Shown here: positions 1-64,000 of the stretch, in pieces
How the letters are laid out: each line of letters opens with the position of its first letter
How positions within the stretch are numbered: position 1 is the first letter of the stretch
NCBI GenBank assembly: GCA_046590985.1
Contig: JBKJVH010000036.1
Coordinates: 11,325-75,324 of the forward strand
DNA: 64,000 bases
Direction of reading: 5' to 3'
DNA from: Mycobacteriales bacterium
GTDB lineage: Bacteria > Actinomycetota > Actinomycetes > Mycobacteriales > SCTD01
Position numbers and translations under genes: made by a program
The notes under the pieces: model-generated
Databases searched by the model: none
What the model saw: only the letters and a program-made list of their open reading frames with translations
Told to the model about the DNA's origin: nothing

Positions 1-460
1 GCTCCAGGAGCAGGTCCCCGGCCGCGGCGAAGACCTGGCCGTCGGCAGTGAGGTCGGCGATCGGCGTGATGAGCTGCCCCGAGCGGTTCCAGGCGGCGCC
101 GAAATCAGCCACCTGAGACTGCAACTCGGTGAGCGCTGCCTGCCGGTCCGGCAGGGCCACGCTGCCGCTCGGTTCCCCGATGGCGTCCTGCCAGACCGGG
201 ATGGAGGGGTCCGTGCTCCCGATCGGGACGGCGGTCACGCGGAACGGCGTCGGGCGTACCCACTCGACCGTGCCCGTGACCCCGGTGGGCAGCTCGTACG
301 TACGCAGGTAGGCGCTGAAGCTGGTCTTGCACCCGGGGCAGCGGGTCTGCTTGCGTAACACGTCGTCGGCGCTCTTGACGCCGATCGACCGCCAGTCGCG
401 GTCGCTCGCGTCGATGCGGAACTCGACATGGCAGGGCAACGCGAACGGATCGGGTTCCAT
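1..460 (-). CDS. hypothetical protein (N-terminal part; ORF runs off the left edge of the window)
   Basis: Own translation of the minus strand from ATG at 460: MEPDPFALPCHVEFRIDASDRDWRSIGVKSADDVLRKQTRCPGCKTSF... It stays open to position 1 and third codon positions are strongly G/C. It is not in the ORF track, presumably because it is edge-truncated. No family recognised. Confidence 0.45.
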   Translation of the reverse strand, partial: MEPDPFALPCHVEFRIDASDRDWRSIGVKSADDVLRKQTRCPGCKTSFSAYLRTYELPTGVTGTVEWVRPTPFRVTAVPIGSTDPSIPVWQDAIGEPSGSVALPDRQAALTELQSQVADFGAAWNRSGQLITPIADLTADGQVFAAAGDLLLE

Positions 461-653
461 CGGCCAGAGCCTAGGTGGCAGCGATGGCCGGCCCGACCTG
501 GAGAACGCCCAGGCCGTCCGGTCCGAGTTGGAGTAGTCCCTTGGTCGCGCAGCATGTCGTCAACTCGACAGTCACACAGGCGCGGCTCCGCCGTACAGTC
601 CGTTGTGATGCGACTGCGGTCGTCGCGGTCGCTCCCAGACGAGGGGGAAGACC

Positions 654-1088
654 ATGACCGTGATCCGGAACGTGTTTGTCGGCGGGCTGACCGTTGGCAT
701 GGTTACGGCACTGGTCGCCGGTTCGGCCGCGGCAGCACCGGCGAAGGGCGACCACTTCTCGCTGACCTGTGGCAGCACGACCTACCAGGTCGTGGCGATG
801 GGCAACGGCGAGTTCACACCCGCGCACGACCTCGACGGTCACCTCGTGTTCGTCCCGCACGCGTTCCAGGGGTTCACAGGAATTGTCTACGACACCGAGG
901 GCAACCTCGTCGACACCTTCACGGACAACACGGTGACGACGCAGGGCAGCGGGAAGCAGAAGAACGACGTCAGCTGCACCTACCGGTTCGAGCAGGTCAG
1001 CGACGGGTCGAACCCGGACGAACCGCCTGCGGGCTACCGGTTCGTGGGCATCGGAGGGGTGACGGGACAGGTCGCCGGGCACGCCTGA
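654..1088 (+). CDS. small secreted protein, unknown function
   Basis: 144-aa ORF with an N-terminal signal-peptide-like segment (MTVIRNVFVGGLTVGMVTALVAGSAAAAPAKG). GGGGAAG lies upstream of the ATG. No family recognised. Confidence 0.6.
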   Translation: MTVIRNVFVGGLTVGMVTALVAGSAAAAPAKGDHFSLTCGSTTYQVVAMGNGEFTPAHDLDGHLVFVPHAFQGFTGIVYDTEGNLVDTFTDNTVTTQGSGKQKNDVSCTYRFEQVSDGSNPDEPPAGYRFVGIGGVTGQVAGHA

Positions 1089-1216
1089 ACGGGCGACGTC
1101 ACGTGGTCGATCGTGCCCAGCAGACTCGCGGTTGGACAGGACGACCTCACCGGTCGAGGGGAGCTCGGTGACGTAGCGACGGCGTGCTCGGCCACGCCGC
1201 GGGCCCTCGCAAGGGC

Positions 1217-2728
1217 TCACGCCCGCTCGACCGTGATCCCCCCGTGGAATTCGGCCGCCGAGAAGAACTCGTAGTTCGGGTGCTCCGTGCCGAGCTCTGC
1301 GGCGATCTGGCCCGCCGTCTCGGCGGACACGATGCGGCCCTGCGACGGGCGCAGCCCAGCGGCTGTCGGCGCAGAGCGCTTCAGCAGCCGCAACTCCCAC
1401 TCCTCGAGCACGAGGGTCGAGATCGGGTTGCCCTCGTGCCCGTACGCCCAGCGCAGCAGGTAGCGGGCGCCGGTCGTCTCGCGGCCGCGGTGGCGGCTCT
1501 TGCGGGAGTAGTCGGCCGTGTTCATCTTCGACGCCCGGGAGGCGTCGATCATGGCCTCCTCGGACAGCGAGGCGAGCAGGTCGGCCTCCTGACGGAGTGC
1601 GGCGGCCTGCGGTGCCGGCATGCTGGCGGAGCGGGCCAGGATGTCCTGCATCGAGCTCTGGAACATCGCGGACGCGCCGGCCGCGTCGCCACGGGAGAGC
1701 AGCCGGCCGGCCTCCTTCTTCTGGCGCTGGGTCTGTTGGAACAGCGCCTCGCTGACGACGTCCGGGTCGGCGATGCGGCCGGCGGCCTGATCGCCGGGCA
1801 CCACGTTCACGTGCACCGGCATCGTGGCCGTGTGCTGCACAAGGTCGGGCAGCGACACGTGGGTGAGCTGCAGCGACGCGACCTCCGTGAGGCCGAGCGC
1901 CGGGATCGCGGGAATCGCCAGCTTGAGGACCAGCCGGCGGGTCTCGCCGGCGTAGAAGGAGCCGAGCTCCACCATGATGCCGTCGCTGAGGGCGACCGTG
2001 GGTAGGTCGTTGAGCAGCGTCACCACGTCGACGTGCGGGGTGAGCGCCACCTTCAGTGACGCGGCTTGAGCGACTTGGCTGAGCAGGCCGTCGATCTCGC
2101 CGCCGATGAGGGCGGTCGCGGTGTCGGCCTCCTCCGCGAACAGCGCGTTGCCCTGCCCGCCTTCGGCGAGGGCAGCGAGCAGCGTCTCGTCGTACCCGAG
2201 ACCGAAGCCGAGGGTGGAGGTGGTGACGCCGTGGGTGGTGGCCTCCCTCGCCACCGAGCCCAAGGAGTCCGGGTCGGTGACGCCGGCGTTGGCGTGGCCG
2301 TCGCTGACGATCAGCAGCGTGGCACCGGCGGCGGTGGCGACGCGACGGGCCTCTTGCAACCCGCGGAGGTACCCAGCGGACAGGTCCGTCGACCCGCCGG
2401 CGTCGAGAGCCGCGACGGCGGCCTTGGCGCGGGGCTTGTCGGTGAGAGGCCCTGCGGGGATGACGATCTGCACCTCGTTGTCGAACGCGACAACCCCCAA
2501 GTTGTCCGTCGGTTCGAGCCGGTCGATGAGCGACAGCAGCGCGGTTTTGGCGCCCTCGAGTCGGTCACCGGACATGGACCCGCTGCGGTCCAGCACGATC
2601 TGAACGGTGGCGGGGACACGGGTGACGGTGACGAGCGGGGTCGGGGCGGTGATCTCGACGAGCAGTGTCAGCTCGTCCATCGACTCGACGGCGACGAGGT
2701 CGCAGTCGAGGTGCGTGGAAAGGTGCAT
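1217..2728 (-). CDS. von Willebrand factor type A (VWA) domain protein with long C-terminal extension
   Basis: 503 aa. MIDAS motif residues are present: DRSGSMSG (DxSxS), GGSTDLSAG and IVSDGHAN. VWA occupies roughly the first 200 aa, followed by beta-rich and helical regions and an unassigned tail of about 90 aa. Confidence 0.85.
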   Translation of the reverse strand: MHLSTHLDCDLVAVESMDELTLLVEITAPTPLVTVTRVPATVQIVLDRSGSMSGDRLEGAKTALLSLIDRLEPTDNLGVVAFDNEVQIVIPAGPLTDKPRAKAAVAALDAGGSTDLSAGYLRGLQEARRVATAAGATLLIVSDGHANAGVTDPDSLGSVAREATTHGVTTSTLGFGLGYDETLLAALAEGGQGNALFAEEADTATALIGGEIDGLLSQVAQAASLKVALTPHVDVVTLLNDLPTVALSDGIMVELGSFYAGETRRLVLKLAIPAIPALGLTEVASLQLTHVSLPDLVQHTATMPVHVNVVPGDQAAGRIADPDVVSEALFQQTQRQKKEAGRLLSRGDAAGASAMFQSSMQDILARSASMPAPQAAALRQEADLLASLSEEAMIDASRASKMNTADYSRKSRHRGRETTGARYLLRWAYGHEGNPISTLVLEEWELRLLKRSAPTAAGLRPSQGRIVSAETAGQIAAELGTEHPNYEFFSAAEFHGGITVERA

Positions 2729-2797
2729 GGGACAGCTCCAGGGGATGACTGGGGGAGCCGCGACAAGGCTTGTCGGGGCTTGCGGAGGCAGGGCCTG

Positions 2798-3109
2798 CTA
2801 GCAGGCCATGAGGGTGATGCGGTCGAGGCGGCGAAGGCGCCGGAGCTCGGTGCGGCGTGGTTCACCGCGGTGGTGAAGCAGCCGATGGCAGCTGCGGTGG
2901 ATCCACTCGACGTGGCCGTCCGCGCCGTGGTGGCCGCCGAGCTTGCCGGCCTGGTGGCAGACCACGCACAGCGGCCCGCGGTAGACGAGGTCGATAACGA
3001 GCTCAGGCGCGCTGGTGGTCGTCACCTCAGCGAGCAGCTGCTCCACGCGAGCGATCAGGTCCGGTGCCAGCTCCGGCGGCAGTCCCCACGCGATCTCGTC
3101 CGTCATCAT
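2798..3109 (-). CDS. small Cys/His-rich protein, HNH-like / zinc-binding
   Basis: 103 aa with high GC3. The segment CVVCHQAGKLGGHHGADGHVEWIHRSCHRLLHH resembles a CxxC...HH...CHxxxH HNH-type motif. It lies between the phosphatase and VWA genes on the same strand. Confidence 0.55.
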   Translation of the reverse strand: MMTDEIAWGLPPELAPDLIARVEQLLAEVTTTSAPELVIDLVYRGPLCVVCHQAGKLGGHHGADGHVEWIHRSCHRLLHHRGEPRRTELRRLRRLDRITLMAC

Positions 3110-3184
3110 GTCCCCCCAGGCGTTGTTGTGTGTACTTCCTTTGTACGGAAAGGGTCCGACAGTTTGGGCGCGCCTCCTTGACAG

Positions 3185-3781
3185 TCAGTCGTTCTCCGCG
3201 TCTTGGGCCTGGCGGATCATGCGTACGACGTCGAGCGGGTTGGCCAACCGCCAGGCCTGCAGCCGGACGAGGTCCTCGTACGACTCGGTGCCCTGGCGAC
3301 TGTGGTGCCAGGCCAGGGCGTCGCCGGCGTACCAGACGTTGGCGATGGGGCGGGCCTTGCGGATCGCCGCGATGGCGTCGACCGCGTCCCAGCCCTGGTG
3401 CAGGAGGACAGCGAAGCCGAGCGACGGGCCCCGGTTGATGCCCATGTGGCAGTGCGTCAGGACCACGGCGTTCGGTCCCGCGGCGTCGATCCACTCGATC
3501 GCCGCGTCGAACCAGGCCGCCGCTACGTCCTGCCCGGCGTCGTCCATGCCGTGGTGCAGGTAACCGATGTGGGGGAGGTGCTGGGCAAGGAGGTCCTCGT
3601 CGTTCCACTCGATCCGGCAGTCCACGATGTGCGTGATGCCGAGGCTGTCGATCTCGTTGAGCTGGTAAGCCGCCTTGAGCGGCGTGGCGTGCAGGTCCCC
3701 GCCGATCGCCAGGTGCGGGGTGACGAAGTGAAAGTTGGCGTGCTGGGCGATCGGCAGGGTCTGCAAGGTGGTGGCCTCCAA
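3185..3781 (-). CDS. dual-specificity / Cys-based protein phosphatase (CX5R)
   Basis: 198 aa. The active-site loop HCHMGINRG matches the HCxxGxxR signature, and a candidate general-acid Asp loop (GMDDAG) lies about 40 aa upstream. Confidence 0.8.
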   Translation of the reverse strand: MEATTLQTLPIAQHANFHFVTPHLAIGGDLHATPLKAAYQLNEIDSLGITHIVDCRIEWNDEDLLAQHLPHIGYLHHGMDDAGQDVAAAWFDAAIEWIDAAGPNAVVLTHCHMGINRGPSLGFAVLLHQGWDAVDAIAAIRKARPIANVWYAGDALAWHHSRQGTESYEDLVRLQAWRLANPLDVVRMIRQAQDAEND

Positions 3782-3959
3782 GGGCTGATCGGTGATCTGC
3801 GCTGAGCATAACGCTGCTGACAGAAGATATGCAAGAGGCAGATTTCAGGAGCTCGGGGAAGCCGCCAGAGCGCCGCCGGCGCCGTCCCGTTGATCCGATG
3901 AGCCTCCCTCACTTCTCGTCGTCTTGACGATAACCTCGGGGTCTGACAAGGTCGAGGTC

Positions 3960-4616
3960 ATGAGAGAGCAACGGGGCTGCGGCCCACTCGGCTCCCGCTA
4001 CACCGAGGCGCTTGCCTGGGCAGCAGAGCTGCACCACGACCAGCTCCGCAAGGGAACGCGGGTGGCGTACCTGTCCCACCTGATGTCGGTCAGTGCCCTG
4101 GTCCTGGAGGACGGGGGCACGGAGGACGAGGCCATCGCGGCCCTGCTCCACGACGCGGTCGAGGACACCGGTGCGCACATCGAGGCCGAGATCGCCTCCC
4201 GTTACGGCGATCTCGTCCGCTCCGTGGTCATGGAGTGCAGCGACTCGGCCGAGGAGGCCGGAGCGGCGAAGGCGCCCTGGTTGGTCAGGAAGCTCGCCTA
4301 TGTGGCGCACCTGCAGGGGGCGTCGCTGTCCGCGATCCGGGTGTCGGGCGCGGACAAGACGCACAACGCCCGGTCCATCGTGGTGGACATCGCGATCGAG
4401 GGCGGCTGGCCGACGTTCAACGCTTGCGAGCACAAGTCGCTCTGGTACTACGACGAGATCAGCCGGGCGGTCAGCGCACGGTTGCCGGGATCGCGTACGG
4501 CCTATCAGCTGTCGGAGCAGGTGGACGCGTTGTTCGCCAGTGTGGCGGTGGCCTCGCGGTCGCCGGTGGCGTTGGCGGAGCCGGCGGGGTGTGGGTGCGC
4601 GGACAACGCGTCGTGA
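3960..4616 (+). CDS. HD-domain hydrolase, (p)ppGpp-hydrolase-like (small alarmone hydrolase-like)
   Basis: AAELHHDQLRKGTRVAYLSHLMSVSALVLEDGG...AALLHDAVEDTG matches the RelA/SpoT-type HD (HD_4) pattern. ATG at 3960 has GAGG upstream; the track ORF starts at a TTG at 3924, so the start is uncertain. Confidence 0.75.
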   Translation: MREQRGCGPLGSRYTEALAWAAELHHDQLRKGTRVAYLSHLMSVSALVLEDGGTEDEAIAALLHDAVEDTGAHIEAEIASRYGDLVRSVVMECSDSAEEAGAAKAPWLVRKLAYVAHLQGASLSAIRVSGADKTHNARSIVVDIAIEGGWPTFNACEHKSLWYYDEISRAVSARLPGSRTAYQLSEQVDALFASVAVASRSPVALAEPAGCGCADNAS

Positions 4617-4627
4617 TGCCGCTGGGC

Positions 4628-6544
4628 TCACGAACGATGTAGCGCCGCGACGGTTGCAGGGCGGAGGGCGTCGCGCAGGTGTTCTTGGGTCTCCGGGTCG
4701 ACCGAGTAGATGACCGTTCCCAACATCCCGCGCGTCAGGAGCACCTTGTAGACGTTGCGGACCAGCCGGTCGAACTCCTGGTCGCTGACCTTGGTGCGGT
4801 TCCGGAAGTCGGGGTCCTTGTTGAGCTCACGGCGGGTGACCCACCGGTCTGTGCGCCACACCAGGTCAGGGCCGAGCAGGACGCCGTTCCAGTCGTACTC
4901 GAAGCCTTGAGCCGTATAGACGCACCCGACCTGGCTGAAGCCGCCGTCGGCGGATGCCCACAGCGCGGCTGGCGGGGCGCCGCCGACGCCTCGATCGCCT
5001 CTCAGGTTCCAGGGCTTTCCCCACCCGTTGATCTGCACATCCTGTACGAGGCTGCCGTCCTGGCGCGGGTCGCTCCAGGGCCAGCAGTACCCGGCGGTCA
5101 TCCGCGCACCGAAACCCTCGTCAAGGCGCGTCTGAAGGAAGGCCTCCATCTCGGCGGGGGACTCGGCGATCCGCACCTCGAAGCCGGGGTCGCCGCTCCA
5201 GTCGAAGGTCGGCTCCTCGGCGATCCCCAGGAAGGCCTTGACCCAGCGGACGTAGGTGTCGCTGCCACCGCAACGGAACTGGCCGTCCAGGTCGACCCGG
5301 TGGACCTCGAGTCCGAGGCTGTGGGCGTACGCCTCGATCTCGTGAACCGTGCCGAACTCGCCAGGTCGTACGACTTGGTGCTCGTCGAGGAGGAAGACCG
5401 GGACGCGGGCGGCGGCGATCAGCTCGTCGAGCTGCGGGCGGGCAGCCCCCCGGTGCTCCTTCTTGGTCCAGCGCGAGACGCTCGTCTCGCGGATCCGATG
5501 GGCTTCATCGAGAACCAGCACGTCCAGGCCGTTGCGGTCCGCAGCCATGAAGTCGTTGAAGTACTTGAAGAGCTGCTTCGCGGCAGGGGAGCGGTGGCCG
5601 GCGACCTTGCGGAGGGTCTGGGTGAAGGAGCGCGAGCCGGTGGCGTGGAGGACGCTTCGGCCGCGGCGGGCCAGCTCCCCGACCAGGGACAGGGCAATGA
5701 CGCTCTTCCCGCTGCCGGGTCCGCCCGTCACGATGATGACGCGCTTGCGGTCGGCCTCCCTGGCGCGGTCGACCTCGTGGAGGACCAGGTCGTAGGCGAG
5801 GCGTTGCTCGGCCAGCAGCACGAACTGCGTGCGTCGCTGAATCTCCTCGGCGGCCAGGGCGAGGAGCTGCTTGGACGGGGAGATGGCTGAGCACAGCAGC
5901 TGATCGGCGTAGGGGGCGCCGGCCACGTCGGGGTCGAGTCGGGTGCGCAGGTAGTCCAGCCACGCGGAGCGCCGGGCGCCGGTGAACAGCCGACCGCGGG
6001 CGTCCTGCGGGAAGTCGTACAGGTGCCTGACATCGGCGTCGTTGCCGACGTTGTGCAGGTAGGCGGCGCCGGCGACGAGGTCCGGCGTGTCCTGAAGGCA
6101 CGTCGTGAAGTCGACGAGGTAGTCGCAGTAGCCGCGTACCTGGGCGACGGGGTGCAGGCGCGGGCCGCCGGGCAGGCCATCCACGGTCACGAGCTCGGGG
6201 TCGTCCTCCCAGGGCTCAGCGCGGGACCACTGCTTCAGCTCGATCACCACGTACGAAGCCTCGCGGGTCCGCGGGTGCTGGCCGGCCAGGACCACATCCA
6301 TGCGCTTCGACGTGAGCGGAAGGCCCAACTCGACCAGCACCTCGACCTTGTCGAGGCCCGCCTGGATGAGGTCGTTCGCCAGGATCGGCAGGCTGCGGTC
6401 CCAGGAGCGGATCTCGCTCGGGCTCGGGCGCCGGCCTGAGGAGGCGCGCATCTGCTCGGTCAGGCGCACTCCCAGGGTCCCCTCCAGAGCCAACGCGGCG
6501 AGGCCGGCGGCGGAGTGGCGGAGCAATGACAAGGAGGACCCCAA
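4628..6544 (-). CDS. DUF2075-type protein: N-terminal PD-(D/E)xK-like module + P-loop NTPase/helicase-like core
   Basis: 638 aa. D...ExK-like motif (MDVVLAG...YVVIELKQW), Walker A (VTGGPGSGKS), Walker B-like (LVLDEAHRI) and the typical C-terminal VYTAQGFEYDW...KVLLTRG. Start uncertain (TTG at 6544 or a downstream GTG). Confidence 0.8.
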   Translation of the reverse strand: MGSSLSLLRHSAAGLAALALEGTLGVRLTEQMRASSGRRPSPSEIRSWDRSLPILANDLIQAGLDKVEVLVELGLPLTSKRMDVVLAGQHPRTREASYVVIELKQWSRAEPWEDDPELVTVDGLPGGPRLHPVAQVRGYCDYLVDFTTCLQDTPDLVAGAAYLHNVGNDADVRHLYDFPQDARGRLFTGARRSAWLDYLRTRLDPDVAGAPYADQLLCSAISPSKQLLALAAEEIQRRTQFVLLAEQRLAYDLVLHEVDRAREADRKRVIIVTGGPGSGKSVIALSLVGELARRGRSVLHATGSRSFTQTLRKVAGHRSPAAKQLFKYFNDFMAADRNGLDVLVLDEAHRIRETSVSRWTKKEHRGAARPQLDELIAAARVPVFLLDEHQVVRPGEFGTVHEIEAYAHSLGLEVHRVDLDGQFRCGGSDTYVRWVKAFLGIAEEPTFDWSGDPGFEVRIAESPAEMEAFLQTRLDEGFGARMTAGYCWPWSDPRQDGSLVQDVQINGWGKPWNLRGDRGVGGAPPAALWASADGGFSQVGCVYTAQGFEYDWNGVLLGPDLVWRTDRWVTRRELNKDPDFRNRTKVSDQEFDRLVRNVYKVLLTRGMLGTVIYSVDPETQEHLRDALRPATVAALHRS

Positions 6545-6746
6545 GCAGCACGAAGTGAATTCGTGCGGTGGGGGCGTGTCCTGGTTCGGAAGCCCGTCGA
6601 TACCGCTCCATGGACCTTAGTGCCAGGACGGTGCGAGCGAACGATCAGCACGTTCGTCACACAAGGGGCCACACACCCTGGATCACCAGAAATGACCATC
6701 ATGATCGGGGTCAGCCCCGTCGACAACCCCGTAGCAAGCCCAACGC

Positions 6747-9140
6747 TTGCTCGGAGGAGTGCTCGTGCGGACACGATCCGAGGTGTTGAGGCAGTTCGCT
6801 GCGTACGCACTTGCTGTGCTGGCGGTGCTGGCCATGGTCGCGGTCACGATCTGCTTCGCGACCGGGCAGGTGACGCGGGCCCTTGATGACCTGGCCGAGC
6901 TCGCTGTCGCGCTGCTCGCCAGCGCTGCGGCGGCGTTGGCGGCAGTCAAGGCCTCGGGTCGGCTGCGTGCGGCATGGTGGGCAGTGGCGGCGGGCTGCCT
7001 GTCCTGGAGCATCGGGGAAGCCATCTGGTCGACCTACGAGCTGGTCCTGCACCGGACGACCCCGTTCCCGTCGTGGGCCGATGTCGGCTTCCTGGGATTC
7101 CCGGTGGGTGCCGTGACGGCGCTGGCGCTGTTTCCCACGGGGGCCTCGCGGTCCGACAAGCGCCGGATGGTGCTGGACGGCCTGGTCGCGGCGTCCGCTA
7201 TCGGGTTGATCTCGTGGCTCACGGCGCTCGGTGCCGTGGTGCAGGCCGGCGGGGGCTCGTTTCTCGCCACGTCGGTCTCAGTGGCTTATCCCGCCGGTGA
7301 CGTCGTGGTGCTGGTGATGTGCGTGCTCGTGCTGCCGCGCTCGCGTTCGCACCAGGGCGCGCTGGCGGTCATGGCGGCGGGGCTGGCGCTGATGGCCGTC
7401 TCCGACAGCGGCTTCGCCTACCTCACGGCGCAGGGCAGGTACGCCACGGGTGACCCGGTCGACCTCGGTTGGATCCTCGCCTTCGGCTTGCTGGCCTTGG
7501 CTCCCCTCACCTCCCGTTCGGCCCGGCCCCAGGTCGCCGACCGGGACGGCGCCGCTGCCGGGGCGGCCCTGCCGTACCTGCCGTTGCTGGCCGTGGTCGG
7601 CGTGCTCGCGTGGCACTACAGCGAGGGTCGCACGTTGACAGCCGGGGATGCGGCCCTGCTCGCCACGCTCGTGGTGCTCATCTCCGTGCGGCAGTTCCTG
7701 ACCGGTCGCGACAACCAGCTGCTGGCCCGGGGCCTCGCGTCTCGGGACGCGGAGCTGCGGCACCAGGCGTTCCACGACGGGCTCACCGGCCTGGCCAACC
7801 GAGCGTTGTTCGTCGATCGCGTGGAACACGCGCTGGAGCTGCACCGACGTGACCAGCGGCCGCTTGCGGTCTGCTTCCTGGACCTCGACGGGTTCAAGGC
7901 TGTCAACGACACGTTGGGACATGCCGCGGGAGATGAGCTGCTGCGGCAGGCCGGCGACCGCTTCCGCGCGAGCTTGTCCGCCGCCGACACCCTGGCCCGG
8001 TTGGGTGGCGATGAGTTCGCGGTCCTGCTCGAGGACGGTCCGGACCCCCTGCAGGCGGCGGAGAGGCTGCTGCAGACCCTCGCGGCTCCGTTCCTGGTCG
8101 CGGGCACCCAGGCGCGCGTCCAGGCGAGCATCGGGGTCGCCCGGGTCGGGGCCGGCTCGCCCAGTCCCACCCTCGATGACCTGCTGGGCCGCGCGGACCT
8201 GGCGATGTACGTCGTGAAGCGACGCGGCAAGAACGGCGTCCTGCTGTACACCGACGGTCTGCAACTGACCGATGAGGACGAGCAGTCGCTCGCACGAGCG
8301 CTGGCACAGGCGCTGCTCGACGGGCAGGTCACGGTGGCGTTCCAGCCCGTCACCGAGCTGGCCAGCGGGCGGATCCTGTCCTTTGAGTGCTTGGCACGAT
8401 GGGCCCCGCAGGGCAAGGAGGTGCCGCCGGAGCAGTTCGTCGCGGTGGCTGAGCGGTGCCAGCTCATCGACCAGCTGTTTCAGGCGGTCCTGGCGCAGGC
8501 GTGCGCGGCGCTCGTCGTGTGGAAGCGACTGCCTGGGTTCGCCGATCTCACGGTTGCGGTGAACGTCAGCCCGTCGCAGCTCACGCGCGCCGACCTCCCC
8601 GACCAGGTCGCTGCCGAGCTGGCCCGGCACGGACTGCGCGGTCAAGACCTGGTTCTCGAGATCACCGAGACGATGTCGCTGGATGACCCGACCGTGAGTT
8701 TGGTGGTCTGCCAACAGCTGCGAGGGCGTGGGATCCGGCTGTCCGTCGATGACTTCGGTGCCGGCATGAGCTCGATGGCCCGGCTGCGAACGCTGCCCAT
8801 CGACGAGATCAAGATCGATCGTTCCTTGATCACGGGGGTGGACAAGGACGAGCGCGCGCAGCGGTTCGTACGCGGCGTGATCGCCTTCGCGCACCAGGTC
8901 GGTCTGACGGTCACGGCCGAGGGCATCGAGCGCGCGGAGGAGCGGAAGGCGCTCACGGCTCTGGGCTGCCATCTCGGTCAGGGCTTCTTCTTCGCTTCGC
9001 CGGTCAGCGCCGACGAGGTCGGGTTGTTGCTGGCACGGGGAGCTCACCTGCCCCACCGAGGGTGGCCAGTTCCTGCCCCACAGCAACCTGGCCCCAGACG
9101 GATTCCCGTCAGCCGAGTGACTGCCCCTGGAGGAGCGTGA
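6747..9140 (+). CDS. membrane-anchored GGDEF-EAL c-di-GMP turnover protein
   Basis: The polytopic N-terminal half has many hydrophobic helices. GGDEF is intact (RLGGDEFAVLL). The EAL domain has an ECL variant (FECLARW), plus DDFGAG, KIDRS and EGIE. The start may be a GTG at 6759/6765, following the GGAGGA site. Confidence 0.85.
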   Translation: MLGGVLVRTRSEVLRQFAAYALAVLAVLAMVAVTICFATGQVTRALDDLAELAVALLASAAAALAAVKASGRLRAAWWAVAAGCLSWSIGEAIWSTYELVLHRTTPFPSWADVGFLGFPVGAVTALALFPTGASRSDKRRMVLDGLVAASAIGLISWLTALGAVVQAGGGSFLATSVSVAYPAGDVVVLVMCVLVLPRSRSHQGALAVMAAGLALMAVSDSGFAYLTAQGRYATGDPVDLGWILAFGLLALAPLTSRSARPQVADRDGAAAGAALPYLPLLAVVGVLAWHYSEGRTLTAGDAALLATLVVLISVRQFLTGRDNQLLARGLASRDAELRHQAFHDGLTGLANRALFVDRVEHALELHRRDQRPLAVCFLDLDGFKAVNDTLGHAAGDELLRQAGDRFRASLSAADTLARLGGDEFAVLLEDGPDPLQAAERLLQTLAAPFLVAGTQARVQASIGVARVGAGSPSPTLDDLLGRADLAMYVVKRRGKNGVLLYTDGLQLTDEDEQSLARALAQALLDGQVTVAFQPVTELASGRILSFECLARWAPQGKEVPPEQFVAVAERCQLIDQLFQAVLAQACAALVVWKRLPGFADLTVAVNVSPSQLTRADLPDQVAAELARHGLRGQDLVLEITETMSLDDPTVSLVVCQQLRGRGIRLSVDDFGAGMSSMARLRTLPIDEIKIDRSLITGVDKDERAQRFVRGVIAFAHQVGLTVTAEGIERAEERKALTALGCHLGQGFFFASPVSADEVGLLLARGAHLPHRGWPVPAPQQPGPRRIPVSRVTAPGGA

Positions 9141-11709
9141 ACGCCTGGTCCTCCGGGACAGGCCGAGCGAACAGGTAGCCCTGCCCGTACTGGCAACCCA
9201 TCTCCACGAGCTGCTCGCGCTGCTCGGTGGTCTCGACCCCCTCGGCGATCGCGACGATCTCGAGCTGCTCTGCCAGCTTCAGGATGGTCGTGGCGACGGC
9301 CGATGCGGCCTTCGACGTGCCCAGATCGGCCACGAAGCTGCGGTCGATCTTGAGCCGCTGAACAGGCAGCCGCGTCAGGTAGGACAGCGAGGAGAAGCCC
9401 GTGCCGAAGTCGTCGATGCTGATGTCCGCGCCGGTCGCCGCCAGTTCGTTGAGGGTCTGCAGAACGGCCGCGGTGTTGTCCATCAGGGTGGACTCGGTGA
9501 GCTCCAGGCCGAGGGTCCACGGGGCCAGAACCTCGGTGGACTCCGCCACGAGGTCGAGCAGCCTCGACGAGGACAGCTGTTGAGCGGCGACGTTGACCGA
9601 CATCGTCAGGGCGTCGCCGCCGAGCTCGTCGCGCCAGCGCCGAGCGGTGTGGACCGCAGTGCTGAGAACCCACTCCCCGAGCGGGAGGATGAGGCCGGTT
9701 TCCTCGGCCAGCTGCAAGAAGACATCCGGGCCGAGCAGCCCACGCTCGGGGTGCTGCCATCGCACCAGCGCCTCGAACCCGACGATGCGGTTGCCGTCAC
9801 GCAGGTCAACCAGGGGCTGGTAGTAGACCCGGAACTGCCCCTCCGCGATCCCTTGCCGGATCTGGTTCTCCAGGTCGAGCCGGTCGAACGCCCGCTGGCG
9901 CATGTGGTCGCCGAACACCTCGAAGCTGTTGCCGCCTCGCTGCTTCGCTCGGTACATCGCGATGTCGGCATCGCGCAGCACGGCGGTGGCGGTCTGTCCG
10001 GCGGAGGCGGCGACGAGGCCGATGCTCGCGGCGGGTGCGATGATGCGACCTTCGAGCTCGACCGGCTCGGCGATGACCCGGAGGAGGGTCTGAGCGAGGT
10101 GCGCCATGGCGGCCTCATCACCCAGTCGGGTCGAGAGCACCACGAACTCGTCCCCGCCGAAGCGGGCCAGCAGATCCTCTTGTCCTATCGCGGCACGCAG
10201 CCGGCGGGCGATGCTGACGAGCAGTTCATCGCCCACGTCGTGGCCCAGCGAGTCATTGATGACCTTGAGCCGATCAAGGTCGAAGAACAGCACAGCAGGG
10301 GTGGGACCGCCGTGCGCGCAGCGGTCCAGCGCCTCGGTGAGACTCAGGAGCAGGTGCAACCGGTTGGGGAGCAGGGTGAGGGCATCGTGCTGCGCCTGGT
10401 GCGCGAGCCGCCCCAGCAAGCGGTGCCTGTCGACGGTGATGCCGACCAGGTGGCTGGCGCGTTCGACGACGGCCTCCACCCCGGCGCCGGGAAGGCCGGG
10501 CACGTTGCGATAGAGCGCGAACGAGCCCAGAGTCGCGCCGCTCGCCGGAGAGCTGATGGGGTAGGACCAGCAGCTCCGGACGTCGCACACCTCGGCGAGG
10601 GGGTACATCTGATTCCAGCGCTGGTCCGCGAAGATGTCGGCTACCAGTACGGGCGTCGACTCACCGACCGCCACGGCGCACGGTGACGCCAGCTCTCCGA
10701 TCGACATGCCGTCGACCCCGGCGCGGTAGGCATCGGGCATGGTCGGCGAGGCGGCGTCGCGGAGCACCCGGTGCGGGACCCCCGCCTCGGTGAGCAGGAT
10801 GGTGCAACGGGTGTCGGGGAGCTCTCGCTCCACCCAGTTCGCGACCTCGGTGAGCACGTCGTCGACGGGGGCCTCGTTCGCGATCAGCTCGAGCACGCGC
10901 GCGAGGTTGGCTTGCGCCCGCTCGGCCTCAACCGTCTCGGTCACGTCCCGCGCGGTGATCACCACGCCCCCGATGCTCGGTTCGTGGAGGAGGTTGTTGG
11001 CGCGGGCCTCGAAGTGCACCGCGTCCCCGTTGGCGCGGAGCACCCGCAACCGGACCTTCGCGGTGTCACCGGGGCGCTCCAAGATGGCCTCGAGGGCCAC
11101 CCGAGCCCTGTCCCGCTCCTCAGGGTGCACCAGCTCCAGCACGGAACGACCCTGCTGGCTGCCCTCGTCGTGACCCAGGATGCGGGACGAGGAGGGACTG
11201 GCGTACTTCAGCGTGAGGTCCTGGTCGACGAGCAGGACGAGGTCTGACATGTGCAGCAGCAGCGCCCGGTGCAGCTCCTCGCTGCGCTGCAAGGCGCGAG
11301 TGGCGGTGGCCGCTTCGACGTTCGCGGCTCGCAGCTCACGCAGGTCTCGTTGGATGGTGGCCATCGCGACCGGAACCTTGGTGCGCGGGTCGACGAGCAC
11401 GAAGGACGTGACCAGGACGGGGATGGGGCCGCCGCCCCGCCAGTCGCGGAGCGTCGACTCGCCGGTCCAGAAGCCGTCCCGGACGACCGCTGGCTGCTCC
11501 ACCTCGAAGCTGGCGGCGAGGCCTTCCTCGGTGAGGTAGTCCGAGATGGCCGTCTCGGTGACGTCATGGTCGGGGTCGATGCCCACAAGGGCTCGACCGG
11601 CCGCGTTGAGGAACTCGACCTTGCCCTCGATGCTGGCCACGGCGATGAAGTCGGGGTTGGCAAGCACGAGCGCCTCGAAACGTCGAAGCTGCTCTTCGTC
11701 CTCGAGCAC
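9109..11709 (-). CDS. PAS-PAS-GAF-GGDEF-EAL signalling protein
   Basis: GGDEF (RFGGDEFVV), EAL (FEALVRW, DDFGTGFSS, LKIDRSF, AEGVET), and PAS-like and GAF-like regions N-terminally. Start set at GTG 11709 (GGAAGGG lies upstream). The track ORF extends to 11934 through a low-quality, Arg/Pro-rich extension. Confidence 0.85.
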   Translation of the reverse strand: MLEDEEQLRRFEALVLANPDFIAVASIEGKVEFLNAAGRALVGIDPDHDVTETAISDYLTEEGLAASFEVEQPAVVRDGFWTGESTLRDWRGGGPIPVLVTSFVLVDPRTKVPVAMATIQRDLRELRAANVEAATATRALQRSEELHRALLLHMSDLVLLVDQDLTLKYASPSSSRILGHDEGSQQGRSVLELVHPEERDRARVALEAILERPGDTAKVRLRVLRANGDAVHFEARANNLLHEPSIGGVVITARDVTETVEAERAQANLARVLELIANEAPVDDVLTEVANWVERELPDTRCTILLTEAGVPHRVLRDAASPTMPDAYRAGVDGMSIGELASPCAVAVGESTPVLVADIFADQRWNQMYPLAEVCDVRSCWSYPISSPASGATLGSFALYRNVPGLPGAGVEAVVERASHLVGITVDRHRLLGRLAHQAQHDALTLLPNRLHLLLSLTEALDRCAHGGPTPAVLFFDLDRLKVINDSLGHDVGDELLVSIARRLRAAIGQEDLLARFGGDEFVVLSTRLGDEAAMAHLAQTLLRVIAEPVELEGRIIAPAASIGLVAASAGQTATAVLRDADIAMYRAKQRGGNSFEVFGDHMRQRAFDRLDLENQIRQGIAEGQFRVYYQPLVDLRDGNRIVGFEALVRWQHPERGLLGPDVFLQLAEETGLILPLGEWVLSTAVHTARRWRDELGGDALTMSVNVAAQQLSSSRLLDLVAESTEVLAPWTLGLELTESTLMDNTAAVLQTLNELAATGADISIDDFGTGFSSLSYLTRLPVQRLKIDRSFVADLGTSKAASAVATTILKLAEQLEIVAIAEGVETTEQREQLVEMGCQYGQGYLFARPVPEDQAFTLLQGQSLG

Positions 11710-11954
11710 GTGTCCGCCCTTCCGGTCAGCGGCGCTGAGTGCATTGTGCCCCGAAAGGTGGACGATCGTGCTCCGACGACAAACCCTGGCTCGTCGGACA
11801 GCATCCGGTTCCGCTCCGGGTGCTCCAGGTGAAGACCGGCTCGCGTCGGGAAGCATCACGGCTGCGCGACCCGGGTCGGGGAGCTCGTCCGGAGCTTCCA
11901 CGGAGCTGCACCACGTTCTACCCTTCTGCGGCATGTCCGGTTTAGGCTCCGGAC

Positions 11955-12920
11955 GTGGTCGACGACTTCGTGATCGCGCTCAACCCTGATCCGGACTCCG
12001 CGCTGCCCTACCTGCTGCGGCTGCCGCTTCCCGGCAGAGCGGTGGTGCTGAAGGCACGGGAGACCTGGCCGCGGACGAGCAAGGTCTACTGCCACCGGGC
12101 GGAGGGCTGGCCGGAGGACGCCGAGATCGTCGAGCGCGTACCGGTGAAGCAGTGCACAGCCCGTGGGCCGGCCGTGGACCTGGTGCTCGACCGGGGCAGG
12201 GAGAACCGCAGCCAGCTGGTGTTCACGCGGCTCAAGGGAGGTCGCGAGGCGATCTTCTGGCAGACCGCGCGGACGAACCAGAAGGCCCGGCCGGGGGTGC
12301 GTACCCCCACCGCAAGGGCCAGCGGGATGACCGAGCTCGAGATCGTCGTGGACGGCCGCGAGCGGTACGCCTATCAGTTCGCTAGCCAGCAGGCCACGAC
12401 AGTGAAGGGCTCGCTGGCGTGCGGGGACTACGGCGTCCGCCGCGATGGCCGGCTCGTCGGCGTGGTCGAGCGCAAGTCGCTGGAGGACCTGACCCGGTCG
12501 CTGGTGGACGGCCGGATGGGCGCGCAGTGCGCGGAGCTGGCGACCGTCGAGCACGCCGCCGTCGTCATTGAGGAGCGCTGGTCCAAGGTGTTCTCGCTGA
12601 CCTACGTGAAGCCGTCGTTTGTCGCGGACCTGCTGGCGCGGGTGCAGGTGCGCTGGCCGACGGTGCCGATCTTCTTCGCCGAGACCCGGCCGCTGGCGGA
12701 GGAGTGGACGTTCCGGTTCCTCGGGGCGGCGTACGCCGAGAGTCTCGGTCACGAGCAGGTCAGCGAGCGGTTGGCGGCGTTGGTGCCGGCTCCGGAGCTA
12801 GCGGCAGCACCGCCGACGCCGGCCGTCATCCGCGCCTGGGCGCAGGAACACGGGCTCGGGCTGGCCGACCGCGGCCGGATCCCGGCGGGGGTCGTGCAGG
12901 CGTTCCGCGACGCGCACTGA
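11955..12920 (+). CDS. ERCC4-type nuclease fused to an Lsr2-like C-terminal DNA-binding domain
   Basis: 321 aa. ERCC4 signature: VVDGRE...CGDYGV...VVERKSLEDLTRSLVDGRMGAQ. The C-terminus VIRAWAQEHGLGLADRGRIPAGVVQAFRDAH resembles the Lsr2 DNA-binding domain, including the RGR motif. About 125 N-terminal aa are unassigned. Confidence 0.8.
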   Translation: MVDDFVIALNPDPDSALPYLLRLPLPGRAVVLKARETWPRTSKVYCHRAEGWPEDAEIVERVPVKQCTARGPAVDLVLDRGRENRSQLVFTRLKGGREAIFWQTARTNQKARPGVRTPTARASGMTELEIVVDGRERYAYQFASQQATTVKGSLACGDYGVRRDGRLVGVVERKSLEDLTRSLVDGRMGAQCAELATVEHAAVVIEERWSKVFSLTYVKPSFVADLLARVQVRWPTVPIFFAETRPLAEEWTFRFLGAAYAESLGHEQVSERLAALVPAPELAAAPPTPAVIRAWAQEHGLGLADRGRIPAGVVQAFRDAH

Positions 12921-13006
12921 GCCATCCACAGGTTGCGAAGCAGCCGGTCTCGGGGCTGCGTTCCTGGCAGGGTTGGGGCACGCCTTCATCACACCCCTGT
13001 TGCACG

Positions 13007-13035
13007 ATGATGCACGTAGGTCAGCATCATGATGC
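13007..13035. promoter_or_regulatory. candidate vapBC operator (palindrome)
   Basis: ATGATGC-N10-GCATCAT, with a perfect 12-bp palindrome GCATCATGATGC at 13024-13035. It ends 13 nt upstream of the RHH antitoxin start. Confidence 0.4.
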
Positions 13036-13047
13036 TACCTTCGAAAC

Positions 13048-13281
13048 ATGCGTACGACGGTGACTCTCGCGGACGATGTGGCGGCGGCGGTGGAGCAGCT
13101 CCGCCGAGAGAGGGGCACCGGCGTCAGTGACGCCGTGAACGAACTCGTCCGGCGGGGACTGGCTGGATCGCCCGCCCGCAAGCAGTTTCGGCAGCAGACC
13201 AGCGCGATGGGGGAGTCGACCGTCGGCCTCGATGACATCGCCGGCCTTCTCGAGACCCTCGACGGTCCGGAGGCCCGGTGA
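13048..13281 (+). CDS. vapB: ribbon-helix-helix (CopG/VapB-type) antitoxin
   Basis: 77 aa. The N-terminal MRTTVTLADDVAAAVEQLRRERGTGVSDAVNELVRRGL is a typical RHH. There is a 4-nt overlap (GTGA) with the downstream PIN gene. Confidence 0.8.
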   Translation: MRTTVTLADDVAAAVEQLRRERGTGVSDAVNELVRRGLAGSPARKQFRQQTSAMGESTVGLDDIAGLLETLDGPEAR

Positions 13282-13712
13282 TCCTCGACGCCAACCTGCT
13301 GCTGTACGCCCGCAACGCCGACGACCCTCGACATGATGCGGCCCGGGCGTTCGTCGAGGAGGTCCTGAACGGTCCGCACCGGGTGGGCCTGCCCTGGCAG
13401 ACGCTGACGGCGTTCCTGCGCATCGCCACCCACCCTCGCGTGTTCACCAAGCCGCTGGCCGCCGATGCCGCCGCGGCCCAGGTCGAGGCGTGGCTGGCAG
13501 CTCCGGCCGCCTGGGTGCCCACCCCAGGCCCCGACCACGGGCTCATCCTGCTGCGGCTGGTGCGCGAGGGTCGGGTCACCGGAGCACATGTGAGTGACGC
13601 CCACCTTGCGGCGCTGGCGTTGGAGCACGGGGTGGGCATCTGGTCGACCGACGCCGACTTCGCGCGCTTCTCCGGGCTGCGCTGGGAGGACCCGCTGAGG
13701 CGGAGCGCATGA
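13278..13712 (+). CDS. vapC: PIN-domain ribonuclease toxin (VapC family)
   Basis: 144 aa. It has MILDANLLLYA (first acidic residue), a later HVSDAHLAALA, and WSTDADFARF (C-terminal TxDxDF-like motif). Confidence 0.85.
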   Translation: MILDANLLLYARNADDPRHDAARAFVEEVLNGPHRVGLPWQTLTAFLRIATHPRVFTKPLAADAAAAQVEAWLAAPAAWVPTPGPDHGLILLRLVREGRVTGAHVSDAHLAALALEHGVGIWSTDADFARFSGLRWEDPLRRSA

Positions 13713-13857
13713 CCAACAAGCTCGAGCCCTACCGCTGAACGGTATTGGGCCCAACCCTCGATGACGGCCGAACGGAGCAGTTGGGAGGGCAACGGTCGCG
13801 CGCTGCTGGGGGAGCTGCCGGACTTCCGGTCTTCGGGCTCTGGTGGGGCTGAGGGAC

Positions 13858-16281
13858 TCAGAGCCCGAGCAGGCCGCGCAGCCGACGGCTGCTCATCGCG
13901 CCTGGTTGCTCGTCGTCGCCGAAGTCGTCGAGCAGGGCGAGCAGGTCGCGTTTTCCGCGGGGGTCCTGCAGGGACTGGCGCGGTGTGAGACCGCCCAGGG
14001 CTGGGATCTCGGTGTCCACCCACTCCTGCTCGTGCTTGACGATGAAGGCCTCGAGCGCCTCGAGCATCTCCGGGGACTGCTCTTCGGGGCGCGGGGCGAG
14101 CGGTCGATCGCGACCGGCGAGCTCAGAGCCTGGAAGGAACTCCGACGTCACCAGCCGGGCCGTCGGCAGGACCCGCTGCACGAGCGCGGCGGCTTGGTCC
14201 CAGGTCTCGCGGGCCATCGTGGAGGCCGTCAGCTCGCTGCCGTCGAGGTCGAACTTCGCCAGGATGGAGTCGCCGTCCTTCAGGAGGAGCTCGTCGTCCC
14301 CGAGCTCGGCGGCGAGGGCCCGCTGTGCGGCCGCGGGATCGGGCACGCTCCAGGCCCCGGTGCACAACACGAGGGGGTACCCCTGCTTGGTGCGCATCTC
14401 CGGTGGGGCGGAGGCTTGCCGCAACCAGTCGATGGCGACGGCTTCGGGGGACTCGGACGCCCGCAGCGCCGCCGCGAGCTGGGGACGCTGCCCCCGCGGG
14501 ACGCCGATGAGGCTGCTGAACAAGAAGCCGTCGCCGCCGTCGGGCAGCACCCTGGCGAGGAGCACGTCGCCCACCGACAGCTGGGTTGACCCCAACCTTT
14601 CATGGACGAACACCTCGTGGTCGTCGTCCATGTCCCGCAGCTGGACTCCGCGGTGAGGCTTCACGTTGGTGACCTCCCAGAGGGCAAGCGGGGTGGTCAG
14701 CCACCGCTGCAGCAGGTCGGCCTCGTCGGGGGGCAACGCCGGACCCCGGCGCGTCGCGAAGTCATGGATGAGCTCGTCGCCCCAGAGCATGAGGTCGTGG
14801 GTGAAGGGGTCGCCCTGCGCCCTGGCCACCCACTCCGCGGGCTCGTTCGGTGCCAGCTCGGCGACCAGGTCGAACAGCTCCTTCCGGTGGGTAGGTAGCA
14901 GTAGCCACTGGCTCAGCTTCGCCCACAGCCAACGTGCACGGTCCTCGAGCGGGTGCTGCGCTTTGGCGAGGCAGCAGGCCTTGTGCTTCTTGCCGGAGCC
15001 ACACGGGCACGGCGCGTTGCGGCTCGTTCCGGTCGTCGGGGGTTCGGCCCAGCGGCGCAGTCGCAGCACGTCGGGGTCGTTGGCCGGGATCCCTGCCTTG
15101 CGCTGCAGGTCCAGGGCAGTACGGGCGTCGCCCCGGTCTTCGGCATACCGGGCAGCGAGCAGGAGCGGAAACGGATCTGCCGGCGACGCCCGGACCGCTC
15201 GGGATGCCAGCTCGTCGGCCTCGTCCACCTTCCCGTGCTCCTCTGCGTGGAGTGCCAGCGCTGCGAGGACGGCAGCCTTCGCAGCCCCGTCAGCCAGGGG
15301 GACGAGCGCGGTGAACAGCGGGTCGACGGCATGCAGCTCGCCGGTGCTCTGCAGGTACGCACACAGTGCCGCACCCGCGCGGGCGCGTCCCAAGGGTGCC
15401 GCGAGCCTGCCCAGCTGGATCGCGCCGGGTACCTCCGCACCGTCTGCGACCTGCCACATCGCGGGCAGCAGGTCGCGCACTCCCTGTGCGGCGGGGCTAT
15501 CGAGGTGGAAGGCCGAGAGCAGCGACTCGAGCTCGACGTCTTCGTCGTCCTCATCGAGGTCGTTCCAGTCCCAGGGGGTCCAGTCGGTGCCGGGCAGGCC
15601 GACGAGGGATCCCAGGACCTCCAAGGGCTGCAGGCGCTCCGGGAGCGAAAGCCCAGGCCGCGTGAAGGCTTGCGGGTGGTCGTGGAGGAAGGCAAGAACC
15701 CGGTCGGACAGTCCGACGACCTCGCTGCGCGACGTAGTCCGGGCGAGCAGCTCGAGGTCGTGCCGTACCCGGTCGACGAGGAGCTCATCGAGCTCAGGTT
15801 CCAGGTCCGGTTCCCCCACCACCGCGAAGTGGAGGTGGTCTCCGTCCCGGCTCACGGCCATCAGGTCGCCTGCGTTCCACCCGTTTAGCCAGCCCCGGTC
15901 GCCCGTCACGGAGCGCCGCTTCCAGCCCACCTCCCGGCGGGTTCGCACAGCGCCGAGGTTGCTGCTGAGGTCGGCGTCGAACCCGACGGTCAAAGGGCTC
16001 AGGTCGGGCAGGGTGTCGAGCTCTTCGCGGTCCAGCTCGTCCTGCGACAACCGGTGCGTGAAGACACGCCCTCGGACGAGGGCGACGGAACTCGCCCAGC
16101 GTCCGTCGGTCAAGTGGGTGAACTGCTGCCTGTGGGCGACCGTCTCCCGGACGACCTCCTTCGGCTTCTTGGCCTTGGTCGCTCCGGCGGCGACGAGGAG
16201 GTCGGTGAGCTCATCGAGGGCCAGCGGACCCCGTTCGAGGAGGAGGGCGAGGGCCTGATCGGCGATGGTGGGTCGAGCCAT
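13858..16281 (-). CDS. large SEC-C motif protein (wHTH-like head, beta-rich domain, TPR-like repeats, SEC-C zinc knuckle, MbcA/ParS-like C-terminus)
   Basis: 807 aa. SEC-C motif CPCGSGKKHKACC. Helical repeats lie around 330-440. The C-terminus WVDTEIPALGGLTPRQSLQDPRGKRDLLALLDDF resembles a DUF2384-like toxin-binding domain. The N-terminal ~170 aa are similar to the protein at 17142-18044. Confidence 0.8.
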   Translation of the reverse strand: MARPTIADQALALLLERGPLALDELTDLLVAAGATKAKKPKEVVRETVAHRQQFTHLTDGRWASSVALVRGRVFTHRLSQDELDREELDTLPDLSPLTVGFDADLSSNLGAVRTRREVGWKRRSVTGDRGWLNGWNAGDLMAVSRDGDHLHFAVVGEPDLEPELDELLVDRVRHDLELLARTTSRSEVVGLSDRVLAFLHDHPQAFTRPGLSLPERLQPLEVLGSLVGLPGTDWTPWDWNDLDEDDEDVELESLLSAFHLDSPAAQGVRDLLPAMWQVADGAEVPGAIQLGRLAAPLGRARAGAALCAYLQSTGELHAVDPLFTALVPLADGAAKAAVLAALALHAEEHGKVDEADELASRAVRASPADPFPLLLAARYAEDRGDARTALDLQRKAGIPANDPDVLRLRRWAEPPTTGTSRNAPCPCGSGKKHKACCLAKAQHPLEDRARWLWAKLSQWLLLPTHRKELFDLVAELAPNEPAEWVARAQGDPFTHDLMLWGDELIHDFATRRGPALPPDEADLLQRWLTTPLALWEVTNVKPHRGVQLRDMDDDHEVFVHERLGSTQLSVGDVLLARVLPDGGDGFLFSSLIGVPRGQRPQLAAALRASESPEAVAIDWLRQASAPPEMRTKQGYPLVLCTGAWSVPDPAAAQRALAAELGDDELLLKDGDSILAKFDLDGSELTASTMARETWDQAAALVQRVLPTARLVTSEFLPGSELAGRDRPLAPRPEEQSPEMLEALEAFIVKHEQEWVDTEIPALGGLTPRQSLQDPRGKRDLLALLDDFGDDEQPGAMSSRRLRGLLGL

Positions 16282-16303
16282 GCGCGCACTCTAGGTCTCG
16301 CGC

Positions 16304-16705
16304 TCACACGCGATGGACCACGACGCGGGCCGCGTCGCACAGCGCAGGCAGGTCCGTCAGAACGGTCACGCCGCCCGCCGCCTCCCTGGCGACCTGGGCC
16401 ACGCACGCGTCGGTGACGGAACCGGCGATGCGCCGCAGCTCGACGGCGCGGTCAGCGCGCGTGGAGTCCAACGGCACGTCCGCGATCCGCAGCCGCGCAA
16501 GGCTGGCGGTCGACGGCGCCCGCCGGTCAACACCGGCCTCGACCCGCACCACGGTCGGCACCCGAACGGTCACGCTGGCGACACGACGGCGGTTCCGGGT
16601 CGAGGTGGCCTCCAGGAAGGCCAGCACCGCTCGGTGCTTCCCGTGGTGGACGTCGGCGAGGGCCTGGAGCGCCTCGTTGTCGAGAACGATCACCTGGCCC
16701 GTCAC
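16304..16705 (-). CDS. PIN-like nuclease (putative toxin component)
   Basis: 133 aa. The acidic residue pattern is compatible with PIN: VIVLDNEAL, VRVEAG, SVTDAC, VTVLTD. There is a 4-nt overlap with the upstream gene. Confidence 0.6.
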   Translation of the reverse strand: MTGQVIVLDNEALQALADVHHGKHRAVLAFLEATSTRNRRRVASVTVRVPTVVRVEAGVDRRAPSTASLARLRIADVPLDSTRADRAVELRRIAGSVTDACVAQVAREAAGGVTVLTDLPALCDAARVVVHRV

Positions 16706-17115
16706 GCCGTGGCACGGCCTTCGCCGACGAGCAGGCTCGTGGCCCAGAGCAGGACCTCCTCACCGTCGGGAACGGCCTTGTACGCGCGCACCTCCCGCTC
16801 CGCCTGCTCGAGCAGGTCGACCCGGTCGACCAGCGGACTGCGGTCCAGCACTGCCAAGGCTCGGGCGACCTCGGCAAGAGTCGGCCGGCTGCCAGGGTGC
16901 TGGGCGTAGTGCTCGTCGAGCGCCAGCCGCTGCGCGAACGCGTCGAGCAGCGCGCGGAGTGCCTGGTTGGTGGCGTCGTTGGCGTTCGGCGCGAGACCGA
17001 GCTCGATGCCGATCTGGAGCGCCGTGCGCAACGAGGTGGGCTGACGCACCGAGGTGGTGGTCGTGGGGGCATCGACGTCGTCGAGGGCCACGATGAGGTC
17101 GTCGAGGGTTACCAT
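16702..17115 (-). CDS. helical acidic protein, putative antitoxin/partner of the PIN-like protein
   Basis: 137 aa from ATG 17115, with GGAGGTGG 5 nt upstream. The track ORF (to 17382) over-extends into the upstream gene. No family recognised. Confidence 0.55.
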   Translation of the reverse strand: MVTLDDLIVALDDVDAPTTTTSVRQPTSLRTALQIGIELGLAPNANDATNQALRALLDAFAQRLALDEHYAQHPGSRPTLAEVARALAVLDRSPLVDRVDLLEQAEREVRAYKAVPDGEEVLLWATSLLVGEGRATA

Positions 17116-17141
17116 GTCCACCTCCTGTACCACAGAGTGTA

Positions 17142-18044
17142 CTACTTCCAGTCGGCGAGGCTCACGACGTCGCTGTCGTACGGCTCGTCGTCGTAGAAGT
17201 CGTAGCGCCCGTACTCGTAGCGGGAAGCGGGCGGCCGTAGCCGGTCGGTGGCAGCGCTCAGGAGCATGCTGGCGTAGTCGGGCAGGTTGTCCCCGAGCAG
17301 GTACGCGCGGCGTTCGAGCTCCTCGTGCACCCGGGCCGGGACCGTCAGCGTCACGCGTCGCCCGTCCGTGCCGTGCTCCCACAGGAGCGGGTCCGAGAGC
17401 ATCTCGTTGCTGAGAGGCAACAGCTCGGTCAGCGGAGGGAGCGGTAGCGACAGCAGGTGTGGGTTCTCCTGCAAGGCGCTGAGCACGACCCGCGTCCAGT
17501 GCCCTGCGTGCTGAGGACCCCGCTGAGCCAGCGCGTGCAGGCGAAGCAGCAGCAGCACCTCCTGGACCGCCGGATCGTTCGGCGTCGGGACGTCAGCGAG
17601 CGCGGTCACCGAGAGCCCTGTGCCGTCCCAGCTGAACGCGAGCAGCTCGCTACGGGCCACGTCGGGCAGCCAGCCGTCCGGGCCGACGAGCGTCGCGATC
17701 TCGAAGGAGCCACGCCGGGCGAACCCGCCGCCGGTGAGCGGGATGCCGGCCGGCGTGTGCAGCAGGTCGAACGGCTCGAGGTCCCGGTGCACCCAGACCC
17801 GGCTGTCGCGGAGCAGACTCCGTGGGCGGGTGGTCAGCACCGCGCCGACCAGCCGGCGGCTCCGGACGTCCCATCTCCCGTCGGGCAGCTTCTCGGTGCC
17901 CCCACAGGCCAGCAGGGTGTTGACGATGCTCTTGGTGGTCTTCGCGGTCGAGCGGCCGGTGCGCACGAGCTCCTGATGGATCTCGGCTTCACTGCACGGG
18001 CCGTGCTGGCGGAGGTGGTCGAGGATGGTGTCGGAAAGGTTCAT
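17142..18044 (-). CDS. hypothetical protein with wHTH-like N-terminus, paralogous to the N-terminus of the SEC-C protein
   Basis: 300 aa. MNLSDTILDHLRQHGPCSEAEIHQELVRTGRSTAKT...LPDGRW aligns by eye with ALALLLERGPLALDELTDLLVAAGATKAKK...LTDGRW of the 807-aa protein. Confidence 0.65.
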   Translation of the reverse strand: MNLSDTILDHLRQHGPCSEAEIHQELVRTGRSTAKTTKSIVNTLLACGGTEKLPDGRWDVRSRRLVGAVLTTRPRSLLRDSRVWVHRDLEPFDLLHTPAGIPLTGGGFARRGSFEIATLVGPDGWLPDVARSELLAFSWDGTGLSVTALADVPTPNDPAVQEVLLLLRLHALAQRGPQHAGHWTRVVLSALQENPHLLSLPLPPLTELLPLSNEMLSDPLLWEHGTDGRRVTLTVPARVHEELERRAYLLGDNLPDYASMLLSAATDRLRPPASRYEYGRYDFYDDEPYDSDVVSLADWK

Positions 18045-18066
18045 GCGAGCACTCTGCGCGAGGTTG

Positions 18067-18094
18067 CCTGTGGATCGTTTTCGTTGTCCACAGG
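18067..18094. promoter_or_regulatory. inverted repeat, candidate operator upstream of the four-gene module
   Basis: CCTGTGGA-N12-TCCACAGG with perfect 8-bp arms, about 22 nt upstream of the start at 18044 (minus strand). Confidence 0.4.
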
Positions 18095-18330
18095 GCAGGA
18101 AACGCCTCAGCCTGGCCTACACCGACGCGGCCACGACGACCGTGACCGGCGCCGTCCCCGACCCGGCGCTCGGGACCCTGCGACTGCGCGGGGTGACGCT
18201 GACCGGGAACTCCAGCCCGCGCGGAGGGCGCACCTGCGGCGAGACGATCTCGACGGTCGTCTCCCTGGGGCGCAACCGCGCCGACGACCGGACCTGCCAC
18301 CTCACGAAGCCGGGGGACCGCGAGCGGTAA
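18070..18330 (+). CDS. possible small protein (about 86 aa) or gene remnant
   Basis: From 18121 to the TAA at 18328-18330, 68 of 70 codons end in G/C and first positions are purine-rich, a strong coding signal in this frame. The start is unclear (GTG 18070 or TTG 18064, both inside the IR). No family recognised. Confidence 0.3.
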   Translation: MDRFRCPQGRKRLSLAYTDAATTTVTGAVPDPALGTLRLRGVTLTGNSSPRGGRTCGETISTVVSLGRNRADDRTCHLTKPGDRER

Positions 18331-18391
18331 CAGGACCACCGATGAGTTCTTGGCCCCCTTCTCGTCCTAGTCTCCGACGAGGAGGTGTGCC

Positions 18392-19507
18392 ATGGCAGGT
18401 GTACGGGTGCTGGTCGGGACGCGCAAGGGCGCGTTCGTGCTCACGAGCGATGCAGGACGGCGGGACTGGAAGGTCGACGGCCCGCACTTCGGGGGCTGGG
18501 AGATGTACCACCTGAAGGGTTCCCCGGTGGACCCGGACCGGATCTGGGCGAGCCAGTCCGGTGGCTGGTTCGGCCAGCAGGTGCAGCGCTCCGAGGACGG
18601 CGGCCAGACCTGGAACCCGGTCGGCAAGGACTTCAGCTATGCCAGCGTCCCGGGGACGCACCAGTGGTACGACGGCACCCCGCACCCGTGGGAGTTCGCG
18701 CGGGTCTGGCACTTCGAGCCCTCCCTCACCGACCGGGACACCGTCTATGCCGGGGTCGAGGACGCTGCGCTGTTCAAGACGACCGACGGCGGTGACAGCT
18801 GGCAGGAGGTCGCCGGCCTGCGCGAGCACGGCTCCGGCCCGCACTGGCAGCCCGGCGCCGGCGGCATGTGCCTGCACACGATCTTGCTGCACCCGACCGA
18901 CGAGCAGAAGCTCTGGACCGCCATCAGCGCGGCCGGGGTGTTCCGCACCGAGGACGGTGGCGCCACCTGGATCCCGAGCAACAACGGCCTTCAGTCCGGT
19001 GAGATCCCCGACCCGGAGGCCAACGTCGGCCACTGCGTCCACAACCTCGCGATGCACCCGGGTCGGCCGGACACGCTCTACATGCAGAAGCACTGGGACG
19101 TGATGCGCAGCGACGACGCGGGCGCGTCCTGGACCGAGGTGAGTGGCAACCTGCCGAGCGACTTCGGGTTCCCCATCGATGTGCACGCCCACGAGCCCGA
19201 GACCGTGTTCGTCGTACCGATCCTGTCGGACTCCCAGCACTTCCCGCCGGACGGGAAGCTGCGGGTCTACCGCAGCCGGACCGGCGGCAACGAGTGGGAG
19301 CCGCTGACCAAGGGACTGCCGCAGGAGCACTGCTACGTCAACGTGCTCCGGGACGCCATGGCTGTGGACTCGCTCGACGAGTGCGGCATCTACTTCGGTA
19401 CGACCGGGGGTCAGGTCTACTGCTCGCCCGACGGCGGGGACAGCTGGGAGGCGATCGTCCGCGACCTGCCGGCGGTCCTGTCCGTCGAGGTGCAGACGCT
19501 GCCATGA
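18392..19507 (+). CDS. BNR/Asp-box repeat beta-propeller protein (sialidase-like / Ycf48-like)
   Basis: 371 aa with repeated Asp-box-like motifs: [50 protein letters not shown] upstream. Confidence 0.85.
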
Positions 19508-19785
19508 CCCGGGTCGTGCTGCCCTACCACCTGCGGAACCTCGCCAAGGTCGACGGCGAGGTGGTCGTGGCCGGGGGCACCGTCACGGAGGTCCTCGACG
19601 CGCTCGAGGCGGCCTATCCGGTGCTGCGCGGGACGCTGCGCGACAACGGCAAGCGTCGCTCGTTCGTGCGCTTCTTCGCCTGCCAGGAGGACCTCTCGCA
19701 CACGGGGTATGACGAGCCGCTGCCGCCTGCGGTCACCGAGGGCAAGGAACCGTTCCTGGTCGTCGGCGCGATGGCGGGCGGCTGA
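19504..19785 (+). CDS. MoaD/ThiS-family ubiquitin-like beta-grasp protein ending in Gly-Gly
   Basis: 93 aa with an ATGA overlap with the BNR gene. The C-terminus ...[12 protein letters not shown] has the diglycine typical of sulfur-carrier/Ubl proteins. Confidence 0.8.
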
Positions 19786-19787
19786 GC

Positions 19788-19940
19788 TCAGCGCGTGGGC
19801 GTGAGCTCCGGGTCGTTCGCGGCCAGCAGTCCGGAGGCGCCCTCGAGGAAAGGGGCGTCGAGCAGGTGCGCGACGATGCGGAAGAACGCGACGTCCGCGA
19901 CCTCGTCCCACGTGGTGGGTACCGACTCGATCCGCTTCAT
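19788..19940 (-). CDS. small hypothetical protein (50 aa)
   Basis: MKRIESVPTTWDEVADVAFFRIVAHLLDAPFLEG... has high GC3, and GAGGA lies 7 nt upstream of ATG 19940. The track ORF starts 12 codons earlier. Confidence 0.45.
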   Translation of the reverse strand: MKRIESVPTTWDEVADVAFFRIVAHLLDAPFLEGASGLLAANDPELTPTR

Positions 19941-20039
19941 GTGCGGTTCCTCAGGGGCAGGGGTTGAGGATCTCAATGTGCGCCGGCAGGACGGGCGTCA
20001 CCATCCCCAGAACGGACAGACCTGGCATGTCCGAAATGA

Positions 20040-21182
20040 CTACTCGAAGCCGTCAAGCTTGGCCAGCACCATGAGCATCACCTCGTCGGCGCCGCCGCCG
20101 ATCGAGAGCAGCCGGCTGTCCCGGAAGAACCGCGACGTCCAGGTCTCCTCCATGTAGCCCATCCCGCCGTAGAACTGCATGCAGGTGTCGGCCACCTCGC
20201 GCGCGAGCCGGCCGGTCATGAGCTTGGCGACGGTGGCGTACCGGGTGGTGTCCTCGCCGTTCATGAACGCCTCGGCGCACGCGTAGTTGTGAGCCTGCAC
20301 CAGGTCGATCTGCGCGGACAGCTCGGCCATCCGAAAAGCGATGTACTGGTTGGCCATCAGCGGCTTGCCGAAGGCCTCACGCTGCTTGAGGTAGTCGCGG
20401 GTCCGCTCCAGCGCGCGGCGGCACGAGCCGGGGGAGCCGTAGGCGGCGAACATCCGCTCGATGACGAACTGCGACATCTGCTGCTGGAAGCCGCGGCCGA
20501 TGGTGCCGATGGTGTTCTCGACCGGCACGCGGACGTCCTCGAAGACCAGCTCGGCGGTGTCGGACGACCGCTGGCCCAGCTTGTCGAGCTTGCGCGAGAC
20601 CCGGAACCCGGGGGAGCTGGTCTCGACGATGAGCTGCGACATCCCGCGGTAGCCGCCCTCGTCGGAGGTGCGCGCGAGCACGCACATCCAGTCCGCCTGG
20701 GTGCCGTTCGTGATGTAGAGCTTGGTGCCGTTGAGCACCCACTCCTCGCCGTCGCGCACCGCCTTGGTACGGATCGACGCGACGTCCGAACCGGCGCCCG
20801 CCTCGGTGACCGCGATGGAGCAGACCTGGGTGCCGGCAATGGCCGGGACGAGGTACTTCTGCTTGAGCTCCTCGCTGCCGAACGTGGCCAGCGAGGGCGT
20901 CGCCATGCTGCTCTGCACGCCGATCGCCATCGGGATGCCACCGGCGCCGCAGCGCGCGATCTCCTCGCAGGCGATCACGGTGAACAGGTGGTCGGCGCCC
21001 TGGCCGCCGTAGGCCGGGTCGTACTCCAGACCGAGCAGGCCGACCGCGCCGAGCTTGGGGAACAGCTCGTGCGCGGGGAAGATCCCGGCCCGCTCCCACT
21101 CCTCGATGTGGGGCACGATCTCGCGCTCGACGACGTCGCGGACCATCTTGCGGAAGGCGTGGTGCTCTTCGGTGAAGCGCAC
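20040..21182 (-). CDS. acyl-CoA dehydrogenase
   Basis: 380 aa from GTG 21182 (GGAGGAG upstream). It has typical ACAD blocks: CSIAVTEAGAGSD, GEEWVLNGTKLYITNG, YGGMGYMEE, IGGGADEV. The track ORF (831 aa) is an over-extension. Confidence 0.9.
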   Translation of the reverse strand: MRFTEEHHAFRKMVRDVVEREIVPHIEEWERAGIFPAHELFPKLGAVGLLGLEYDPAYGGQGADHLFTVIACEEIARCGAGGIPMAIGVQSSMATPSLATFGSEELKQKYLVPAIAGTQVCSIAVTEAGAGSDVASIRTKAVRDGEEWVLNGTKLYITNGTQADWMCVLARTSDEGGYRGMSQLIVETSSPGFRVSRKLDKLGQRSSDTAELVFEDVRVPVENTIGTIGRGFQQQMSQFVIERMFAAYGSPGSCRRALERTRDYLKQREAFGKPLMANQYIAFRMAELSAQIDLVQAHNYACAEAFMNGEDTTRYATVAKLMTGRLAREVADTCMQFYGGMGYMEETWTSRFFRDSRLLSIGGGADEVMLMVLAKLDGFE

Positions 21183-21254
21183 CGGCGCTCCTCCTTCTTC
21201 GACTCGGAGTGTTTCCCGGAACGTACAGGTTTCCGCGCCGGGCAGACTGTCGAG

Positions 21255-23714
21255 GTGCTGCCAGCCGACGGGACCCCTGGGACCGACCTGCCGGTGCGGC
21301 AAGGGTTGGCCGAGCTGGCGGGTGCCTTGGAGCGGGTCGGCGCGGCCGTGCTGGTCGCGCCCCCGGGGTCGGGGAAGACGACGCTGGTCCCGTTGGCGCT
21401 GGCCGGCCTGACCGCGCGCCGGGTCGTGGTGGCAGAGCCCCGCCGGATCGCGGCGCGCGCGGCGGCCCGCCGGATGTCGGCGTTGCTGGGGGAGGCCCCC
21501 GGGGTCTCGGTCGGCCACACGGTCCGCGGCGAGAGCACGGTCGGCCCGCGTACGCGCATCGAGGTCGTCACGACCGGCGTGCTGGTGCGTCGGCTCCAGC
21601 GTGATGCAGAGCTGCCTGGTGTCGGGGCAGTGGTGCTGGATGAGTGCCACGAGCGGCACCTGGACACCGACCTGGCGCTGGCGTTCGGGATCGACGTGCG
21701 CGCTGCACTGCGGCCGGACCTGCTGCTGGTGGCGATGTCGGCGACCGCCCAGGCCACCCGGTTGGCTGCGGTGCTCGGCGGGGTGCCGGTGGTCGAGGTG
21801 ACCGGGGCGCTGCACCCGGTGGAGACCGTCTGGTGTCCGCCGCCCGCCACGGTCGCCCCGGCTTATGGGTTGCGGGTGGACCCGGCGCTGCTCGCGCACG
21901 TCGCGACCGTGGTGCGCCGGGCGTACGCGGAGACCACCGGTGACCTGCTGGTGTTCCTTCCCGGTGCGGGGGAGATCTCGGCGGTGGCTGCGCGGTTGGG
22001 CGATCTCGACGTCGTACCCCTGCACGGCAGGTTGGCGGCGGCCGCGCAGGACGCGGCGCTGCAGCAGCGCTCGGGACGCCGGATCGTGCTGGCAACCTCG
22101 GTCGCGGAGAGCAGCCTGACGGTGCCCGGGGTGCGGACGGTCGTGGACGCCGGGCTGGCCCGGGTGCCGCGCGTGGACCTGGCCCGCGGGCTGGGGGCGC
22201 TGGTCACCGTGCCGGTGTCGCGGGCCTCGGCCCAGCAGCGGGCCGGCCGGGCAGGGCGGGAGGCGCCGGGTTGGGTCTACCGCTGCTGGTCGGCGGCGAC
22301 GCACGACCGGCTGCCCGCCCACGCCGAGCCGGAGATCGCGACGGCTGACCTGACCGCCTTCGCCCTTGAGCTCGCGTGCTGGGGTGCGCCGGGAGGGCGC
22401 GGGCTGGGGCTGCTCGACCCGCTGCCGGCTGGTGCCGCCGACGTCGCCGACCGGGTGCTGCGGGAGCTCGGAGCCGTCGACGAGGCCGGGGCGGCCACCG
22501 CCCGCGGCCGGGAGCTGCTCGCGGTCGGCGCGCACCCTCGGCTGGCCCGGGCGCTGCTCGACGGCGCTCGCGAGGTGGGGACGCGACTGGCGGCCGAGGT
22601 GGTGGCTGTGCTGTCGGACGACAGTGTGGTCGGCGCGACGGATGATGTCGCCGAGGTGCTCCGCGGGCTGCGGAACGGCCGGGACCGGGGCGCCACGGGA
22701 CGATGGCGGCAGGAGGTGCGGCGGCTGCAGCCGGAGGGTCGTGCCGAAGGAGCCGTGGCTCCCGATCTGGCCGCCGGGCTGGTCGTCGGGCTGGCCTTCC
22801 CGGAGCGGCTGGCGCGGCAGCGGTCACCGGGGAGCGACACCTACCTGATGGCCGGCGGCACGGCGGCGGAGCTGTCCGGTGGCTCGGCGCTCCGAGGCGC
22901 GGGGTGGCTCGCGGTGGCCGTCGCCGACCGGAGCCCTGGGCGGCGGGACGCCCGGATCCGGCTGGCCGCCGCGGTCGATGAGGCCACCGCGTCGGCCGCG
23001 GGCGGTTCGTTGCTCGCGGTCGGCTCAGAGGTGGTGTGGGAGGGCGGCGACGTCCGGAGCCGGCAGGTGTCCCGGCTCGGGGCGCTGGTGCTGAAGGAAC
23101 GACCCGATCCCTCGCCCGACCGGGCTGCGGTGGCCCGCGCCCTCCAGGTGGGACTGCGGCTCGAGGGGCTGGACCTGCTGCGCTGGACGGCAGCGGCCCG
23201 TGACCTCAGGCTGCGGCTGGCGGCCTGTCGCGACGGGCTGGGCGATCCCTGGCCGGTCGTCAGCGACGAGGCGCTGCTGGGGTCGTTCGACCTGTCGGCC
23301 GCGCGGCACCGGGCCGACCTGCTGCGGCTCGATGTCCTGGGCTTGCTGCGATCCCTGGTGCCGTGGCAGGCCCTGGCGGTCCTGGAGCAGGTCGCGCCGG
23401 AGCGCATCGAGGTGCCCAGCGGGTCTCGGATCCGGGTCGACTACACCGACATCCCGACGCTCTCGGTCCGGGTGCAGGAGGTGTTCGGCTGGAACGACGC
23501 ACCCGTCGTCACGGGGCGGCCGCTCCGGCTGCACCTGCTGTCGCCGGCCGGCCGGGTAGCGGCGGTGACGAGCGACCTCGGCTCCTTCTGGACCACTGGC
23601 TACCCCGCCGTGCGGGTCGAGCTGCGGGGTCGCTACCCGAAGCACGCGTGGCCTGAGGACCCGTCCGTCGCGGTTGCCACGCACCGCCCCCGGCGGCCTA
23701 CGGTGGGGTCATGA
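21255..23714 (+). CDS. hrpB: ATP-dependent helicase HrpB (DEAH-box)
   Basis: About 819 aa from GTG 21255. Walker A APPGSGKTT, DECHER, QRAGRAGR, and a long HrpB-type C-terminal region. The first ~320 codons of the track ORF are antisense to the ACAD gene. Confidence 0.85.
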   Translation: MLPADGTPGTDLPVRQGLAELAGALERVGAAVLVAPPGSGKTTLVPLALAGLTARRVVVAEPRRIAARAAARRMSALLGEAPGVSVGHTVRGESTVGPRTRIEVVTTGVLVRRLQRDAELPGVGAVVLDECHERHLDTDLALAFGIDVRAALRPDLLLVAMSATAQATRLAAVLGGVPVVEVTGALHPVETVWCPPPATVAPAYGLRVDPALLAHVATVVRRAYAETTGDLLVFLPGAGEISAVAARLGDLDVVPLHGRLAAAAQDAALQQRSGRRIVLATSVAESSLTVPGVRTVVDAGLARVPRVDLARGLGALVTVPVSRASAQQRAGRAGREAPGWVYRCWSAATHDRLPAHAEPEIATADLTAFALELACWGAPGGRGLGLLDPLPAGAADVADRVLRELGAVDEAGAATARGRELLAVGAHPRLARALLDGAREVGTRLAAEVVAVLSDDSVVGATDDVAEVLRGLRNGRDRGATGRWRQEVRRLQPEGRAEGAVAPDLAAGLVVGLAFPERLARQRSPGSDTYLMAGGTAAELSGGSALRGAGWLAVAVADRSPGRRDARIRLAAAVDEATASAAGGSLLAVGSEVVWEGGDVRSRQVSRLGALVLKERPDPSPDRAAVARALQVGLRLEGLDLLRWTAAARDLRLRLAACRDGLGDPWPVVSDEALLGSFDLSAARHRADLLRLDVLGLLRSLVPWQALAVLEQVAPERIEVPSGSRIRVDYTDIPTLSVRVQEVFGWNDAPVVTGRPLRLHLLSPAGRVAAVTSDLGSFWTTGYPAVRVELRGRYPKHAWPEDPSVAVATHRPRRPTVGS

Positions 23715-24142
23715 CCACCACCCCGAAGAACAGCCCGGTCGACTGGGTCGGCAAGCACATCGAGGACTACGTCGCCTCCGGGGGCGCGGAGGGCCACGTC
23801 TTCCACGGCGCGACCGCGCTGCTGCTGACGGTGACCGGCCGCACCAGTGGCGAGCCGCGTCGGACGGCCCTGTACTACGTCGCCGACGGCGAGCGGTACG
23901 TCGTGGTCGCGAGCCAGGGCGGCGCCCCCACGGACCCGCAGTGGTACCTCAACCTGCAGGCCGACCCGCACGTCACGGTGCAGGTCGGGCCGGAGGTGTT
24001 CGACGCGGTGGCGACCACTGCGGGTCCCGACGAGCGGCAGCGGCTGTGGGAGCTGTCGGTCGCCAACTGGCCGGCGTACGAGGAGTACGCGACCAGGACC
24101 GAGCGCGAGATCCCGGTCGTCCTCCTCACGAAGGTGCTCTAG
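23711..24142 (+). CDS. deazaflavin (F420)-dependent nitroreductase-family oxidoreductase (Ddn-like)
   Basis: 143 aa. The pattern ...GRTSGEPRRTALYYVADGERYVVVASQGGAPTDPQWYLNL is typical of the family. ATGA overlap with hrpB. Confidence 0.75.
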   Translation: MTTTPKNSPVDWVGKHIEDYVASGGAEGHVFHGATALLLTVTGRTSGEPRRTALYYVADGERYVVVASQGGAPTDPQWYLNLQADPHVTVQVGPEVFDAVATTAGPDERQRLWELSVANWPAYEEYATRTEREIPVVLLTKVL

Positions 24143-25533
24143 TGGACCTCACCTCCGCCTTGTCCGTTGCGGCGGCGATCCGCGCCAAGGAGGTCAGCCC
24201 GACCGAGGTGCTGGAGGCCTGCCTGGCACGCGTGGACGAGGTGAACGGCCGCGTCAACGCCATCATCTGGCGCGACGACGAGCAGGCCCGCGCCGCCGCG
24301 AAGGAAGCCACCGAAGCCGTCCAGCGGGGGGAGGAGCTCGGGCCCTTCCACGGCGTGCCGATCCCGATCAAGGACCTCACTCCCGTCGAGGGTTGGCCGA
24401 CCACGTTCGGCTCCTTCGGCGCACCGGACACCCCCTCGGTGGAGTCCGAGCTCGTCGTGGTGGCCCTGCAACGAGCCGGCTTCGTGCTGGCCGGCCGGAC
24501 CAACACGCCGGCGTTCGGCCCGATCACCGTCACCGAGAACCTCCGGTACGGCGTGACGCGCAACCCCTGGAACCTCGACCACACCCCGGGCGGCTCGAGC
24601 GGCGGCGCGGCGGCCTCCGTCGCCGCGGGGATGTTCCCGGTCGCGCACGCCAACGACGGCGGTGGCTCGATCCGGATCCCGGCCTCCTGCTGCGGGCTGG
24701 TCGGGCTCAAGCCCAGCCGCGGCCGGGTGCCGGCCCTGGTCACGCCCTGGGAAGGCGCGTCGGTCGAGGGGTCGGTGACGCGGACCGTTGCCGATGCCGC
24801 GGCCCTTCTTGACGTGATCAGCCGACCGGACCCGCTGTGCTGGTACAACGCTCCGGCCCCTGCTCGCGCCTTCGCCGACGAGGCGCTGACCGCCCCGGGT
24901 CGGCTCCGGATCGGGCTCGTGGAGCAGGCGCCCTTCGGGCTGCCGGTCGACCCGGAGTGCCTGGCCGCGGTCCGGCGCACCGCCGCTGACCTCGAGGCGC
25001 TCGGGCACGTCGTCGTACCGGCTGCGCTGGAGGTGCCGGACAACGCGTTGAACGCGTTCCTGACGATCGTGCACTCCGGGCTCGCGGACTACCCGGGGGT
25101 CGACTGGAGCCGGACCGAGCCGCACATCCAGGCCAATCGCCTGACCGCACAGGGGATCGACAGCCTGACGTACGTGGAAGCCGTGCACACGCTTCAGCGG
25201 TTCAGCAGGGTCGAGGTGGCCCGCTGGGGCGCGGAGTTCGACGTGCTCCTCACCCCCACGCTGTCGATCCTGCCGCCCGCCGTCGGCGTGCTCGAGCAGG
25301 TGCACGCCGACCCGGCGAACACGAACTTCACGGTGTTCCAGATGGCGGTGTTCAACGCGTTCTTCAACATCACGGGGCAGCCGGCGATCTCGCTGCCGCT
25401 GCACCTGTCCGACGGTGGCCTGCCGATGGGCGTACAGCTCGTGGGTGGCCCGTGGCAGGAGAGCCTGCTGCTCCGGCTCGCGGCTCAGCTCGAGGCGGCC
25501 CACCCGTGGGCCTCCCGGGTGCCGCACCTCTAG
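24142..25533 (+). CDS. amidase (amidase signature family)
   Basis: 463 aa from GTG 24142. It carries the GGSSGGAAA signature and the DGGGSIRIPA block. Confidence 0.85.
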   Translation: MDLTSALSVAAAIRAKEVSPTEVLEACLARVDEVNGRVNAIIWRDDEQARAAAKEATEAVQRGEELGPFHGVPIPIKDLTPVEGWPTTFGSFGAPDTPSVESELVVVALQRAGFVLAGRTNTPAFGPITVTENLRYGVTRNPWNLDHTPGGSSGGAAASVAAGMFPVAHANDGGGSIRIPASCCGLVGLKPSRGRVPALVTPWEGASVEGSVTRTVADAAALLDVISRPDPLCWYNAPAPARAFADEALTAPGRLRIGLVEQAPFGLPVDPECLAAVRRTAADLEALGHVVVPAALEVPDNALNAFLTIVHSGLADYPGVDWSRTEPHIQANRLTAQGIDSLTYVEAVHTLQRFSRVEVARWGAEFDVLLTPTLSILPPAVGVLEQVHADPANTNFTVFQMAVFNAFFNITGQPAISLPLHLSDGGLPMGVQLVGGPWQESLLLRLAAQLEAAHPWASRVPHL

Positions 25534-25608
25534 GCATCCTGTCCGATCGGGCCATTGACCGCTGGTCAGGGCGGGCGGAGGGTCAGGGCAACCCGACCCA
25601 GGAGCCCC

Positions 25609-26646
25609 ATGATGCGCATCCTCGCCCGCGTGCTTGCCGTCACCGCCCTCGTCCTCCCGTTCTCGGCCCCGGGGGTGGCGCAAGCCCGCTCGCACCCTCA
25701 GGTCACGGTGATGAGCCGCAACATCTACCTCGGGTCGGACCTGACACCGGCCGTCACAGCCGGCAGCATCCCGGCGTTCCTCGGGGCGGTGGCCACGATC
25801 TACGGCACGGTGCTGTTCACCGACTTCCCCGCCCGGTCGGGCGCCCTGGCGGACGAGGTGCTCGCTCAGCGCCCCGACCTCATCGGGCTGCAGGAGGTCT
25901 CGAAGTGGACCGTGACCGGGCCCGCCACCGTGCCGGGCCTGGACTACCTCGCGATCCTGCAGGCGCAGCTCGCCGCCCGCGGGCTGCACTACGACGTGGC
26001 AGCGGTGTCGGACAACGCCGACATCGGTCCGGTGCCGCTGGCCGGGCCGTTCTGCACCGGCCCGGTCGGCGCCTGCCTGCTGCGCTTCCAGGACCGGGAC
26101 GTCATCCTCGTCAACCACGACTCCGCGGTCAGCGTCAGCAACCCTCGCACCGGCCGGTACGCCCACCAGCAGGTCATCGCCACCCCGGTCGGCCAGCTGT
26201 CGTTCGCCCGCGGCTGGGCCACGGTGGACGCCACCGTCGACGGGCACTCCTTCCGCTTCGCCAACACCCACCTGGAAACTGAGGACGCCCCGGCGGTCCA
26301 GCAGGCCGAGGGCGTGGAGTTCCTGGCGGCGGTGCGAACGCGGGGTGCGGTCGTCGCGGTCGGTGACTTCAACAGCGCCGCCGACGGCAGCACGACCACG
26401 ACCTACGCCGACCTGACGGGCGACTGGTTCCGGGACGCGGCTCCCGGCGTCGGCCTCACCTGCTGCCAGAACGGCACCCTCACCAACCCGGTGGCGGCCT
26501 ACGGCAGCCGGATCGACCTGGTGCTGGTCCACGGCCCGGCGCAACCGGTGAGCGCAGTACGCGTGGGGGCGGTGCCCTTCCAGGCATCCCCGCCGTTCTG
26601 GTCCTCCGACCATGCGGGTGTCGTGGCGCGGGTGCGGCTGCCGTAG
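25609..26646 (+). CDS. secreted endonuclease/exonuclease/phosphatase (EEP) family protein
   Basis: Signal peptide MMRILARVLAVTALVLPFSAPGVAQA. EEP blocks VMSRNIYLG, GLQEV, ANTHLE, GDFNS and SDHAGV. Confidence 0.75.
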   Translation: MMRILARVLAVTALVLPFSAPGVAQARSHPQVTVMSRNIYLGSDLTPAVTAGSIPAFLGAVATIYGTVLFTDFPARSGALADEVLAQRPDLIGLQEVSKWTVTGPATVPGLDYLAILQAQLAARGLHYDVAAVSDNADIGPVPLAGPFCTGPVGACLLRFQDRDVILVNHDSAVSVSNPRTGRYAHQQVIATPVGQLSFARGWATVDATVDGHSFRFANTHLETEDAPAVQQAEGVEFLAAVRTRGAVVAVGDFNSAADGSTTTTYADLTGDWFRDAAPGVGLTCCQNGTLTNPVAAYGSRIDLVLVHGPAQPVSAVRVGAVPFQASPPFWSSDHAGVVARVRLP

Positions 26647-26749
26647 TTCGGGCGTTCGAAGGCCGTCACCCGGGGGTAGGTCGTGCGTTGACCACGGTGT
26701 GAGCCGACCGGCTCGCGACCCGCAACCCCCCCACGCGGAGGCACCACCG

Positions 26750-27352
26750 ATGCCCAGAGCCCTGCTGACTGTTCCCGCTGTGACCCTGATGGCGCTGGTC
26801 GGATGCCTCGGGGCCGCCCCGGCGCAGGCCGACCCGCTGCCGCTGCCCCTGCCGACCCTTACGTTGCCGCTACCCCTGCCGAACCTGCTGCCGACCGCGG
26901 CACCGGCGCCGGCACCGGCGCCCGCGCCGACGTCGTCCCCGTCCGCTGCCCCCGCCGCGAAGCCGGCGACGACGACCACCCGGGCGCCGGCGCCGGCTCG
27001 ATCCCTCACGCAGCCTGACTCGACGTCCGCGCGGGCCATCGGCGCGAACTCGGTACGGGTGGTGCTGCCCGGGGCGCAGTCCGGCTCGCAGACCGCTGCG
27101 CTTTCCGCGGAGCGGCTGCAGGTGCCCGCCATGCCGGCCGCTGCGGCGCCGGCCGTCGCGCTGCCGCCGGCCGTCGCGGTCACGTCGCCACCGGTCGTTC
27201 CTGTGCCGGCGGCAAGCCCGCCCCTCGCTGTGCGGTCCTCCTCGGACTCGCGGTCCGACCTGCCCGCGGCAATCGTGGTGCTGGCCTCGCTGCTTGCCGC
27301 CGGGGCAGGTATGGCGAACGTGCTGGCCCGTCGGGTCGCGGCCACTGGTTAA
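26750..27352 (+). CDS. Pro/Ala-rich secreted protein with C-terminal membrane anchor
   Basis: 200 aa. Signal peptide, low-complexity PLPLPLP / APAPAPAP tracts, and a C-terminal hydrophobic helix (AAIVVLASLLAAGAGMANVLA) followed by RR. Confidence 0.55.
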   Translation: MPRALLTVPAVTLMALVGCLGAAPAQADPLPLPLPTLTLPLPLPNLLPTAAPAPAPAPAPTSSPSAAPAAKPATTTTRAPAPARSLTQPDSTSARAIGANSVRVVLPGAQSGSQTAALSAERLQVPAMPAAAAPAVALPPAVAVTSPPVVPVPAASPPLAVRSSSDSRSDLPAAIVVLASLLAAGAGMANVLARRVAATG

Positions 27353-27360
27353 CCTCGCGT

Positions 27361-28227
27361 ATGCGCGTACTCGTCACCGGATCCCTCGGCAAGGTCGGCC
27401 GAGCCACCACGGCCGCTTTGCTCGCGGCCGGTCATGACGTCACCGGCGTCGATGTGGCCCGGGCGTCGTTCGACCGGCCGGAGCCCGGTTCGCCGAAGTA
27501 CCAGCAGGCGGAGCTGACGCTGGCGGGGGATGCGTACGCGGTGGTGCGCGGGCACGACGCCGTGGTGCACGCGGCCGCGATTCCCGAGCCGACGCAGAAC
27601 CCCGCGCACACGGTGTTCCAGAACAACCTGATGTCGACGTTCAACGTGCTCGAGGCGGCCATCCGCTTCGGGCTGAGCAGGTTCGTGAACATCTCGTCGG
27701 AGACGGTGCCGGGGTTCTTCTTCCCGGAGCGAGCCGTGCTGCCGGTGTACGCACCGGTCGACGAGGAGCACCCGATCGCGCCGCAGGACCCGTACGCGCT
27801 GTCGAAGCACTTCGGGGAGCAGCTCATGGACGCGGCGGTCCGGCGCTCGGACCTGCGCTGCATCAGCATCCGGCCGAGCTGGGTGCAGACGCCCGACAAC
27901 TACGCGCGGAACCTCGGGCCGATGCTTGCCGACCCGGACGAGACGTCGGCGGGGCTCTGGTCCTACATCGACATCGAGGACCTCGCGGATGCGATCGTGC
28001 TCGCGGTCGAGTCGGAGCTCTCCGGCCACGAGGTGTTCTACATCGCCTCGCCGGACAACGTCGGCGGCCGGGACTTCGCGGCCGCGATCCGGCAGCACTA
28101 CGGCGACCAGATCGAGCTCCGGCCGCTGTCACGGGTCGATGCCTCCGGGATCTCGTGCGCGAAGGCGGAGCGGCTGCTCGGCTACCGGCCGACGCGGAGC
28201 TGGCGCGACCACCTCGAAGCCCCCTAG
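27361..28227 (+). CDS. NAD-dependent epimerase/dehydratase family protein
   Basis: MRVLVTGSLGKVG Rossmann motif and YALSK (YxxxK). Confidence 0.85.
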   Translation: MRVLVTGSLGKVGRATTAALLAAGHDVTGVDVARASFDRPEPGSPKYQQAELTLAGDAYAVVRGHDAVVHAAAIPEPTQNPAHTVFQNNLMSTFNVLEAAIRFGLSRFVNISSETVPGFFFPERAVLPVYAPVDEEHPIAPQDPYALSKHFGEQLMDAAVRRSDLRCISIRPSWVQTPDNYARNLGPMLADPDETSAGLWSYIDIEDLADAIVLAVESELSGHEVFYIASPDNVGGRDFAAAIRQHYGDQIELRPLSRVDASGISCAKAERLLGYRPTRSWRDHLEAP

Positions 28228-31200
28228 TGCTGCACCTGCACCGGTCGACCTCGGGGCTGGCGCTTGCCCGTGGCCTGTGCGAGGTACTGGCGGTGCCGCT
28301 GCCGGAGGTGTTCGCGGCGGAGGTGGTGGCGGTCCCCGCCAAGGGCGTGGAGCGCTGGCTCAGCCAGCGGCTCTCCCACCATCTCGGCGCCGGGGCCGCG
28401 GGCGACGGGGTATGTGCGCACGTGCAGTTCCCCAGCCCTGCAGAGCTTCTCGACACCGCTGTCGCGTCGGGGAGCCCGGAGCTCGCCGCTGCTGTCGAGG
28501 CCTGGCAGCCGGGGCGGGCCGTGTGGCATCTGCTCGACGTGCTCGACGAGCTTCCGCCCGATGAGTGCCTGCCGGTCCTGCGCTTCCTGGGGGACCGGTC
28601 GACCAGCGAACGGCGGTACGCCCTGGCGAGCCGGGTCGTGACGCTGTTCGCGGGCTACGCGAGTGACCGACCGGAGCTGCTCGCGGGCTGGGCCGCCGGC
28701 ACCGACGACGTCCCCGCCGACCTCAGCTGGCAGCCGGAGCTGTGGCGGCGGCTGCGGGACCGGCTGGGTCCGAGCCCGGCCGAGCTGCATGCCCAGGCCT
28801 GCGCCCTGTTGCGCGAGCACCCCGAGCAGGTCCCGCTGCCGGCGCGCCTGAGCTTGTACGGCGTGACCCGCGTCAGCCAGGCGCGGCTGAACGTCGTGGC
28901 TGCCCTCGCCGCGCACCGGGACGTGCACCTGTTCGTGCACCACCCGGGACCGGCGCTCTGGGACGCGGTCGGGGCCGCGGTGGTGGCCAGCCGGGCCGAC
29001 GACGCGTCCAGCCTGCGGGTGCGGCACCCGCTGCTGGCGTCGCTGTCCCGCGATGTCCGCGAGCTGCAGCAGCGGCTGCAGGCCGCGGCCCCCGACCTGG
29101 TGTCGCACCTGCACGAGGTGCCGGTCACCGACGGCACCGTGCTGCACCGGCTGCAGCGGGACCTGCACCGTGATGTCGTGACGGCGGCAGCGGCGTCGGA
29201 CCGGTCCGTCCAGGTGCACGCCTGCCACGGCCCGGCGCGTCAGGTCGAGGTGCTCCGGGAGGTCATCCTGCAGATCCTGCGGGCCGACCCGACCCTGGAG
29301 CCCCGCGACGTGCTGGTGATGTGCCCGGACGTCGAGACGTACGCGCCCTTGATCACGGCAGCGTTCGACACCGACTCCCACCCCGGTGGCAGGTTGCGGG
29401 TCAGCATCGCCGACCGCTCGCCGCGCCAGACCAACCCGCTGCTCGGGCTGGCCGCCCGGCTGCTGGAGCTCGCGAGCAGCCGCGTGACCGGTGCGCAGGT
29501 GCTCGACCTGGCCGGCTCCCCGGCGGTGCGTCGCCGGTTCTGGTTCAGCGACGACGACGTGGAGCAGCTGCGGTCCTGGGTGGTCGCGACCCACATCAAC
29601 TGGGGGCTGGACGGCGCGCACCGGGCGCCCTGGGACCTGGCCGGCGTCGAGCACGGCACCTGGCGGACCGGGATGGACCGGCTGCTGACCGGGGTGGCCC
29701 TGGGGGAGTCCGATACCCCCTATGCCGGGACGCTGCCGCTCGACGGGATCGACTCCACCGACATCGAGCTGGCCGGCCGCTGTGCGGAGCTGGTCGACCG
29801 GTTGGACGACGCGCTGCGAGGGCTCCGGGGCAGGCAGCCGGTGGGTGCCTGGATGACGAGCCTGGAGGACGCGGTGCTCTCGCTCGGAGACGTGCCCGCG
29901 GACGGGCAGTGGCAGCGCGCGCAGCTGGTGGGCGAGCTGAGCGCGGTGCACGAAGCCGCTGCCGGCTCCGGCGCTGAGCTCACCCTGGCCGATGTGGTGG
30001 CGCTGGTGGGAGAGCGCCTCGAGGGTCGGCCCACGCGCACGAGCTTCCGCACCGGTGGGCTGACGGTCTGCACGCTGACGCCGATGCGGTCGGTGCCGCA
30101 CCGGGTGGTGTGCCTGCTCGGGATGGACGACGCGGCCTTCCCGCGGCACAGCCTGCCGGACGGCGACGACCTGCTGGCCCGCGACCCCCGGCTGGGGGAG
30201 CGCGACCCGCGCAGCGAGGACCGGCAGCTGTTCCTCGACGCGCTGCTCGCGGCCGGGGAGCACCTGGTCATCACCTACTCGGGGGCGCACGTGCGGACCG
30301 GGGCCGCGCTGCCGCCGGCCGTACCCGTCGGGGAGCTGCTCGACGCGCTGCCCAGCGGCGTGGTCGTGCACCACCCGCTGCAGCCGTTCGACCCGCGCAA
30401 CTTCACCGACAGCGCACTGGGGGTCGCCGGTCCGTTCTCGTGCGACCTGGCCTCCTACGCCGGCGCGGTGTCGCTGGTCGGGACCCGCAAAGCACCCGAC
30501 CTGCCGTTCGCGGCCCCGTTGCCACCGGCCCCCGTGGAGGTGATCGAGCTCCGCCGGCTCGCGGAGTTCTTCGAGCACCCCGCCAAGGGCTATCTGCGGC
30601 AGCGCCTGGAGGTGTACGGCAGCAGCCACGACGAGGAGCCGAGCGACGCGATCGTGCTGGAGCTCGACCAGCTCCAGCAGTGGTCAGTGGGGGACCGGGT
30701 GCTGCGCGCCCGGTTGCAGGGGGCCGACGTGGCGGCCGTGATCGCGTCAGAGCGTGCCCGTGGGCAGCTGCCGCCCGTGGAGCTCGGCACGGCTCTCCTC
30801 CGGGACATCAGCGGTCGGGTCGACGGGCTGCTCGCGGCGAGTGCAGGGGCTTGGGCGGTGCCCGAGGAGACCGTCGAGATCGACCTGCCGGACGTGCCGC
30901 TGCTCGGGTCGGTGCGGGTTCGCGGCGACGTGCTGCTCACGGTGACCTACTCCAACGTGAAGGCCAAGCAGCGGCTTCGTGCCTGGGTTGAGCTGCTGGC
31001 CCTGACCGCAGCTGCCCCTGGACGCGCCTGGACGGCCGCCGTCGTCGGTCGGGCGCCGCGCGGGAAGGTCGTGACGCACACCCTCGGCCCGGTCTCGCCG
31101 GGGGATGCCCGGACCTGGCTCGGGGAGCTCGTCGCCCTGCGCAGTGTCGGCCTGCGGACGCCACTTCCCATGCCTGTCAGCACTTCTGAGGCGTACGCGG

Positions 31201-31460
31201 CGCCGCGCCAGTTCAGGGTCGCACCGACGGACGCGATCGAGCAGGCCGCCAAGCAGTGGACCTCAACCTATGACTTCCCCAAGGAGGACGCCGACCCGGA
31301 GAACGTGCTGCTGTGGGGGGCGGGCACCCCGTTTGCCTCCCTGTGGGAGTGGGTCTCCCCCTTGCCGCTGCCGGGCGGGTACGCCGCGGAGCCCTCCGAC
31401 TTCGGCCGCTGCGCCCGCGTCATCTGGCAGCCGCTGCTCGATGCGGAGGTGCGGTCGTGA
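28227..31460 (+). CDS. recC: exodeoxyribonuclease V gamma subunit RecC
   Basis: About 1077 aa from GTG 28227. The size and N-terminus (VLHLHRS...) are typical of RecC. It lies directly upstream of recB with a GTGA overlap. Confidence 0.85.
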   Translation: MLHLHRSTSGLALARGLCEVLAVPLPEVFAAEVVAVPAKGVERWLSQRLSHHLGAGAAGDGVCAHVQFPSPAELLDTAVASGSPELAAAVEAWQPGRAVWHLLDVLDELPPDECLPVLRFLGDRSTSERRYALASRVVTLFAGYASDRPELLAGWAAGTDDVPADLSWQPELWRRLRDRLGPSPAELHAQACALLREHPEQVPLPARLSLYGVTRVSQARLNVVAALAAHRDVHLFVHHPGPALWDAVGAAVVASRADDASSLRVRHPLLASLSRDVRELQQRLQAAAPDLVSHLHEVPVTDGTVLHRLQRDLHRDVVTAAAASDRSVQVHACHGPARQVEVLREVILQILRADPTLEPRDVLVMCPDVETYAPLITAAFDTDSHPGGRLRVSIADRSPRQTNPLLGLAARLLELASSRVTGAQVLDLAGSPAVRRRFWFSDDDVEQLRSWVVATHINWGLDGAHRAPWDLAGVEHGTWRTGMDRLLTGVALGESDTPYAGTLPLDGIDSTDIELAGRCAELVDRLDDALRGLRGRQPVGAWMTSLEDAVLSLGDVPADGQWQRAQLVGELSAVHEAAAGSGAELTLADVVALVGERLEGRPTRTSFRTGGLTVCTLTPMRSVPHRVVCLLGMDDAAFPRHSLPDGDDLLARDPRLGERDPRSEDRQLFLDALLAAGEHLVITYSGAHVRTGAALPPAVPVGELLDALPSGVVVHHPLQPFDPRNFTDSALGVAGPFSCDLASYAGAVSLVGTRKAPDLPFAAPLPPAPVEVIELRRLAEFFEHPAKGYLRQRLEVYGSSHDEEPSDAIVLELDQLQQWSVGDRVLRARLQGADVAAVIASERARGQLPPVELGTALLRDISGRVDGLLAASAGAWAVPEETVEIDLPDVPLLGSVRVRGDVLLTVTYSNVKAKQRLRAWVELLALTAAAPGRAWTAAVVGRAPRGKVVTHTLGPVSPGDARTWLGELVALRSVGLRTPLPMPVSTSEAYAAPRQFRVAPTDAIEQAAKQWTSTYDFPKEDADPENVLLWGAGTPFASLWEWVSPLPLPGGYAAEPSDFGRCARVIWQPLLDAEVRS

Positions 31461-34400
31461 TCGCTGACGCCGACCTCGCCGGGCCGCTGCCGGTGGGTAC
31501 GACCGTGCTGGAGGCCAGCGCCGGCACCGGCAAGACCTGGACGATTGCCGGGCTGGTGACGCGCTACGTCGCCGAAGGGCACGCGCGGATCGACGAGCTG
31601 CTGGTGGTCACCTTCGGACGGGCGGCGACCAGCGAGCTCCGCACCCGGGTCCGGGAGCGCCTGCAAGACGTCAAGGACGGCCTCGGGTTCCCCTCGGCCG
31701 ACCCGGTGGTCCAGCTGCTGTCGATCGGCCCGGCCGAACAGGTGGAGCTCCGCCGGCAGCGGCTCGCGACCGCGCTCGCCTCGTTCGACAGCGCCACCGT
31801 CTCCACCACCCACGAGTTCTGCCACCAGGTGCTCCGGGCGCTCGGCACGGTCGCCGACCTCGACCCTGGCACCGCGCTGGTCGAGAGCCTCAAGGACCTG
31901 GTCACCGAGGTGTGCGACGACCTCTACCTGCGGTTCTGGGGCTACTCCAAGGCGACGCTGCCGTTCAACCGCGCGACCGCGCTGGCCCTCGGCCGCCGCG
32001 CAATTGGGGACCCGGAGGCCCTGCTTCTCCCGACCGGTCGGGTCACCGACACCGACGCGGACCTGCGCGTCCGGTTCGCCGTCGCCGTGCGCAGGGAGGT
32101 CGACCGCCGCAAGCGCCGCGCCAAGGTGCTCGGCTTCGACGACCTGCTGGGGCGGGTGCGCGATGCGCTGGCCGACGAGGTGACCGGCAAGGTGGCCTGC
32201 GAGCGGCTCCGCGACCGCTACCGGATCGTGCTGGTCGATGAGTTCCAGGACACCGACCCGGTCCAGTGGGAGGTGCTGCACCGGGCGTTCCACGGCCACC
32301 GCACCCTCATCGTCATCGGCGACCCGAAGCAGGCCATCTACGCCTTCCGCGGCGCCGACGTCTCGGCCTACCTCAGCGCGCGCGAGAGCGCCGACAGCGA
32401 GCAGACCCTGGGCACCAACTGGCGCAGCGACCCGCGCGTCCTCGACGGGCTTGCCGTGCTGCTCCGCGGCGCCGCGCTCGGCGACCCGCGCATCGTGGTG
32501 CGCCCGGTCGCCGCAGGCCACCCGACCGTCGTCCTCGGACCAGGAACCGATCCCGCGCCTGTACGGCTCCGCATGCTCCCCAGGACCGGACTGCCCCTGA
32601 GCGGCAAGGGCGTCCCGCTGGTCGGCAGGGTCCGCGAGGTGGTCGCCGCCGACGTCGCCGCGCAGGTGGTGGCGCTGCTGCGAGCTGGGCACACCGTGAC
32701 GCCGCGCGGCGGGGTAGCCCGGCCGCTCGAAGCCGGCGACATCGCCGTGCTGGTGCGCAAGGGCGCGCAGGCCCAGGAGGTCCGGTCCCGCCTGCTGGAG
32801 GTCGCCGTACCCAGCGTCCTGACCGGCACGTCGAGCGTCTTCGCGACCGCCGCCGCACAGGACTGGTGCCTGCTCCTGGAAGCGCTGGAGCAGCCGCACC
32901 GGACCGGCCGGGTCCGCCGCCTCGCGCTGTCCTCGTTCTTCGGCTTCGCGGCCGTGGAGCTCGACGGAGCGGCGGGCGTGGAGGCGATCGACGAGCTCGT
33001 CCAGCAGCTCCGCGGGTGGGCCGAGGTGCTGGCAGACCGCGGTGTCGCGGGGCTGTTCGCCGTCGTCGCCGACCAGCACAGCCTGGCGCGCCGGTTGCTG
33101 AGCGAGCCGGACGGCGAGCGGTTCCTCACCGACCTGCGCCACGTCGCCGAGGTGGTCCACGGCCAAGGCGTCGCGGCGGCCCTCGGCCTCGCGGGGCTGG
33201 TGTCGTGGCTGCGGGAGCGGGTGGAGGAGGCCACCGACGACCTGGACCAGGAACGGTCCCGGCGGCTCGACACCGACCGGGCCGCGGTGCAGGTCATGAC
33301 GGTGCACACCAGCAAGGGTCTGGAGTTCCCGGTGGTGCTGGTGCCGTTCGGCTGGGATGCCTTCGGCGGCGGGACCCGAGAGCGCTACCCCCGCGGGCAT
33401 GACGCCGCTGGCGCGCGGACGCTGTTCCTGGCCGGCAAGCAGGACCCGGACTACCACCCCGCCTGTCGCGCCGAGGAGGTCGAGGACGCGGGGGAAGAGC
33501 TGCGGCTGCTCTACGTCGCGATGACCCGAGCGGTCTCGCGGCTGATCCTGTGGTGGGCGCCGTCCACCCAGACCGACCGCGGCCCGCTGCACCGGCTGCT
33601 GCTGTGCCCCGACCCGCAGGCCGTCCCTCCGGTGTTGGCGCTCCCCACCGATGACGACGCCCTCGCCAGCCTGCGGGCGCTCGCCACCGGGGCGGTGAAG
33701 CTCGAGCTGGTCACCGGTGCGCCGTCCCGCGACCGGGCCCCGGCCGTCCCGCAGGCCGACCCGAAGGCGCTGCGCGCCGCCGACTTCGGCCGCGCTGTGG
33801 ACCTGGAGTGGCGGCGGCTGTCGTACTCCTGGCTGACCCGCGACGTCCACGAGGCCGCCGCGTCGGTCACCTCCGAGTCCGAGCAGGACGTCAAGGACGA
33901 CGAGACCGACGAGGTCCGGGAGGAGCCGGCCGACCTCACGGACCCCCTGCACGCGGTGGCGTCGCCGATGGCCGACCTGCCGGGAGGCACCTCGTTCGGC
34001 ACCCTCGTCCACACCGTCCTGGAGAAAGCTGACCTCACGGCCCCGGACCTGCTCACCGAGCTGACCCGGCACGTCGCGGAGCAGGTGCAGCGCAGTGGCT
34101 CCGGCTATGACGTCGCGGAGCTGGCTGCGGCGCTGGTACCGGCGGTGTCCACGCCACTCGGTCCGCTGGCAGACCATCTGCCCCTCAAGGCCTTTGCTCC
34201 CTCGGACCAGCTCACCGAGCTGGACTTCGAGCTGCCGCTCGCGGGCGGGGACGACCCGCACACCCGGGTCAGGTTGGGGACGGTCGGAGCACTCCTGCGG
34301 TCGCACCTGGAGGCTGGTGACCCGGTGCTCGCCTACGCGGCCTTGGTGGAGGCTCCCGCCCTCGCGAACCAGTCGCTCCGCGGCTACCTGGCCGGGTCGA

Positions 34401-34750
34401 TCGACGTGGTGCTCAGGGTCGGCCGTCGTTATGTGGTCGTCGACCACAAGACCAACCGGCTCGCGGGACGGGACGTCGCGCTGACTGCCTGGCACTACCG
34501 GCGGGCAGCGCTGGACCGGGCGATGCTCGAGGCGCACTACCCGCTGCAGGCGCTGCTCTACAGCGTCGCGGTGCACCGCTACCTGCGCTGGCGCCAACCT
34601 GCCTATGACCCTGAGCAGCACCTCGGTGGAGTGCTCTACCTGTTCCTGCGTGGCATGTGCGGCGACGGCGTCGTGGCCGGCGTGTGGGACTGGAAGCCAC
34701 CGGCCTCACTCGTGCTCGCGCTGTCGGACCTGCTGGCCGGTACGCCATGA
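31457..34750 (+). CDS. recB: exodeoxyribonuclease V beta subunit RecB (helicase-nuclease)
   Basis: About 1097 aa. Walker A EASAGTGKTWT, VDEFQDTD, and a C-terminal nuclease motif GSIDVVLRV...VVVDHKTN (RecB DYK-type). Confidence 0.9.
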   Translation: MIADADLAGPLPVGTTVLEASAGTGKTWTIAGLVTRYVAEGHARIDELLVVTFGRAATSELRTRVRERLQDVKDGLGFPSADPVVQLLSIGPAEQVELRRQRLATALASFDSATVSTTHEFCHQVLRALGTVADLDPGTALVESLKDLVTEVCDDLYLRFWGYSKATLPFNRATALALGRRAIGDPEALLLPTGRVTDTDADLRVRFAVAVRREVDRRKRRAKVLGFDDLLGRVRDALADEVTGKVACERLRDRYRIVLVDEFQDTDPVQWEVLHRAFHGHRTLIVIGDPKQAIYAFRGADVSAYLSARESADSEQTLGTNWRSDPRVLDGLAVLLRGAALGDPRIVVRPVAAGHPTVVLGPGTDPAPVRLRMLPRTGLPLSGKGVPLVGRVREVVAADVAAQVVALLRAGHTVTPRGGVARPLEAGDIAVLVRKGAQAQEVRSRLLEVAVPSVLTGTSSVFATAAAQDWCLLLEALEQPHRTGRVRRLALSSFFGFAAVELDGAAGVEAIDELVQQLRGWAEVLADRGVAGLFAVVADQHSLARRLLSEPDGERFLTDLRHVAEVVHGQGVAAALGLAGLVSWLRERVEEATDDLDQERSRRLDTDRAAVQVMTVHTSKGLEFPVVLVPFGWDAFGGGTRERYPRGHDAAGARTLFLAGKQDPDYHPACRAEEVEDAGEELRLLYVAMTRAVSRLILWWAPSTQTDRGPLHRLLLCPDPQAVPPVLALPTDDDALASLRALATGAVKLELVTGAPSRDRAPAVPQADPKALRAADFGRAVDLEWRRLSYSWLTRDVHEAAASVTSESEQDVKDDETDEVREEPADLTDPLHAVASPMADLPGGTSFGTLVHTVLEKADLTAPDLLTELTRHVAEQVQRSGSGYDVAELAAALVPAVSTPLGPLADHLPLKAFAPSDQLTELDFELPLAGGDDPHTRVRLGTVGALLRSHLEAGDPVLAYAALVEAPALANQSLRGYLAGSIDVVLRVGRRYVVVDHKTNRLAGRDVALTAWHYRRAALDRAMLEAHYPLQALLYSVAVHRYLRWRQPAYDPEQHLGGVLYLFLRGMCGDGVVAGVWDWKPPASLVLALSDLLAGTP

Positions 34751-36600
34751 GCGACGTCCGGCTGGCGGTGCGCGCGACCGGGCTGCTGCGCGAGCTCAAT
34801 GAGGGCGGCGTGCTGCACGCGGCGGACGTCCACGTGGCCCAGCGGCTCGGGGCCCTGGCCGGCGAGGCCGACGAACGGGTGCTGCTGGCGCTCGCGCTGG
34901 CCGTCCGCGGGGTGCGCAACGGGTCGGTGGTGCTGGCCCTGTCGGAGGTCCCGGCCACGGTCGGGCCTGACGACGCGGAGGGGGAAGCGCCCTCCCGGTT
35001 CCTGCCGACCTGGCCGGCTCACCACGACTGGCTCAAGGCCGTCCAGGCCAGCCCGCTGGCCGGCGGTCCGCTGCACGTCGAGGGCGACCGGCTCTGGCTG
35101 GACCGGTACTGGCGGCAGGAGGTGCTGGTCGCCAGCACCCTGCTCGACCGCGCCGCCGACCCGCCCGTGGTGGACGCGGCGGTGCTGGCGGCGTCGCTGG
35201 CCCGGCTGTGGCCCGGCAGCGACCCCGAGGACCAGCGCTTCGCCGCGGCGGTCTGCGCGCTGTCTCGCGTCTCGGTCCTCGGCGGCGGACCGGGTACGGG
35301 CAAGACCACGACCGTGGCCCGGCTCCTCGTCGCCTTGCGCGATGTCGACGGGCCCGCGCGGGTGGCGCTGGCGGCGCCGACCGGCAAGGCGGCGGCCCGG
35401 CTGCTGGAGGCGGTGACGTCGGCGTCGGCGGGGCTGACCCCTGCCGAGCAGGCCTACCTCGGCGCGATGACCTCCTCGACCCTGCACCGGCTGCTCGGGG
35501 TGCGCCGCGGCAGCGCGCGCTTCTGGCACCACGCCGGCAACCGGCTGCCGCACGACGTGGTGGTGGTCGACGAGTCCTCGATGGTGTCCCTCACGATGTT
35601 CGCGAGGCTGCTGGCCGCGCTGCGCCCCTCGGCCCGGTTGGTGCTGGTCGGGGACCCGGACCAGCTCGCCTCGGTGGAGGCCGGCGCGGTGCTCTCGGAC
35701 CTCGTCGCTCCCGCCGTCGCGGGCCTGCGCACGGGAGCCTTTGCGGCTGCGCTTTCCCTTGCGGTTCCTCAGGACCCGGTCGACTCCTCCGCACCGGACA
35801 CCCCCGCCGCACGGGTCCGGGACGGGGTGGCGCTGCTCCGGCGGATCCGCCGGTACGACGAGGGCGGCGCGATCGCCTCCCTCGCCGCGGCCATCCGGGC
35901 CGGTGACGCGCCGGCGGCTCTTGCGGTGCTCCGGTCGGGGCAGCCCGGGGTGCGGTTCGAGGAGGTGGCCGACGAGGCGCCGGTGACCTCACCGGCCCTG
36001 CGCAAGGCCGTCGTCGAGCAGGCCCGTCAGGTGCTCGGGCACGCCGGTGCGGGGGAGGCTGCCGAAGCCCTCCGCGCCCTGGAGGCGCACCGACTCCTGT
36101 GCGCCCACCGGAGAGGACTGCGCGGCGTCAGCCACTGGAGCCAGGTCGTGCAGGGCTGGCTCGTGCACGACCTCGGGATCGCGCCGCGGCGCGACGGCCG
36201 GTACGTCGGACTGCCGCTGCTCGTCACCGCCAACGACTACGACAACGGGCTGTGGAACGGCGACACCGGGGTCATCGTGCAGGACGGCCAGGACAGCGCG
36301 GCCTGGGTGGCGGCCTTCGGCACCGGCGGTCCCGACCCCAAGGTCGTGCCGCTCGGGCGGCTCGCGGAGGTGCAGCCGCTGTACGCGATGACGGTCCACC
36401 GTGGGCAGGGTTCGCAGTTCGAGGCTGTCACCGTGCTGCTGCCGCCGGCAACCTCGCCGCTCGGCACCCGCGAGACGCTCTACACCGCCGTTACCCGGGC
36501 CATGAACGAGGTGCGCGTGATCGGCTCGGCGGCGGCCGTGGAGGCCGCGGTCCGGCGGCCGGTGCTCCGCGCGTCGGGGCTGCAGGCGCGGCTGTCCTGA
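34747..36600 (+). CDS. recD: exodeoxyribonuclease V alpha subunit RecD
   Basis: 617 aa. GGGPGTGKTTT, VVVDESSMV, and AMTVHRGQGSQF (typical RecD motif). ATGA overlap with recB. Confidence 0.9.
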   Translation: MSDVRLAVRATGLLRELNEGGVLHAADVHVAQRLGALAGEADERVLLALALAVRGVRNGSVVLALSEVPATVGPDDAEGEAPSRFLPTWPAHHDWLKAVQASPLAGGPLHVEGDRLWLDRYWRQEVLVASTLLDRAADPPVVDAAVLAASLARLWPGSDPEDQRFAAAVCALSRVSVLGGGPGTGKTTTVARLLVALRDVDGPARVALAAPTGKAAARLLEAVTSASAGLTPAEQAYLGAMTSSTLHRLLGVRRGSARFWHHAGNRLPHDVVVVDESSMVSLTMFARLLAALRPSARLVLVGDPDQLASVEAGAVLSDLVAPAVAGLRTGAFAAALSLAVPQDPVDSSAPDTPAARVRDGVALLRRIRRYDEGGAIASLAAAIRAGDAPAALAVLRSGQPGVRFEEVADEAPVTSPALRKAVVEQARQVLGHAGAGEAAEALRALEAHRLLCAHRRGLRGVSHWSQVVQGWLVHDLGIAPRRDGRYVGLPLLVTANDYDNGLWNGDTGVIVQDGQDSAAWVAAFGTGGPDPKVVPLGRLAEVQPLYAMTVHRGQGSQFEAVTVLLPPATSPLGTRETLYTAVTRAMNEVRVIGSAAAVEAAVRRPVLRASGLQARLS

Positions 36601-36615
36601 CCTTGCTACTCTGCG

Positions 36616-36632
36616 GTCAGCATAACGCTGAC
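36616..36632. promoter_or_regulatory. inverted repeat between recD stop and the XRE gene (candidate operator)
   Basis: GTCAGC-ATAAC-GCTGAC with perfect 6-bp arms. It ends 10 nt before GTG 36642, next to the AGGAG RBS. Confidence 0.35.
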
Positions 36633-36641
36633 AGGAGCAGA

Positions 36642-37034
36642 GTGAGTCGAGAGCTGGGTCGGCTGGTCGAGCACCGGCGCCATGAGCTGGGTCTGACGCG
36701 CCGCGACCTGGCGGCCCGGTCGGAGCTGTCCTACCCGTACATCTCCCAGATCGAGACCGGCGACCGCGACCCGTCGCTGCGCACCATGCACAAGCTGGCC
36801 GAGACCCTCGAGATGCCGGTGGAGCAGCTCGCCGGGATGGTCAGCGCTGAGACCTGGGCGTCGCAGAGCGTGTCGGCGCCGAGTTCCCCGTCGACCTTCG
36901 AGGACTCTCTCGAGCTCTACCGCGCGAAGGTCCTGCCGTCGATCGAACGCAAGCTGCAGTCGGTCCCGCCGTTGCTGCGGCTGCGACTCCTCAACGAGCT
37001 CACTGCGTCCGCCCTCGAGGAGCTGCAGGGCTGA
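36642..37034 (+). CDS. XRE-family helix-turn-helix transcriptional regulator
   Basis: 130 aa from GTG 36642. HTH: LGLTRRDLAARSELSYPYISQIETGDRDPSLRTMHKLAETL. The C-terminal ~60 aa are unassigned. Confidence 0.8.
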   Translation: MSRELGRLVEHRRHELGLTRRDLAARSELSYPYISQIETGDRDPSLRTMHKLAETLEMPVEQLAGMVSAETWASQSVSAPSSPSTFEDSLELYRAKVLPSIERKLQSVPPLLRLRLLNELTASALEELQG

Positions 37035-38683
37035 TGCCCCGGTGCTACCCGCCCCATCCGGAGTTCGGCAACGGCCGGCACGGGGAGCAGGTCGTCTGGG
37101 AGGCGCTCAAGGCGGCGCTGCCTGAGGACGCCGCGCTGCTGTACTCGCGGTGGGTCATGGAGCTGGCGGGTGACCAGGAGATCGACTTCCTGGTGGCCTG
37201 GCCGGGGGTCGGGCTCGCCGCGATCGAGGTCAAGGGCGGGCTCGTCGAGCGCGGTGCCGACGACCGCTGGTGGAGCGTCCGAGGTGCTGAGCGCAAGGCG
37301 CTCCAGCCACCGATGGTGCAGGCCTCCGATGCCGCGCACGCCCTCCAGCGCTGGCTCCGGGACAAGGGCGCGGTGGCCGGCCGCTCGCGGATGCAGCACC
37401 TGCTCGCGTTCCCGCACATGGTGGTGCCTGCCAGTCACGATCCCGCCGACTGCCCGCGCCGCCTGGTCATCGACTCCCGTGACCTGGCAAGGATCGACGG
37501 CATCGTGCGCCAAGCCATCGAGAACGGCAAGGGGCATGCGCCGCTGGACTCCGACGGGCTCGAGGAGCTGCTCGAACTGCTGACGATGCAGCTGCCCAGC
37601 CAGGCCGCCCTGCTGTCGCTGTGCGAAGAGCACCAGCAGCTGGTCGATCAGCGCACCAAGCACCAGGCCGAGACGGTCCGGAACCTGGAGGACTGGCCGA
37701 GGGCGGCGGTGATCGGCGGCGCCGGTACGGGCAAGACCTGGATGGCACTGGAACAGGCCCGGCGGCTGACCAAGGACGGCAAGCGGGTCGCGCTGGTCTG
37801 CTACTCCCGAGGCCTGGGGCGGTTCCTGCAACGGATGACCGCGACCTGGCCCAGGCCTCCGGCATACGTGGGGCTCTTCCACGACCTGGCGCTGTCGTGG
37901 GGTGCTGCCCAGCCGACCGGGGACGAGTCGGACTACTACGAGCAGGAGCTCCCGCAAGCGCTGTTCGGCCTTGCCGGCACGAAGCCGCTGAGCGAGAAGT
38001 TCGACGCGGTCGTGGTCGACGAGGGCCAGGACTTCGGCGAGCACTGGTGGCCGTCGCTGCTCCAGTGCCTGAAGGAGCCGGACGACGGCGGCGTGTTCGT
38101 CTTCATGGACCAGGGCCAGCGGGTGTTCGCGCGGCAAGCCAAGCCGCCGATCGCGCTGCCGCCGTACAAGCTGCACGAGGTCATCCGGAACACCCGCCGC
38201 ATCGCCCAGGTCTTCGGCTCCCTCGGACAGGGCCAGGCCAGCTACCCGGGGATGGAGGGGCCGCCGGTGCGGTTCGTGGCCTGCTCCGCCGAGGAGGCGA
38301 TGGGTCGGGCGGACGACGCGGTCGATGCGCTGCTCGACGAGTGGCGGCCCGGGCAGGTCGCGCTGCTGACGACCGGTTCGCGTCACAACCTGCAGCGGGA
38401 GGTCGTCGACGGGCAGGGATGGGATGCCTACTGGGACGCGTTCTTCGACGACGACGACCTGTTCTACGGGCACGTGCTCGGCTTCAAGGGCCTCGAGCGG
38501 CCGGCCGTGGTGCTCGCCGTGAACGGGTTCAAGCAACCCGAGCGGGCCAAGGAGATGCTCTACGTCGGGCTCTCCCGGGCGCGTACGCAGCTGGTCGTCT
38601 GCGGCGACCTCGACGAGATCACCGCGGTCGGTGGAGAGGGCGTCCGCAAGCGTCTCCAGGCCGCCCGGCAAGGGTCTGCCTAA
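37034..38683 (+). CDS. NERD-domain nuclease fused to SF1 (UvrD/AAA_19-like) helicase
   Basis: 549 aa. NERD-like EIDFLVAWPGVGLAAIEVKGG, Walker A GGAGTGKTW, Walker B VVVDEGQDF, and C-terminal LYVGLSRARTQLVV. The start overlaps the XRE stop (TGATG). Confidence 0.85.
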   Translation: MPRCYPPHPEFGNGRHGEQVVWEALKAALPEDAALLYSRWVMELAGDQEIDFLVAWPGVGLAAIEVKGGLVERGADDRWWSVRGAERKALQPPMVQASDAAHALQRWLRDKGAVAGRSRMQHLLAFPHMVVPASHDPADCPRRLVIDSRDLARIDGIVRQAIENGKGHAPLDSDGLEELLELLTMQLPSQAALLSLCEEHQQLVDQRTKHQAETVRNLEDWPRAAVIGGAGTGKTWMALEQARRLTKDGKRVALVCYSRGLGRFLQRMTATWPRPPAYVGLFHDLALSWGAAQPTGDESDYYEQELPQALFGLAGTKPLSEKFDAVVVDEGQDFGEHWWPSLLQCLKEPDDGGVFVFMDQGQRVFARQAKPPIALPPYKLHEVIRNTRRIAQVFGSLGQGQASYPGMEGPPVRFVACSAEEAMGRADDAVDALLDEWRPGQVALLTTGSRHNLQREVVDGQGWDAYWDAFFDDDDLFYGHVLGFKGLERPAVVLAVNGFKQPERAKEMLYVGLSRARTQLVVCGDLDEITAVGGEGVRKRLQAARQGSA

Positions 38684-38702
38684 GACGCGTTACGGTCTCG
38701 GG

Positions 38703-39917
38703 ATGAGCACCCGCGAGCACGATGTCGTCCTGCACGGCGCGACCGGCTTTGTCGGCCGGCTGACCGCCCAGCACCTCAAGCAGCACGCGGGGGATGCCCG
38801 GGTGGCGCTGTCCGGTCGGTCGAAGGACAAGCTGTCAGCCCTTCGCGAGGAACTCGGCGTCGACTGGCCGGTCATCGTTGCCGACGCCGCCGATGAGGGC
38901 TCGATGGCCGCGCTGGCCGCCTCCACCACGGCGGTCGCCACGACGGTCGGTCCCTACGTGAAGTATGGGATGCCCCTCGTGCTGGCCTGCGCCGCTGCCG
39001 GGACGCACTACGCCGACCTGACCGGTGAGGTGCTGTTCGTCCGGGACAGCCACCAGCAGGCGCACAAGCTGGCGAAGGAGTCCGGGGCGCGGATCGTGCA
39101 CGCCACCGGCTTCGACTCGGTGCCGTCGGACCTCGGCGTGCTGCTGCTGCACGAGCAGGTCACCGCCGACGGCGAAGGAACCTTGGAGGACACCGCGCTG
39201 CTGCTCGTGTCGATGCGCGGCGGCGTCAGCGGCGGGACGATCGACTCGCTGCGGGTCATGATCGACGCGGTCATGGCCGACAAGGACCTCCGACCGGTCA
39301 TGGCTGACCCGTACGCGCTGAGCCCGGATCGGGTGCTGGAGCCCGACCTCGGGTCCGAGCGCGACGTGCTGATCCCGACGAAGGACCCGCTGCTGGAGCG
39401 CTGGGTCGCACCGTTCGTGATGGCGCCGTACAACACCAGGGTGGTGCGGCGGAGCAACGCGCTGCTCGGCCACGCGTACGGGCCGGGGTTCCGCTACCGC
39501 GAGGTGATGGGCGTCGGGCGCAGCCCGTTGGCGCCGGTCCTGGCCGGCGGGGTCACCGCGGGAGTCGGCTTCCTGGCAGCCGGGATGGCGTTGCCGCCGA
39601 CCCGGTTCCTGCTCGACCGGGTGCTGCCGAAGCCGGGGGAGGGGCCGTCGGTGAAGACCCAGGAGAAGGGCTACTTCCGCGCCGAGATCCACACCCGGAC
39701 CTCAACGGGAGCCCACTACGTCGCGACGGTCGCCGCTCAGGGCGACCCCGGGTACGCCGCGACCGCCGTGATGTTCGGGGAGAGCGCGCTGTGCCTGGGC
39801 ACCGACGCGCTCACCTCCGCCGGTGGGGTGCTCACCCCTGCGGTCGCGATGGGCTCGACGCTGGCCGATCGCCTCCGCGCCCGCGGGTTCGAGCTGAGCG
39901 TGCGTCGGCTCAGCTAG
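38703..39917 (+). CDS. saccharopine dehydrogenase-like / trans-acting enoyl reductase family oxidoreductase
   Basis: 404 aa from ATG 38703. The N-terminus has the Rossmann motif VVLHGATGFVGRL. Confidence 0.8.
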   Translation: MSTREHDVVLHGATGFVGRLTAQHLKQHAGDARVALSGRSKDKLSALREELGVDWPVIVADAADEGSMAALAASTTAVATTVGPYVKYGMPLVLACAAAGTHYADLTGEVLFVRDSHQQAHKLAKESGARIVHATGFDSVPSDLGVLLLHEQVTADGEGTLEDTALLLVSMRGGVSGGTIDSLRVMIDAVMADKDLRPVMADPYALSPDRVLEPDLGSERDVLIPTKDPLLERWVAPFVMAPYNTRVVRRSNALLGHAYGPGFRYREVMGVGRSPLAPVLAGGVTAGVGFLAAGMALPPTRFLLDRVLPKPGEGPSVKTQEKGYFRAEIHTRTSTGAHYVATVAAQGDPGYAATAVMFGESALCLGTDALTSAGGVLTPAVAMGSTLADRLRARGFELSVRRLS

Positions 39918-40264
39918 TCCTCGTGGCCGGCGATGTAGGCCTTCGCGGTCGCGTCCAGGCCCTTGCTGCTCAGCTTCCAGTACCAGTCGACGGCCGTCGT
40001 GCCGCGCTTGTCGACCTCGGCCTGGCCCAGGTCGCGCAGGTGGTAGTACGCCTCGCCCGCGAGAGCGGCGTGCGTCGCCGGGTAGCCGAGCGCCTCCGCG
40101 GCGGTGTGCCGCTGGACGAACCCGTAGCGGGTCGCCTCGTTGGAGCCGTGCCACTCCAGCAGCTTCGGCGCGAGTCGCTTCACCTCCGCGCGGTAGTCGG
40201 CAGCCGTCCCCTCGAACCAGGTCAGCTTGCTCACGTCCTTGATGCCGTCGATGTGCCAGGCCAT
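39914..40264 (-). CDS. hypothetical protein (116 aa)
   Basis: MAWHIDGIKDVSKLTWFEGTAADYRAEVKRLAPKLLEWHG... is the terminal part of a longer track ORF whose upstream portion is antisense to the amidase gene. No family recognised. Confidence 0.5.
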   Translation of the reverse strand: MAWHIDGIKDVSKLTWFEGTAADYRAEVKRLAPKLLEWHGSNEATRYGFVQRHTAAEALGYPATHAALAGEAYYHLRDLGQAEVDKRGTTAVDWYWKLSSKGLDATAKAYIAGHED

Positions 40265-40367
40265 AAGACGTCCTTTGCTCTCGCGCACCCCCGAGTGGGG
40301 CACTTCAGTCTCCCACGCGGGCCCGAACTGGTTGAGTAGAGGGCACGTCCGAGAACAGGAGCCCCCC

Positions 40368-41186
40368 ATGCGCACCTCCCTGCCCGTCGCCGGCCTCGCG
40401 CTGCTGGTCATGGTGACCGCTTGCGGGACCCCCGCTACGAAGGCGGCTGACCGGGCGTCGACTGTCCCATCCACGGATCGCGTGGTGGCGTCCACGACCA
40501 CCGCCACGACGACCACGGCGCGGCTGAGCGGGGTCACGATCGTCCTCGACCCGGGGCACAACGCCCTCAACTCCAGCCAGCCCCAGCGCGCCAACGCCCC
40601 GGTGCCGGCGGGCGGCTTCACCAAGCCGTGCAACACCTCCGGCACCTCCACCAACGGCGGATACGCCGAGCACGCGTACGCCTGGGACGTCGCCGTCCGG
40701 GCCGCTGCCCTGCTGAGGTCGCTGGGGGCTCGGGTCATCCTGACGCGGCCGGACGACCGCAGCTTCGGGCCGTGCGTGAACGAGCGCGCCGCCATCGCCA
40801 ACCGCAACCACGCGGCGCTGACGATCAGCATCCACGCCGACGGCGCGGCGTCCTCCGCGTACGGCTTCCACGTCATCGAGGCCGGCCTGGCGCCCGACGG
40901 GGGCAATCGGGCCTACCTGGCCTCCTCCGACCGGCTGGCCCGAGCGCTCCGGACGGCCTTCAGAGGTACGACCGCCGAGCCGTACGCGACCTACACCGGT
41001 GGTGGTCAGGGTCTGACCAAGCGCTCCGACCTCGCAGGGCTCAACCTGGCGCGGGTGCCCGCGGCGTTCATCGAGTGCGGCAACATGCGCAACGCCTTCG
41101 ACGCCCGCCGCTTCACGACCGCGTCCTACCGGCAGAAGGCCGCACTCGGCGTCGAGCGGGCGGCTCTCGCCTTCCTCCACCGATGA
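40368..41186 (+). CDS. N-acetylmuramoyl-L-alanine amidase (Amidase_3) lipoprotein
   Basis: Lipobox LLVMVTACG. Amidase_3 blocks IVLDPGHN, ISIHADG and IECGNMRN. Confidence 0.8.
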   Translation: MRTSLPVAGLALLVMVTACGTPATKAADRASTVPSTDRVVASTTTATTTTARLSGVTIVLDPGHNALNSSQPQRANAPVPAGGFTKPCNTSGTSTNGGYAEHAYAWDVAVRAAALLRSLGARVILTRPDDRSFGPCVNERAAIANRNHAALTISIHADGAASSAYGFHVIEAGLAPDGGNRAYLASSDRLARALRTAFRGTTAEPYATYTGGGQGLTKRSDLAGLNLARVPAAFIECGNMRNAFDARRFTTASYRQKAALGVERAALAFLHR

Positions 41187-42832
41187 CGCTCCTCAACCCG
41201 CGGACCTACGACCCGGACCTCGACCCGGACGCCCGCCGACTCATCGCCCGGACGATCGCGTGGTTCGAGGCCCGCGGCAAGGACGAGCTCAAGCGGGTCC
41301 ACCACGAGCGCGAGTGGCACGCGGACTTCCTGCAGTTCCTGCACGACGAGCAGGTGCTCGCGACCCTCCTCACGCCCGGGCTCCAGGGCGGCGTCTGGGA
41401 CACCGCTCGCATCTGCGCGTACGGCGAGCTGCTCGCGTTCTACGGCCTGGACTACTGGTACACCTGGCAGGTCACGATCCTGGGCCTGGGCCCGATCTGG
41501 CAGAGCGCCAACGACTCCGCCCGAGACCACGCCACCGACCTGCTGCGCGAGGGTCAGGTGTTCGCGTTCGGGTTGTCGGAGAAGGAGCACGGCGCCGACA
41601 TCTACAGCACCGACCTGGTCATCAACCACGGGCTCGCGACCGGCTCGAAGTACTACATCGGCAACGGCAACGTCGCGCGGATGGTGTCGGTCTTCGGCCG
41701 GGACGGGGCCCTCGAAGGGCCGGAGGCCTATGTGTTCTTCGTCGCGGACAGCCAGCACCCGGCGTACACGCTGGTGAAGAACGTGGTGGCGTCCCAGAAG
41801 TACGTCAGCGAGTTCCGGCTCGAGAACTACCCCGTCACCGAGGTGCTGCACCGCGGCCCGGCGGCCTTCGACGCGGCTCTCAACACCGTCAACGTCGGGA
41901 AGTTCAACCTCGGGTTCGCCTCCATCGGGATCTGCGAGCACGCCTTCTTCGAGGCGATCACGCACGCCTCCGGCCGGGTCCTGTACGGCAAGCACGTCAC
42001 CGACTTCCCGCACGTCCGGCAGGGCCTGACCGACGCCTACGTCCGGTTGGTGGCGATGAAGCTCTTCGCCGAGCGGGCCATCGACTACTTCCGGTCCGCC
42101 TCGGCCCAGGACCGCCGGTACCTGCTGTTCAACCCGGTCACCAAGATGAAGGTGACCACCGAGGGGGAGCGCGTCATCGACGGGCTCTGGGACGTGATCG
42201 CCGCGAAGGGGTTCGAGAAGGACACCTACTTCGAGCAGGCGTCGATGGACATCCGGGCGCTCCCGAAGCTCGAGGGCACGGTGCACGTGAACATGGCGCT
42301 GGTGCTGAAGTTCCTGCCCAACTACCTGCTCAAGGTGGCCGAGGTGCCCGTTGTCGACAAGCAGGGACCGGGGGATGACCCGTTCCTGTGGGAGCAGGGC
42401 CCGGCTCGCGGGCTGGGCGCGATCGCGTTCGGGGACTGGCGGGTGCCGTACGACGCGTATGCACACCTGCCCAACGTCGCGGTGTTCCGTGAGCAGGCCG
42501 ACGGCCTGGTGGCGTTCCCGCTGCCGGACGCCGAGCAGGCCAAGGACCTCGACCTGATGCTGGTGCTCGGTGAGCTGTTCACGCTGGTCGTGTACGGCCA
42601 GCTCATCCTCGAGCAGGGCGCGTCCGACGACCTGCTCGACCAGGTCTTCGACGTGCTGGTCCGGGACTTCTCGACCTACGCCGTCTCCTTGCACGGCAAG
42701 GCTTCCTCGACGAAGGCGCAGCAGCAGTGGGCGCTGGACCACGTCCGGAAGCCGGCGTCGGAACCGGAGCGCTACGCCCGGGTGTGGGCTGAGGTGCACG
42801 GCCTGGCCGGCGCGTACGAGATGCGCCCCTAA
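41183..42832 (+). CDS. acyl-CoA dehydrogenase family protein (long form)
   Basis: 549 aa with an ATGA overlap with the upstream gene. It has ACAD-like blocks (FAFGLSEKEHGADIYST, KYYIGNGN). Confidence 0.8.
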   Translation: MTLLNPRTYDPDLDPDARRLIARTIAWFEARGKDELKRVHHEREWHADFLQFLHDEQVLATLLTPGLQGGVWDTARICAYGELLAFYGLDYWYTWQVTILGLGPIWQSANDSARDHATDLLREGQVFAFGLSEKEHGADIYSTDLVINHGLATGSKYYIGNGNVARMVSVFGRDGALEGPEAYVFFVADSQHPAYTLVKNVVASQKYVSEFRLENYPVTEVLHRGPAAFDAALNTVNVGKFNLGFASIGICEHAFFEAITHASGRVLYGKHVTDFPHVRQGLTDAYVRLVAMKLFAERAIDYFRSASAQDRRYLLFNPVTKMKVTTEGERVIDGLWDVIAAKGFEKDTYFEQASMDIRALPKLEGTVHVNMALVLKFLPNYLLKVAEVPVVDKQGPGDDPFLWEQGPARGLGAIAFGDWRVPYDAYAHLPNVAVFREQADGLVAFPLPDAEQAKDLDLMLVLGELFTLVVYGQLILEQGASDDLLDQVFDVLVRDFSTYAVSLHGKASSTKAQQQWALDHVRKPASEPERYARVWAEVHGLAGAYEMRP

Positions 42833-44433
42833 CGGCCTCGTGTGAGGGCGCTGGAGGCGCGGAACGAGGCGACGACCAGGGCGAGGGCGGCGACGACCCC
42901 GAGAGCCACCGTCGCGGACGGCAGCCGGTCCTGAACGGTCGGCGGCGGCACGGCGCTCTGGTACCGCAGGATGAGCCCCGCCAGCACTGAGCCGGCCAGC
43001 ACGGCGATCAGCCCGGTCGTCCGGTAGCCGATCGCGAGCGCCGGCGGCAGGAACGGCGACGGGTCGTCCGACAGTGCGCCCAGCGCCCCGGCGGCCGCCA
43101 GCAGCACCGCGATCGCGGCACCGGCCAGCAAGAGCTCGGGCAGCTTCGCGGCCGGTACGAGGCCCAGCGCCACGATCCCGACGGCGCCGACGAGGGCGCC
43201 GACGAAGGCCAGCCCGGCCGAGACCGCCAGGTCCAGGCGGGCCAGCTGCAGGTGCCGGACGGGCAGGGCGGCGGCCAGCGGTGCTCGGTCGACGTCGAGC
43301 CGGATCGGGTCGGCGAACCGGGTGGCGACCACGGCCAGTCCGATCCCCGCGAGGGCCGCCCACACCAACGTCACCTCCAGCGTCTTGCCCGGGGTCACCC
43401 GGACAGCGGCGGCGAGCACCACCCCGGTGACCGCCGCGCAGGCGAGCACCCGCGGCAGCACCGGCGTGCCCTGCTCCTGCACGAACGCCTTGCCGATCAG
43501 TGCGGGTACGGGCCCGGGCCTCGGCGGCAGGGAAACGCGCCGGCGACGGGAGCGCCGGACCGGTTCGGTGCGGGTCAGGTAGACCGACGCGGTGAAGCCC
43601 AGTCGCAACCCGGTGCGGGTGACGTCGGCCCGGCGGGAGCGGGCCATGAGCTGCTCAGCGGTCGCCCGGCCGGAGGCGCGGAAGGCCAGCAATCCCAGTG
43701 GCACAAGGGATCCGGCCAGCGCAACGGCCAGCCACAGCCCGTACATCGATGCCGTTCCGCGGGCTGGACCGCTCAGGGGTAGGTCGCTGGGGCCGACGCC
43801 GGCGAGGTCCTGCAGGGCGCCGAGGTAGCCGTCGACCGCGATCTTGCGGCCGAGCCAGCAGAGACCGAGGAGCGCGGCCAGTGCCACGGCTGAGCCGAGC
43901 AGCCGGGCGACCAGTGCGAGCATCCGTGACACCTGGACCAGCCAGGCCAGCAGGACGGTGACCACGGCCAGCAACGCCGGCAGCAGCAGGTCATCGCGGA
44001 GCACGGTGGCGGCGGGAGCGCCGAGGTCGCGGACGTCAATGTAGAGCAGCGCGGCGCTCGCGAAGCCCGCCGCGGCCAGCGCCCGCACGACGGCTGCAAG
44101 GAGCGCCGGCAGCACCAGGGACCGGCGGGGCACCGGCCACGTCAGCAGCAGTCGGGCGTCCTCGGGCGGCAGCACCACGGGACCTCCGCGGACCGCAGCG
44201 GCGCAGCGGCCGAACACGACGGCGACGGCAGCGAACAGCAGCAGCCTCGGCTCGGCCCCGGCGAACGCCGACCGGAGCGGGCCTGGCTGCGGAGCGGAGG
44301 CTTCACCGAGAGCTGCTAGCGGGTAGGCCGAGATCAGCGCCACCACGTAGATCGCGTAGAGCGCGTCGCCGAGGGACTGGCGCTCCCGCGCGGCCCGGCG
44401 GCGCAGGTGCCGGACCTCCCGGGCGACGTTCAC
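42829..44433 (-). CDS. polytopic membrane protein of unknown function, coupled to an ABC ATPase
   Basis: 534 aa from GTG 44433, with a GTGA overlap with the ATPase gene. It has many Ala/Leu/Val-rich predicted helices. Confidence 0.65.
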   Translation of the reverse strand: MNVAREVRHLRRRAARERQSLGDALYAIYVVALISAYPLAALGEASAPQPGPLRSAFAGAEPRLLLFAAVAVVFGRCAAAVRGGPVVLPPEDARLLLTWPVPRRSLVLPALLAAVVRALAAAGFASAALLYIDVRDLGAPAATVLRDDLLLPALLAVVTVLLAWLVQVSRMLALVARLLGSAVALAALLGLCWLGRKIAVDGYLGALQDLAGVGPSDLPLSGPARGTASMYGLWLAVALAGSLVPLGLLAFRASGRATAEQLMARSRRADVTRTGLRLGFTASVYLTRTEPVRRSRRRRVSLPPRPGPVPALIGKAFVQEQGTPVLPRVLACAAVTGVVLAAAVRVTPGKTLEVTLVWAALAGIGLAVVATRFADPIRLDVDRAPLAAALPVRHLQLARLDLAVSAGLAFVGALVGAVGIVALGLVPAAKLPELLLAGAAIAVLLAAAGALGALSDDPSPFLPPALAIGYRTTGLIAVLAGSVLAGLILRYQSAVPPPTVQDRLPSATVALGVVAALALVVASFRASSALTRGR

Positions 44434-45122
44434 GCGTCGTCGTCCGCGTTCTGCACGACGTCCTTGGGGGCACCCTTGGCGACGACCACGCCCTCCTCCA
44501 GTCGCATCGCGCGGTCGGCGAAGTGCTCGACGCGCGCCCTCGCGTGGGTGGCCACGACCGCTGCGGTACCTGCCTTGCAACGCTCGGCCAGCAGGGCCAG
44601 GAACGCCACGCGGCCGCTGTCGTCGAGGCCGCTGAAGGGCTCGTCGATGAGCAACAACGACGCCGGGCGCAGGAACGCCAGTGCCAGGCCGGCCTTCTGG
44701 CGCATGCCCCGGCTGAACGTCGCCGGCACCTCGTCGATCACGTGGCCGATCCCGAGCCGGTCGAGGAGCTCGTCGAAGGGGTCGTCGCTGACGTCCCACG
44801 CCCCGGCGACGAACCGGCCGTGCTGGCGCAGCGTCAGGTCCGGGAACAGCAACGGCTCGTCGGGGACGTACGCGATGTCGCGGCGGTACTCCGGCTGGTC
44901 CACGCCGGGTTTCAGCAGCAGCTCGCCGACCTGGACGGTGCCCTCGGACGGGTCGAGCACCCCCGCGATGGCCGCCAGCGTCGTGGACTTGCCGGAGCCG
45001 TTGTGGCCGAGCAGGGCGAGCACCTTGCCCGGCATCAGCGTGAGCGAGACCGGCCCAAGGACGCGCCGGCCGTCGTAGTCCTTGCAGAGCCCGTCCAGGA
45101 CGAGAGCGGGGGGAGTGGCCAC
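44430..45122 (-). CDS. ABC transporter ATP-binding protein
   Basis: Walker A GHNGSGKST, signature FSRGMRQK (LSGGQ-like), Walker B LLLIDEP. Confidence 0.9.
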   Translation of the reverse strand: MATPPALVLDGLCKDYDGRRVLGPVSLTLMPGKVLALLGHNGSGKSTTLAAIAGVLDPSEGTVQVGELLLKPGVDQPEYRRDIAYVPDEPLLFPDLTLRQHGRFVAGAWDVSDDPFDELLDRLGIGHVIDEVPATFSRGMRQKAGLALAFLRPASLLLIDEPFSGLDDSGRVAFLALLAERCKAGTAAVVATHARARVEHFADRAMRLEEGVVVAKGAPKDVVQNADDDA

Positions 45123-45199
45123 CGCGCCACGCTACGGGAAGGGATCGCCGCTCCGGTGTCCAAGCCCTCGGCATCGCCAGGCGAGCCCCGGTTCCACCA

Positions 45200-46216
45200 C
45201 TAGAGGTACTGGCCCACCGCGATCGGCTGGGCCTCGACAGCCAGCGGTCTGGCGGCGAAGACCTCGGCCAGCGTCATCGGCCCGGTCACCGGACGGCCGA
45301 GTAGCGCGGCGGCCTGGGCGGCCGGCAGCGCGCCGAACTCCAGCCGTGCCAGGCAGCGGCCAGGACGCACGAGCGCGGGGTGCAGCGCGCCGATCTCCTC
45401 GTTGGTGGTGATGAGCCACAGGCACCGCAGGCCCTGTCCGAGCAGGCCGTCTGCGAGGTTGAGGAGCTTGGCCATGCCGCGGCCGCCGGTGTCCTTGCGC
45501 AGCAGCGCTTCGGCGTCCTCGAGCACGATCAGCTTCCACCGGTTGGCATCGTCGTCCTGGTCCAGCACGACGCGACGCAGGTAGCGGCTGTCGCCCAGCA
45601 GCGCCTCCGGGTCGTTGACCACGACCGCGTCAGCCCACGGCTGCCAGCTGTGCAGCAGCGCGCGCACGGCAGAGGTCTTGCCGGTGCCCGGGGCGCCGTG
45701 CCACAGCACCAGGCGGCGGGCCTCGGACGCCACCGCCCGGTGCTCGGTCAAGGTCGTGAGCGTGGCCCGTACAGCGGGGGAGTAGTTGCCGGCGATGTCC
45801 TCCCAGGCCCGCACGTCGACGGCCACGTAGCGGCTGCCCGCCTCGTTGTCGGTGAAGCACACGTCGACCTGCCCCATCCCCGCCCGGGGCGGCATCCGGT
45901 CGCTGATCTCCCGGACGACCCGGTTGACGGTCGCCTCGTCGGCGCCGGTGGCCCATACGTCGGCATTGGCTTTCCAGGTGCGCAGCAGCACCAGGACGTC
46001 GTCCACCTCAACGAGGAGGTCGAAGGTGACACCGCCGTCGATGCTCCGGACCAGGCGCGCGCGCTCGGGCAGCACGGAGCGGGGCGCCTGCCGGTCCAGG
46101 CTGCGGTGCACCAGGTGCTGGTCGCCGCGCTGCACGTGGGCGCGCAGCAGCAGGTAGGGGCCGAAGTCGTTGTCGATCAGCTCGAGGTTGAAGGCGCCGA
46201 GAAGGTCATCGGTCAT
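45200..46216 (-). CDS. AAA+ ATPase with unassigned ~170-aa N-terminal domain
   Basis: 338 aa from ATG 46216. Walker A HGAPGTGKTS, Walker B KLIVLEDAE, and sensor/Arg finger ITTNEEIGALHPALVRPGR. Confidence 0.8.
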   Translation of the reverse strand: MTDDLLGAFNLELIDNDFGPYLLLRAHVQRGDQHLVHRSLDRQAPRSVLPERARLVRSIDGGVTFDLLVEVDDVLVLLRTWKANADVWATGADEATVNRVVREISDRMPPRAGMGQVDVCFTDNEAGSRYVAVDVRAWEDIAGNYSPAVRATLTTLTEHRAVASEARRLVLWHGAPGTGKTSAVRALLHSWQPWADAVVVNDPEALLGDSRYLRRVVLDQDDDANRWKLIVLEDAEALLRKDTGGRGMAKLLNLADGLLGQGLRCLWLITTNEEIGALHPALVRPGRCLARLEFGALPAAQAAALLGRPVTGPMTLAEVFAARPLAVEAQPIAVGQYL

Positions 46217-46393
46217 GGGGTGCGGGTCTCCGAGAGGTGGGGAGCCCGCGATCCCCGCGCAGGTCAGCGCGGCGCGGGCATCCATAGCTGCTGGCGTCGT
46301 GATGCGGACATGCGGAGATCTCCTCGGTGGTACGGGAGGCGAAACCGTCCCACAGCGCTCGGCTCGCGTCCAGGGGTTTGCGAGAGTGGTCCG

Positions 46394-47258
46394 GTGCTCG
46401 CCGCCCGCCTGACCGCCCAGCTGCTGGCGGGGGAGCGCGCCCGTACCGTCGGGGAGGTCGTGGCGCGGCTGCTGGCCGTACAGGCGCAGGACCTGCGGGC
46501 GGCGCGGCTGGCGATCCGGGCGCGCTCGACCGGGCTGGCCTCCTCCGACGTCGACGCGGCGCTGGCCTCGGGGGAGGTGGTCACCACCTGGGTGAACCGC
46601 GGGACACTGCACCTGGTCCGGGCCGAGGACTACCCGTGGCTGCACGCGCTCACGACTCCGCAGCTGGCCGCGGGCAACCGGACCCGGTTGCGGCAGGAGG
46701 GGGTCTCTTCGTCGCAGGCGGAGACCGGGATCGTCGCTGTCGAGAAGGCGCTCGCGGACGGGCCTCAGCTCCGCTCGCAGCTGCGCGAGGTGCTGCAGTC
46801 GGCGGAGGTGCCGGTGGCCGGTCAGGCGCTGGTTCACGTGCTGTTCGCTGCGACCCTGCGTGGGGTGTGCGTGCGCGGTCCGGTGGTGGGCAAGGAGCAG
46901 GCCTTCGTGCTGGTGCGGGACTGGCTGCCTCGGCCGCCGAAGGTCGACCTCGACATCGCGTTGACCGAGCTCGCGCGTCGCTACCGCGCAGCGCACGCAG
47001 GGGCGACGGACCGGGACCTGGCGAAGTGGGCCGGCCTCTCCCTGGGTGCGTCCCGACAAGGGCTCGCCGGTGTGAAGGTCCCCGTTGCCGAGCCCGCTCC
47101 GCTGCCCGCTCCGACGCTGCTGGGAGGTTTCGACGAGATCCTGATGGGCTGGGAATCAAGGGACTTCGTGCTGGCCGCCCTTCGCGCCGTTGCCCCCGGT
47201 GGTCGAGAAGGCCCTGAAGGCTCAGGCCAGCGACGTCGAGCGGTTCCTGCTCAGTTAG
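46394..47258 (+). pseudogene. winged-helix DNA-binding (YcaQ/DUF1006-like) gene, apparently disrupted by an internal deletion/frameshift
   Basis: From GTG 46394 the frame reads VLAARLTAQLLAGER...TWVNRGTLHLV...LLGGFDEILMGWESRDFVL. Family-like sequence is lost near 47170. A family-like C-terminus (PFAPLPPVVEKALKAQASDVERFLLS*) then continues in another frame, ending at TAG 47256-47258. Confidence 0.5.
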
Positions 47259-47829
47259 CCAACAGAGCCTGCGCGTTGGTGTAGGTCAGCATGACCAGGC
47301 CCTCGTGGCCGGGCAGCTCGACGCCGCCGAACTTCTCCAGCGACAGCAAGCTGTCGCTGGTCAGGAACAGCACGCCACCCAGGGCGGTCTTCCACCGGCC
47401 GGTGTCCAGTGCCGTCAGGGACATCGCCAGCAACGCGCTGCTGTAGACCAGGACCGGCACCCGGTCCTTGCCGGTGCGGTTCCACAGGTAGCCGTTCAGG
47501 CCGGCGAACGCGGCCACGTAGGGCACGGCCAGCACGGGCTTGCGCCGCAGCACTCCGCTGCCCCCGCGCCCGCGCAGGGCGGCGATCCAGGCGCCGTGGC
47601 TGAGCAGGAAGCTGCCCAGGCCTGCGGTGAAGGCGAGGTCGCTGCTGCCGAGCAGGGCGATGTCCCCGAGCCCGCCGAGGGCCAGCGCTCGCTGGGTGGG
47701 ACGGTCCTTGCCCATCATCAGCGTCGGCATCAGCAGTGGCTTCGTCAGCCGCCGTTCGCGCTCCCGACCGGTCGCGGCGAGCACGGCGTCAGTGACAGCC
47801 AGGGCGGTGTAGAGCTTCGGGATGGCCAC
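47251..47829 (-). CDS. lysoplasmalogenase / YhhN-family membrane protein
   Basis: 192 aa, multi-helix and hydrophobic. It shows a YhhN-like pattern (LTKPLLMPTL..., GDIALL, FLLSH). Confidence 0.7.
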   Translation of the reverse strand: MAIPKLYTALAVTDAVLAATGRERERRLTKPLLMPTLMMGKDRPTQRALALGGLGDIALLGSSDLAFTAGLGSFLLSHGAWIAALRGRGGSGVLRRKPVLAVPYVAAFAGLNGYLWNRTGKDRVPVLVYSSALLAMSLTALDTGRWKTALGGVLFLTSDSLLSLEKFGGVELPGHEGLVMLTYTNAQALLAN

Positions 47830-47881
47830 CTGCGGAACACTAGCGACGTGGTCACCATCCAGGACGTGCGGGCGCTGTCCT

Positions 47882-49222
47882 TCACTGACCGAGTGCGCGC
47901 CAGAAGGCAGCGGCCGATCGCGAAGGCCGCCCCGAAGCCGCCTCGGTCCGGTCCGCCCGGGCCATCAGCTGGGTGACGGCGTTGACGCCGACCCAGCGCA
48001 GCGGCTCGGGCTCCCACTTCTTCCGGCGACGACGGACCCACGGCAGGTGCGTGAGCTCGGTGTCGCGCCCCAGCACCAGGTCAGCCACCGTGCGGCCTGC
48101 CAGGTTGGAGGTGGCCACGCCGTCCCCGACGTAGCCGCCCGCCCAGGCCATCCCGGTAGCGCGGTCGAACCCGACGCTGGGGTACCAGTCGCGAGGGAGG
48201 CCGAGGTTGCCGCCCCAGCGGTGCGTGATGGCGCTGCCCGCCAGCGCCGGGAAGAGGTCGAGGAGGATTGCCTGCAGCGCGTTGTGGACCTTGTCGACCA
48301 GGTCGAAGCCCGGGTCGACGCGGGACCCGAAGTGGTAGGGCGCACCCCTGCCCCCGAAGGCGATCCGGCCGTCAGAGGTGCGCTGGCCGTAGATGGTCAG
48401 GTGCCGCTCGTCGCTGAACGTGGCCCGGTCAGCCAGCCCGATCTGCTCCCAGACCTCCTCGGGCAGCGGCTCGGTCGCCAGCATCAGGGAGTACACCGGC
48501 GCGAGCTCCCGTCGTCGTCCTGGCAGCTGGGCGGTGTAGCCCTCGGTGGCCGGCAGCACCACCTCCGCCGTGACGGTGCCGTGCGCGGTGACCGCCCTCC
48601 CCGGTTGCACGTCGAGGGCCGCGGTCTGCTCGTACAGGCGCACCCCCTGGGCCTCGACAGCCTCAGCAAGGCCTCGTACGAGCTTGGCGGGGTGCAGGGC
48701 GGCGCAGTGGTCGGTGGTGACGGCGCCCAGCACCCGGGTCGCCCTGACGCGGTCCTGAGCCTCGTCCGCCGACAGCAGCCGCAGGGTGTCCTCCCCGAAC
48801 CCCCAGCAGCGGGCCTCGTCGACATCTGCGGTGGCCCTGGCGAGCTGGGCGCGATTCCTGGCCAGCGCGACCATCCCGCCCTTGGTGAAGTCACACGCGA
48901 TCCCCGCTTTGCCGACCTCGTCAACGGAGTCCTCGAGGGCTCGCTGCATGGCGATGACATCCTGACGGGGGCTGTCCTTGGCCATCCGGTGCCACGAGGT
49001 CGGGAAGAGCGCGGAGCACCAGCCGCCGTTGCGACCGGAGGCCCCGAAACCGGCCACGTCCCTTTCCAGGACAGCGATCCGGAGCGTCGGGTCGTGCCGC
49101 GCGAGGTAGTGCGCGGTCCAGAGGCCGGTGTAGCCGGCGCCGACGATCGCGACGTCGACGTTGAGGTCGCCGGTCAGCGCAGGCCGCGGGATCCAGCCTG
49201 CGTCCTGCCAGACCGAGGTCAC
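47882..49222 (-). CDS. FAD-dependent oxidoreductase (gamma-glutamylputrescine/amine oxidase-like)
   Basis: 446 aa from GTG 49222, with a GTGA overlap with the upstream aminotransferase gene. Dinucleotide-binding motif VAIVGAGYTGLWTA. Confidence 0.85.
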   Translation of the reverse strand: MTSVWQDAGWIPRPALTGDLNVDVAIVGAGYTGLWTAHYLARHDPTLRIAVLERDVAGFGASGRNGGWCSALFPTSWHRMAKDSPRQDVIAMQRALEDSVDEVGKAGIACDFTKGGMVALARNRAQLARATADVDEARCWGFGEDTLRLLSADEAQDRVRATRVLGAVTTDHCAALHPAKLVRGLAEAVEAQGVRLYEQTAALDVQPGRAVTAHGTVTAEVVLPATEGYTAQLPGRRRELAPVYSLMLATEPLPEEVWEQIGLADRATFSDERHLTIYGQRTSDGRIAFGGRGAPYHFGSRVDPGFDLVDKVHNALQAILLDLFPALAGSAITHRWGGNLGLPRDWYPSVGFDRATGMAWAGGYVGDGVATSNLAGRTVADLVLGRDTELTHLPWVRRRRKKWEPEPLRWVGVNAVTQLMARADRTEAASGRPSRSAAAFWRALGQ

Positions 49223-50403
49223 GCGAGGGCGGCCTGCAGCGCAGCGGGGATGGCATCCAGGTCGTCGTCGGTGATCACGAGCGGCGGGCAGATCGCCAGG
49301 TGGGCCGGGGCGATCGGTCGGACGATGACGCCGAGGTCGAGCATCGCATCTCGCACAGCGACCGGGTCGCCGTCGATGCTGACCGCCCACAGCGCGCCGA
49401 CGCCTCGCACGTCGGTGACCTGGTCCCCGAGGGCCCGGAGCTGCGGCTCCAGGCGCTCGCCGATCGCCCGGGCTCTTCCCAGCAGGCCTTCTCGCTCTGT
49501 GAGGTCGAGGCAGGTCAGGGCAGCGACGGCCGCGGAGGCGTGGCCGGAGTAGGTGTAGCCGTGCCGGAGCACGAAAGAGGGATCGACCGACAGGGCCTGG
49601 TGGACGCTCGGCGCGACGAGCACACCCCCCAGCGGCACGTACCCACTGGTGACCCCCTTCGCGAACGTGGTGAGGTCCGCGGCGACATCGAAGTGGGTCC
49701 CCGCGAGCAGCGTGCCCAGGCGTCCGAAGCCGCAGATGACCTCATCCAGCACGAGATGCGCGCCGTGCGCGTCACACAGGTCGCGCAGCCCGGCCAGGTA
49801 GCCGGGAGCCGGCGGCCACACCCCTCCTGCGCCGATGACCGGCTCGGCGAAGACCGCAGCGACCCGCCCCGGGTGGTCGGCGAAGACCCGGGCGACGGCG
49901 CCCAGGTCGTCCTTGTCGACCTGCACGACGTCACCGATACCGGGGCCGAAGTCCTTGCGGTTCAGGGGAAGGCCCGTCAGGGTCATCGCGCCATAGGTCA
50001 CCCCGTGATAGCTCGGGACCCGGCTGATGATGATCGTCCGCTCCGGGTGGCCCGCTTGGGCGTGCGCGATCCGGGACAGCTTGATCGCCGTGTCCACGGC
50101 CTCGGAGCCGCCGCTGGTGAAGAACACCCGGCTGCCGGGCTGCAGCGCTGCCAGCCGGTCCGCAAGCTCCTCTGCCGGGGCGTTCGTGAACCGCTCGAAG
50201 CAGTGGTAGGTCTCGAGCTGTCGCATCTGCGCGGCGACCGCGTCGGCGATCTCGCCCCGGCCGTGGCCGACGTTGCAGTACCAGAGCGACGCCAGGCCAT
50301 CGACATACCGCTTCCCGGCGGCATCCCACACGATCGCCCCCTCGCCCCGCACCAGGGTCAGGAAGTCGGTCGCCGCGGGCCTGGCGAACGGGTGCAGCAT
50401 CAT
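49219..50403 (-). CDS. class-III (omega) aminotransferase
   Basis: 394 aa. It has SGGSEAVD, DEVICGFGRLG, and a PLP-lysine context TFAKG. Confidence 0.9.
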   Translation of the reverse strand: MMLHPFARPAATDFLTLVRGEGAIVWDAAGKRYVDGLASLWYCNVGHGRGEIADAVAAQMRQLETYHCFERFTNAPAEELADRLAALQPGSRVFFTSGGSEAVDTAIKLSRIAHAQAGHPERTIIISRVPSYHGVTYGAMTLTGLPLNRKDFGPGIGDVVQVDKDDLGAVARVFADHPGRVAAVFAEPVIGAGGVWPPAPGYLAGLRDLCDAHGAHLVLDEVICGFGRLGTLLAGTHFDVAADLTTFAKGVTSGYVPLGGVLVAPSVHQALSVDPSFVLRHGYTYSGHASAAVAALTCLDLTEREGLLGRARAIGERLEPQLRALGDQVTDVRGVGALWAVSIDGDPVAVRDAMLDLGVIVRPIAPAHLAICPPLVITDDDLDAIPAALQAALA

Positions 50404-50876
50404 CCGGCGCCGTAGGTGTAGGTCTGCTTGTGCACGCGCAGGTACATCGAGGTCTCGGTCTCACGGACCCCCGGGACGCTCCGGATCTGGTCGTTGATGA
50501 CCGACAGCAGGTGCTCGTTGTCGCGGCACACCAGCTCCAGCTGCAGGTCGTACCGGCCGGTGGTGAGCACGCAGTAGTCGACCTCCTGGATCGCGGACAG
50601 CGCGTCGGCGACCTCCCTCGCGTCGCCGGTGCAGGTGACGCCGACGTTCGCCATCACCCCGAACCCGAGGGTCAGCGGGTCGATGACGGCGACGATCTGC
50701 ACCACCTCGCTGTCGACCAGGGCCTTGACCCGCTGCCGCACGGCGGCCTCCGACAGCCCGACGGCGGCGGCGATGGCCGTGTAGGAGCGCCGGCCGTCTT
50801 CCTGGAGCTGGCGCAGGATCGCCTTCCCGAGGTCGTCGAGCAGCGGTGGCGCGGCGAGGGCAAGAGTTCGGGCCAT
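50400..50876 (-). CDS. Lrp/AsnC family transcriptional regulator
   Basis: 158 aa from ATG 50876. It has the AsnC-type HTH (LDDLGKAILRQLQEDGRRSYTAIAAAVGLSEAAVRQRVKAL) plus a RAM-like C-terminal domain. Confidence 0.9.
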   Translation of the reverse strand: MARTLALAAPPLLDDLGKAILRQLQEDGRRSYTAIAAAVGLSEAAVRQRVKALVDSEVVQIVAVIDPLTLGFGVMANVGVTCTGDAREVADALSAIQEVDYCVLTTGRYDLQLELVCRDNEHLLSVINDQIRSVPGVRETETSMYLRVHKQTYTYGAG

Positions 50877-51007
50877 GGCGCCATCGTGGGCCCTCCAGGG
50901 GCACGGATCAAGTGTTGAGCGCCTGTTTCGACAAGGGAAACACTTGTCATGCCACCAAATATCTGCGACAACCGTGGCACACACGCAGCGATGCTCGAGG
51001 GGCGCAG

Positions 51008-52528
51008 ATGGCCGTTGACCAGGTTCCGGAGCTCGACAAGGGCCTCAAGTCGGGCGCCATCGGGTTGTTGTCCAGTGTCGTGATCGGGGTGTCCTCGACG
51101 GCCCCGGGCTACAGCCTCGCGGCGACCCTGGGCTTCGTCGCGACCGCGGTCGGGCTCCAGTCGCCGGCGGTTATGCTGCTGGCGTTCGTCCCGATGTTCT
51201 GCATCGCCTACGCCTACCGCGAGCTGAACTCCATGGACCCGGACTGCGGGACGACCTTCAGCTGGGCGGCGCGGGCGTTCGGTCCCCGGACCGGTTGGAT
51301 GGGGGGCTGGGGGATCATCGTCGCCGACATCGTCGTCATGGCGAACCTGGCCCAGATCGCCGGCCAGTACGGCTTCTTGCTGTTCGGGGCGGACTCGGCG
51401 GCGTCGAGCACCTTCTGGACGACCTTCGTCGGATGTCTGTGGATCGCCGCCCTGACCTATGTCTGCTACCGCGGGATCGAGATCTCGGCGAAGTTCCAGT
51501 TCGTGATGCTTTCCGTGGAGGTCGTGACACTGGCGATGTTCGCGGTCGTCGCCCTGGTGAAGGTCTACTCCGGCCAGGCCGGCAAGGGTGCCGTCCACCC
51601 GTCCCTGAGCTGGCTGAACCCCTTCGAGATCCACTCCTTCTCGGCGCTTTCGGCAGGCACCCTGCTCGCGGTGTTCATCTACTGGGGCTGGGACACCGCC
51701 GTCGCCTGCAACGAGGAGACGACCGACCCGAAGACGACGCCGGGCCGGGCTGCGGTGATCGCCACGCTCTGCCTGCTCGGCATCTACCTGCTGGTCTCGG
51801 TGGCCTGCCTGGCGTACGGCGGTGTCGATGCCCTCGCGGACCAGGACGACGTGCTCGCGGTGATCGGCAACGAGGTGCTCGGGACGACGCTGGGAAAGCT
51901 CGTGATCATCTCGGTTCTCACCTCCGCCGCCGCCTCGACGCAGACCACCATCCTCCCGACGGCCCGCACGACCCTGTCGATGGCCGCGCACAAGGCGATC
52001 CCGAACTCGTTCGCCAGGATGCACCCCACCTTCCAGACGCCCACCACCTCCACGATCGCGATGGGCGTGGCGTCCATCGCCTTCTACGTCGGGCTGGTCG
52101 TCACCAGCGGCAACGTGCTCGCCGACTCGATCGCCTCGCTCGGGCTGCTCATCGCGTTCTACTACGCGCTCACGGGCTTCGCGTGCGTCTGGCACTTCCG
52201 GCGGGACCTCGGCCACAGCCTGAAGGACGCCTGGGTGAAGGGAGTCCTTCCCGGCGTCGGCGGCCTCATCCTCACCGCCGCCTTCTTCAAGAGCGCGCAC
52301 GACATGTACTCCAGCGACTACGGCGACACCTCGTTCCAGGGCGTCGGGGGCGTGTTCCTCCTCGGGATCGGCTCGCTGGTGCTGGGCCTCCTGGTGATGG
52401 TCGCGTACGAGGTGGTTGCTCCGGAGTACTTCCGAGGCGGCCGGCCGGCCCTTGCCGTTCCCGAACCGCTCCCGCCGGTGTCCATCGACCTCACCGCGTC
52501 CGAGCCGAAGAAGCTTCAGGAGCACTGA
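51008..52528 (+). CDS. APC-family amino acid/polyamine permease
   Basis: 506 aa from ATG 51008. It is a roughly 12-helix hydrophobic protein with an APC-like N-terminus (GLLSSVVIGVSSTAPGYSL). Confidence 0.85.
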   Translation: MAVDQVPELDKGLKSGAIGLLSSVVIGVSSTAPGYSLAATLGFVATAVGLQSPAVMLLAFVPMFCIAYAYRELNSMDPDCGTTFSWAARAFGPRTGWMGGWGIIVADIVVMANLAQIAGQYGFLLFGADSAASSTFWTTFVGCLWIAALTYVCYRGIEISAKFQFVMLSVEVVTLAMFAVVALVKVYSGQAGKGAVHPSLSWLNPFEIHSFSALSAGTLLAVFIYWGWDTAVACNEETTDPKTTPGRAAVIATLCLLGIYLLVSVACLAYGGVDALADQDDVLAVIGNEVLGTTLGKLVIISVLTSAAASTQTTILPTARTTLSMAAHKAIPNSFARMHPTFQTPTTSTIAMGVASIAFYVGLVVTSGNVLADSIASLGLLIAFYYALTGFACVWHFRRDLGHSLKDAWVKGVLPGVGGLILTAAFFKSAHDMYSSDYGDTSFQGVGGVFLLGIGSLVLGLLVMVAYEVVAPEYFRGGRPALAVPEPLPPVSIDLTASEPKKLQEH

Positions 52529-53910
52529 TGACCTACCAGCGCCTCACCGCCGACCAGCTGTCGGCGTCGGCTCGCGACCACCTGTGGATGCACTTCACCC
52601 GGCACTCGACGTTCGAAGCCGGGGGCGCAGTCCCGATCATCGCCCGCGGCGAGGGCGTGCACATCTGGGACAGCAACGGCAAGCAGTACCTCGACGGCCT
52701 GTCCGGGCTGTTCACCGTCCAGGTAGGCCACGGTCGTCGCGAGCTGGCCGCCGCCGCCGCCCAGCAGGCCTCCGAGCTGGCGTTCTTCCCGCTCTGGTCC
52801 TACGCCCACCCCGAAGCGATCCAGCTCGCGGAGCGGCTCGCCACCCTCGCCCCCGGCGACCTCAACCGGGTCTTCTTCACGACCGGTGGCGGCGAGGCCG
52901 TCGAGAGCGCCTGGAAGCTCGCGAAGCAGTACTTCAAGCTCACCGGCAAGCCCATGAAGCACAAGGTCATCAGCCGCGCGATCGCCTACCACGGCACACC
53001 TCAGGGAGCCCTGAGCATCACCGGCATCCCCGAGGCCAAGATGTTCTTCGAGCCGCTCGTACCGGGGGCGCACAAGGCCGCGAACACCAACTTCTACCGA
53101 GCGCCCGAGCACGGTGACGACCTCGAGGCGTTCGGTCGGTGGGCTGCGGACCAGATCGAGATCGCCATCGAGATGGAGGGCCCCGACACCGTGGCCGCCG
53201 TGTTCGTCGAGCCGGTGCAGAACTCGGGAGGGTGCTTCCCACCGCCGCCTGGGTACTTCGCCAGGCTCCGCCAGATCTGCGACCGGCACGACGTGCTGCT
53301 GGTCTCGGACGAGACCATCTGCGCATTCGGGCGGCTCGGGACGATGTTCGCGTGCGACAAGTTCGGCTACGTCCCGGACATCATCACCTGCGCCAAGGGG
53401 ATGAGCTCCGCCTACAGCCCGATCGGCGCCATGATCGCCTCCGACCGCTTGATGGCCCCGTTCCTCACCGGCGACAGCTACTTCGCCCACGGCTACACGT
53501 TCGGCGGTCACCCGGTGTCGGCCGCTGTGGCGATGGAGAACCTCGACATCTTCGAGCGGGAAGGACTGCTGCAGAACGTGCTCGACAACGAGAAGGGCTT
53601 CCGCACCACCCTCGAGAGGCTGTACGACCTGCCGATCGTCGGTGACGTCCGGGGGGACGGCTACTTCTACGGGATCGAGCTGGTCAAGGACAAGGCGACC
53701 AAGGAGACCTTCGACAACGAGGAGTCCGAGCGGCTGCTGCGCGGCTTCTTGTCCAAGGCCCTGTTCGAGGCCGGGCTCTACTGCCGAGCGGACGACCGTG
53801 GGGATCCGGTGATCCAGCTGGCCCCGCCGCTGGTCTGCGACCAGTCCCACTTCGATCAGATCGAAGAGATCTTGCGCGACGTTCTCAGCCGGGCATGGGG
53901 GCAACTGTGA
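52528..53910 (+). CDS. class-III aminotransferase (putrescine/GABA-type)
   Basis: 460 aa. It has [21 protein letters not shown], and a PLP-lysine context TCAKGM. TGATG overlap with the permease gene. Confidence 0.9.
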
Positions 53911-55322
53911 ACAACTTTATCAACGGGGTGGCGCAGCCCGCGGCGGACGGTCAGACCACGGACCTCGTTGACCCGACCACCGGGGAGGTCTACGGGACGG
54001 CGCCGCTGTCGGGCAAGGAGGACGTCGCGGCGGCTACGCGAGCCGCTCGCGTCGCGTTCGAGAGCTGGCGCGACTCCACGCCCTCGGAGCGGCAGCTCGC
54101 GCTGATCCGGTTCGCCGACGCGGTCGAGGACAAGGGTGAGGAGCTGGTAGCCGCGGAGAGCAAGAACACCGGCAAGCCGCTCGGCCTGACCCGCAGCGAG
54201 GAGGTGCCGCCGATGGTGGACCAGATCCGCTTCTTCGCCGGCGCCGCAAGGCTTCTTGAGGGCCGCGCCGCCGGCGAGTACCTGGCCGACCACACGTCGT
54301 ACGTCCGCCGCGAGCCCATCGGGGTCTGCGCGCAGGTGACACCGTGGAACTACCCCATGATGATGGCGATCTGGAAGCTGGCGCCGGCGATTGCGGCTGG
54401 CAACACCGTCGTGCTGAAGCCTTCGGACACCACGCCGGTGACGACCGCGATGCTCGCCGAGATCGCGGCGGAGTTCCTCCCGCCGGGGGTGCTCAACGTG
54501 GTCTGCGGTGATCGCTCGACCGGTGCGCTGCTCATCGACGACGACGTGCCGGCCATGGTCTCGATCACCGGGTCCGTCGGGGCCGGCAAGGCTGTCGCGG
54601 AGTCGGCGTCGCGGTCGTTGAAGCGGGTGCACCTGGAGCTGGGCGGCAAGGCGCCGGTCATCGTGTTCGACGACGCCGACGTCGAGGCGGCTGCGGCGGC
54701 GATCGCGGAGGCGGGGTACTTCAACGCCGGTCAGGACTGCACCGCAGCGACCCGAGTGCTGACGGGTCCGGGCGTGCACGACGACTTCCTCGCGGCCCTG
54801 ATCGAGGCTGCCCGCGGGACCAAGACGGGGATGCCCGATGACGAGGACGTGCTCTACGGACCACTGAACAACGCGAACCAGCTCGCCCGGGTCAGCGGGT
54901 TCCTGGAGCGGCTCCCCTCGCACGCCGTGGTCGGCGCCGGCGGCGGCCGGGTCGGCAGCAAGGGCTACTTCTTCGAGCCGACTGTGGTCAGCGGCCTGCA
55001 CCAGGACGACGAGATCATCCAGACCGAGGTGTTCGGGCCCGTCATCACCGTGCAGCGCTTCACCGACGAAGCGCAGGCACTGCGCTGGGCGAACGACAGT
55101 GACTACGGCCTCGCCAGCAGCGTCTGGACCAGGGACCACGGGCGTGCGATGCGGATGGCCAAGCGCCTCGACTTCGGCTGCGTCTGGATCAACACGCACA
55201 TCCCGCTGGTGGCCGAGATGCCCCATGGCGGTTTCGGCCAGTCCGGCTACGGCAAGGATCTGTCGGTGTACGGCTTCGAGGACTACACCCGGGTCAAGCA
55301 CGTGATGAGCAGCCTGAGCTGA
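53895..55322 (+). CDS. NAD-dependent aldehyde dehydrogenase (aminobutyraldehyde dehydrogenase-like)
   Basis: 475 aa. It has the ELGGKAP and GQDCTAATR catalytic blocks. The start could instead be GTG 53907. Confidence 0.9.
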
Positions 55323-55323
55323 G

Positions 55324-56175
55324 CTACTCCACCTTCTGGAACTGCCGGATGGCCAGCGCCATCAGGCCGGAGCCGATCGCGGCTACCAGCACGAGCTGCA
55401 GCCAGTTGGGGACGATCCAGCCGTCCCAGGTGAGAGGTGGGTTCAGTCGAGCCCGGACCTCCGGGGTGACGTCCAGGTGGTTGAACACCGCCTGCCGGAT
55501 CGGGTGCACCGCGTAGGTCAGGGGGTTGAGCCGCACCACGATCCCCAGCCAGGTGGGCAGATTCGAGAGTGGATACAGCGCTCCGGACAGGAACGACAGC
55601 GGCAGCAGCAGCACCTGCATCAGGCCCATGACGGTCTGCACCTGCGTGATGCGGGCAACGATCGCCAGGCCCAGCGCAGTCAGGGTGAACGACAGCAGGA
55701 ACACCTCGGCGATGAGGGTGGCAACCAGCCCCGGCGACAGCGGCACGTTCACGAAGGGTGCGAGGGCGAGGACGAGCACGCCCTGGACGGTGGCCACCGT
55801 CGCGCCACCGAGGGCTTTGCCGAAGATGATGCTGCTGCGCCGTACGGGGGCGACGAGCATCTCGCGCAGGAAGCCGAACTCACGGTCCCAGACGATCGAG
55901 ATCGCCGAGAACATGGCCGTGAAGAGCGTGGAGGTCGCGAGAATGCCTGGGAACATGAAGGTCTTGAGGTCGAGCGACCCGGTGGAGCCCTTGGTCAGGG
56001 AGCCGAGCCCGGCGCCCAGCACGAACAGGAACAGCAGCGGCTGCACCAGCGCCGAGACGAACCGGGTGCGGTCCTGCAGGGTCCGGATCAGGTCGCGCTG
56101 GACGACGATCTTGATGGCCCTCAGGTCGAGCGCGACCCCGCGCTGCGACACCGCTACCGGGGCGACGGTGGTCAT
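55324..56175 (-). CDS. ABC-2 type transporter permease
   Basis: 283 aa with six predicted helices. 4-nt overlap with the upstream ATPase gene. Confidence 0.8.
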   Translation of the reverse strand: MTTVAPVAVSQRGVALDLRAIKIVVQRDLIRTLQDRTRFVSALVQPLLFLFVLGAGLGSLTKGSTGSLDLKTFMFPGILATSTLFTAMFSAISIVWDREFGFLREMLVAPVRRSSIIFGKALGGATVATVQGVLVLALAPFVNVPLSPGLVATLIAEVFLLSFTLTALGLAIVARITQVQTVMGLMQVLLLPLSFLSGALYPLSNLPTWLGIVVRLNPLTYAVHPIRQAVFNHLDVTPEVRARLNPPLTWDGWIVPNWLQLVLVAAIGSGLMALAIRQFQKVE

Positions 56176-57125
56176 CGGCGCCCCATCGCGGCGAACATCG
56201 CCGGCACGCCTGGGGTCACGTCGGCGTCGCGGATGGTGCGGCCGGTGTAGGACAGGAACACGTCATCGAGCGAGGGCTTCCTGATGCTGACGTTGGTGAT
56301 CGGCACGCCCAGGGAGCCGAACAGCTGGGGCACGTAGGACTCGCCGTCCTCCACGCTGATGACGATGCCGTCGGAGGTCTGCACCGCGCCGGGGAGCAGC
56401 TCGAGCGCGACCCCATCGTCAGCAGTCCGGATGGTGACGCGGTCCGTGCCGACGCTCGCCTTCAACGCAGCGGGGGTGTCCAGCGCGACGAGCTGCCCGG
56501 CGTCCATGATGGCGATCCGGTCGCAGTGCTCGGCCTCGTCCATGTAGTGGGTGGTGAGGAAGATGGTGATGTCCTCCTGCTGCTTGAGCAGCTCGATGTA
56601 CTCCCAGATCGAGGCTCTGGTCTGCGGGTCGAGTCCAACAGTCGGCTCGTCGAGGAACAGCACACGTGGGGAGTGCATCAGGCCCCGGGCGATCTCGAGC
56701 CGGCGCTTCATGCCGCCGGAGAAGGTGAGGACCTTGGAGGCTCGCCGCTCCCACAGACCGACCATCTCCATCACCTGCTGCAGCCGCGGCTGCACGGACT
56801 CGCGCGGCATGCCGTACAGCTCGGCATGGAAGCGCAGGTTCTGCTCGGCGGACAGATAGCTGTCGAGGGTGGTGTCCTGGAAGACCAGGCCGATGTTGCG
56901 GCGGACCTGGTCGCGCTCCTTGGTCACGTCGAACCCGGCCACGCTTGCCGAGCCGCCGGTGGCCTTGGCCAACGTGCACAGGATCTTGATGGTCGTGGAC
57001 TTGCCTGCCCCGTTCGGTCCGAGGAACCCGAAGGTCTCGCCGACCGCGACGTCGAAGTCGACGCCCTTCACGGCTTCGATCTCACCGTAGGACTTGCGCA
57101 GCCCCCGGACCTCAACGGCCTTCAC
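56172..57125 (-). CDS. ABC transporter ATP-binding protein (DrrA-like)
   Basis: Walker A GPNGAGKST, signature FSGGMKRR, Walker B LFLDEPT. Confidence 0.9.
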   Translation of the reverse strand: MKAVEVRGLRKSYGEIEAVKGVDFDVAVGETFGFLGPNGAGKSTTIKILCTLAKATGGSASVAGFDVTKERDQVRRNIGLVFQDTTLDSYLSAEQNLRFHAELYGMPRESVQPRLQQVMEMVGLWERRASKVLTFSGGMKRRLEIARGLMHSPRVLFLDEPTVGLDPQTRASIWEYIELLKQQEDITIFLTTHYMDEAEHCDRIAIMDAGQLVALDTPAALKASVGTDRVTIRTADDGVALELLPGAVQTSDGIVISVEDGESYVPQLFGSLGVPITNVSIRKPSLDDVFLSYTGRTIRDADVTPGVPAMFAAMGRR

Positions 57126-58006
57126 AGCGGTACGTGCTCCTTGAGGAAGTGGATCTGGTCGGCGATCGCGATCTCGAAGGGGGCGCCCGTGTAGACCTCG
57201 AAGTGGCCGATCGGGTAGCGCACGATCTCCCCTCGTGGGGCCGCCTCTCCCATCTTCAGGGCTGGGCCGCCGGGGACGGTCTCGTCCTTGTCGGCGACGC
57301 TGACCAGGAGCGGAGCCTGCAGCTTCCGGGCCATCGTGACCGGCCGGTAGAAGGGGATCCGCAGGAGCAGCCGGGCCCCGAACTCGTTACGCCAGAGGCT
57401 GTTCGGCGGGTTGATGCTCAAGAACCCGGGTAGTGCCTCGTCGGCCGTGAGGATCGCCAGCTCGCCCTTCTTGGCGGCGGTGGTGACCATCACCGGCTTG
57501 CGGCCCAGCAGGGCGCCGAGCTGGTCGAGGATCGCGAGCCCGGCGATCTGCAGGGTCGGCTTCAGCGGGAAGCTCAGCAGCGTTGCGAGGCCGTCCCCGA
57601 AGGGCACCTGTGCGAGCACGGCGGCGACCCGCGAGTCCTTCGTGCCGATGGCCACCACGTGGCCACCGCTGAACGACGAGCCCCACAGCACGATGCGCTC
57701 CGGGTCCACGAAGTCCAGGCCGCGGGCATACGCGATCGCGGTCCTCCAGTCCTGGTGCTGCTTGCGGATGTCGAGCAGCTGCCGAGGCTCGCCGCCGCTG
57801 GCCCCGAAGTGCCGGTAGTCGAACAGCAGCACGGCGTACCCCTCCGCGACGAACCGCTCGGCGTAGGCCGGCAGTGCCTGGTCGCGGGTGGCGGTGAAGC
57901 CGTGAGCCATCACGACGCACGGGACCTGGCCGGCGCCGTCAGGCCGGTACAGGTAAGCCGCGATCGGGATGCCGTGCGAGGGGAAGGTGAGGTCCTGGCG
58001 CTCCAT
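57122..58006 (-). CDS. alpha/beta hydrolase
   Basis: About 294 aa from ATG 58006 (MERQDLTFPSHG...). It has the nucleophile elbow GSSFSGG and VMAHGF. The ATG at 58048 would overlap the divergent SDR gene. Confidence 0.8.
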   Translation of the reverse strand: MERQDLTFPSHGIPIAAYLYRPDGAGQVPCVVMAHGFTATRDQALPAYAERFVAEGYAVLLFDYRHFGASGGEPRQLLDIRKQHQDWRTAIAYARGLDFVDPERIVLWGSSFSGGHVVAIGTKDSRVAAVLAQVPFGDGLATLLSFPLKPTLQIAGLAILDQLGALLGRKPVMVTTAAKKGELAILTADEALPGFLSINPPNSLWRNEFGARLLLRIPFYRPVTMARKLQAPLLVSVADKDETVPGGPALKMGEAAPRGEIVRYPIGHFEVYTGAPFEIAIADQIHFLKEHVPL

Positions 58007-58040
58007 GCCCGCAGCGTAAGCCGCATGGCATGCTCGCGCG

Positions 58041-58832
58041 ATGTCCACCTATGCGCTTTCGGGTACCGCCTCAGGGATGGGTCGTGCCACCAAGGCCCTG
58101 CTGGAGTCGGAAGGTCATCGGGTCATCGGGATCGACCGCGCCGACGCTGAGGTGCTGGTTGACCTCTCGGTGCCTGACGGACGGGCGGCGGCCGTGGAGC
58201 AGGTGCTCGAGCTGTGCGGTGGGGTTCTCGACGGGGTCGCGTTGTTCGCGGGTGTGGTCGGGGGCACCGGTCGGGCCGGCAGCGCGCTGGTGTCGATCAA
58301 CTACTTCGGCAGCGTCGTGGTGCTCGAGGGGCTGCGGCCGGCGCTGGCCGCAGCGGGGGAGTCGGCGGCGGTGCTGATCAGCTCCAACTCGGTGACGATC
58401 ATGCCCGGCTGGGACCAGGCGGTCGTGGACGCGTGCCTGGCGGAGCAGGAGGCCGCGGCGTGCGAGCTGGCAGACCTGGGGGACTCCATGCTGGCCTACC
58501 CGGCCACGAAGGCGGCGATCGCCCGGTTCGTCCGGCGGCAGGCACCGCGCGTGGAGTGGGCCGGAGCCGGCATCCGGTTGAACGCGATCGCGCCGGGCTT
58601 GGTCGAGACGGCGATGGTGGCCGAGACCCGTGCCGACCCGGTGATGGCCGAGCACATGAAGGCGCTGCCCCTGCCGCTGGGACGGGGCGGGACGGCTGAG
58701 GAGCTGGCGGCCCTCGTGGCACTGCTGCTGAGTCCGGCGGGGCGCTTCTTCTGCGGCTCGGTGCTGCTCTGCGACGGCGGCACGGAGGCCCTGTTCCGGC
58801 CGGATGACTGGCCCGTGCGGTGGGAGCTGTAG
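58041..58832 (+). CDS. SDR-family oxidoreductase
   Basis: 263 aa with a glycine-rich N-terminus (SGTASGMGRA) and YPATK (YxxxK). Confidence 0.85.
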   Translation: MSTYALSGTASGMGRATKALLESEGHRVIGIDRADAEVLVDLSVPDGRAAAVEQVLELCGGVLDGVALFAGVVGGTGRAGSALVSINYFGSVVVLEGLRPALAAAGESAAVLISSNSVTIMPGWDQAVVDACLAEQEAAACELADLGDSMLAYPATKAAIARFVRRQAPRVEWAGAGIRLNAIAPGLVETAMVAETRADPVMAEHMKALPLPLGRGGTAEELAALVALLLSPAGRFFCGSVLLCDGGTEALFRPDDWPVRWEL

Positions 58833-58873
58833 TAGAACGTGTTCCTGTCCGTTGCCTCGACCCCTGGAGAGCT

Positions 58874-59551
58874 GTGACCACCTACGAGATCGCCGGCCAG
58901 ACCGTCACGATGCCCGTACAGGTTCGGGACGCCACCGCGGCGACCGTCATCTACGACGTGCCGGTGACTGCTGCTGCTGCGCTTTGCCCGGCTGCCTTCG
59001 AGGTGATCTCGGTGGAGGGAAGGGCACAGGTCGCGTTGGCGCTGATCGACTACCGCGACAACGACCTGGGCTCCTACTTCGAGGTCGGCATCATCTTGTT
59101 CGTGCGGCCGGCCGGTGGCGGTCCGGACGGCAACTTCATCACCCGGCTGCCCGTCAGCGAGGCCTTCACGTGCGAAGCGGGCAACCTGATCTGGGGCTTC
59201 CCGAAGTCCGTCGAGCAGATCGACGTCACGACCGTGGACGGGTCCCAGACCTGGACGCTCACGATGGATGGCGAGCTGGTCCTGCGCGTGACCGTGCCCG
59301 CGACCGGCAGTGACGTGATGGACCCGATGGTGATGGTCTCCTACACGTTGATCGACGGCGTCCCGCACTCCACCGCCTTCACCCAGGGCGGTACGGAGAC
59401 GTCGATGGCCTTCGGCGACGGTGTCACCCTTGAGCTCGGGTCGCACCCGGTGTCCAAGGAGCTCGCCTCGCTCGGCCTGCCGGCGACGCCGGTGCTGTCG
59501 ACCTGGACGGGTCGGATGCAGGCGACCTTCGAGACGCCGGTGGCGCTCTAA
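58874..59551 (+). CDS. acetoacetate decarboxylase-family-like protein
   Basis: About 225 aa from GTG 58874 (GGAGA upstream). The pattern ...LIDYRDNDLGSYFEVGI...GNLIWGFPK resembles the ADC beta-cone family. Assigned with moderate certainty only. Confidence 0.6.
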   Translation: MTTYEIAGQTVTMPVQVRDATAATVIYDVPVTAAAALCPAAFEVISVEGRAQVALALIDYRDNDLGSYFEVGIILFVRPAGGGPDGNFITRLPVSEAFTCEAGNLIWGFPKSVEQIDVTTVDGSQTWTLTMDGELVLRVTVPATGSDVMDPMVMVSYTLIDGVPHSTAFTQGGTETSMAFGDGVTLELGSHPVSKELASLGLPATPVLSTWTGRMQATFETPVAL

Positions 59552-59660
59552 GCCTTCAGGACCGTGGACGTGTGGACACACCATCGCCAGCAGTCGCGCC
59601 TGACAGCGACCTCGGTGACGTCAAGTCCCTGTGAGGCAGGGGAACCAGGACGACGGCCAC

Positions 59661-60617
59661 CTACGGGGTCGGCAGCAGCGAGGTCGGCTTCGGCGAGGGG
59701 GACGTGGTCGGGGACGTGGTCGGCGACGCGGTGGGCGAGGCCTTCGGTGTGGCCGAGGGCGTCGGCTGCGGGTCCGCGGTGTCCCCGCCCGGGTCGTCCG
59801 TGCCGGGGGCGCTGCTGCCTGCGGTGAACACGTGCGTACCGCCGTAGACGTAGACCCTGGTCCCGACGCTGATGGCCTTCAGCAGGTACTTCGCGTCGGT
59901 GCGGGTGACGCGGACGCAGCCGTGCGACGCCGGGTAGGCGGGCACGCTGTTGGAGCCATGGATGGCCCAGCCCTTGTAGAAGTACTGCGGGTCGTACAGG
60001 GTGCCGAGGTCGGCCTTGCGCTCGCCGATGATCCGGCGCTGGATCGTGTAGTAGCCCACCGGTGACAGCGCGGTCGCCTGGTGACCGCTCTTGGTGAGGT
60101 AGTGCTTCCCGCTGCCGGAGCTGACCGGGAGGATGCGCACGATCACGCCGTCCTTCACGACGTACAGGACCTGCTTGGTGAGGTCGACCTCGACGCGGGT
60201 GCCGCCGCCGCTGCCGCGCAGGGTGGGCTTCCTGGGCGTCTTGAGCGCGGCCAGGGTCTTCGGTCCGACCACCCCATCAGCGCTGAGCCCATTGACCTTC
60301 TGGAAGGCCATCACGGCGCTGCGGAACGAAGCGCGGCGCTCTGCGTCGACCGCACCGATGTAGTAGCCGAGGGCGGTCAGCTTCGTCTGGACCGCCTTGA
60401 CGTCGTACGTCGGTGGTTTGGGCTGGGGGCTCGCTGTCGGGCTCGGAGCCGCCGAGGTCGGAGGTGCCGCCGAGGGCGTGCGCGGCGGGACGGTGGCAGC
60501 TGCCGGGGTCGTCGGCGCGACGGTGGGCGCGTCGGCCAGCGGCGTGCTGCCCTGGTTGCAGCCGGCGGACAGCACGCACAGCGCGGCGAGGGTGGCGGTG
60601 AGGGTCAGGCGCGACAA
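59661..60617 (-). CDS. L,D-transpeptidase lipoprotein with peptidoglycan-binding domain
   Basis: Lipobox VLSAGC. PG_binding_1-like segment LGYYIGAVD...NGLSADGVVGPKTLAAL. YkuD catalytic block SHGCVRV. Ser/Pro/Thr-rich C-terminal tail. Confidence 0.85.
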   Translation of the reverse strand: MSRLTLTATLAALCVLSAGCNQGSTPLADAPTVAPTTPAAATVPPRTPSAAPPTSAAPSPTASPQPKPPTYDVKAVQTKLTALGYYIGAVDAERRASFRSAVMAFQKVNGLSADGVVGPKTLAALKTPRKPTLRGSGGGTRVEVDLTKQVLYVVKDGVIVRILPVSSGSGKHYLTKSGHQATALSPVGYYTIQRRIIGERKADLGTLYDPQYFYKGWAIHGSNSVPAYPASHGCVRVTRTDAKYLLKAISVGTRVYVYGGTHVFTAGSSAPGTDDPGGDTADPQPTPSATPKASPTASPTTSPTTSPSPKPTSLLPTP

Positions 60618-60701
60618 CGGTCTCTCCTTGCGTGGCGGGCACTCCTACGTAGGACGCCCGTCGGGACGCAGAGGTTGCGCCGCACCCCATAACGGTACGT
60701 C

Positions 60702-61283
60702 TCAGGCCAGCGTTCCGGTGAGATAGCGCTGGAGTGTCGGGCCCAGAACCGGTGCGAGCTCATCGGCCGTCATCGACGCAAGGGGTTCGAGCTTGAGCAC
60801 ATAGCGCGTCACCGCGAGCCCGACGACCTGGGAGGCAAGGAGGCCGGCGCGCAGCTCGGGGTCACCTGCGCCGGCGCCGTGCGCAAGGGGATGCAGCAGC
60901 ACGCGGGTCAGCAGACCGCGCAGCCGTTCTGCGGAGTCCTCGTGCGACACCGCGGACCGGAGCATCGCGAGCATCGGACCCTGTCCGGGAGTGCCGTCCC
61001 ACACGCCGAGGAAGGTCCGCACGATGCGCTCCCCAAGTCCGTCGACGCCACCGGCGAGCAGCATCGGGACGAGGGTGCCGGGGTCGACGGGCAGGGCGAG
61101 CGCCGCTTCGAACAAGCCGTCCTTGCTGCCGAAGAAGTGCGTGACCAGGGCAGGGTCGACGCCGGCGGTACGGGCGATCGACCGCAGCGACGTGGCATCG
61201 AAGCCACGGGCGTTGAAGCCGGTACGGGCCGCAGCCAGGATCGCTTCGCGCGTGCCGCTGGTGCCGGCTCGGCGGCCGGTCAC
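60702..61283 (-). CDS. TetR/AcrR family transcriptional regulator
   Basis: REAILAAARTGFNARGFDATSLRSIARTAGVDPALVTHFFGSKDGLF is a canonical TetR HTH. Confidence 0.9.
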   Translation of the reverse strand: MTGRRAGTSGTREAILAAARTGFNARGFDATSLRSIARTAGVDPALVTHFFGSKDGLFEAALALPVDPGTLVPMLLAGGVDGLGERIVRTFLGVWDGTPGQGPMLAMLRSAVSHEDSAERLRGLLTRVLLHPLAHGAGAGDPELRAGLLASQVVGLAVTRYVLKLEPLASMTADELAPVLGPTLQRYLTGTLA

Positions 61284-62017
61284 GCGCTCTGGCGCTGCAG
61301 GGTCACGGCCCCGAGCCCGAGGGCGAGCAGCGAGGCACCTGCGACGACGGCCAGGTCTGTGACCAGCCCGCCGGTGACGTCGCCCGAGACGGCGAGCCGC
61401 TGCATCCCGTCAACCGCATACGTGAGCGGGAAGACGTCCGACAGCCAGCGCAGCACCGCCGCCATGCTGTTGCGCGGGGCGAACAGCCCGCACAGCAGCA
61501 GCTGCGGGAGGACGAACGCCGGCAGGAACTGGACGGCCTGGAACTCCGACCGTGCGAAGGCGCTCAGGAAGAGCCCCAAAGCCATCCCGAGCAGGGCATC
61601 CAGCACCGCGAGCACGACGACCAGTGCGGGCGCGGCTGCGAGGTCCAGGCCCAGCAGGCCCAGCGCCACCGCGGACGCCAACGTGGTCTGTACGACTGCG
61701 AGGGCGCCGAACGCCAGGGCGTAACCGAACAGCAGGTCGCCCTTGCCCAGCGGGGTGGTGAGCAGCCGCTCCAGCGTCCCGGAGGTGCGCTCGCGGAGCA
61801 TCGCGACCGTCGTCACCAGGAACATCGTGGTGAAGGGGAACAGCGCGAGCACCGGGCCACCGACGTGGTCGAACACCACGGGCTTGTCGTCGTACACGTA
61901 GCGCAGCAGCGTCAGCAGCACGACCGGGACGCCCAGCAGCAGGGCCATTGTGCGGTGGTCGCGGCGGAGCTGGGTCAGCACCCGGCGGGCGGTGGCCAGG
62001 GTTACGCGGGCGCTCAC
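61280..62017 (-). CDS. ABC-2 type transporter permease
   Basis: 245 aa, hydrophobic, with 4-nt overlaps with the genes on both sides. Confidence 0.8.
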   Translation of the reverse strand: MSARVTLATARRVLTQLRRDHRTMALLLGVPVVLLTLLRYVYDDKPVVFDHVGGPVLALFPFTTMFLVTTVAMLRERTSGTLERLLTTPLGKGDLLFGYALAFGALAVVQTTLASAVALGLLGLDLAAAPALVVVLAVLDALLGMALGLFLSAFARSEFQAVQFLPAFVLPQLLLCGLFAPRNSMAAVLRWLSDVFPLTYAVDGMQRLAVSGDVTGGLVTDLAVVAGASLLALGLGAVTLQRQSA

Positions 62018-62718
62018 GCGGACGCCTCAGCCAGGGCGAGGAAGGCGCCTTCGACATCGGGTGCACCGGTCTGGATCAGCAGCTCCGTGGGGGAGGCGTC
62101 GGCGACGAAGCGACCTTCGCGCATCAGGAGCAGCCGGTCGCACCGGGAGGCCTCGTCCATCACGTGGCTGCTCACCAGGAGGGTGGCGCCCTCGTCGGCG
62201 AGTCTGTGGAACAGCCCCCACAGGTCACGTCGCAGCACCGGGTCCAAGCCGACGGTCGGCTCGTCGAGAACCAGCAGCTCGGGGGTGGTGAGCAAGGCGG
62301 TGGCGAGGGAGACGCGGGCGCGCTGCCCGCCCGACAGCGTCTGCACGAGCTGGTCGCGGCGATCGGTCAACGCGACCTGCCCCAGCACCTCGTCGACGCG
62401 CTCGGATCCCAGCACGGCCGCGAAGTACCGCAGGTTCTCCGCGACAGACAGGTCGGTGTACACCGCTGGCGCCTGCGCCACGTAGCCCACCCGACGTCTC
62501 AGCTCGGCGTTGCCGGCGGGCAGGCCGAGCACCCGGACGGTGCCGACGACGCCGCGCTGCACGCCGACCAGGGCTCGCATCAGGGTGGTCTTGCCGCACC
62601 CGCTGGGGCCGAGCAGCCCGGTGATCTCGCCCGGCCTGAGGGTGAAGTCGAGCTGGTGCAGGACGGTCGTGCCGCCCCGCCGAACGGTGAGGCCGGCGAC
62701 CTCGACGGAATTCTTCAT
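62014..62718 (-). CDS. ABC transporter ATP-binding protein
   Basis: About 234 aa from ATG 62718 (MKNSVEVAGL...). Walker A GPSGCGKTT, signature LSGGQRAR, Walker B LVLDEPT. Confidence 0.9.
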   Translation of the reverse strand: MKNSVEVAGLTVRRGGTTVLHQLDFTLRPGEITGLLGPSGCGKTTLMRALVGVQRGVVGTVRVLGLPAGNAELRRRVGYVAQAPAVYTDLSVAENLRYFAAVLGSERVDEVLGQVALTDRRDQLVQTLSGGQRARVSLATALLTTPELLVLDEPTVGLDPVLRRDLWGLFHRLADEGATLLVSSHVMDEASRCDRLLLMREGRFVADASPTELLIQTGAPDVEGAFLALAEASA

Positions 62719-62789
62719 GTGTTGAGTTCTACGCCTGTTGAATTCTTGGGTCAAGAGGGTTTCCGTTGTCGACGTCGAACCCCTGAGGT

Positions 62790-64000
62790 ATGCGCCGTCT
62801 CCTCGCCCTGCTGCTGCTCCTCGCCGCCCTCGCCGCGCCGTCCTCCCGGGCTGCCGCCGGGCCGGTCGTCCTGCACCGGGTCGGCAGCTCCCTGGTGGAT
62901 GCGCAGGGCCGGGTGGTGCTGCTGCACGGAGTCAACGCGGTCTGGAAGCGCGCGCCCTACGTTGCGCCGGCAACTGCGGCCGGCTTCACGGCCAAGGACG
63001 CCGACTGGATCGCCGCACAGGGCTTCAACACGGTCCGCCTCGGGGTGCTCTTCGCCGGCGTGATGCCGCAGCGCGGCAAGGTCTCGCGCAGCTACCTCGA
63101 CGCCACCGCGAAGGTGGTGGATCTCCTTGCTGCAAGGCACATCTGGGTGCTGCTGGACTTCCACCAGGACCTGTACAACGAGCGGTTCAGTGGCGAGGGC
63201 TTCCCGGCGTGGGCGGTCCATGACGACGGCCTGCCGATGCCGGTCAACGCCGGCTTTCCGGGCAACTACTTCCTGCCGGCCACGACGCGAGCCTTCGACA
63301 ACTTCTATGCCAACGTGGAGGGTCTCACCGACCTCTACGCGCAGGCCTGGCGAGCGGTCGCAGCCCGCTTCGCCGACACCTCGTACGTGCTCGGCTACGA
63401 CCTGCTGAACGAGCCGTGGCCGGGCTCGGCCCTCGCCTCCTGCGCCAACCCGGTGGGCTGCCCTGTGTTCGACACCCAGTCGCTGCAACCGGTGTACGAC
63501 AAGGCGATCGCGGCAATCCGTACCGTCGACAAGCGCCGCATCGTCTGGCTCGAGCCGAACGTGCTCTTCAACGACGGCGCGCAGACCAACCTGGGCGCGA
63601 AGGACCCGCAGCTCGGGCTCTCGTGGCACCAGTACTGCACCAGCGCCGGTCTGACGCACTCCAGCGGCGGCAAGGCCGGTGCTGACTGCGGCCCGCAAGG
63701 GGAGTTGGTCTTCCGCAACGCAGAGACCTTCACCGCCGGGCGCTACGCCTCGCTGCTGACCGAGTACGGCGCCTCCGACGACCTGCCCGACGTCGCCCGC
63801 ATCACGGCCGCAGCCGACGCCCACCTGGTCGGCTGGCAGTACTGGCACTACAAGGAGTGGGCCGACCCGACCACGGAGTCCCAGGGCTCCGGCGGGCAGG
63901 GGCTGTTCACCGACGACCGGGACCTGCGCACCGTCAAGCAGGCCAAGGCCGATCTGCTTGTACGGCCCTTCGCACGTGCTGTCGCCGGTACGCCGGTGGC
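62790..64000 (+). CDS. secreted glycoside hydrolase family 5 (endoglycoceramidase/cellulase-like), 3' end beyond the window
   Basis: Own translation from ATG 62790: MRRLLALLLLLAALAAPSSRAAAGPVVLHRVGSSLVDAQGRVVLLHGVN...LLDFHQD...YDLLNEPW (NEP acid/base)...LLTEYG (nucleophile Glu). The frame is open to position 64000 and is not in the ORF track. Confidence 0.75.
   Translation, partial: MRRLLALLLLLAALAAPSSRAAAGPVVLHRVGSSLVDAQGRVVLLHGVNAVWKRAPYVAPATAAGFTAKDADWIAAQGFNTVRLGVLFAGVMPQRGKVSRSYLDATAKVVDLLAARHIWVLLDFHQDLYNERFSGEGFPAWAVHDDGLPMPVNAGFPGNYFLPATTRAFDNFYANVEGLTDLYAQAWRAVAARFADTSYVLGYDLLNEPWPGSALASCANPVGCPVFDTQSLQPVYDKAIAAIRTVDKRRIVWLEPNVLFNDGAQTNLGAKDPQLGLSWHQYCTSAGLTHSSGGKAGADCGPQGELVFRNAETFTAGRYASLLTEYGASDDLPDVARITAAADAHLVGWQYWHYKEWADPTTESQGSGGQGLFTDDRDLRTVKQAKADLLVRPFARAVAGTPV

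Follow-up and report, generated by a model that had tools for sequence, protein, structure and literature searches.

A widespread actinobacterial ERCC4-type nuclease with an Lsr2-type DNA-binding tail

An ERCC4 nuclease fused to an Lsr2-type domain

The 64,000-nucleotide stretch of Mycobacteriales DNA analysed here (the window) contains a gene for a 321-residue protein in which a nuclease domain of the XPF/Mus81/Hef (ERCC4) type is joined to a C-terminal Lsr2-type DNA-binding domain. The fusion is genuine. It is not unique to the window, as the search for other ERCC4-Lsr2 fusions proposed in the initial annotation found it to be widespread, with the same protein in at least 589 species genomes of Actinomycetota. 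The reading that we tentatively favour, as possible rather than probable, is that the protein is a stand-alone, structure-specific ERCC4 endonuclease with a mobile accessory function in DNA repair or maintenance, anchored to DNA by its Lsr2 tail. The gene and the domains of its product are located as follows:

11955..12920, forward strand: complete coding sequence, 321 aa, GTG start and TGA stop (ORF listing)
11955..12284, forward strand: N-terminal family-specific beta-barrel, aa 1-110, nine strands in the predicted model
12285..12332, forward strand: linker, aa 111-126 (ARPGVRTPTARASG...), predicted to be disordered
12333..12779, forward strand: ERCC4 (XPF/Mus81/Hef-type) nuclease domain with a long C-terminal helix, aa 127-275 (Pfam, Foldseek and conservation)
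12351-12353, 12360-12362 and 12426-12428, forward strand: catalytic codons D133, E136 and D158
12468-12476 and 12486-12488, forward strand: catalytic codons E172-R173-K174 and D178
12810..12914, forward strand: Lsr2-type DNA-binding domain, aa 286-320, two helices (Pfam PF23359)
12870-12878, forward strand: RGR minor-groove motif within the Lsr2-type tail

The initial annotation started the gene at 11935, which is the first base of an inverted repeat; the gene begins at 11955, and this start codon is backed by homologues, whose N-termini coincide with it in alignments. Identity of full-length homologues to the 321-aa protein is 60-81%, and the AlphaFold model of the protein has a pLDDT of 87.4. 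The gene has a GC content of 0.71 and a GC3 of 0.92, which is typical for genes of the host genome and rules out an AT-rich or compositionally foreign gene. Both domains assigned in the initial annotation, together with the intact catalytic residues, are fully supported by Pfam and by conservation, so none of the sequence observations that it had named as counting against them was made.

The nuclease domain

In the proposed Pfam scan, ERCC4 (PF02732) was found at residues 132-254, above the curated threshold (E=9.1e-13; 48.8 bits against a cutoff of 24), and partial NCBIfam matches to Hef and Rad1 lie across the nuclease region. The best PDB sequence match of the nuclease is the Hef nuclease 1j22 (E=2e-4). 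When the AlphaFold model was used to query Foldseek, the nuclease domains of Hef, XPF and Mus81 were returned with E=1e-7 to 1e-5 (1j22/1j24, 2bgw/2bhn, 6sxa and 4p0p; target-normalised TM up to 0.74), and the predicted model thus has a restriction-endonuclease-like alpha/beta fold that can be superposed on Hef and XPF. The active-site signature GDXnERKX3D and the acidic residues of the upstream VDxRE are complete in the window protein. Residues D133, E136, G157, D158, E172, R173, K174 and D178 are invariant in 73/73 homologues, and the substitutions at the catalytic site that would have spoken against the ERCC4 assignment are not present.

XPF, Mus81 and Hef are textbook repair enzymes of archaea and eukaryotes; to our knowledge, their bacterial members have hardly been studied. 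The archaeal Hef (P. furiosus, 1j22-1j25) and XPF (A. pernix, 2bgw/2bhn) and the eukaryotic XPF-ERCC1 and Mus81-Eme1 share the ERCC4 fold and the complete GDXnERKX3D with the present protein, and nucleases of this group are its best matches in both sequence and structure. Unlike them, the present protein has neither the (HhH)2 module nor a helicase or a domain resembling one; in their stead are a beta-barrel at the N-terminus and one Lsr2-type tail. The family also differs in being bacterial and partly plasmid-borne, with no partner-subunit gene nearby. No HhH family was found at E<=1 in the 321-aa protein by Pfam, and after the long helix the model has only two C-terminal helices, which are the Lsr2 domain. 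The Pfam scan, HhH included, detected no DNA-binding domain besides this tail.

The Lsr2-type tail

Profile searching places Lsr2_DNA-bd (PF23359) at residues 286-320, again above threshold (E=1.7e-11; 43.7 bits against a cutoff of 26.9) and with the RGR present, as the initial annotation had proposed. In a PDB sequence search the tail aligns to the Lsr2 DNA-binding domains 6qkq and 2kng, RGRIP included (E about 5e-3), and it also matches Lsr2-like families in PHROG. R/K-G-R is found at the motif position in 69/73 homologues. The tail is the least conserved domain of the protein (identity 0.53), and homologues from Thermoleophilia are without it; thus, the barrel and the nuclease are the core of the family and the tail is an add-on.

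Lsr2 is the actinobacterial xenogeneic silencer, whose W...A...RGR(I/V)P signature inserts into the minor groove of AT-rich DNA, and it requires an N-terminal dimerisation/oligomerisation domain for bridging and silencing. The present protein has in common with Lsr2 (M. tuberculosis Rv3597c and relatives) the C-terminal domain of approximately 35 aa and its signature, but not the N-terminal domain, which was not detected by Pfam at E<=1 (only ERCC4 and Lsr2_DNA-bd were). Lsr2-like bridging or silencing is therefore not expected. Some homologues are named 'histone-like nucleoid-structuring protein Lsr2' by NCBI, which is a misnomer for an enzyme of which the tail makes up only 11% and which has no oligomerisation domain. 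This database name, and the fact that the tail is a genuine Lsr2 DNA-binding domain, would suit a catalytically dead nuclease fold that acts purely as a DNA-binding or nucleoid protein. With the metal-binding and catalytic residues of ERCC4 invariant throughout the homologues and the oligomerisation domain missing, we regard such a protein as highly improbable.

The RGR motif bears on a second proposal. The initial annotation had suggested that AT-rich, xenogeneic DNA is recognised through the Lsr2 domain and cut by the ERCC4 nuclease instead of being silenced. Conservation of the motif is in keeping with this, but the loss of the tail in Thermoleophilia and its low conservation elsewhere are not. 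ERCC4 enzymes are specific for DNA structure and not for sequence, which also argues against it, and we consider cleavage directed at AT-rich DNA unlikely. The other possibility raised in the initial annotation, a repair-type nuclease recruited by an Lsr2-type reader, is closer to the evidence.

Lsr2 tails are also found on another protein that acts on DNA. In the cluster J mycobacteriophages Omega and Corndog, Ku carries the last approximately 30 aa of Lsr2, RGR included, at its C-terminus (PMC8612146). These Ku-Lsr2 fusions are likewise DNA-end or repair proteins with a C-terminal Lsr2 appendage. They differ in having Ku rather than ERCC4 as the core, and in being encoded by phages, in whose genomes no member of the present family was found.

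The N-terminal barrel and the linker

The N-terminal domain, left without assignment in the initial annotation, is a distinct all-beta domain (aa 1-110) that matches no Pfam family and is confidently folded, with a pLDDT of about 90 in AlphaFold models. Within the protein it is the best-conserved part (mean pairwise identity 0.77) and contains many invariant Arg residues, a pattern consistent with a ligand that does not vary, for instance a DNA structure. Defence sensors evolve fast and are usually far less conserved, and an identity of 77% across classes is atypical for such a sensor, which weighs against a role in cleaving foreign DNA. The barrel is confined to this family, with 745 representatives, the best 150 of which are at least 49% identical. 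The census of representatives at 50% identity consists mostly of fragments and is unusable for counting architectures.

The top two Foldseek PDB matches of the barrel are phosphoesterase (PE) domains of LigD, namely 3n9d from P. aeruginosa (E=3.4e-3, TM 0.54) and the archaeal 3p43 (E=7e-3, TM 0.55), and the next match has E=0.28. These 3'-phosphoesterases are the only credible structural neighbours of the barrel and are of similar size and all-beta topology, with a Foldseek probability of 1.0 and TM of 0.54-0.56, the reference barrel having eight strands against the nine predicted here. Sequence comparison did not bear the resemblance out. Pfam gave no match to LigD_N (PF13298) in the barrel, hmmsearch of the barrel against PDB sequences recovered no PE domain, hhalign of barrel against PE gave E=0.19 with 4 PE sequences and E=0.26-0.5 with 120, and Smith-Waterman z-scores were below 1. 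We take the Mn-binding and catalytic residues of PE to be His42, His48, Asp50, Arg52, His84 and Tyr88 (P. aeruginosa numbering). In the sole short local alignment His48 faces Pro18 and Asp50 faces Leu20, while Arg52 is kept as Arg22, and phosphoesterase activity of the barrel is therefore not expected. Homology to LigD PE is unsupported at the sequence level, and we retain the similarity as an apparent resemblance of predicted fold only. No structural neighbour of the barrel was found in BFVD.

The linker that follows has a pLDDT below 50, yet its sequence is conserved (mean pairwise identity 0.70), and A111, R112, P113 and R121 are invariant.

Distribution

The family comprises thousands of sequence clusters, and public databases already give both Pfam labels to its members. 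Our full-text literature search found no publication on an ERCC4-Lsr2 protein or its function. Most copies are chromosomal, at variable positions even among close relatives, and 23 actinobacterial plasmid records carry the gene, including mycobacterial, Rhodococcus and Streptomyces plasmids such as the mycolactone plasmid pMUM002 and small M. chimaera plasmids. The family tree is incongruent at class level; plasmid copies form a clade of their own and chromosomal copies fall into genus-coherent clades. A search of 50,697 phage genomes found no homologue.

Parts of this distribution would be expected of a gene for cleavage of incoming AT-rich DNA, namely an accessory, mobile gene on plasmids and beside transposons or integrases, variable chromosomal positions, class-level incongruence of the tree and absence from phages. 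A gene with a conflict role could well be mobile and missing from phages, but the plasmids themselves carry the gene, which is a point against restriction. Phages often carry recombination nucleases and yet are without this one, an observation that does not favour a role in repair either.

Genetic context

In the window, the gene lies near two GGDEF-EAL genes, vapBC and a gene for a SEC-C protein, and an SLFN-type helicase gene is also present. The initial annotation had placed it next to vapBC and a four-gene PIN module. The vapBC pair (RHH plus PIN) is there, while no PIN domain was found in the other downstream ORFs scanned. Little weight attaches to this neighbourhood, as the arrangement is not conserved beside homologues, and nor are the GGDEF-EAL and SEC-C genes.

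More generally, the gene is stand-alone, without a fixed partner. All-against-all clustering of flanking ORFs revealed no conserved neighbour in 82 loci, a shared neighbour occurring in at most 9/82, and the 150 nearest neighbours (80 species) fall into 142 Pfam families. Together, clustering and Pfam census rule out an operon or partner gene shared across the family. Synteny is more often preserved around repair genes; its absence here, like the lack of phage homologues, agrees with a conflict role no less well. Genes for Ku or LigD are missing from the surroundings of all of about 97 loci and from the entire window, which rules out linkage to NHEJ and is a further observation against repair. 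A tRNA-linked island is not a general feature, as only two loci (L050 and L077) lie in a tRNA cluster and the window is without tRNA.

The 150 nearest neighbours, as counted with an approximate GC3-based gene caller and with no matched control set scored, are mostly ordinary metabolic and regulatory genes, with only two or three SNF2 helicases that resemble DpdE, ZorD or DrmD and three integrases. The caller misses genes in compositionally atypical islands, for example that of locus L093, where PLD-helicase, HNH, NERD and ScoMcrA_N genes lie nearby. Toxin-antitoxin and WXG100 toxin genes are found near the gene in L089 and L095, and an integrase lies directly upstream of it in L059. While individual loci such as L093 are defence-rich, no general defence-island context is apparent in this approximate survey of the family loci. 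The minority of loci that lie among defence-type genes (L093 and the two or three with SNF2 helicases) sits uneasily with a repair role. Against PADLOC-DB v2.0.0, the whole protein matched no defence component; the sole match (E=0.0047) pairs its C-terminal 35 aa with the last part of a type II methyltransferase model.

As for the proposal of AT-directed cleavage, the conflict genes at L093 and L089/L095, and vapBC with the SLFN-type helicase in the window, are in its favour; the near-silence of PADLOC and the scarcity of defence-like helicases and integrases among the nearest neighbours are not. There is also no modification or immunity partner gene. An enzyme of that kind would endanger the host chromosome, which itself contains AT-rich regions bound by Lsr2.

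Association with mobile elements

In several contexts the gene keeps close company with functions of mobile elements. The 21-kb M. chimaera plasmids have just 19 genes, and there it is flanked by those for a resolvase and ParA, and on a Pseudonocardia plasmid it is found between a Tn3 transposase and a resolvase. It adjoins a Tn7-like tnsABC-tniQ module in one context and IS21 or IS110 elements in others. A DUF932 gene, typical of the leading regions of conjugative elements, follows the gene at a distance of 74 nt in L093 and 1.6 kb in a Streptomyces plasmid.

These contexts, and the separate clade of plasmid copies, would agree with a maintenance or establishment factor of mobile elements that resolves branched intermediates or multimers, or competes with host Lsr2. 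In the latter variant, counter-silencing or anti-defence would be exerted from the leading region on the AT-rich DNA of the element. We think a factor of this type rather unlikely. Most copies are chromosomal, in genus-coherent clades and among ordinary neighbours, and the GC3 of the gene equals that of its host. Without the Lsr2 oligomerisation domain the protein could compete with Lsr2 only locally, and counter-silencing would not need an invariant nuclease site.

Possible mode of action

As a stand-alone, structure-specific endonuclease, the protein would use its single Lsr2 tail where canonical XPF enzymes have the duplex-binding (HhH)2 module. The tail would anchor the enzyme, probably a homodimer, in the duplex minor groove with some AT preference. 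The barrel, with a LigD-PE-like fold but without the metal-binding His and Asp, may read a DNA end or junction, such as the strand terminus at a flap, gap or fork, and the ERCC4 domain would then cut the branched or flapped strand. Such an enzyme would serve to process DNA with flaps, branches or breaks generated in or together with mobile DNA and recombination, rather than to carry out sequence-directed (AT-directed) restriction, and the gene would be accessory and horizontally mobile.

The proposal of AT-directed cleavage can be refined by analogy with the defence nuclease Shedu (SduA), a single protein that senses DNA ends through its N-terminal domains. In this refinement, included in our judgement above, the barrel would detect free ends or replication intermediates when phage or plasmid DNA enters, and license its cleavage. 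The analogy is one of logic only, namely a single stand-alone polypeptide with a sensor domain followed by a nuclease of restriction-endonuclease-like fold; Shedu belongs to a different nuclease family and has no sequence or PADLOC match to the present protein. A broader formulation, which strikes us as improbable, is a single-gene nuclease for immunity or inter-element competition in Actinomycetota, with the PE-like barrel sensing free ends or branched intermediates of DNA that enters the cell, the Lsr2 domain guiding the enzyme to foreign DNA rich in AT and the XPF-type nuclease destroying that DNA. Plasmids and transposons would spread such a nuclease, in effect the 'executioner' counterpart to the silencer Lsr2.

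As the family is large, strongly conserved and present on both plasmids and chromosomes, its characterisation would reveal how bacteria use an XPF-type nuclease without (HhH)2, and which ligand the ultra-conserved N-terminal barrel recognises. It would also tell whether the Lsr2 domain is a general 'DNA anchor' on actinobacterial DNA enzymes (this ERCC4 enzyme, Ku and possibly methyltransferases) or serves to target foreign DNA that is AT-rich. A defence role would link xenogeneic silencing to DNA destruction, and a role in repair or maintenance would add a missing flap or branch nuclease to actinobacterial and plasmid DNA metabolism.

The upstream region

Three features upstream of the gene were considered:

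11772..11798, no strand: inverted repeat TCCGACGA-N11-TCGTCGGA, in the divergent intergenic region
11935..11954, no strand: inverted repeat GTCCGG-N8-CCGGAC, overlapping the -10 hexamer and the spacer to the start codon
11943..11948, forward strand: -10-like promoter hexamer TAGGCT, 6 nt upstream of the GTG start

Both inverted repeats are present exactly as the initial annotation described them, but a regulatory role is ruled out by their chance-level frequency and lack of conservation. Dinucleotide shuffles did as well as the observed repeats in 10-15% of cases, and an 8-bp repeat arose in 9.8% of shuffles. There are 53 such 8-bp repeats across the window, where the average per 247 nt is 0.2 of these and 2.9 of the corresponding 6-bp repeats. 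Both are absent from the five closest relatives, and they are probably fortuitous. The region had also been described as relatively AT-rich, which is only marginally so (GC 0.65-0.69 versus 0.71).

No Shine-Dalgarno sequence is visible before the GTG start, and TAnGnT is invariant among the six closest relatives. A strict TANNNT ending 6-8 nt before the start was found at 32/89 family loci, against a background of 0.3%, and NANNNT (first base T, C or G) at 76/89, against 6.9%. As a -10-like hexamer 6 nt before the start would place the 5' end of the mRNA at the start codon, the position of the box suggests that the mRNA is leaderless across the family. Expression of the gene is probably constitutive.

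Domain architecture and active site

The nuclease gene encodes a 321 aa protein with the following features, identified by Pfam or in an AlphaFold model of the full-length protein (pLDDT 87.4, from 73 homologues).

11955..12920, + strand: nuclease ORF, 321 aa, GTG start
aa 1–110: all-beta N-terminal domain (AlphaFold model), here called the barrel
aa 112–123: linker, predicted to be disordered (AlphaFold model)
aa 132–254: ERCC4, PF02732 (Pfam, E = 9.1e-13, above the curated threshold)
aa 286–320: Lsr2_DNA-bd, PF23359 (Pfam, E = 1.7e-11, above the curated threshold), here called the tail
Alpha/beta nuclease domain with a 30-residue helix at its end (AlphaFold model)
Two-helix C-terminal domain (AlphaFold model)

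The initial annotation had started the gene at 11935, where an inverted repeat begins; the ORF itself starts at 11955. Its description of a three-part protein, with an N-terminal domain, ERCC4 and an Lsr2 C-terminus, is correct, as the domain matches, the model, the invariant active site and the RGR motif agree. The Pfam scan that it proposed returned both the ERCC4 and the Lsr2 C-terminal domains, and the ERCC4 catalytic residues are intact rather than substituted, leaving no sequence-based ground for rejecting it. The active site (D133, E136, G157-D158, E172-R173-K174 and D178) is invariant in 73/73 homologues, and the RGR motif is R/K-G-R in 69 of the 73.

By profile, motif and fold the protein belongs to the ERCC4 family. 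When PDB sequences were searched, the nuclease part resembled 1j22, the nuclease domain of Hef, and the tail resembled the Lsr2 DNA-binding domains 6qkq and 2kng, in an alignment spanning IRxWA and RGRIP. Foldseek grouped the nuclease domain with Hef, Aeropyrum pernix XPF, human XPF and Mus81 (E = 1e-7 to 1e-5). Matches in NCBIfam were partial and limited to the nuclease regions of Hef, Rad1 and archaeal Xpf; those in PHROGs included Lsr2-like families as well as one labelled 'ERCC4-type nuclease'. The tandem helix-hairpin-helix domain, (HhH)2, which is an architectural hallmark of the ERCC4 family, is not present. As it has no oligomerisation domain, the protein is not an Lsr2 protein. That missing domain and the invariant active site, which contradicts loss of catalysis, make an inactive, Lsr2-like nucleoid protein highly improbable.

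The linker (aa 111–126, window 12285–12332), ARPGVRTPTARASG, is predicted to be disordered, with pLDDT below 50, and is 70% identical across the family, with A111, R112, P113 and R121 invariant. A protein-interaction motif and a DNA-binding arm are both possible readings.

Distribution and phylogeny

A homologue search covering 5.8 billion proteins returned thousands of matches. PF02732 and PF23359 occur together in 118 of the best 120; the other two contain only ERCC4, one of them being truncated at 255 aa. One of these 120 is the window protein; the others are 59–81% identical to it. The set comes from Mycobacteriales, 'Frankiales' and Nocardioides. Relatives were found in at least 589 species when one genome per GTDB species was scanned, and they span Actinomycetes (including Nocardioides, Georgenia, Ornithinimicrobium, Terrabacter, Mycolicibacterium and Nonomuraea), Acidimicrobiia and Thermoleophilia. 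The fusion is therefore not the unique one that had been implied. Matches are named 'ERCC4 domain-containing protein', 'ERCC4 domain/Lsr2' or 'histone-like nucleoid-structuring protein Lsr2', the last of which is wrong.

With the N-terminal domain alone as query, 745 cluster representatives were returned, and as the best 150 were all at least 49% identical, this domain is confined to the nuclease family. Homologues in Thermoleophilia are 275 aa long and have no Lsr2 tail, so that the evolutionary core is barrel plus ERCC4 and the Lsr2 domain is an addition to it. The mean pairwise identities of the barrel (0.77), linker (0.70), ERCC4 (0.65), C-terminal helix (0.54) and Lsr2 tail (0.53) agree with this.

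Genus and family clades are coherent in a neighbour-joining tree, and plasmid copies form a separate clade. At class level the tree is incongruent, with Acidimicrobiia placed within Actinomycetes and Thermoleophilia sister to the window clade. In two metagenome-assembled genomes (L026/L029 and L067/L073) the gene is present twice, on separate contigs, and in one of these genomes the flanks of the copies are near-identical. Such pairs could stem from a duplication, from a mixture of strains in the bin or from a mobile-element copy.

Genomic context

The gene was found in 23 plasmid records, in which its surroundings include the following.

21-kb M. chimaera plasmids: flanked by resolvase and ParA
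M. avium p2-JPH1 and M. liflandii pMUM002: adjoins IS21
Rhodococcus plasmid: adjoins Tn7-like tnsABC-tniQ
Pseudonocardia plasmid: flanked by Tn3 transposase and resolvase
M. chubuense plasmid: adjoins IS110
Rhodococcus plasmid: amid toxin-antitoxin genes (HigBA and HipA)
Streptomyces linear plasmid: with DUF932 and DUF6192

These plasmid-backbone and transposon positions would fit a role in mobile-element maintenance, establishment or counter-silencing, but the majority of copies are chromosomal and we consider such a role unlikely. None of the phage genomes searched carries a homologue. When all flanking ORFs were clustered, no conserved partner gene was found, the most widespread neighbour being common to at most 9 of 82 loci. 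The 150 nearest neighbours, from 80 species, fall into 142 Pfam families, of which the commonest (phage integrase, DUF222/HNH, Helicase_C and AAA_16) have three members each. Taken together, the partner, locus, plasmid, phage and tree evidence leads us to conclude that the gene is accessory, horizontally mobile and free-standing, and that it is vertically stable over short evolutionary distances.

The initial annotation had implied a clearly defence-related fusion. In PADLOC, the protein matches no known defence system, and the nearest neighbours yielded only two or three SNF2 helicases resembling DpdE, ZorD or DrmD. Some other chromosomal loci are rich in conflict genes: locus L093 has PLD-helicase, HNH, NERD, ScoMcrA_N and DUF932 genes around the homologue, and at L089 and L095 there are a WXG100-RNase toxin gene paired with its immunity gene, a PIN gene and an adjacent Fpg glycosylase gene. 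An AT-directed restriction or defence nuclease would fit these loci, the mobility of the gene and its absence from phages. However, ERCC4 enzymes are structure-specific, the tail is dispensable and the least conserved part, the barrel evolves slowly, there is no immunity partner, PADLOC gave no match and neighbours are mostly ordinary, so that we regard this explanation as rather unlikely.

The L093 genes lie in a compact island (1999–10080) comprising a PLD-DEAD helicase, an HNH_2 nuclease, NERD, ScoMcrA_N and DUF932; its codon composition is atypical, and its genes were missed by a GC3-based gene caller.

The neighbours of the gene in the window (two GGDEF-EAL genes, vapBC and the SEC-C protein) were not seen beside homologues. 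Genes noted in the window include the following.

3924–4616, +: HD_4 domain gene, next to the helicase gene
4628–6544, −: Schlafen-group-3/DUF2075-type helicase gene, 638 aa (PF09848, E = 3e-87)
13858–18044, −: SEC-C-motif protein (807 aa) and three downstream ORFs (Pfam scan)
37037–38656, +: NERD-UvrD-type helicase, about 550 aa, 24 kb from the nuclease gene

The HD_4 and Schlafen-type helicase genes, 5 kb upstream, are a pair with a defence-like flavour. The four-gene PIN module named in the initial annotation was not confirmed by the Pfam scans, in which neither PIN nor any other domain was found in the SEC-C protein or the three ORFs downstream at E ≤ 1e-3. Among the three closest long contigs, the window (1217–22535), L087 and L094 share a chromosomal district marked by a VWA gene, with differing order and content. 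The window and L087 both have DSPc phosphatase, BNR/Sortilin and acyl-CoA dehydrogenase genes; the DSPc-to-BNR gap is about 14.6 kb in the window, where the HD, SLFN helicase, nuclease, vapBC and SEC-C genes, two GGDEF-EAL genes and some unknowns fill it, versus about 0.6 kb in L087. This interval is a variable region.

A NERD-UvrD helicase, to which the window orthologue is 53% identical, adjoins the nuclease gene in two close relatives (L087 8268–9926 and L094 9464–11128). In about 8 of 85 loci it is no more than 5 kb away, and short NERD proteins are nearby in 5 further loci. This arrangement may reflect a loose functional link, which would recall the fused helicase and nuclease of archaeal Hef, or regional synteny only.

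The barrel and a possible mechanism

A separate model of aa 1–127 (pLDDT 82.8) had two credible PDB neighbours, both LigD 3′-phosphoesterase (PE) domains: Pseudomonas aeruginosa LigD 3n9d (E = 3.4e-3, TM 0.54) and the archaeal domain 3p43 (E = 7.3e-3, TM 0.55). The third-ranked structural match had E = 0.28. We therefore assign the barrel a LigD-PE-like fold with moderate confidence, based on the model. Homology was not supported at the sequence level: Pfam LigD_N was not matched, a profile search of PDB sequences did not recover a PE domain, hhalign gave only E = 0.19 against four PE cores and E = 0.26–0.5 for 103 barrel against 120 PE sequences, and Smith-Waterman z-scores were below 1. In the sole short local alignment, PE His48 and Asp50, which are metal ligands, face Pro18 and Leu20, and Arg52 is kept as Arg22. 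Common ancestry is thus unproven, the protein is not demonstrably a LigD-PE homologue, and we do not expect phosphoesterase chemistry. The many invariant arginines of the barrel, along with C46, H47, C67 and E83, suggest binding of an invariant, probably phosphate-rich ligand, with a DNA end or a junction as the obvious candidate.

The evidence for a mechanism consists of the intact XPF-type active site, the Lsr2-type tail and the conserved barrel, together with the lack of (HhH)2 and of a partner gene. Enzymes of the XPF family act as dimeric, structure-specific nucleases and hold duplex arms with their (HhH)2 domains, and the Lsr2 DNA-binding domain uses RGR to bind AT-rich DNA in its minor groove. 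From this background and the domains found, we propose that the tail would stand in for (HhH)2 as duplex anchor, the barrel would read a strand end or junction and the ERCC4 domain would cut flapped or branched DNA. This reading as a whole is tentative, and we put it slightly short of an even chance.

A close parallel is provided by cluster J mycobacteriophages, in which Ku carries roughly the final 30 aa of Lsr2, RGR included, as a fusion (PMC8612146). In addition, aa 287–321 of the nuclease align with the last 35 positions of the PADLOC type II methyltransferase model PDLC03328 (E = 0.0047), so some actinobacterial methyltransferases may bear the same tail. Both cases suggest that DNA enzymes of this phylum use the Lsr2 domain as a portable, promiscuous DNA-anchor module. 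The ERCC4 and Lsr2 pair is already visible in public annotations, and full-text searches found no paper on such proteins; this bacterial XPF-type family is large, conserved and plasmid-associated, has an unusual architecture and is unstudied.

Upstream region and translation start

Two inverted repeats reported upstream exist exactly as described, but they are at chance level and not conserved. Between 10% and 15% of dinucleotide-preserving shuffles of the 247-nt upstream region match them, the window-wide rates per 247 nt are 0.2 such 8-bp and 2.9 such 6-bp repeats, and both are absent from the five closest relatives, where the upstream regions are otherwise unalignable. The region had also been called relatively AT-rich; its GC content is 0.65–0.69 versus a window mean of 0.71, only a slight difference. 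A conserved element is present.

11943–11948: hexamer TAGGCT, ending 6 nt upstream of the start codon

Strict TANNNT occurs 6–8 nt upstream in 32 of 89 family loci versus 0.3% background, and NANNNT with T, C or G first (typically CAGACT or CACACT) in 76 of 89 versus 6.9%. Most family members, across the 89 loci, have a −10-like (T/C)ANNNT at a constant spacing of 6 nt to the start codon (window 11943–11957), and the inverted repeat abutting the GTG is simply this hexamer and its spacer. No Shine-Dalgarno sequence precedes the start codon. In actinobacteria, leaderless mRNAs are recognised by a −10 box 6–7 nt before an A/GTG start that lacks a Shine-Dalgarno sequence, and the position of the hexamer makes it likely that the nuclease mRNA is leaderless.

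In two Acidimicrobiia genomes (L050 2679–4509 and L077), the nuclease gene lies within a cluster of six tRNA genes and begins 1–2 nt past the 3′ end of tRNA-Arg, so that tRNA processing could generate the 5′ end of a leaderless mRNA there.

Follow-up and report, generated by a model that had tools for sequence, protein, structure and literature searches.

A NERD nuclease–SF1 helicase gene and its XRE-type regulator behind recCBD in a Mycobacteriales bacterium: gene order, homologs and possible roles

Genes and putative control sequences at the locus

The window, by which we mean the whole 64-kb stretch of DNA that was analyzed, carries on its forward strand a recCBD operon, a gene for an XRE-type regulator, and a gene for a nuclease–helicase fusion. 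The genes recC (28227..31460; TIGR01450, 755 bits; Pfam Exonuc_V_gamma and RecC_C), recB (31457..34750; TIGR00609, 719 bits; UvrD-helicase and PDDEXK_1), and recD (34747..36600; TIGR01447, 458 bits; RecD_N and AAA_30) all passed the NCBIfam equivalog cut-offs. The likely start of recC is the GTG at 28227, in a TAGTG overlap with the stop of the epimerase gene; the mechanical ORF opens at 28155. The gene junctions reported in the initial annotation were confirmed. The recC TGA (31458-31460) and the recB GTG (31457-31459) share a GTGA, and the recB stop (34748-34750) and the recD ATG (34747-34749) share an ATGA. The XRE gene (GTG at 36642) begins 41 nt past the recD stop (36598-36600) and has an AGGAG ahead of its GTG (36633-36637). 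Its stop (TGA 37032-37034) and the helicase start (ATG 37034-37036) form a TGATG, and the two genes are translationally coupled. The fusion gene (37034..38683, + strand) codes for 549 aa and has a saccharopine-dehydrogenase-like gene as its 3′ neighbor. GC content was 0.69-0.76 and GC3 0.91-0.94 in all genes, so that composition gave no anomaly that would distinguish insertion of recCBD from its deletion. Scans for consensus promoters and terminators between 36300 and 38900 found none, and read-through from recD is therefore possible.

The regulator (36642..37034, + strand; 130 aa) was assigned to the XRE family by its HTH matches (HTH_3, 1.3e-12; HTH_31, 2.4e-12) and by homolog alignment. The HTH occupies residues 4-63 (HTH_3 match 12-61), and a variable linker connects it to a C-terminal helix region that is conserved. 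Nearly all of its 77 homologs spanned 95-100% of the query, and the C-terminal tail was kept full-length in about 75. The gene is an ortholog of a presumed repressor gene that usually lies divergent to an operon for a DSPc phosphatase and a vWA protein, not beside recD; this divergent arrangement was found in L085, L086, L088, and L027 (loci are designated by L numbers).

The window has such an operon too, on the reverse strand and 33 kb from the XRE gene. It consists of a DSPc-type (rhodanese-phosphatase superfamily) phosphatase gene (3185..3781; tblastn identity of 67-82% to L085, L086, and L088, from whose Pfam labels the family name was taken) and, downstream, a vWA-domain gene (1217..2728; Pfam VWA 5.2e-16; 66-69% to the same three loci). 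An ORF at 3027-3806, in another reading frame than the DSPc gene, had no match in the Pfam scan.

The two regions are joined by a shared sequence. The conserved, non-random element upstream of XRE is TCTGCG-N3-AGCATAACGCTG, and the XRE-upstream box of the window, TCTGCGGTCAGCATAACGCTG (36610..36630, + strand), is a putative promoter or operator. Within the 64 kb, there are only two exact copies of the 12-mer AGCATAACGCTG. The second copy belongs to a box, TCTGCGCTGAGCATAACGCTG (3796..3816, + strand), that precedes the divergent DSPc gene by 15-35 nt, is identical to the first at 19 of 21 positions, and aligns with the native XRE–DSPc intergenic regions. Counterparts of the XRE-upstream box precede the XRE orthologs in L085, L086, L088, and L094. 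At one mismatch or fewer, it was found in only six copies in 1.75 Mb, all of them at this intergenic position.

Two other origins of the second copy were considered and rejected. A remnant XRE gene on the DSPc side (3830-4000) was not recovered, local alignment returning the 21-nt box only; a vestige of the initial DSPc codons does not fit, as DSPc homology starts at the TTG at 3781 and the ATG at 3807-3809 lies in another frame. An inverted repeat that overlaps the XRE-upstream box, GTCAGC-ATAAC-GCTGAC, had been singled out earlier; it is exact at 36616-36632 (+), but it does not exceed chance, because the window holds 241 perfect 6-bp inverted repeats with loops of 3-8 nt (about 0.15 expected per 41 nt). 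In L094, which is 92% identical here, the left arm reads GTGGGC. The repeat was rejected as an operator or terminator, being common by chance, without a T-run, and not conserved in L094.

The nuclease–helicase fusion and its family

The assignment of the 549-aa protein as a NERD (PD-(D/E)xK) nuclease fused to an SF1 helicase, made at first from motifs, holds: all the motifs quoted then are present, and Pfam domains, PADLOC matches, and the predicted fold agree. The NERD domain (aa 14-112; 37073..37369, +) scored 35.5 bits in Pfam (cut-off 22.1; 1.5e-8). Its catalytic set (E18, E49/D51, E65-x-K67) is intact, with E18, E49, E65, and K67 invariant and D51 at least 90% conserved in an alignment of 21 homologs (A1). 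In the NERD nuclease ZwsA, mutations have been made in E/D/ExK residues of the same pattern. The SF1 core (about aa 205-530; 37646..38623, +) was delimited by invariant columns in A1 and by matches to AAA_30, AAA_19, and UvrD_C_2 (30.2 bits, cut-off 27.4; 4.1e-7). Its motifs (Walker A GAGTGKT, motif II DEGQD, QR, RNT, GFKGLE, and YVGLSRA) include motifs I-VI, which are invariant or nearly so in the family alignment. The AlphaFold model (pLDDT 79.6) has an SF1B-like fold, with SLFN11/14, Upf1, RecD2, and Dna2 among its fold matches.

The homolog search gave more than 2500 matches, with coverage of 98-100% for most of the 120 listed; family members of about 550 aa align almost end to end even at approximately 28-30% identity. 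At E ≤ 1e-30, the family, which NCBI names "NERD domain-containing protein", comprises 861 representative clusters (50% identity). Within Actinomycetota the family is widespread, with mycobacteria, Arthrobacter, and Cellulomonas among its carriers, and its tree is broadly congruent with taxonomy. Between the window and L050, the NERD-helicases are 43% identical, against 44-52% for the RecBCD subunits, a similarly slow pace of evolution in both. Such slow evolution that tracks taxonomy is unusual for a defense effector with fast turnover. Matches were found in 29 of 72,556 plasmid records (none from Actinomycetota among the matches listed) and in one phage-labelled contig, so mobility of the family on plasmids or phages is not supported. 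This actinobacterial family is large and old, has been inherited mostly by vertical descent, and has no fixed neighbor. In the literature, we found no family member that had been characterized biochemically or genetically.

Several known systems resemble the fusion in part. Nhi (nuclease-helicase immunity) reportedly also unites a nuclease and an SF1 helicase in a single chain. The PADLOC model for it matched only the P-loop region of the window protein (E = 4e-5; residues 210-255 on profile 186-232 of 470); the homology is not full-length, and the protein is not an Nhi member. RecBCD, AddAB, AdnAB, and Dna2 contain both an SF1 motor and a PD-(D/E)xK nuclease, as the window protein does, and RecD, RecD2, and Dna2 are among its fold matches. 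However, it is a single small chain without Chi-recognition or accessory domains, and its nuclease is of the NERD type and N-terminal, whereas theirs is of the RecB type and C-terminal.

Schlafen/DUF2075 (SLFN-g3) proteins were the top matches among solved structures and sequences (SLFN11: fold, 1.1e-14; sequence, 1.8e-5). They also place a nuclease N-terminal to an SF1 motor, but the TM-score was only 0.34 and their nuclease differs in fold. The window also has a separate gene for a true SLFN-g3 helicase (4628-6544).

The architecture of an NERD domain with a helicase is already listed in PADLOC-DB as a candidate, under RTasNERD-Hel and C3a187. RTasNERD-Hel (PDLC03813) was the best library match (E = 6.7e-32; query 4-267 on profile 4-270 of 519) and has the same layout, with NERD N-terminal and helicase C-terminal. 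It denotes NERD-helicases co-located with UG34 reverse transcriptases (cluster 485), an association predicted from co-location in 7 of 17 UG34 members (Mestre et al., 2022; PMC9226505). Unlike in this UG34-type DRT, the window gene is flanked by recD, the XRE gene, and the saccharopine-dehydrogenase-like gene, and no reverse transcriptase domain was found in the scanned ORFs of the window. C3a187 "NERD+UvrD" (PDLC01087) shares the two-domain layout; it is a candidate model without a described mechanism, and its match was partial (residues 17-368) and weaker than that of RTasNERD-Hel (E = 3.9e-18).

Genomic neighborhoods of the relatives

We compared 10 kb on each side of the helicase gene in 80 genome loci. 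The initial annotation had proposed that the XRE and helicase genes form a pair dedicated to RecBCD. The survey went against this, and the adjacency to recBCD was absent in related genomes. The closest protein relatives (81%, 65%, and 61% identity) have unrelated neighbors, with neither recBCD nor XRE adjacent, and recBCD lay within 10 kb of the helicase gene in only 2 of the 80 loci. L094, a single 1.6-kb metagenome contig from JGI 3300056674 with 91-93% nucleotide identity to the window, has the epimerase gene, the XRE gene (97% aa identity of the protein), a helicase remnant made up of the first 75 nt only, and the next gene, without recCBD. It offers a natural knockout for comparison. The position behind recD appears to have arisen recently, at the level of the strain, rather than to reflect a conserved partnership with RecBCD.

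The pairing with XRE is also narrow. By tblastn, an XRE ortholog adjoined the helicase gene in only one of the 80 genome loci (L027), and L044 had a weak 29% XRE match at approximately 9 kb. In all six XRE loci examined on long enough contigs (the window counted), a NERD-helicase gene was 0.6-16 kb away, with genes intervening in L085, L086, L088, and L097. Across 76 loci, no neighbor family occurred in more than 10 and no conserved small partner of the helicase gene was found. The relatives usually stand alone; otherwise they lie beside ADP-ribose "conflict" genes or DNA-end-resection operons, and these two settings are the functional leads of the survey.

The first setting corresponds to the ARG-centric (ADP-ribosylglycohydrolase) conflict systems, themselves predictions, in which restriction-fold nucleases and helicases have been proposed as second-line effectors (Iyer, Burroughs, Anantharaman, & Aravind, 2022, Viruses; PMC9503650, section 3.8). 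Of the 80 genome loci, 16 had components of these systems within 10 kb of the helicase gene and often right beside it. There, helicase relatives adjoin genes for ARG, ARPP-1, Macro, and NrtR-type Nudix regulators, and also for REase-ARP, TY-Chap1, R-P phosphatases, and vWA proteins. Further neighborhoods of this type were found at L088, L090, L091, L096, and L097, the last with a full ARG-centric system. A metagenome search with the helicase protein returned five short loci; in L090 and L091, the ARPP-1 gene directly precedes the helicase gene. P0014 carries TY-Chap1 as a C-terminal fusion to the helicase, and in L096 the TY-Chap1 gene comes directly after the helicase gene.

Orthologs of the window's XRE, DSPc, and vWA genes occur in such neighborhoods; in the window itself, the DSPc and vWA genes lie at 1.2-3.8 kb and the XRE gene at 36.6 kb. 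No ARG, ARPP, Macro, NrtR, or TY-Chap gene was found in the 64 kb (for ARG, by tblastn with the L088 and L097 proteins); here, then, the enzyme is detached from most of the ARG-centric system. The regulator differs as well, being an XRE HTH protein where the described systems use Nudix or WYL regulators (PMC9503650). PADLOC models gave no match for the DSPc, vWA, HD_4, and ERCC4-Lsr2 proteins.

The second setting is resection. An AdnAB/AddAB-type or RecBCD operon was found within 10 kb of the helicase gene in about 13 of about 85 loci. Chance would give approximately 1-1.5%, a rough estimate that assumes one or two operons per 4-5 Mb genome and was not derived from whole genomes. Five loci showed immediate, co-directional adjacency: in L022 adnB is followed by the helicase gene after 22 nt, in L046 the helicase gene precedes adnAB, in L050 it precedes recCBD, and in the window it lies behind recD; L044 is the fifth. 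AdnB-like and AdnA-like proteins were the commonest single-copy neighbor families, and the adjacencies are spread over several clades of the family tree and two different machines.

Possible roles of the nuclease–helicase

The reading that we prefer, at a probability of roughly one half, is that the protein is a stand-alone enzyme of the NERD–SF1 family whose gene was captured into an operon behind an XRE regulator and came to lie behind recD by recent juxtaposition. The SF1 motor would load on DNA, its presumed substrate, and ATP would drive translocation or unwinding. The strand would then be fed to the N-terminal, Mg2+-dependent NERD nuclease, so that foreign or damaged DNA would be degraded or processed. 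The helicase gene would have been captured into a two-gene operon behind the XRE repressor, which itself may have been relocated, with its own control box, from a site divergent to the DSPc–vWA operon. That operon remains at 1.2-3.8 kb with the box in place. Because the box is common to both operons, the XRE repressor probably switches the nuclease-helicase and DSPc–vWA together. The locus thus offers a simple regulatory hypothesis of one XRE repressor, two boxes, and two operons. In other genomes, the gene set would be part of ARG-centric, ADP-ribose-processing conflict neighborhoods. The recurrent adjacency to AdnAB or RecBCD is left unexplained by this combination of XRE capture and ARG-centric origin.

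An accessory role in DNA-end processing or repair, which the initial annotation had named as an alternative, would explain the recurrence in resection operons; the enzyme would work with or parallel to an AdnAB/AddAB-type machine or RecBCD, for instance where an end is blocked or modified. The excess over the rough chance figure, the five direct adjacencies, the rank of AdnB-like and AdnA-like neighbors, and their spread over clades and machines all point this way, as do the slow, taxonomy-congruent evolution of the family and the joint absence of recCBD and the helicase gene from L094. We nevertheless consider this role unlikely. About 85% of the loci, the nearest relatives among them, have no resection operon nearby, the Micrococcaceae loci are not mutually independent, and the expectation by chance is an estimate. 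The adnAB flank may simply be a hotspot for islands; the Arthrobacter region also has a helicase–sigma fusion matching PbeA/MzaA, plus ARG systems. Our literature searches yielded nothing that links NERD proteins to AdnAB, RecBCD, or mycobacteria. The initial annotation saw a guard or backup of RecBCD, a pair that would sense the loss of RecBCD or its inhibition by phage proteins and then destroy DNA. In its favor, the pair runs co-directionally right after recD, and no terminator was found in the gap. The same joint absence from L094 and the helicase gene directly upstream of recCBD in L050 are consistent with it. Yet recBCD is a neighbor in so few of the 80 loci, other family members adjoin AdnAB or neither machine, the XRE gene brings its own imported control region, and no hint of a RecBCD sensor was found in the sequence, so that we regard a guard as most improbable. 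A module of the toxin–antitoxin or abortive-infection kind, with XRE as antitoxin or repressor and the nuclease-helicase as toxin, also seems very unlikely. The overlap of the XRE stop with the nuclease start is typical of type II modules, the XRE protein has weak matches to models of HipB-type antitoxins and control proteins, and L094 lost the effector and kept the regulator. Against this, the tight pairing is confined to the lineage of the window, XRE is absent or separate across the 80 genome loci, genes intervene in L085, L086, L088, and L097, and no small partner of the helicase gene is conserved in the 76 loci.

A broader proposal, which we put forward as doubtful, extends the resection lead to the whole family. 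The NERD–SF1 proteins might be an unrecognized accessory of double-strand-break resection in actinobacteria, acting with AdnAB/AddAB-type machines or RecBCD, perhaps where an adduct such as ADP-ribose blocks an end or a strand. A role on adduct-blocked ends would also explain the set of ARG, Macro, ARPP, and phosphatase partners. If this were true, the "ARG-centric" islands would serve the repair of DNA adducts and not purely the de-ADP-ribosylation of proteins against phages. A real link to resection would add a new player to actinobacterial recombination, where AdnAB, RecBCD, and RecO leave activity unaccounted for. If the link is not real, the window protein would be an ordinary accessory nuclease-helicase that lies behind recD by happenstance.

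Gene junctions and the nuclease-helicase protein

The gene junctions described in the initial annotation were reproduced: recC ends and recB begins within a common GTGA (31457-31460), recB and recD overlap in the same way at ATGA (34747-34750), and the TGA of XRE overlaps the ATG of the helicase gene as TGATG. RecC, RecB, and RecD (3/3 proteins) scored above the NCBIfam equivalog cut-offs. The recD gene ends at 36600, the XRE ORF (130 aa) starts with a GTG at 36642 just after an AGGAG, and the NERD-helicase ORF (549 aa) spans 37034-38683. An inverted repeat is present at 36616-36632 as described, but its significance is lost beside 241 comparable repeats in the window; no T-run was found at it, and its left arm differs in the closest relative, the L094 contig.

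The 549-aa protein contained every peptide motif cited earlier. It has a NERD domain at residues 14-112 (Pfam), and the domain search returned the SF1 helicase signatures AAA_30, AAA_19, and UvrD_C_2. In an alignment of 21 homologs (54-81% identity), the PD-(D/E)xK set E18, E49/D51, and E65-x-K67 was invariant or nearly so, as were the helicase motifs GAGTGKT, DEGQD, QR, RNT, GFKGLE, and YVGLSRA. The same E/D/ExK pattern occurs in the NERD nuclease ZwsA, where mutagenesis showed that it is required. The best fold matches of the AlphaFold model (pLDDT 79.6) were SLFN11/14, Upf1, RecD2, and Dna2, which indicates a predicted core of the SF1B-like type.

Neighbourhood of the helicase gene in relatives

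The adjacency of recBCD and the helicase is a strain-level feature, and the idea of a conserved XRE-helicase/recBCD pairing was not upheld. On longer contigs, the most similar helicase homologs had neighbours unrelated to those of the window: Peptidase_S8 and DinB_2 for P0003 (81% identity), S30AE and UPRTase for P0009 (65%), and a methylase/NOV_C island for P0013 (61%). Among 80 species-representative genome loci with homologs at 39-56% identity, recBCD lay within 10 kb in only two, directly downstream of the helicase in L050 and 7.5 kb off on the other strand in L061. An HrpB-type helicase gene (20289-23714, + strand) and an Exo_endo_phos gene (25555-26646, + strand) near the NERD-helicase also occur, in different order, near the homolog of 81% identity on its contig (L081, L085); the two regions resemble rearranged forms of a single gene neighbourhood.

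A natural variant without recCBD was found in L094, a single metagenome contig of 1,661 bp whose XRE protein is 97% identical to that of the window. Three blocks aligned at 90-93% nucleotide identity: L094 1-749 with window 27468-28216 (epimerase gene end), 764-1263 with 36609-37108 (XRE control region, XRE gene, and the initial 75 nt of the helicase gene), and 1295-1660 with 38687-39052 (start of the next gene). The 8.4-kb recCBD operon is thus missing between the epimerase gene and XRE, a precise presence/absence polymorphism (window 28217-36608 vs L094 749-764) bounded by the epimerase and recD stop codons; composition was uniform and gave no direction for insertion or deletion. The helicase gene is also deleted (window 37109-38686 vs L094 1264-1294), leaving its first 25 codons as a 5' stub followed by 31 unrelated nt. 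This stub shows that XRE and the helicase already formed an operon before the window and L094 diverged, and the XRE gene is kept under purifying selection without the helicase. A direct repeat of 11-13 nt, GC(G)TTACGGTCTC, precedes the L094 XRE control region immediately (757-768), has a degenerate counterpart at the equivalent site of the window (36605-36615), and recurs at window 38688-38700, just 3' of the helicase gene and before the ATG of the next gene; a microhomology or target site flanking the XRE-helicase segment is one possible explanation.

A putative control box shared by XRE and the DSPc-vWA operon

Residues 4-63 of XRE form an XRE-type HTH (HTH_3, 1.3e-12), and nearly all of its 77 homologs are full-length, including a conserved C-terminal helix region. 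On contigs long enough for the context to be read (L085, L086, L088, and L027), the XRE ortholog and a DSPc phosphatase-vWA operon were divergently oriented, in every case with a NERD-helicase 0.6-16 kb away; the distance was 1.4 kb in L097. The window carries this operon at 1217-3781 (- strand; 66-82% identity), and an HD_4 gene fills the usual place of XRE beside it.

Just upstream of the window's XRE lies a box, TCTGCGGTCAGCATAACGCTG (36610-36630), and a second copy (3796-3816; 19/21 positions identical, with an exact 12-mer) lies directly upstream of DSPc. The same box precedes the XRE orthologs; at ≤1 mismatch, the 1.75 Mb of fetched sequence contained just six occurrences, each at this intergenic position. 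Its duplication at DSPc and its presence upstream of XRE orthologs argue that the window's XRE gene was relocated together with its own control region. A single repressor, XRE, plausibly governs both the helicase and DSPc-vWA operons. A consensus promoter scan of the XRE-helicase region found none.

Adjoining the HD_4 gene (3924-4616) and the DSPc-vWA operon is a gene (4628-6544, - strand) for a second nuclease-helicase-like protein; its 637 aa comprise a helicase domain of the Schlafen group 3/DUF2075 type (3.3e-87) and an N-terminal 260 aa without domain assignment, and a match to the PADLOC candidate PDC-S41 (2.3e-18).

Family-level associations and possible functions

The helicase family gave >2,500 word-indexed matches and 861 clusters (50% identity) at E ≤ 1e-30, most of the listed members being of ~550 aa. 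Its tree tracks taxonomy (Micrococcaceae, Cellulomonadaceae, Brevibacteriaceae, Mycobacteriales, Geodermatophilaceae), and it is seldom found on plasmids and phages. The sole match in the phage collection, a full-length homolog (MT835574.1 6759-8396, 44.6% identity), comes from a human-faeces contig of 86 kb that is labelled 'Bacteriophage sp.', has no annotation, and may be mis-binned bacterial sequence. When the genes up to six positions away from the helicase were clustered across 76 loci, no partner proved to be conserved; the most frequent cluster, an SDR family, occurred in 10 loci.

Genes of ARG-centric systems (ARG, ARPP-1, Macro, NrtR-type Nudix regulators, REase-ARP, TY-Chap1) were within 10 kb of the helicase in 16 of the 80 genome loci and in most longer metagenome loci, often directly adjoining it (L010, L020, L025, L026, L090, L091, L097). 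P0014 (715 aa) has a TY-Chap1 chaperone domain fused at its C-terminus, and L096 has a separate TY-Chap1 gene (1871-2314) directly 3' of the helicase gene. P0021 (714 aa) is similar in length but, unlike P0014, has no TY-Chap1 match on record. ARG-centric systems are predicted anti-ADP-ribosylation conflict systems, for which REase effectors linked to helicases are mentioned (Iyer et al. 2022, PMC9503650). The 64-kb window had no ARG gene, so membership is incomplete here. Membership in Nhi fails since that profile matches the helicase at the P-loop only, and in the UG34 DRT type, which has an RT, since there is no RT at the locus. The NERD nuclease-helicase architecture, to which this locus adds a member, is known as a candidate kind but uncharacterised.

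Resection operons (RecBCD, or AdnAB/AddAB-type pairs of UvrD plus nuclease and a PDDEXK_1 partner) lay within 10 kb of the helicase in ~13 of ~85 loci, against a chance expectation roughly estimated, not computed on whole genomes, at ~1-1.5% (one or two such operons per 4-5 Mb genome). These events fall in several clades and two gene orders. Adjacency is tight and co-directional in L022 and L044, where the helicase follows adnAB, in L046 and L050, where it precedes adnAB and recCBD, respectively, and in the window. Such adjacency favours an accessory DNA-end-processing role with AdnAB/RecBCD, the weaker alternative of the initial annotation and now the main rival. However, the Micrococcaceae loci in this count are mutually related, and the same regions also hold ARG genes and a helicase-sigma fusion matching the PbeA/MzaA defence models, so the adnAB flank could be an island hotspot; we consider this role possible but unlikely.

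The reading that we prefer, at a probability of about 0.5, is that XRE would repress a NERD nuclease-helicase that is driven by ATP, acts on DNA, and belongs to ARG/vWA/phosphatase neighbourhoods as an effector-like part, and that a recent rearrangement would have put it behind recD. The initial observation was thus confirmed and its interpretation borne out only in part: a guard of RecBCD is poorly supported and highly improbable, and a TA module, equally short of support, is very improbable. Taken alone the locus is unremarkable, but its function can be tested by way of the duplicated control box, the deletion variant found in nature, and the two associations seen across the family.

In two Pseudarthrobacter species (L032 11705-14269; L030 11752-14349), the gene directly 3' of the NERD-helicase, with adnAB next, encodes a fusion protein in which an SF2 helicase of the XPB/ResIII type is joined to an entire sigma-70 factor (with regions 1.2, 2, and 4); this fusion matches PADLOC PbeA (1.4e-59) and MzaA (8.4e-54). 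Elsewhere in the window, a 321-aa protein (11955-12920, + strand) has an ERCC4 nuclease domain fused to a C-terminal Lsr2 DNA-binding domain, and a pair of convergent genes (6747-9140, + strand; 9109-11934, - strand), overlapping by ~30 nt at their 3' ends, specifies large GGDEF-EAL proteins, one of which also has PAS domains.
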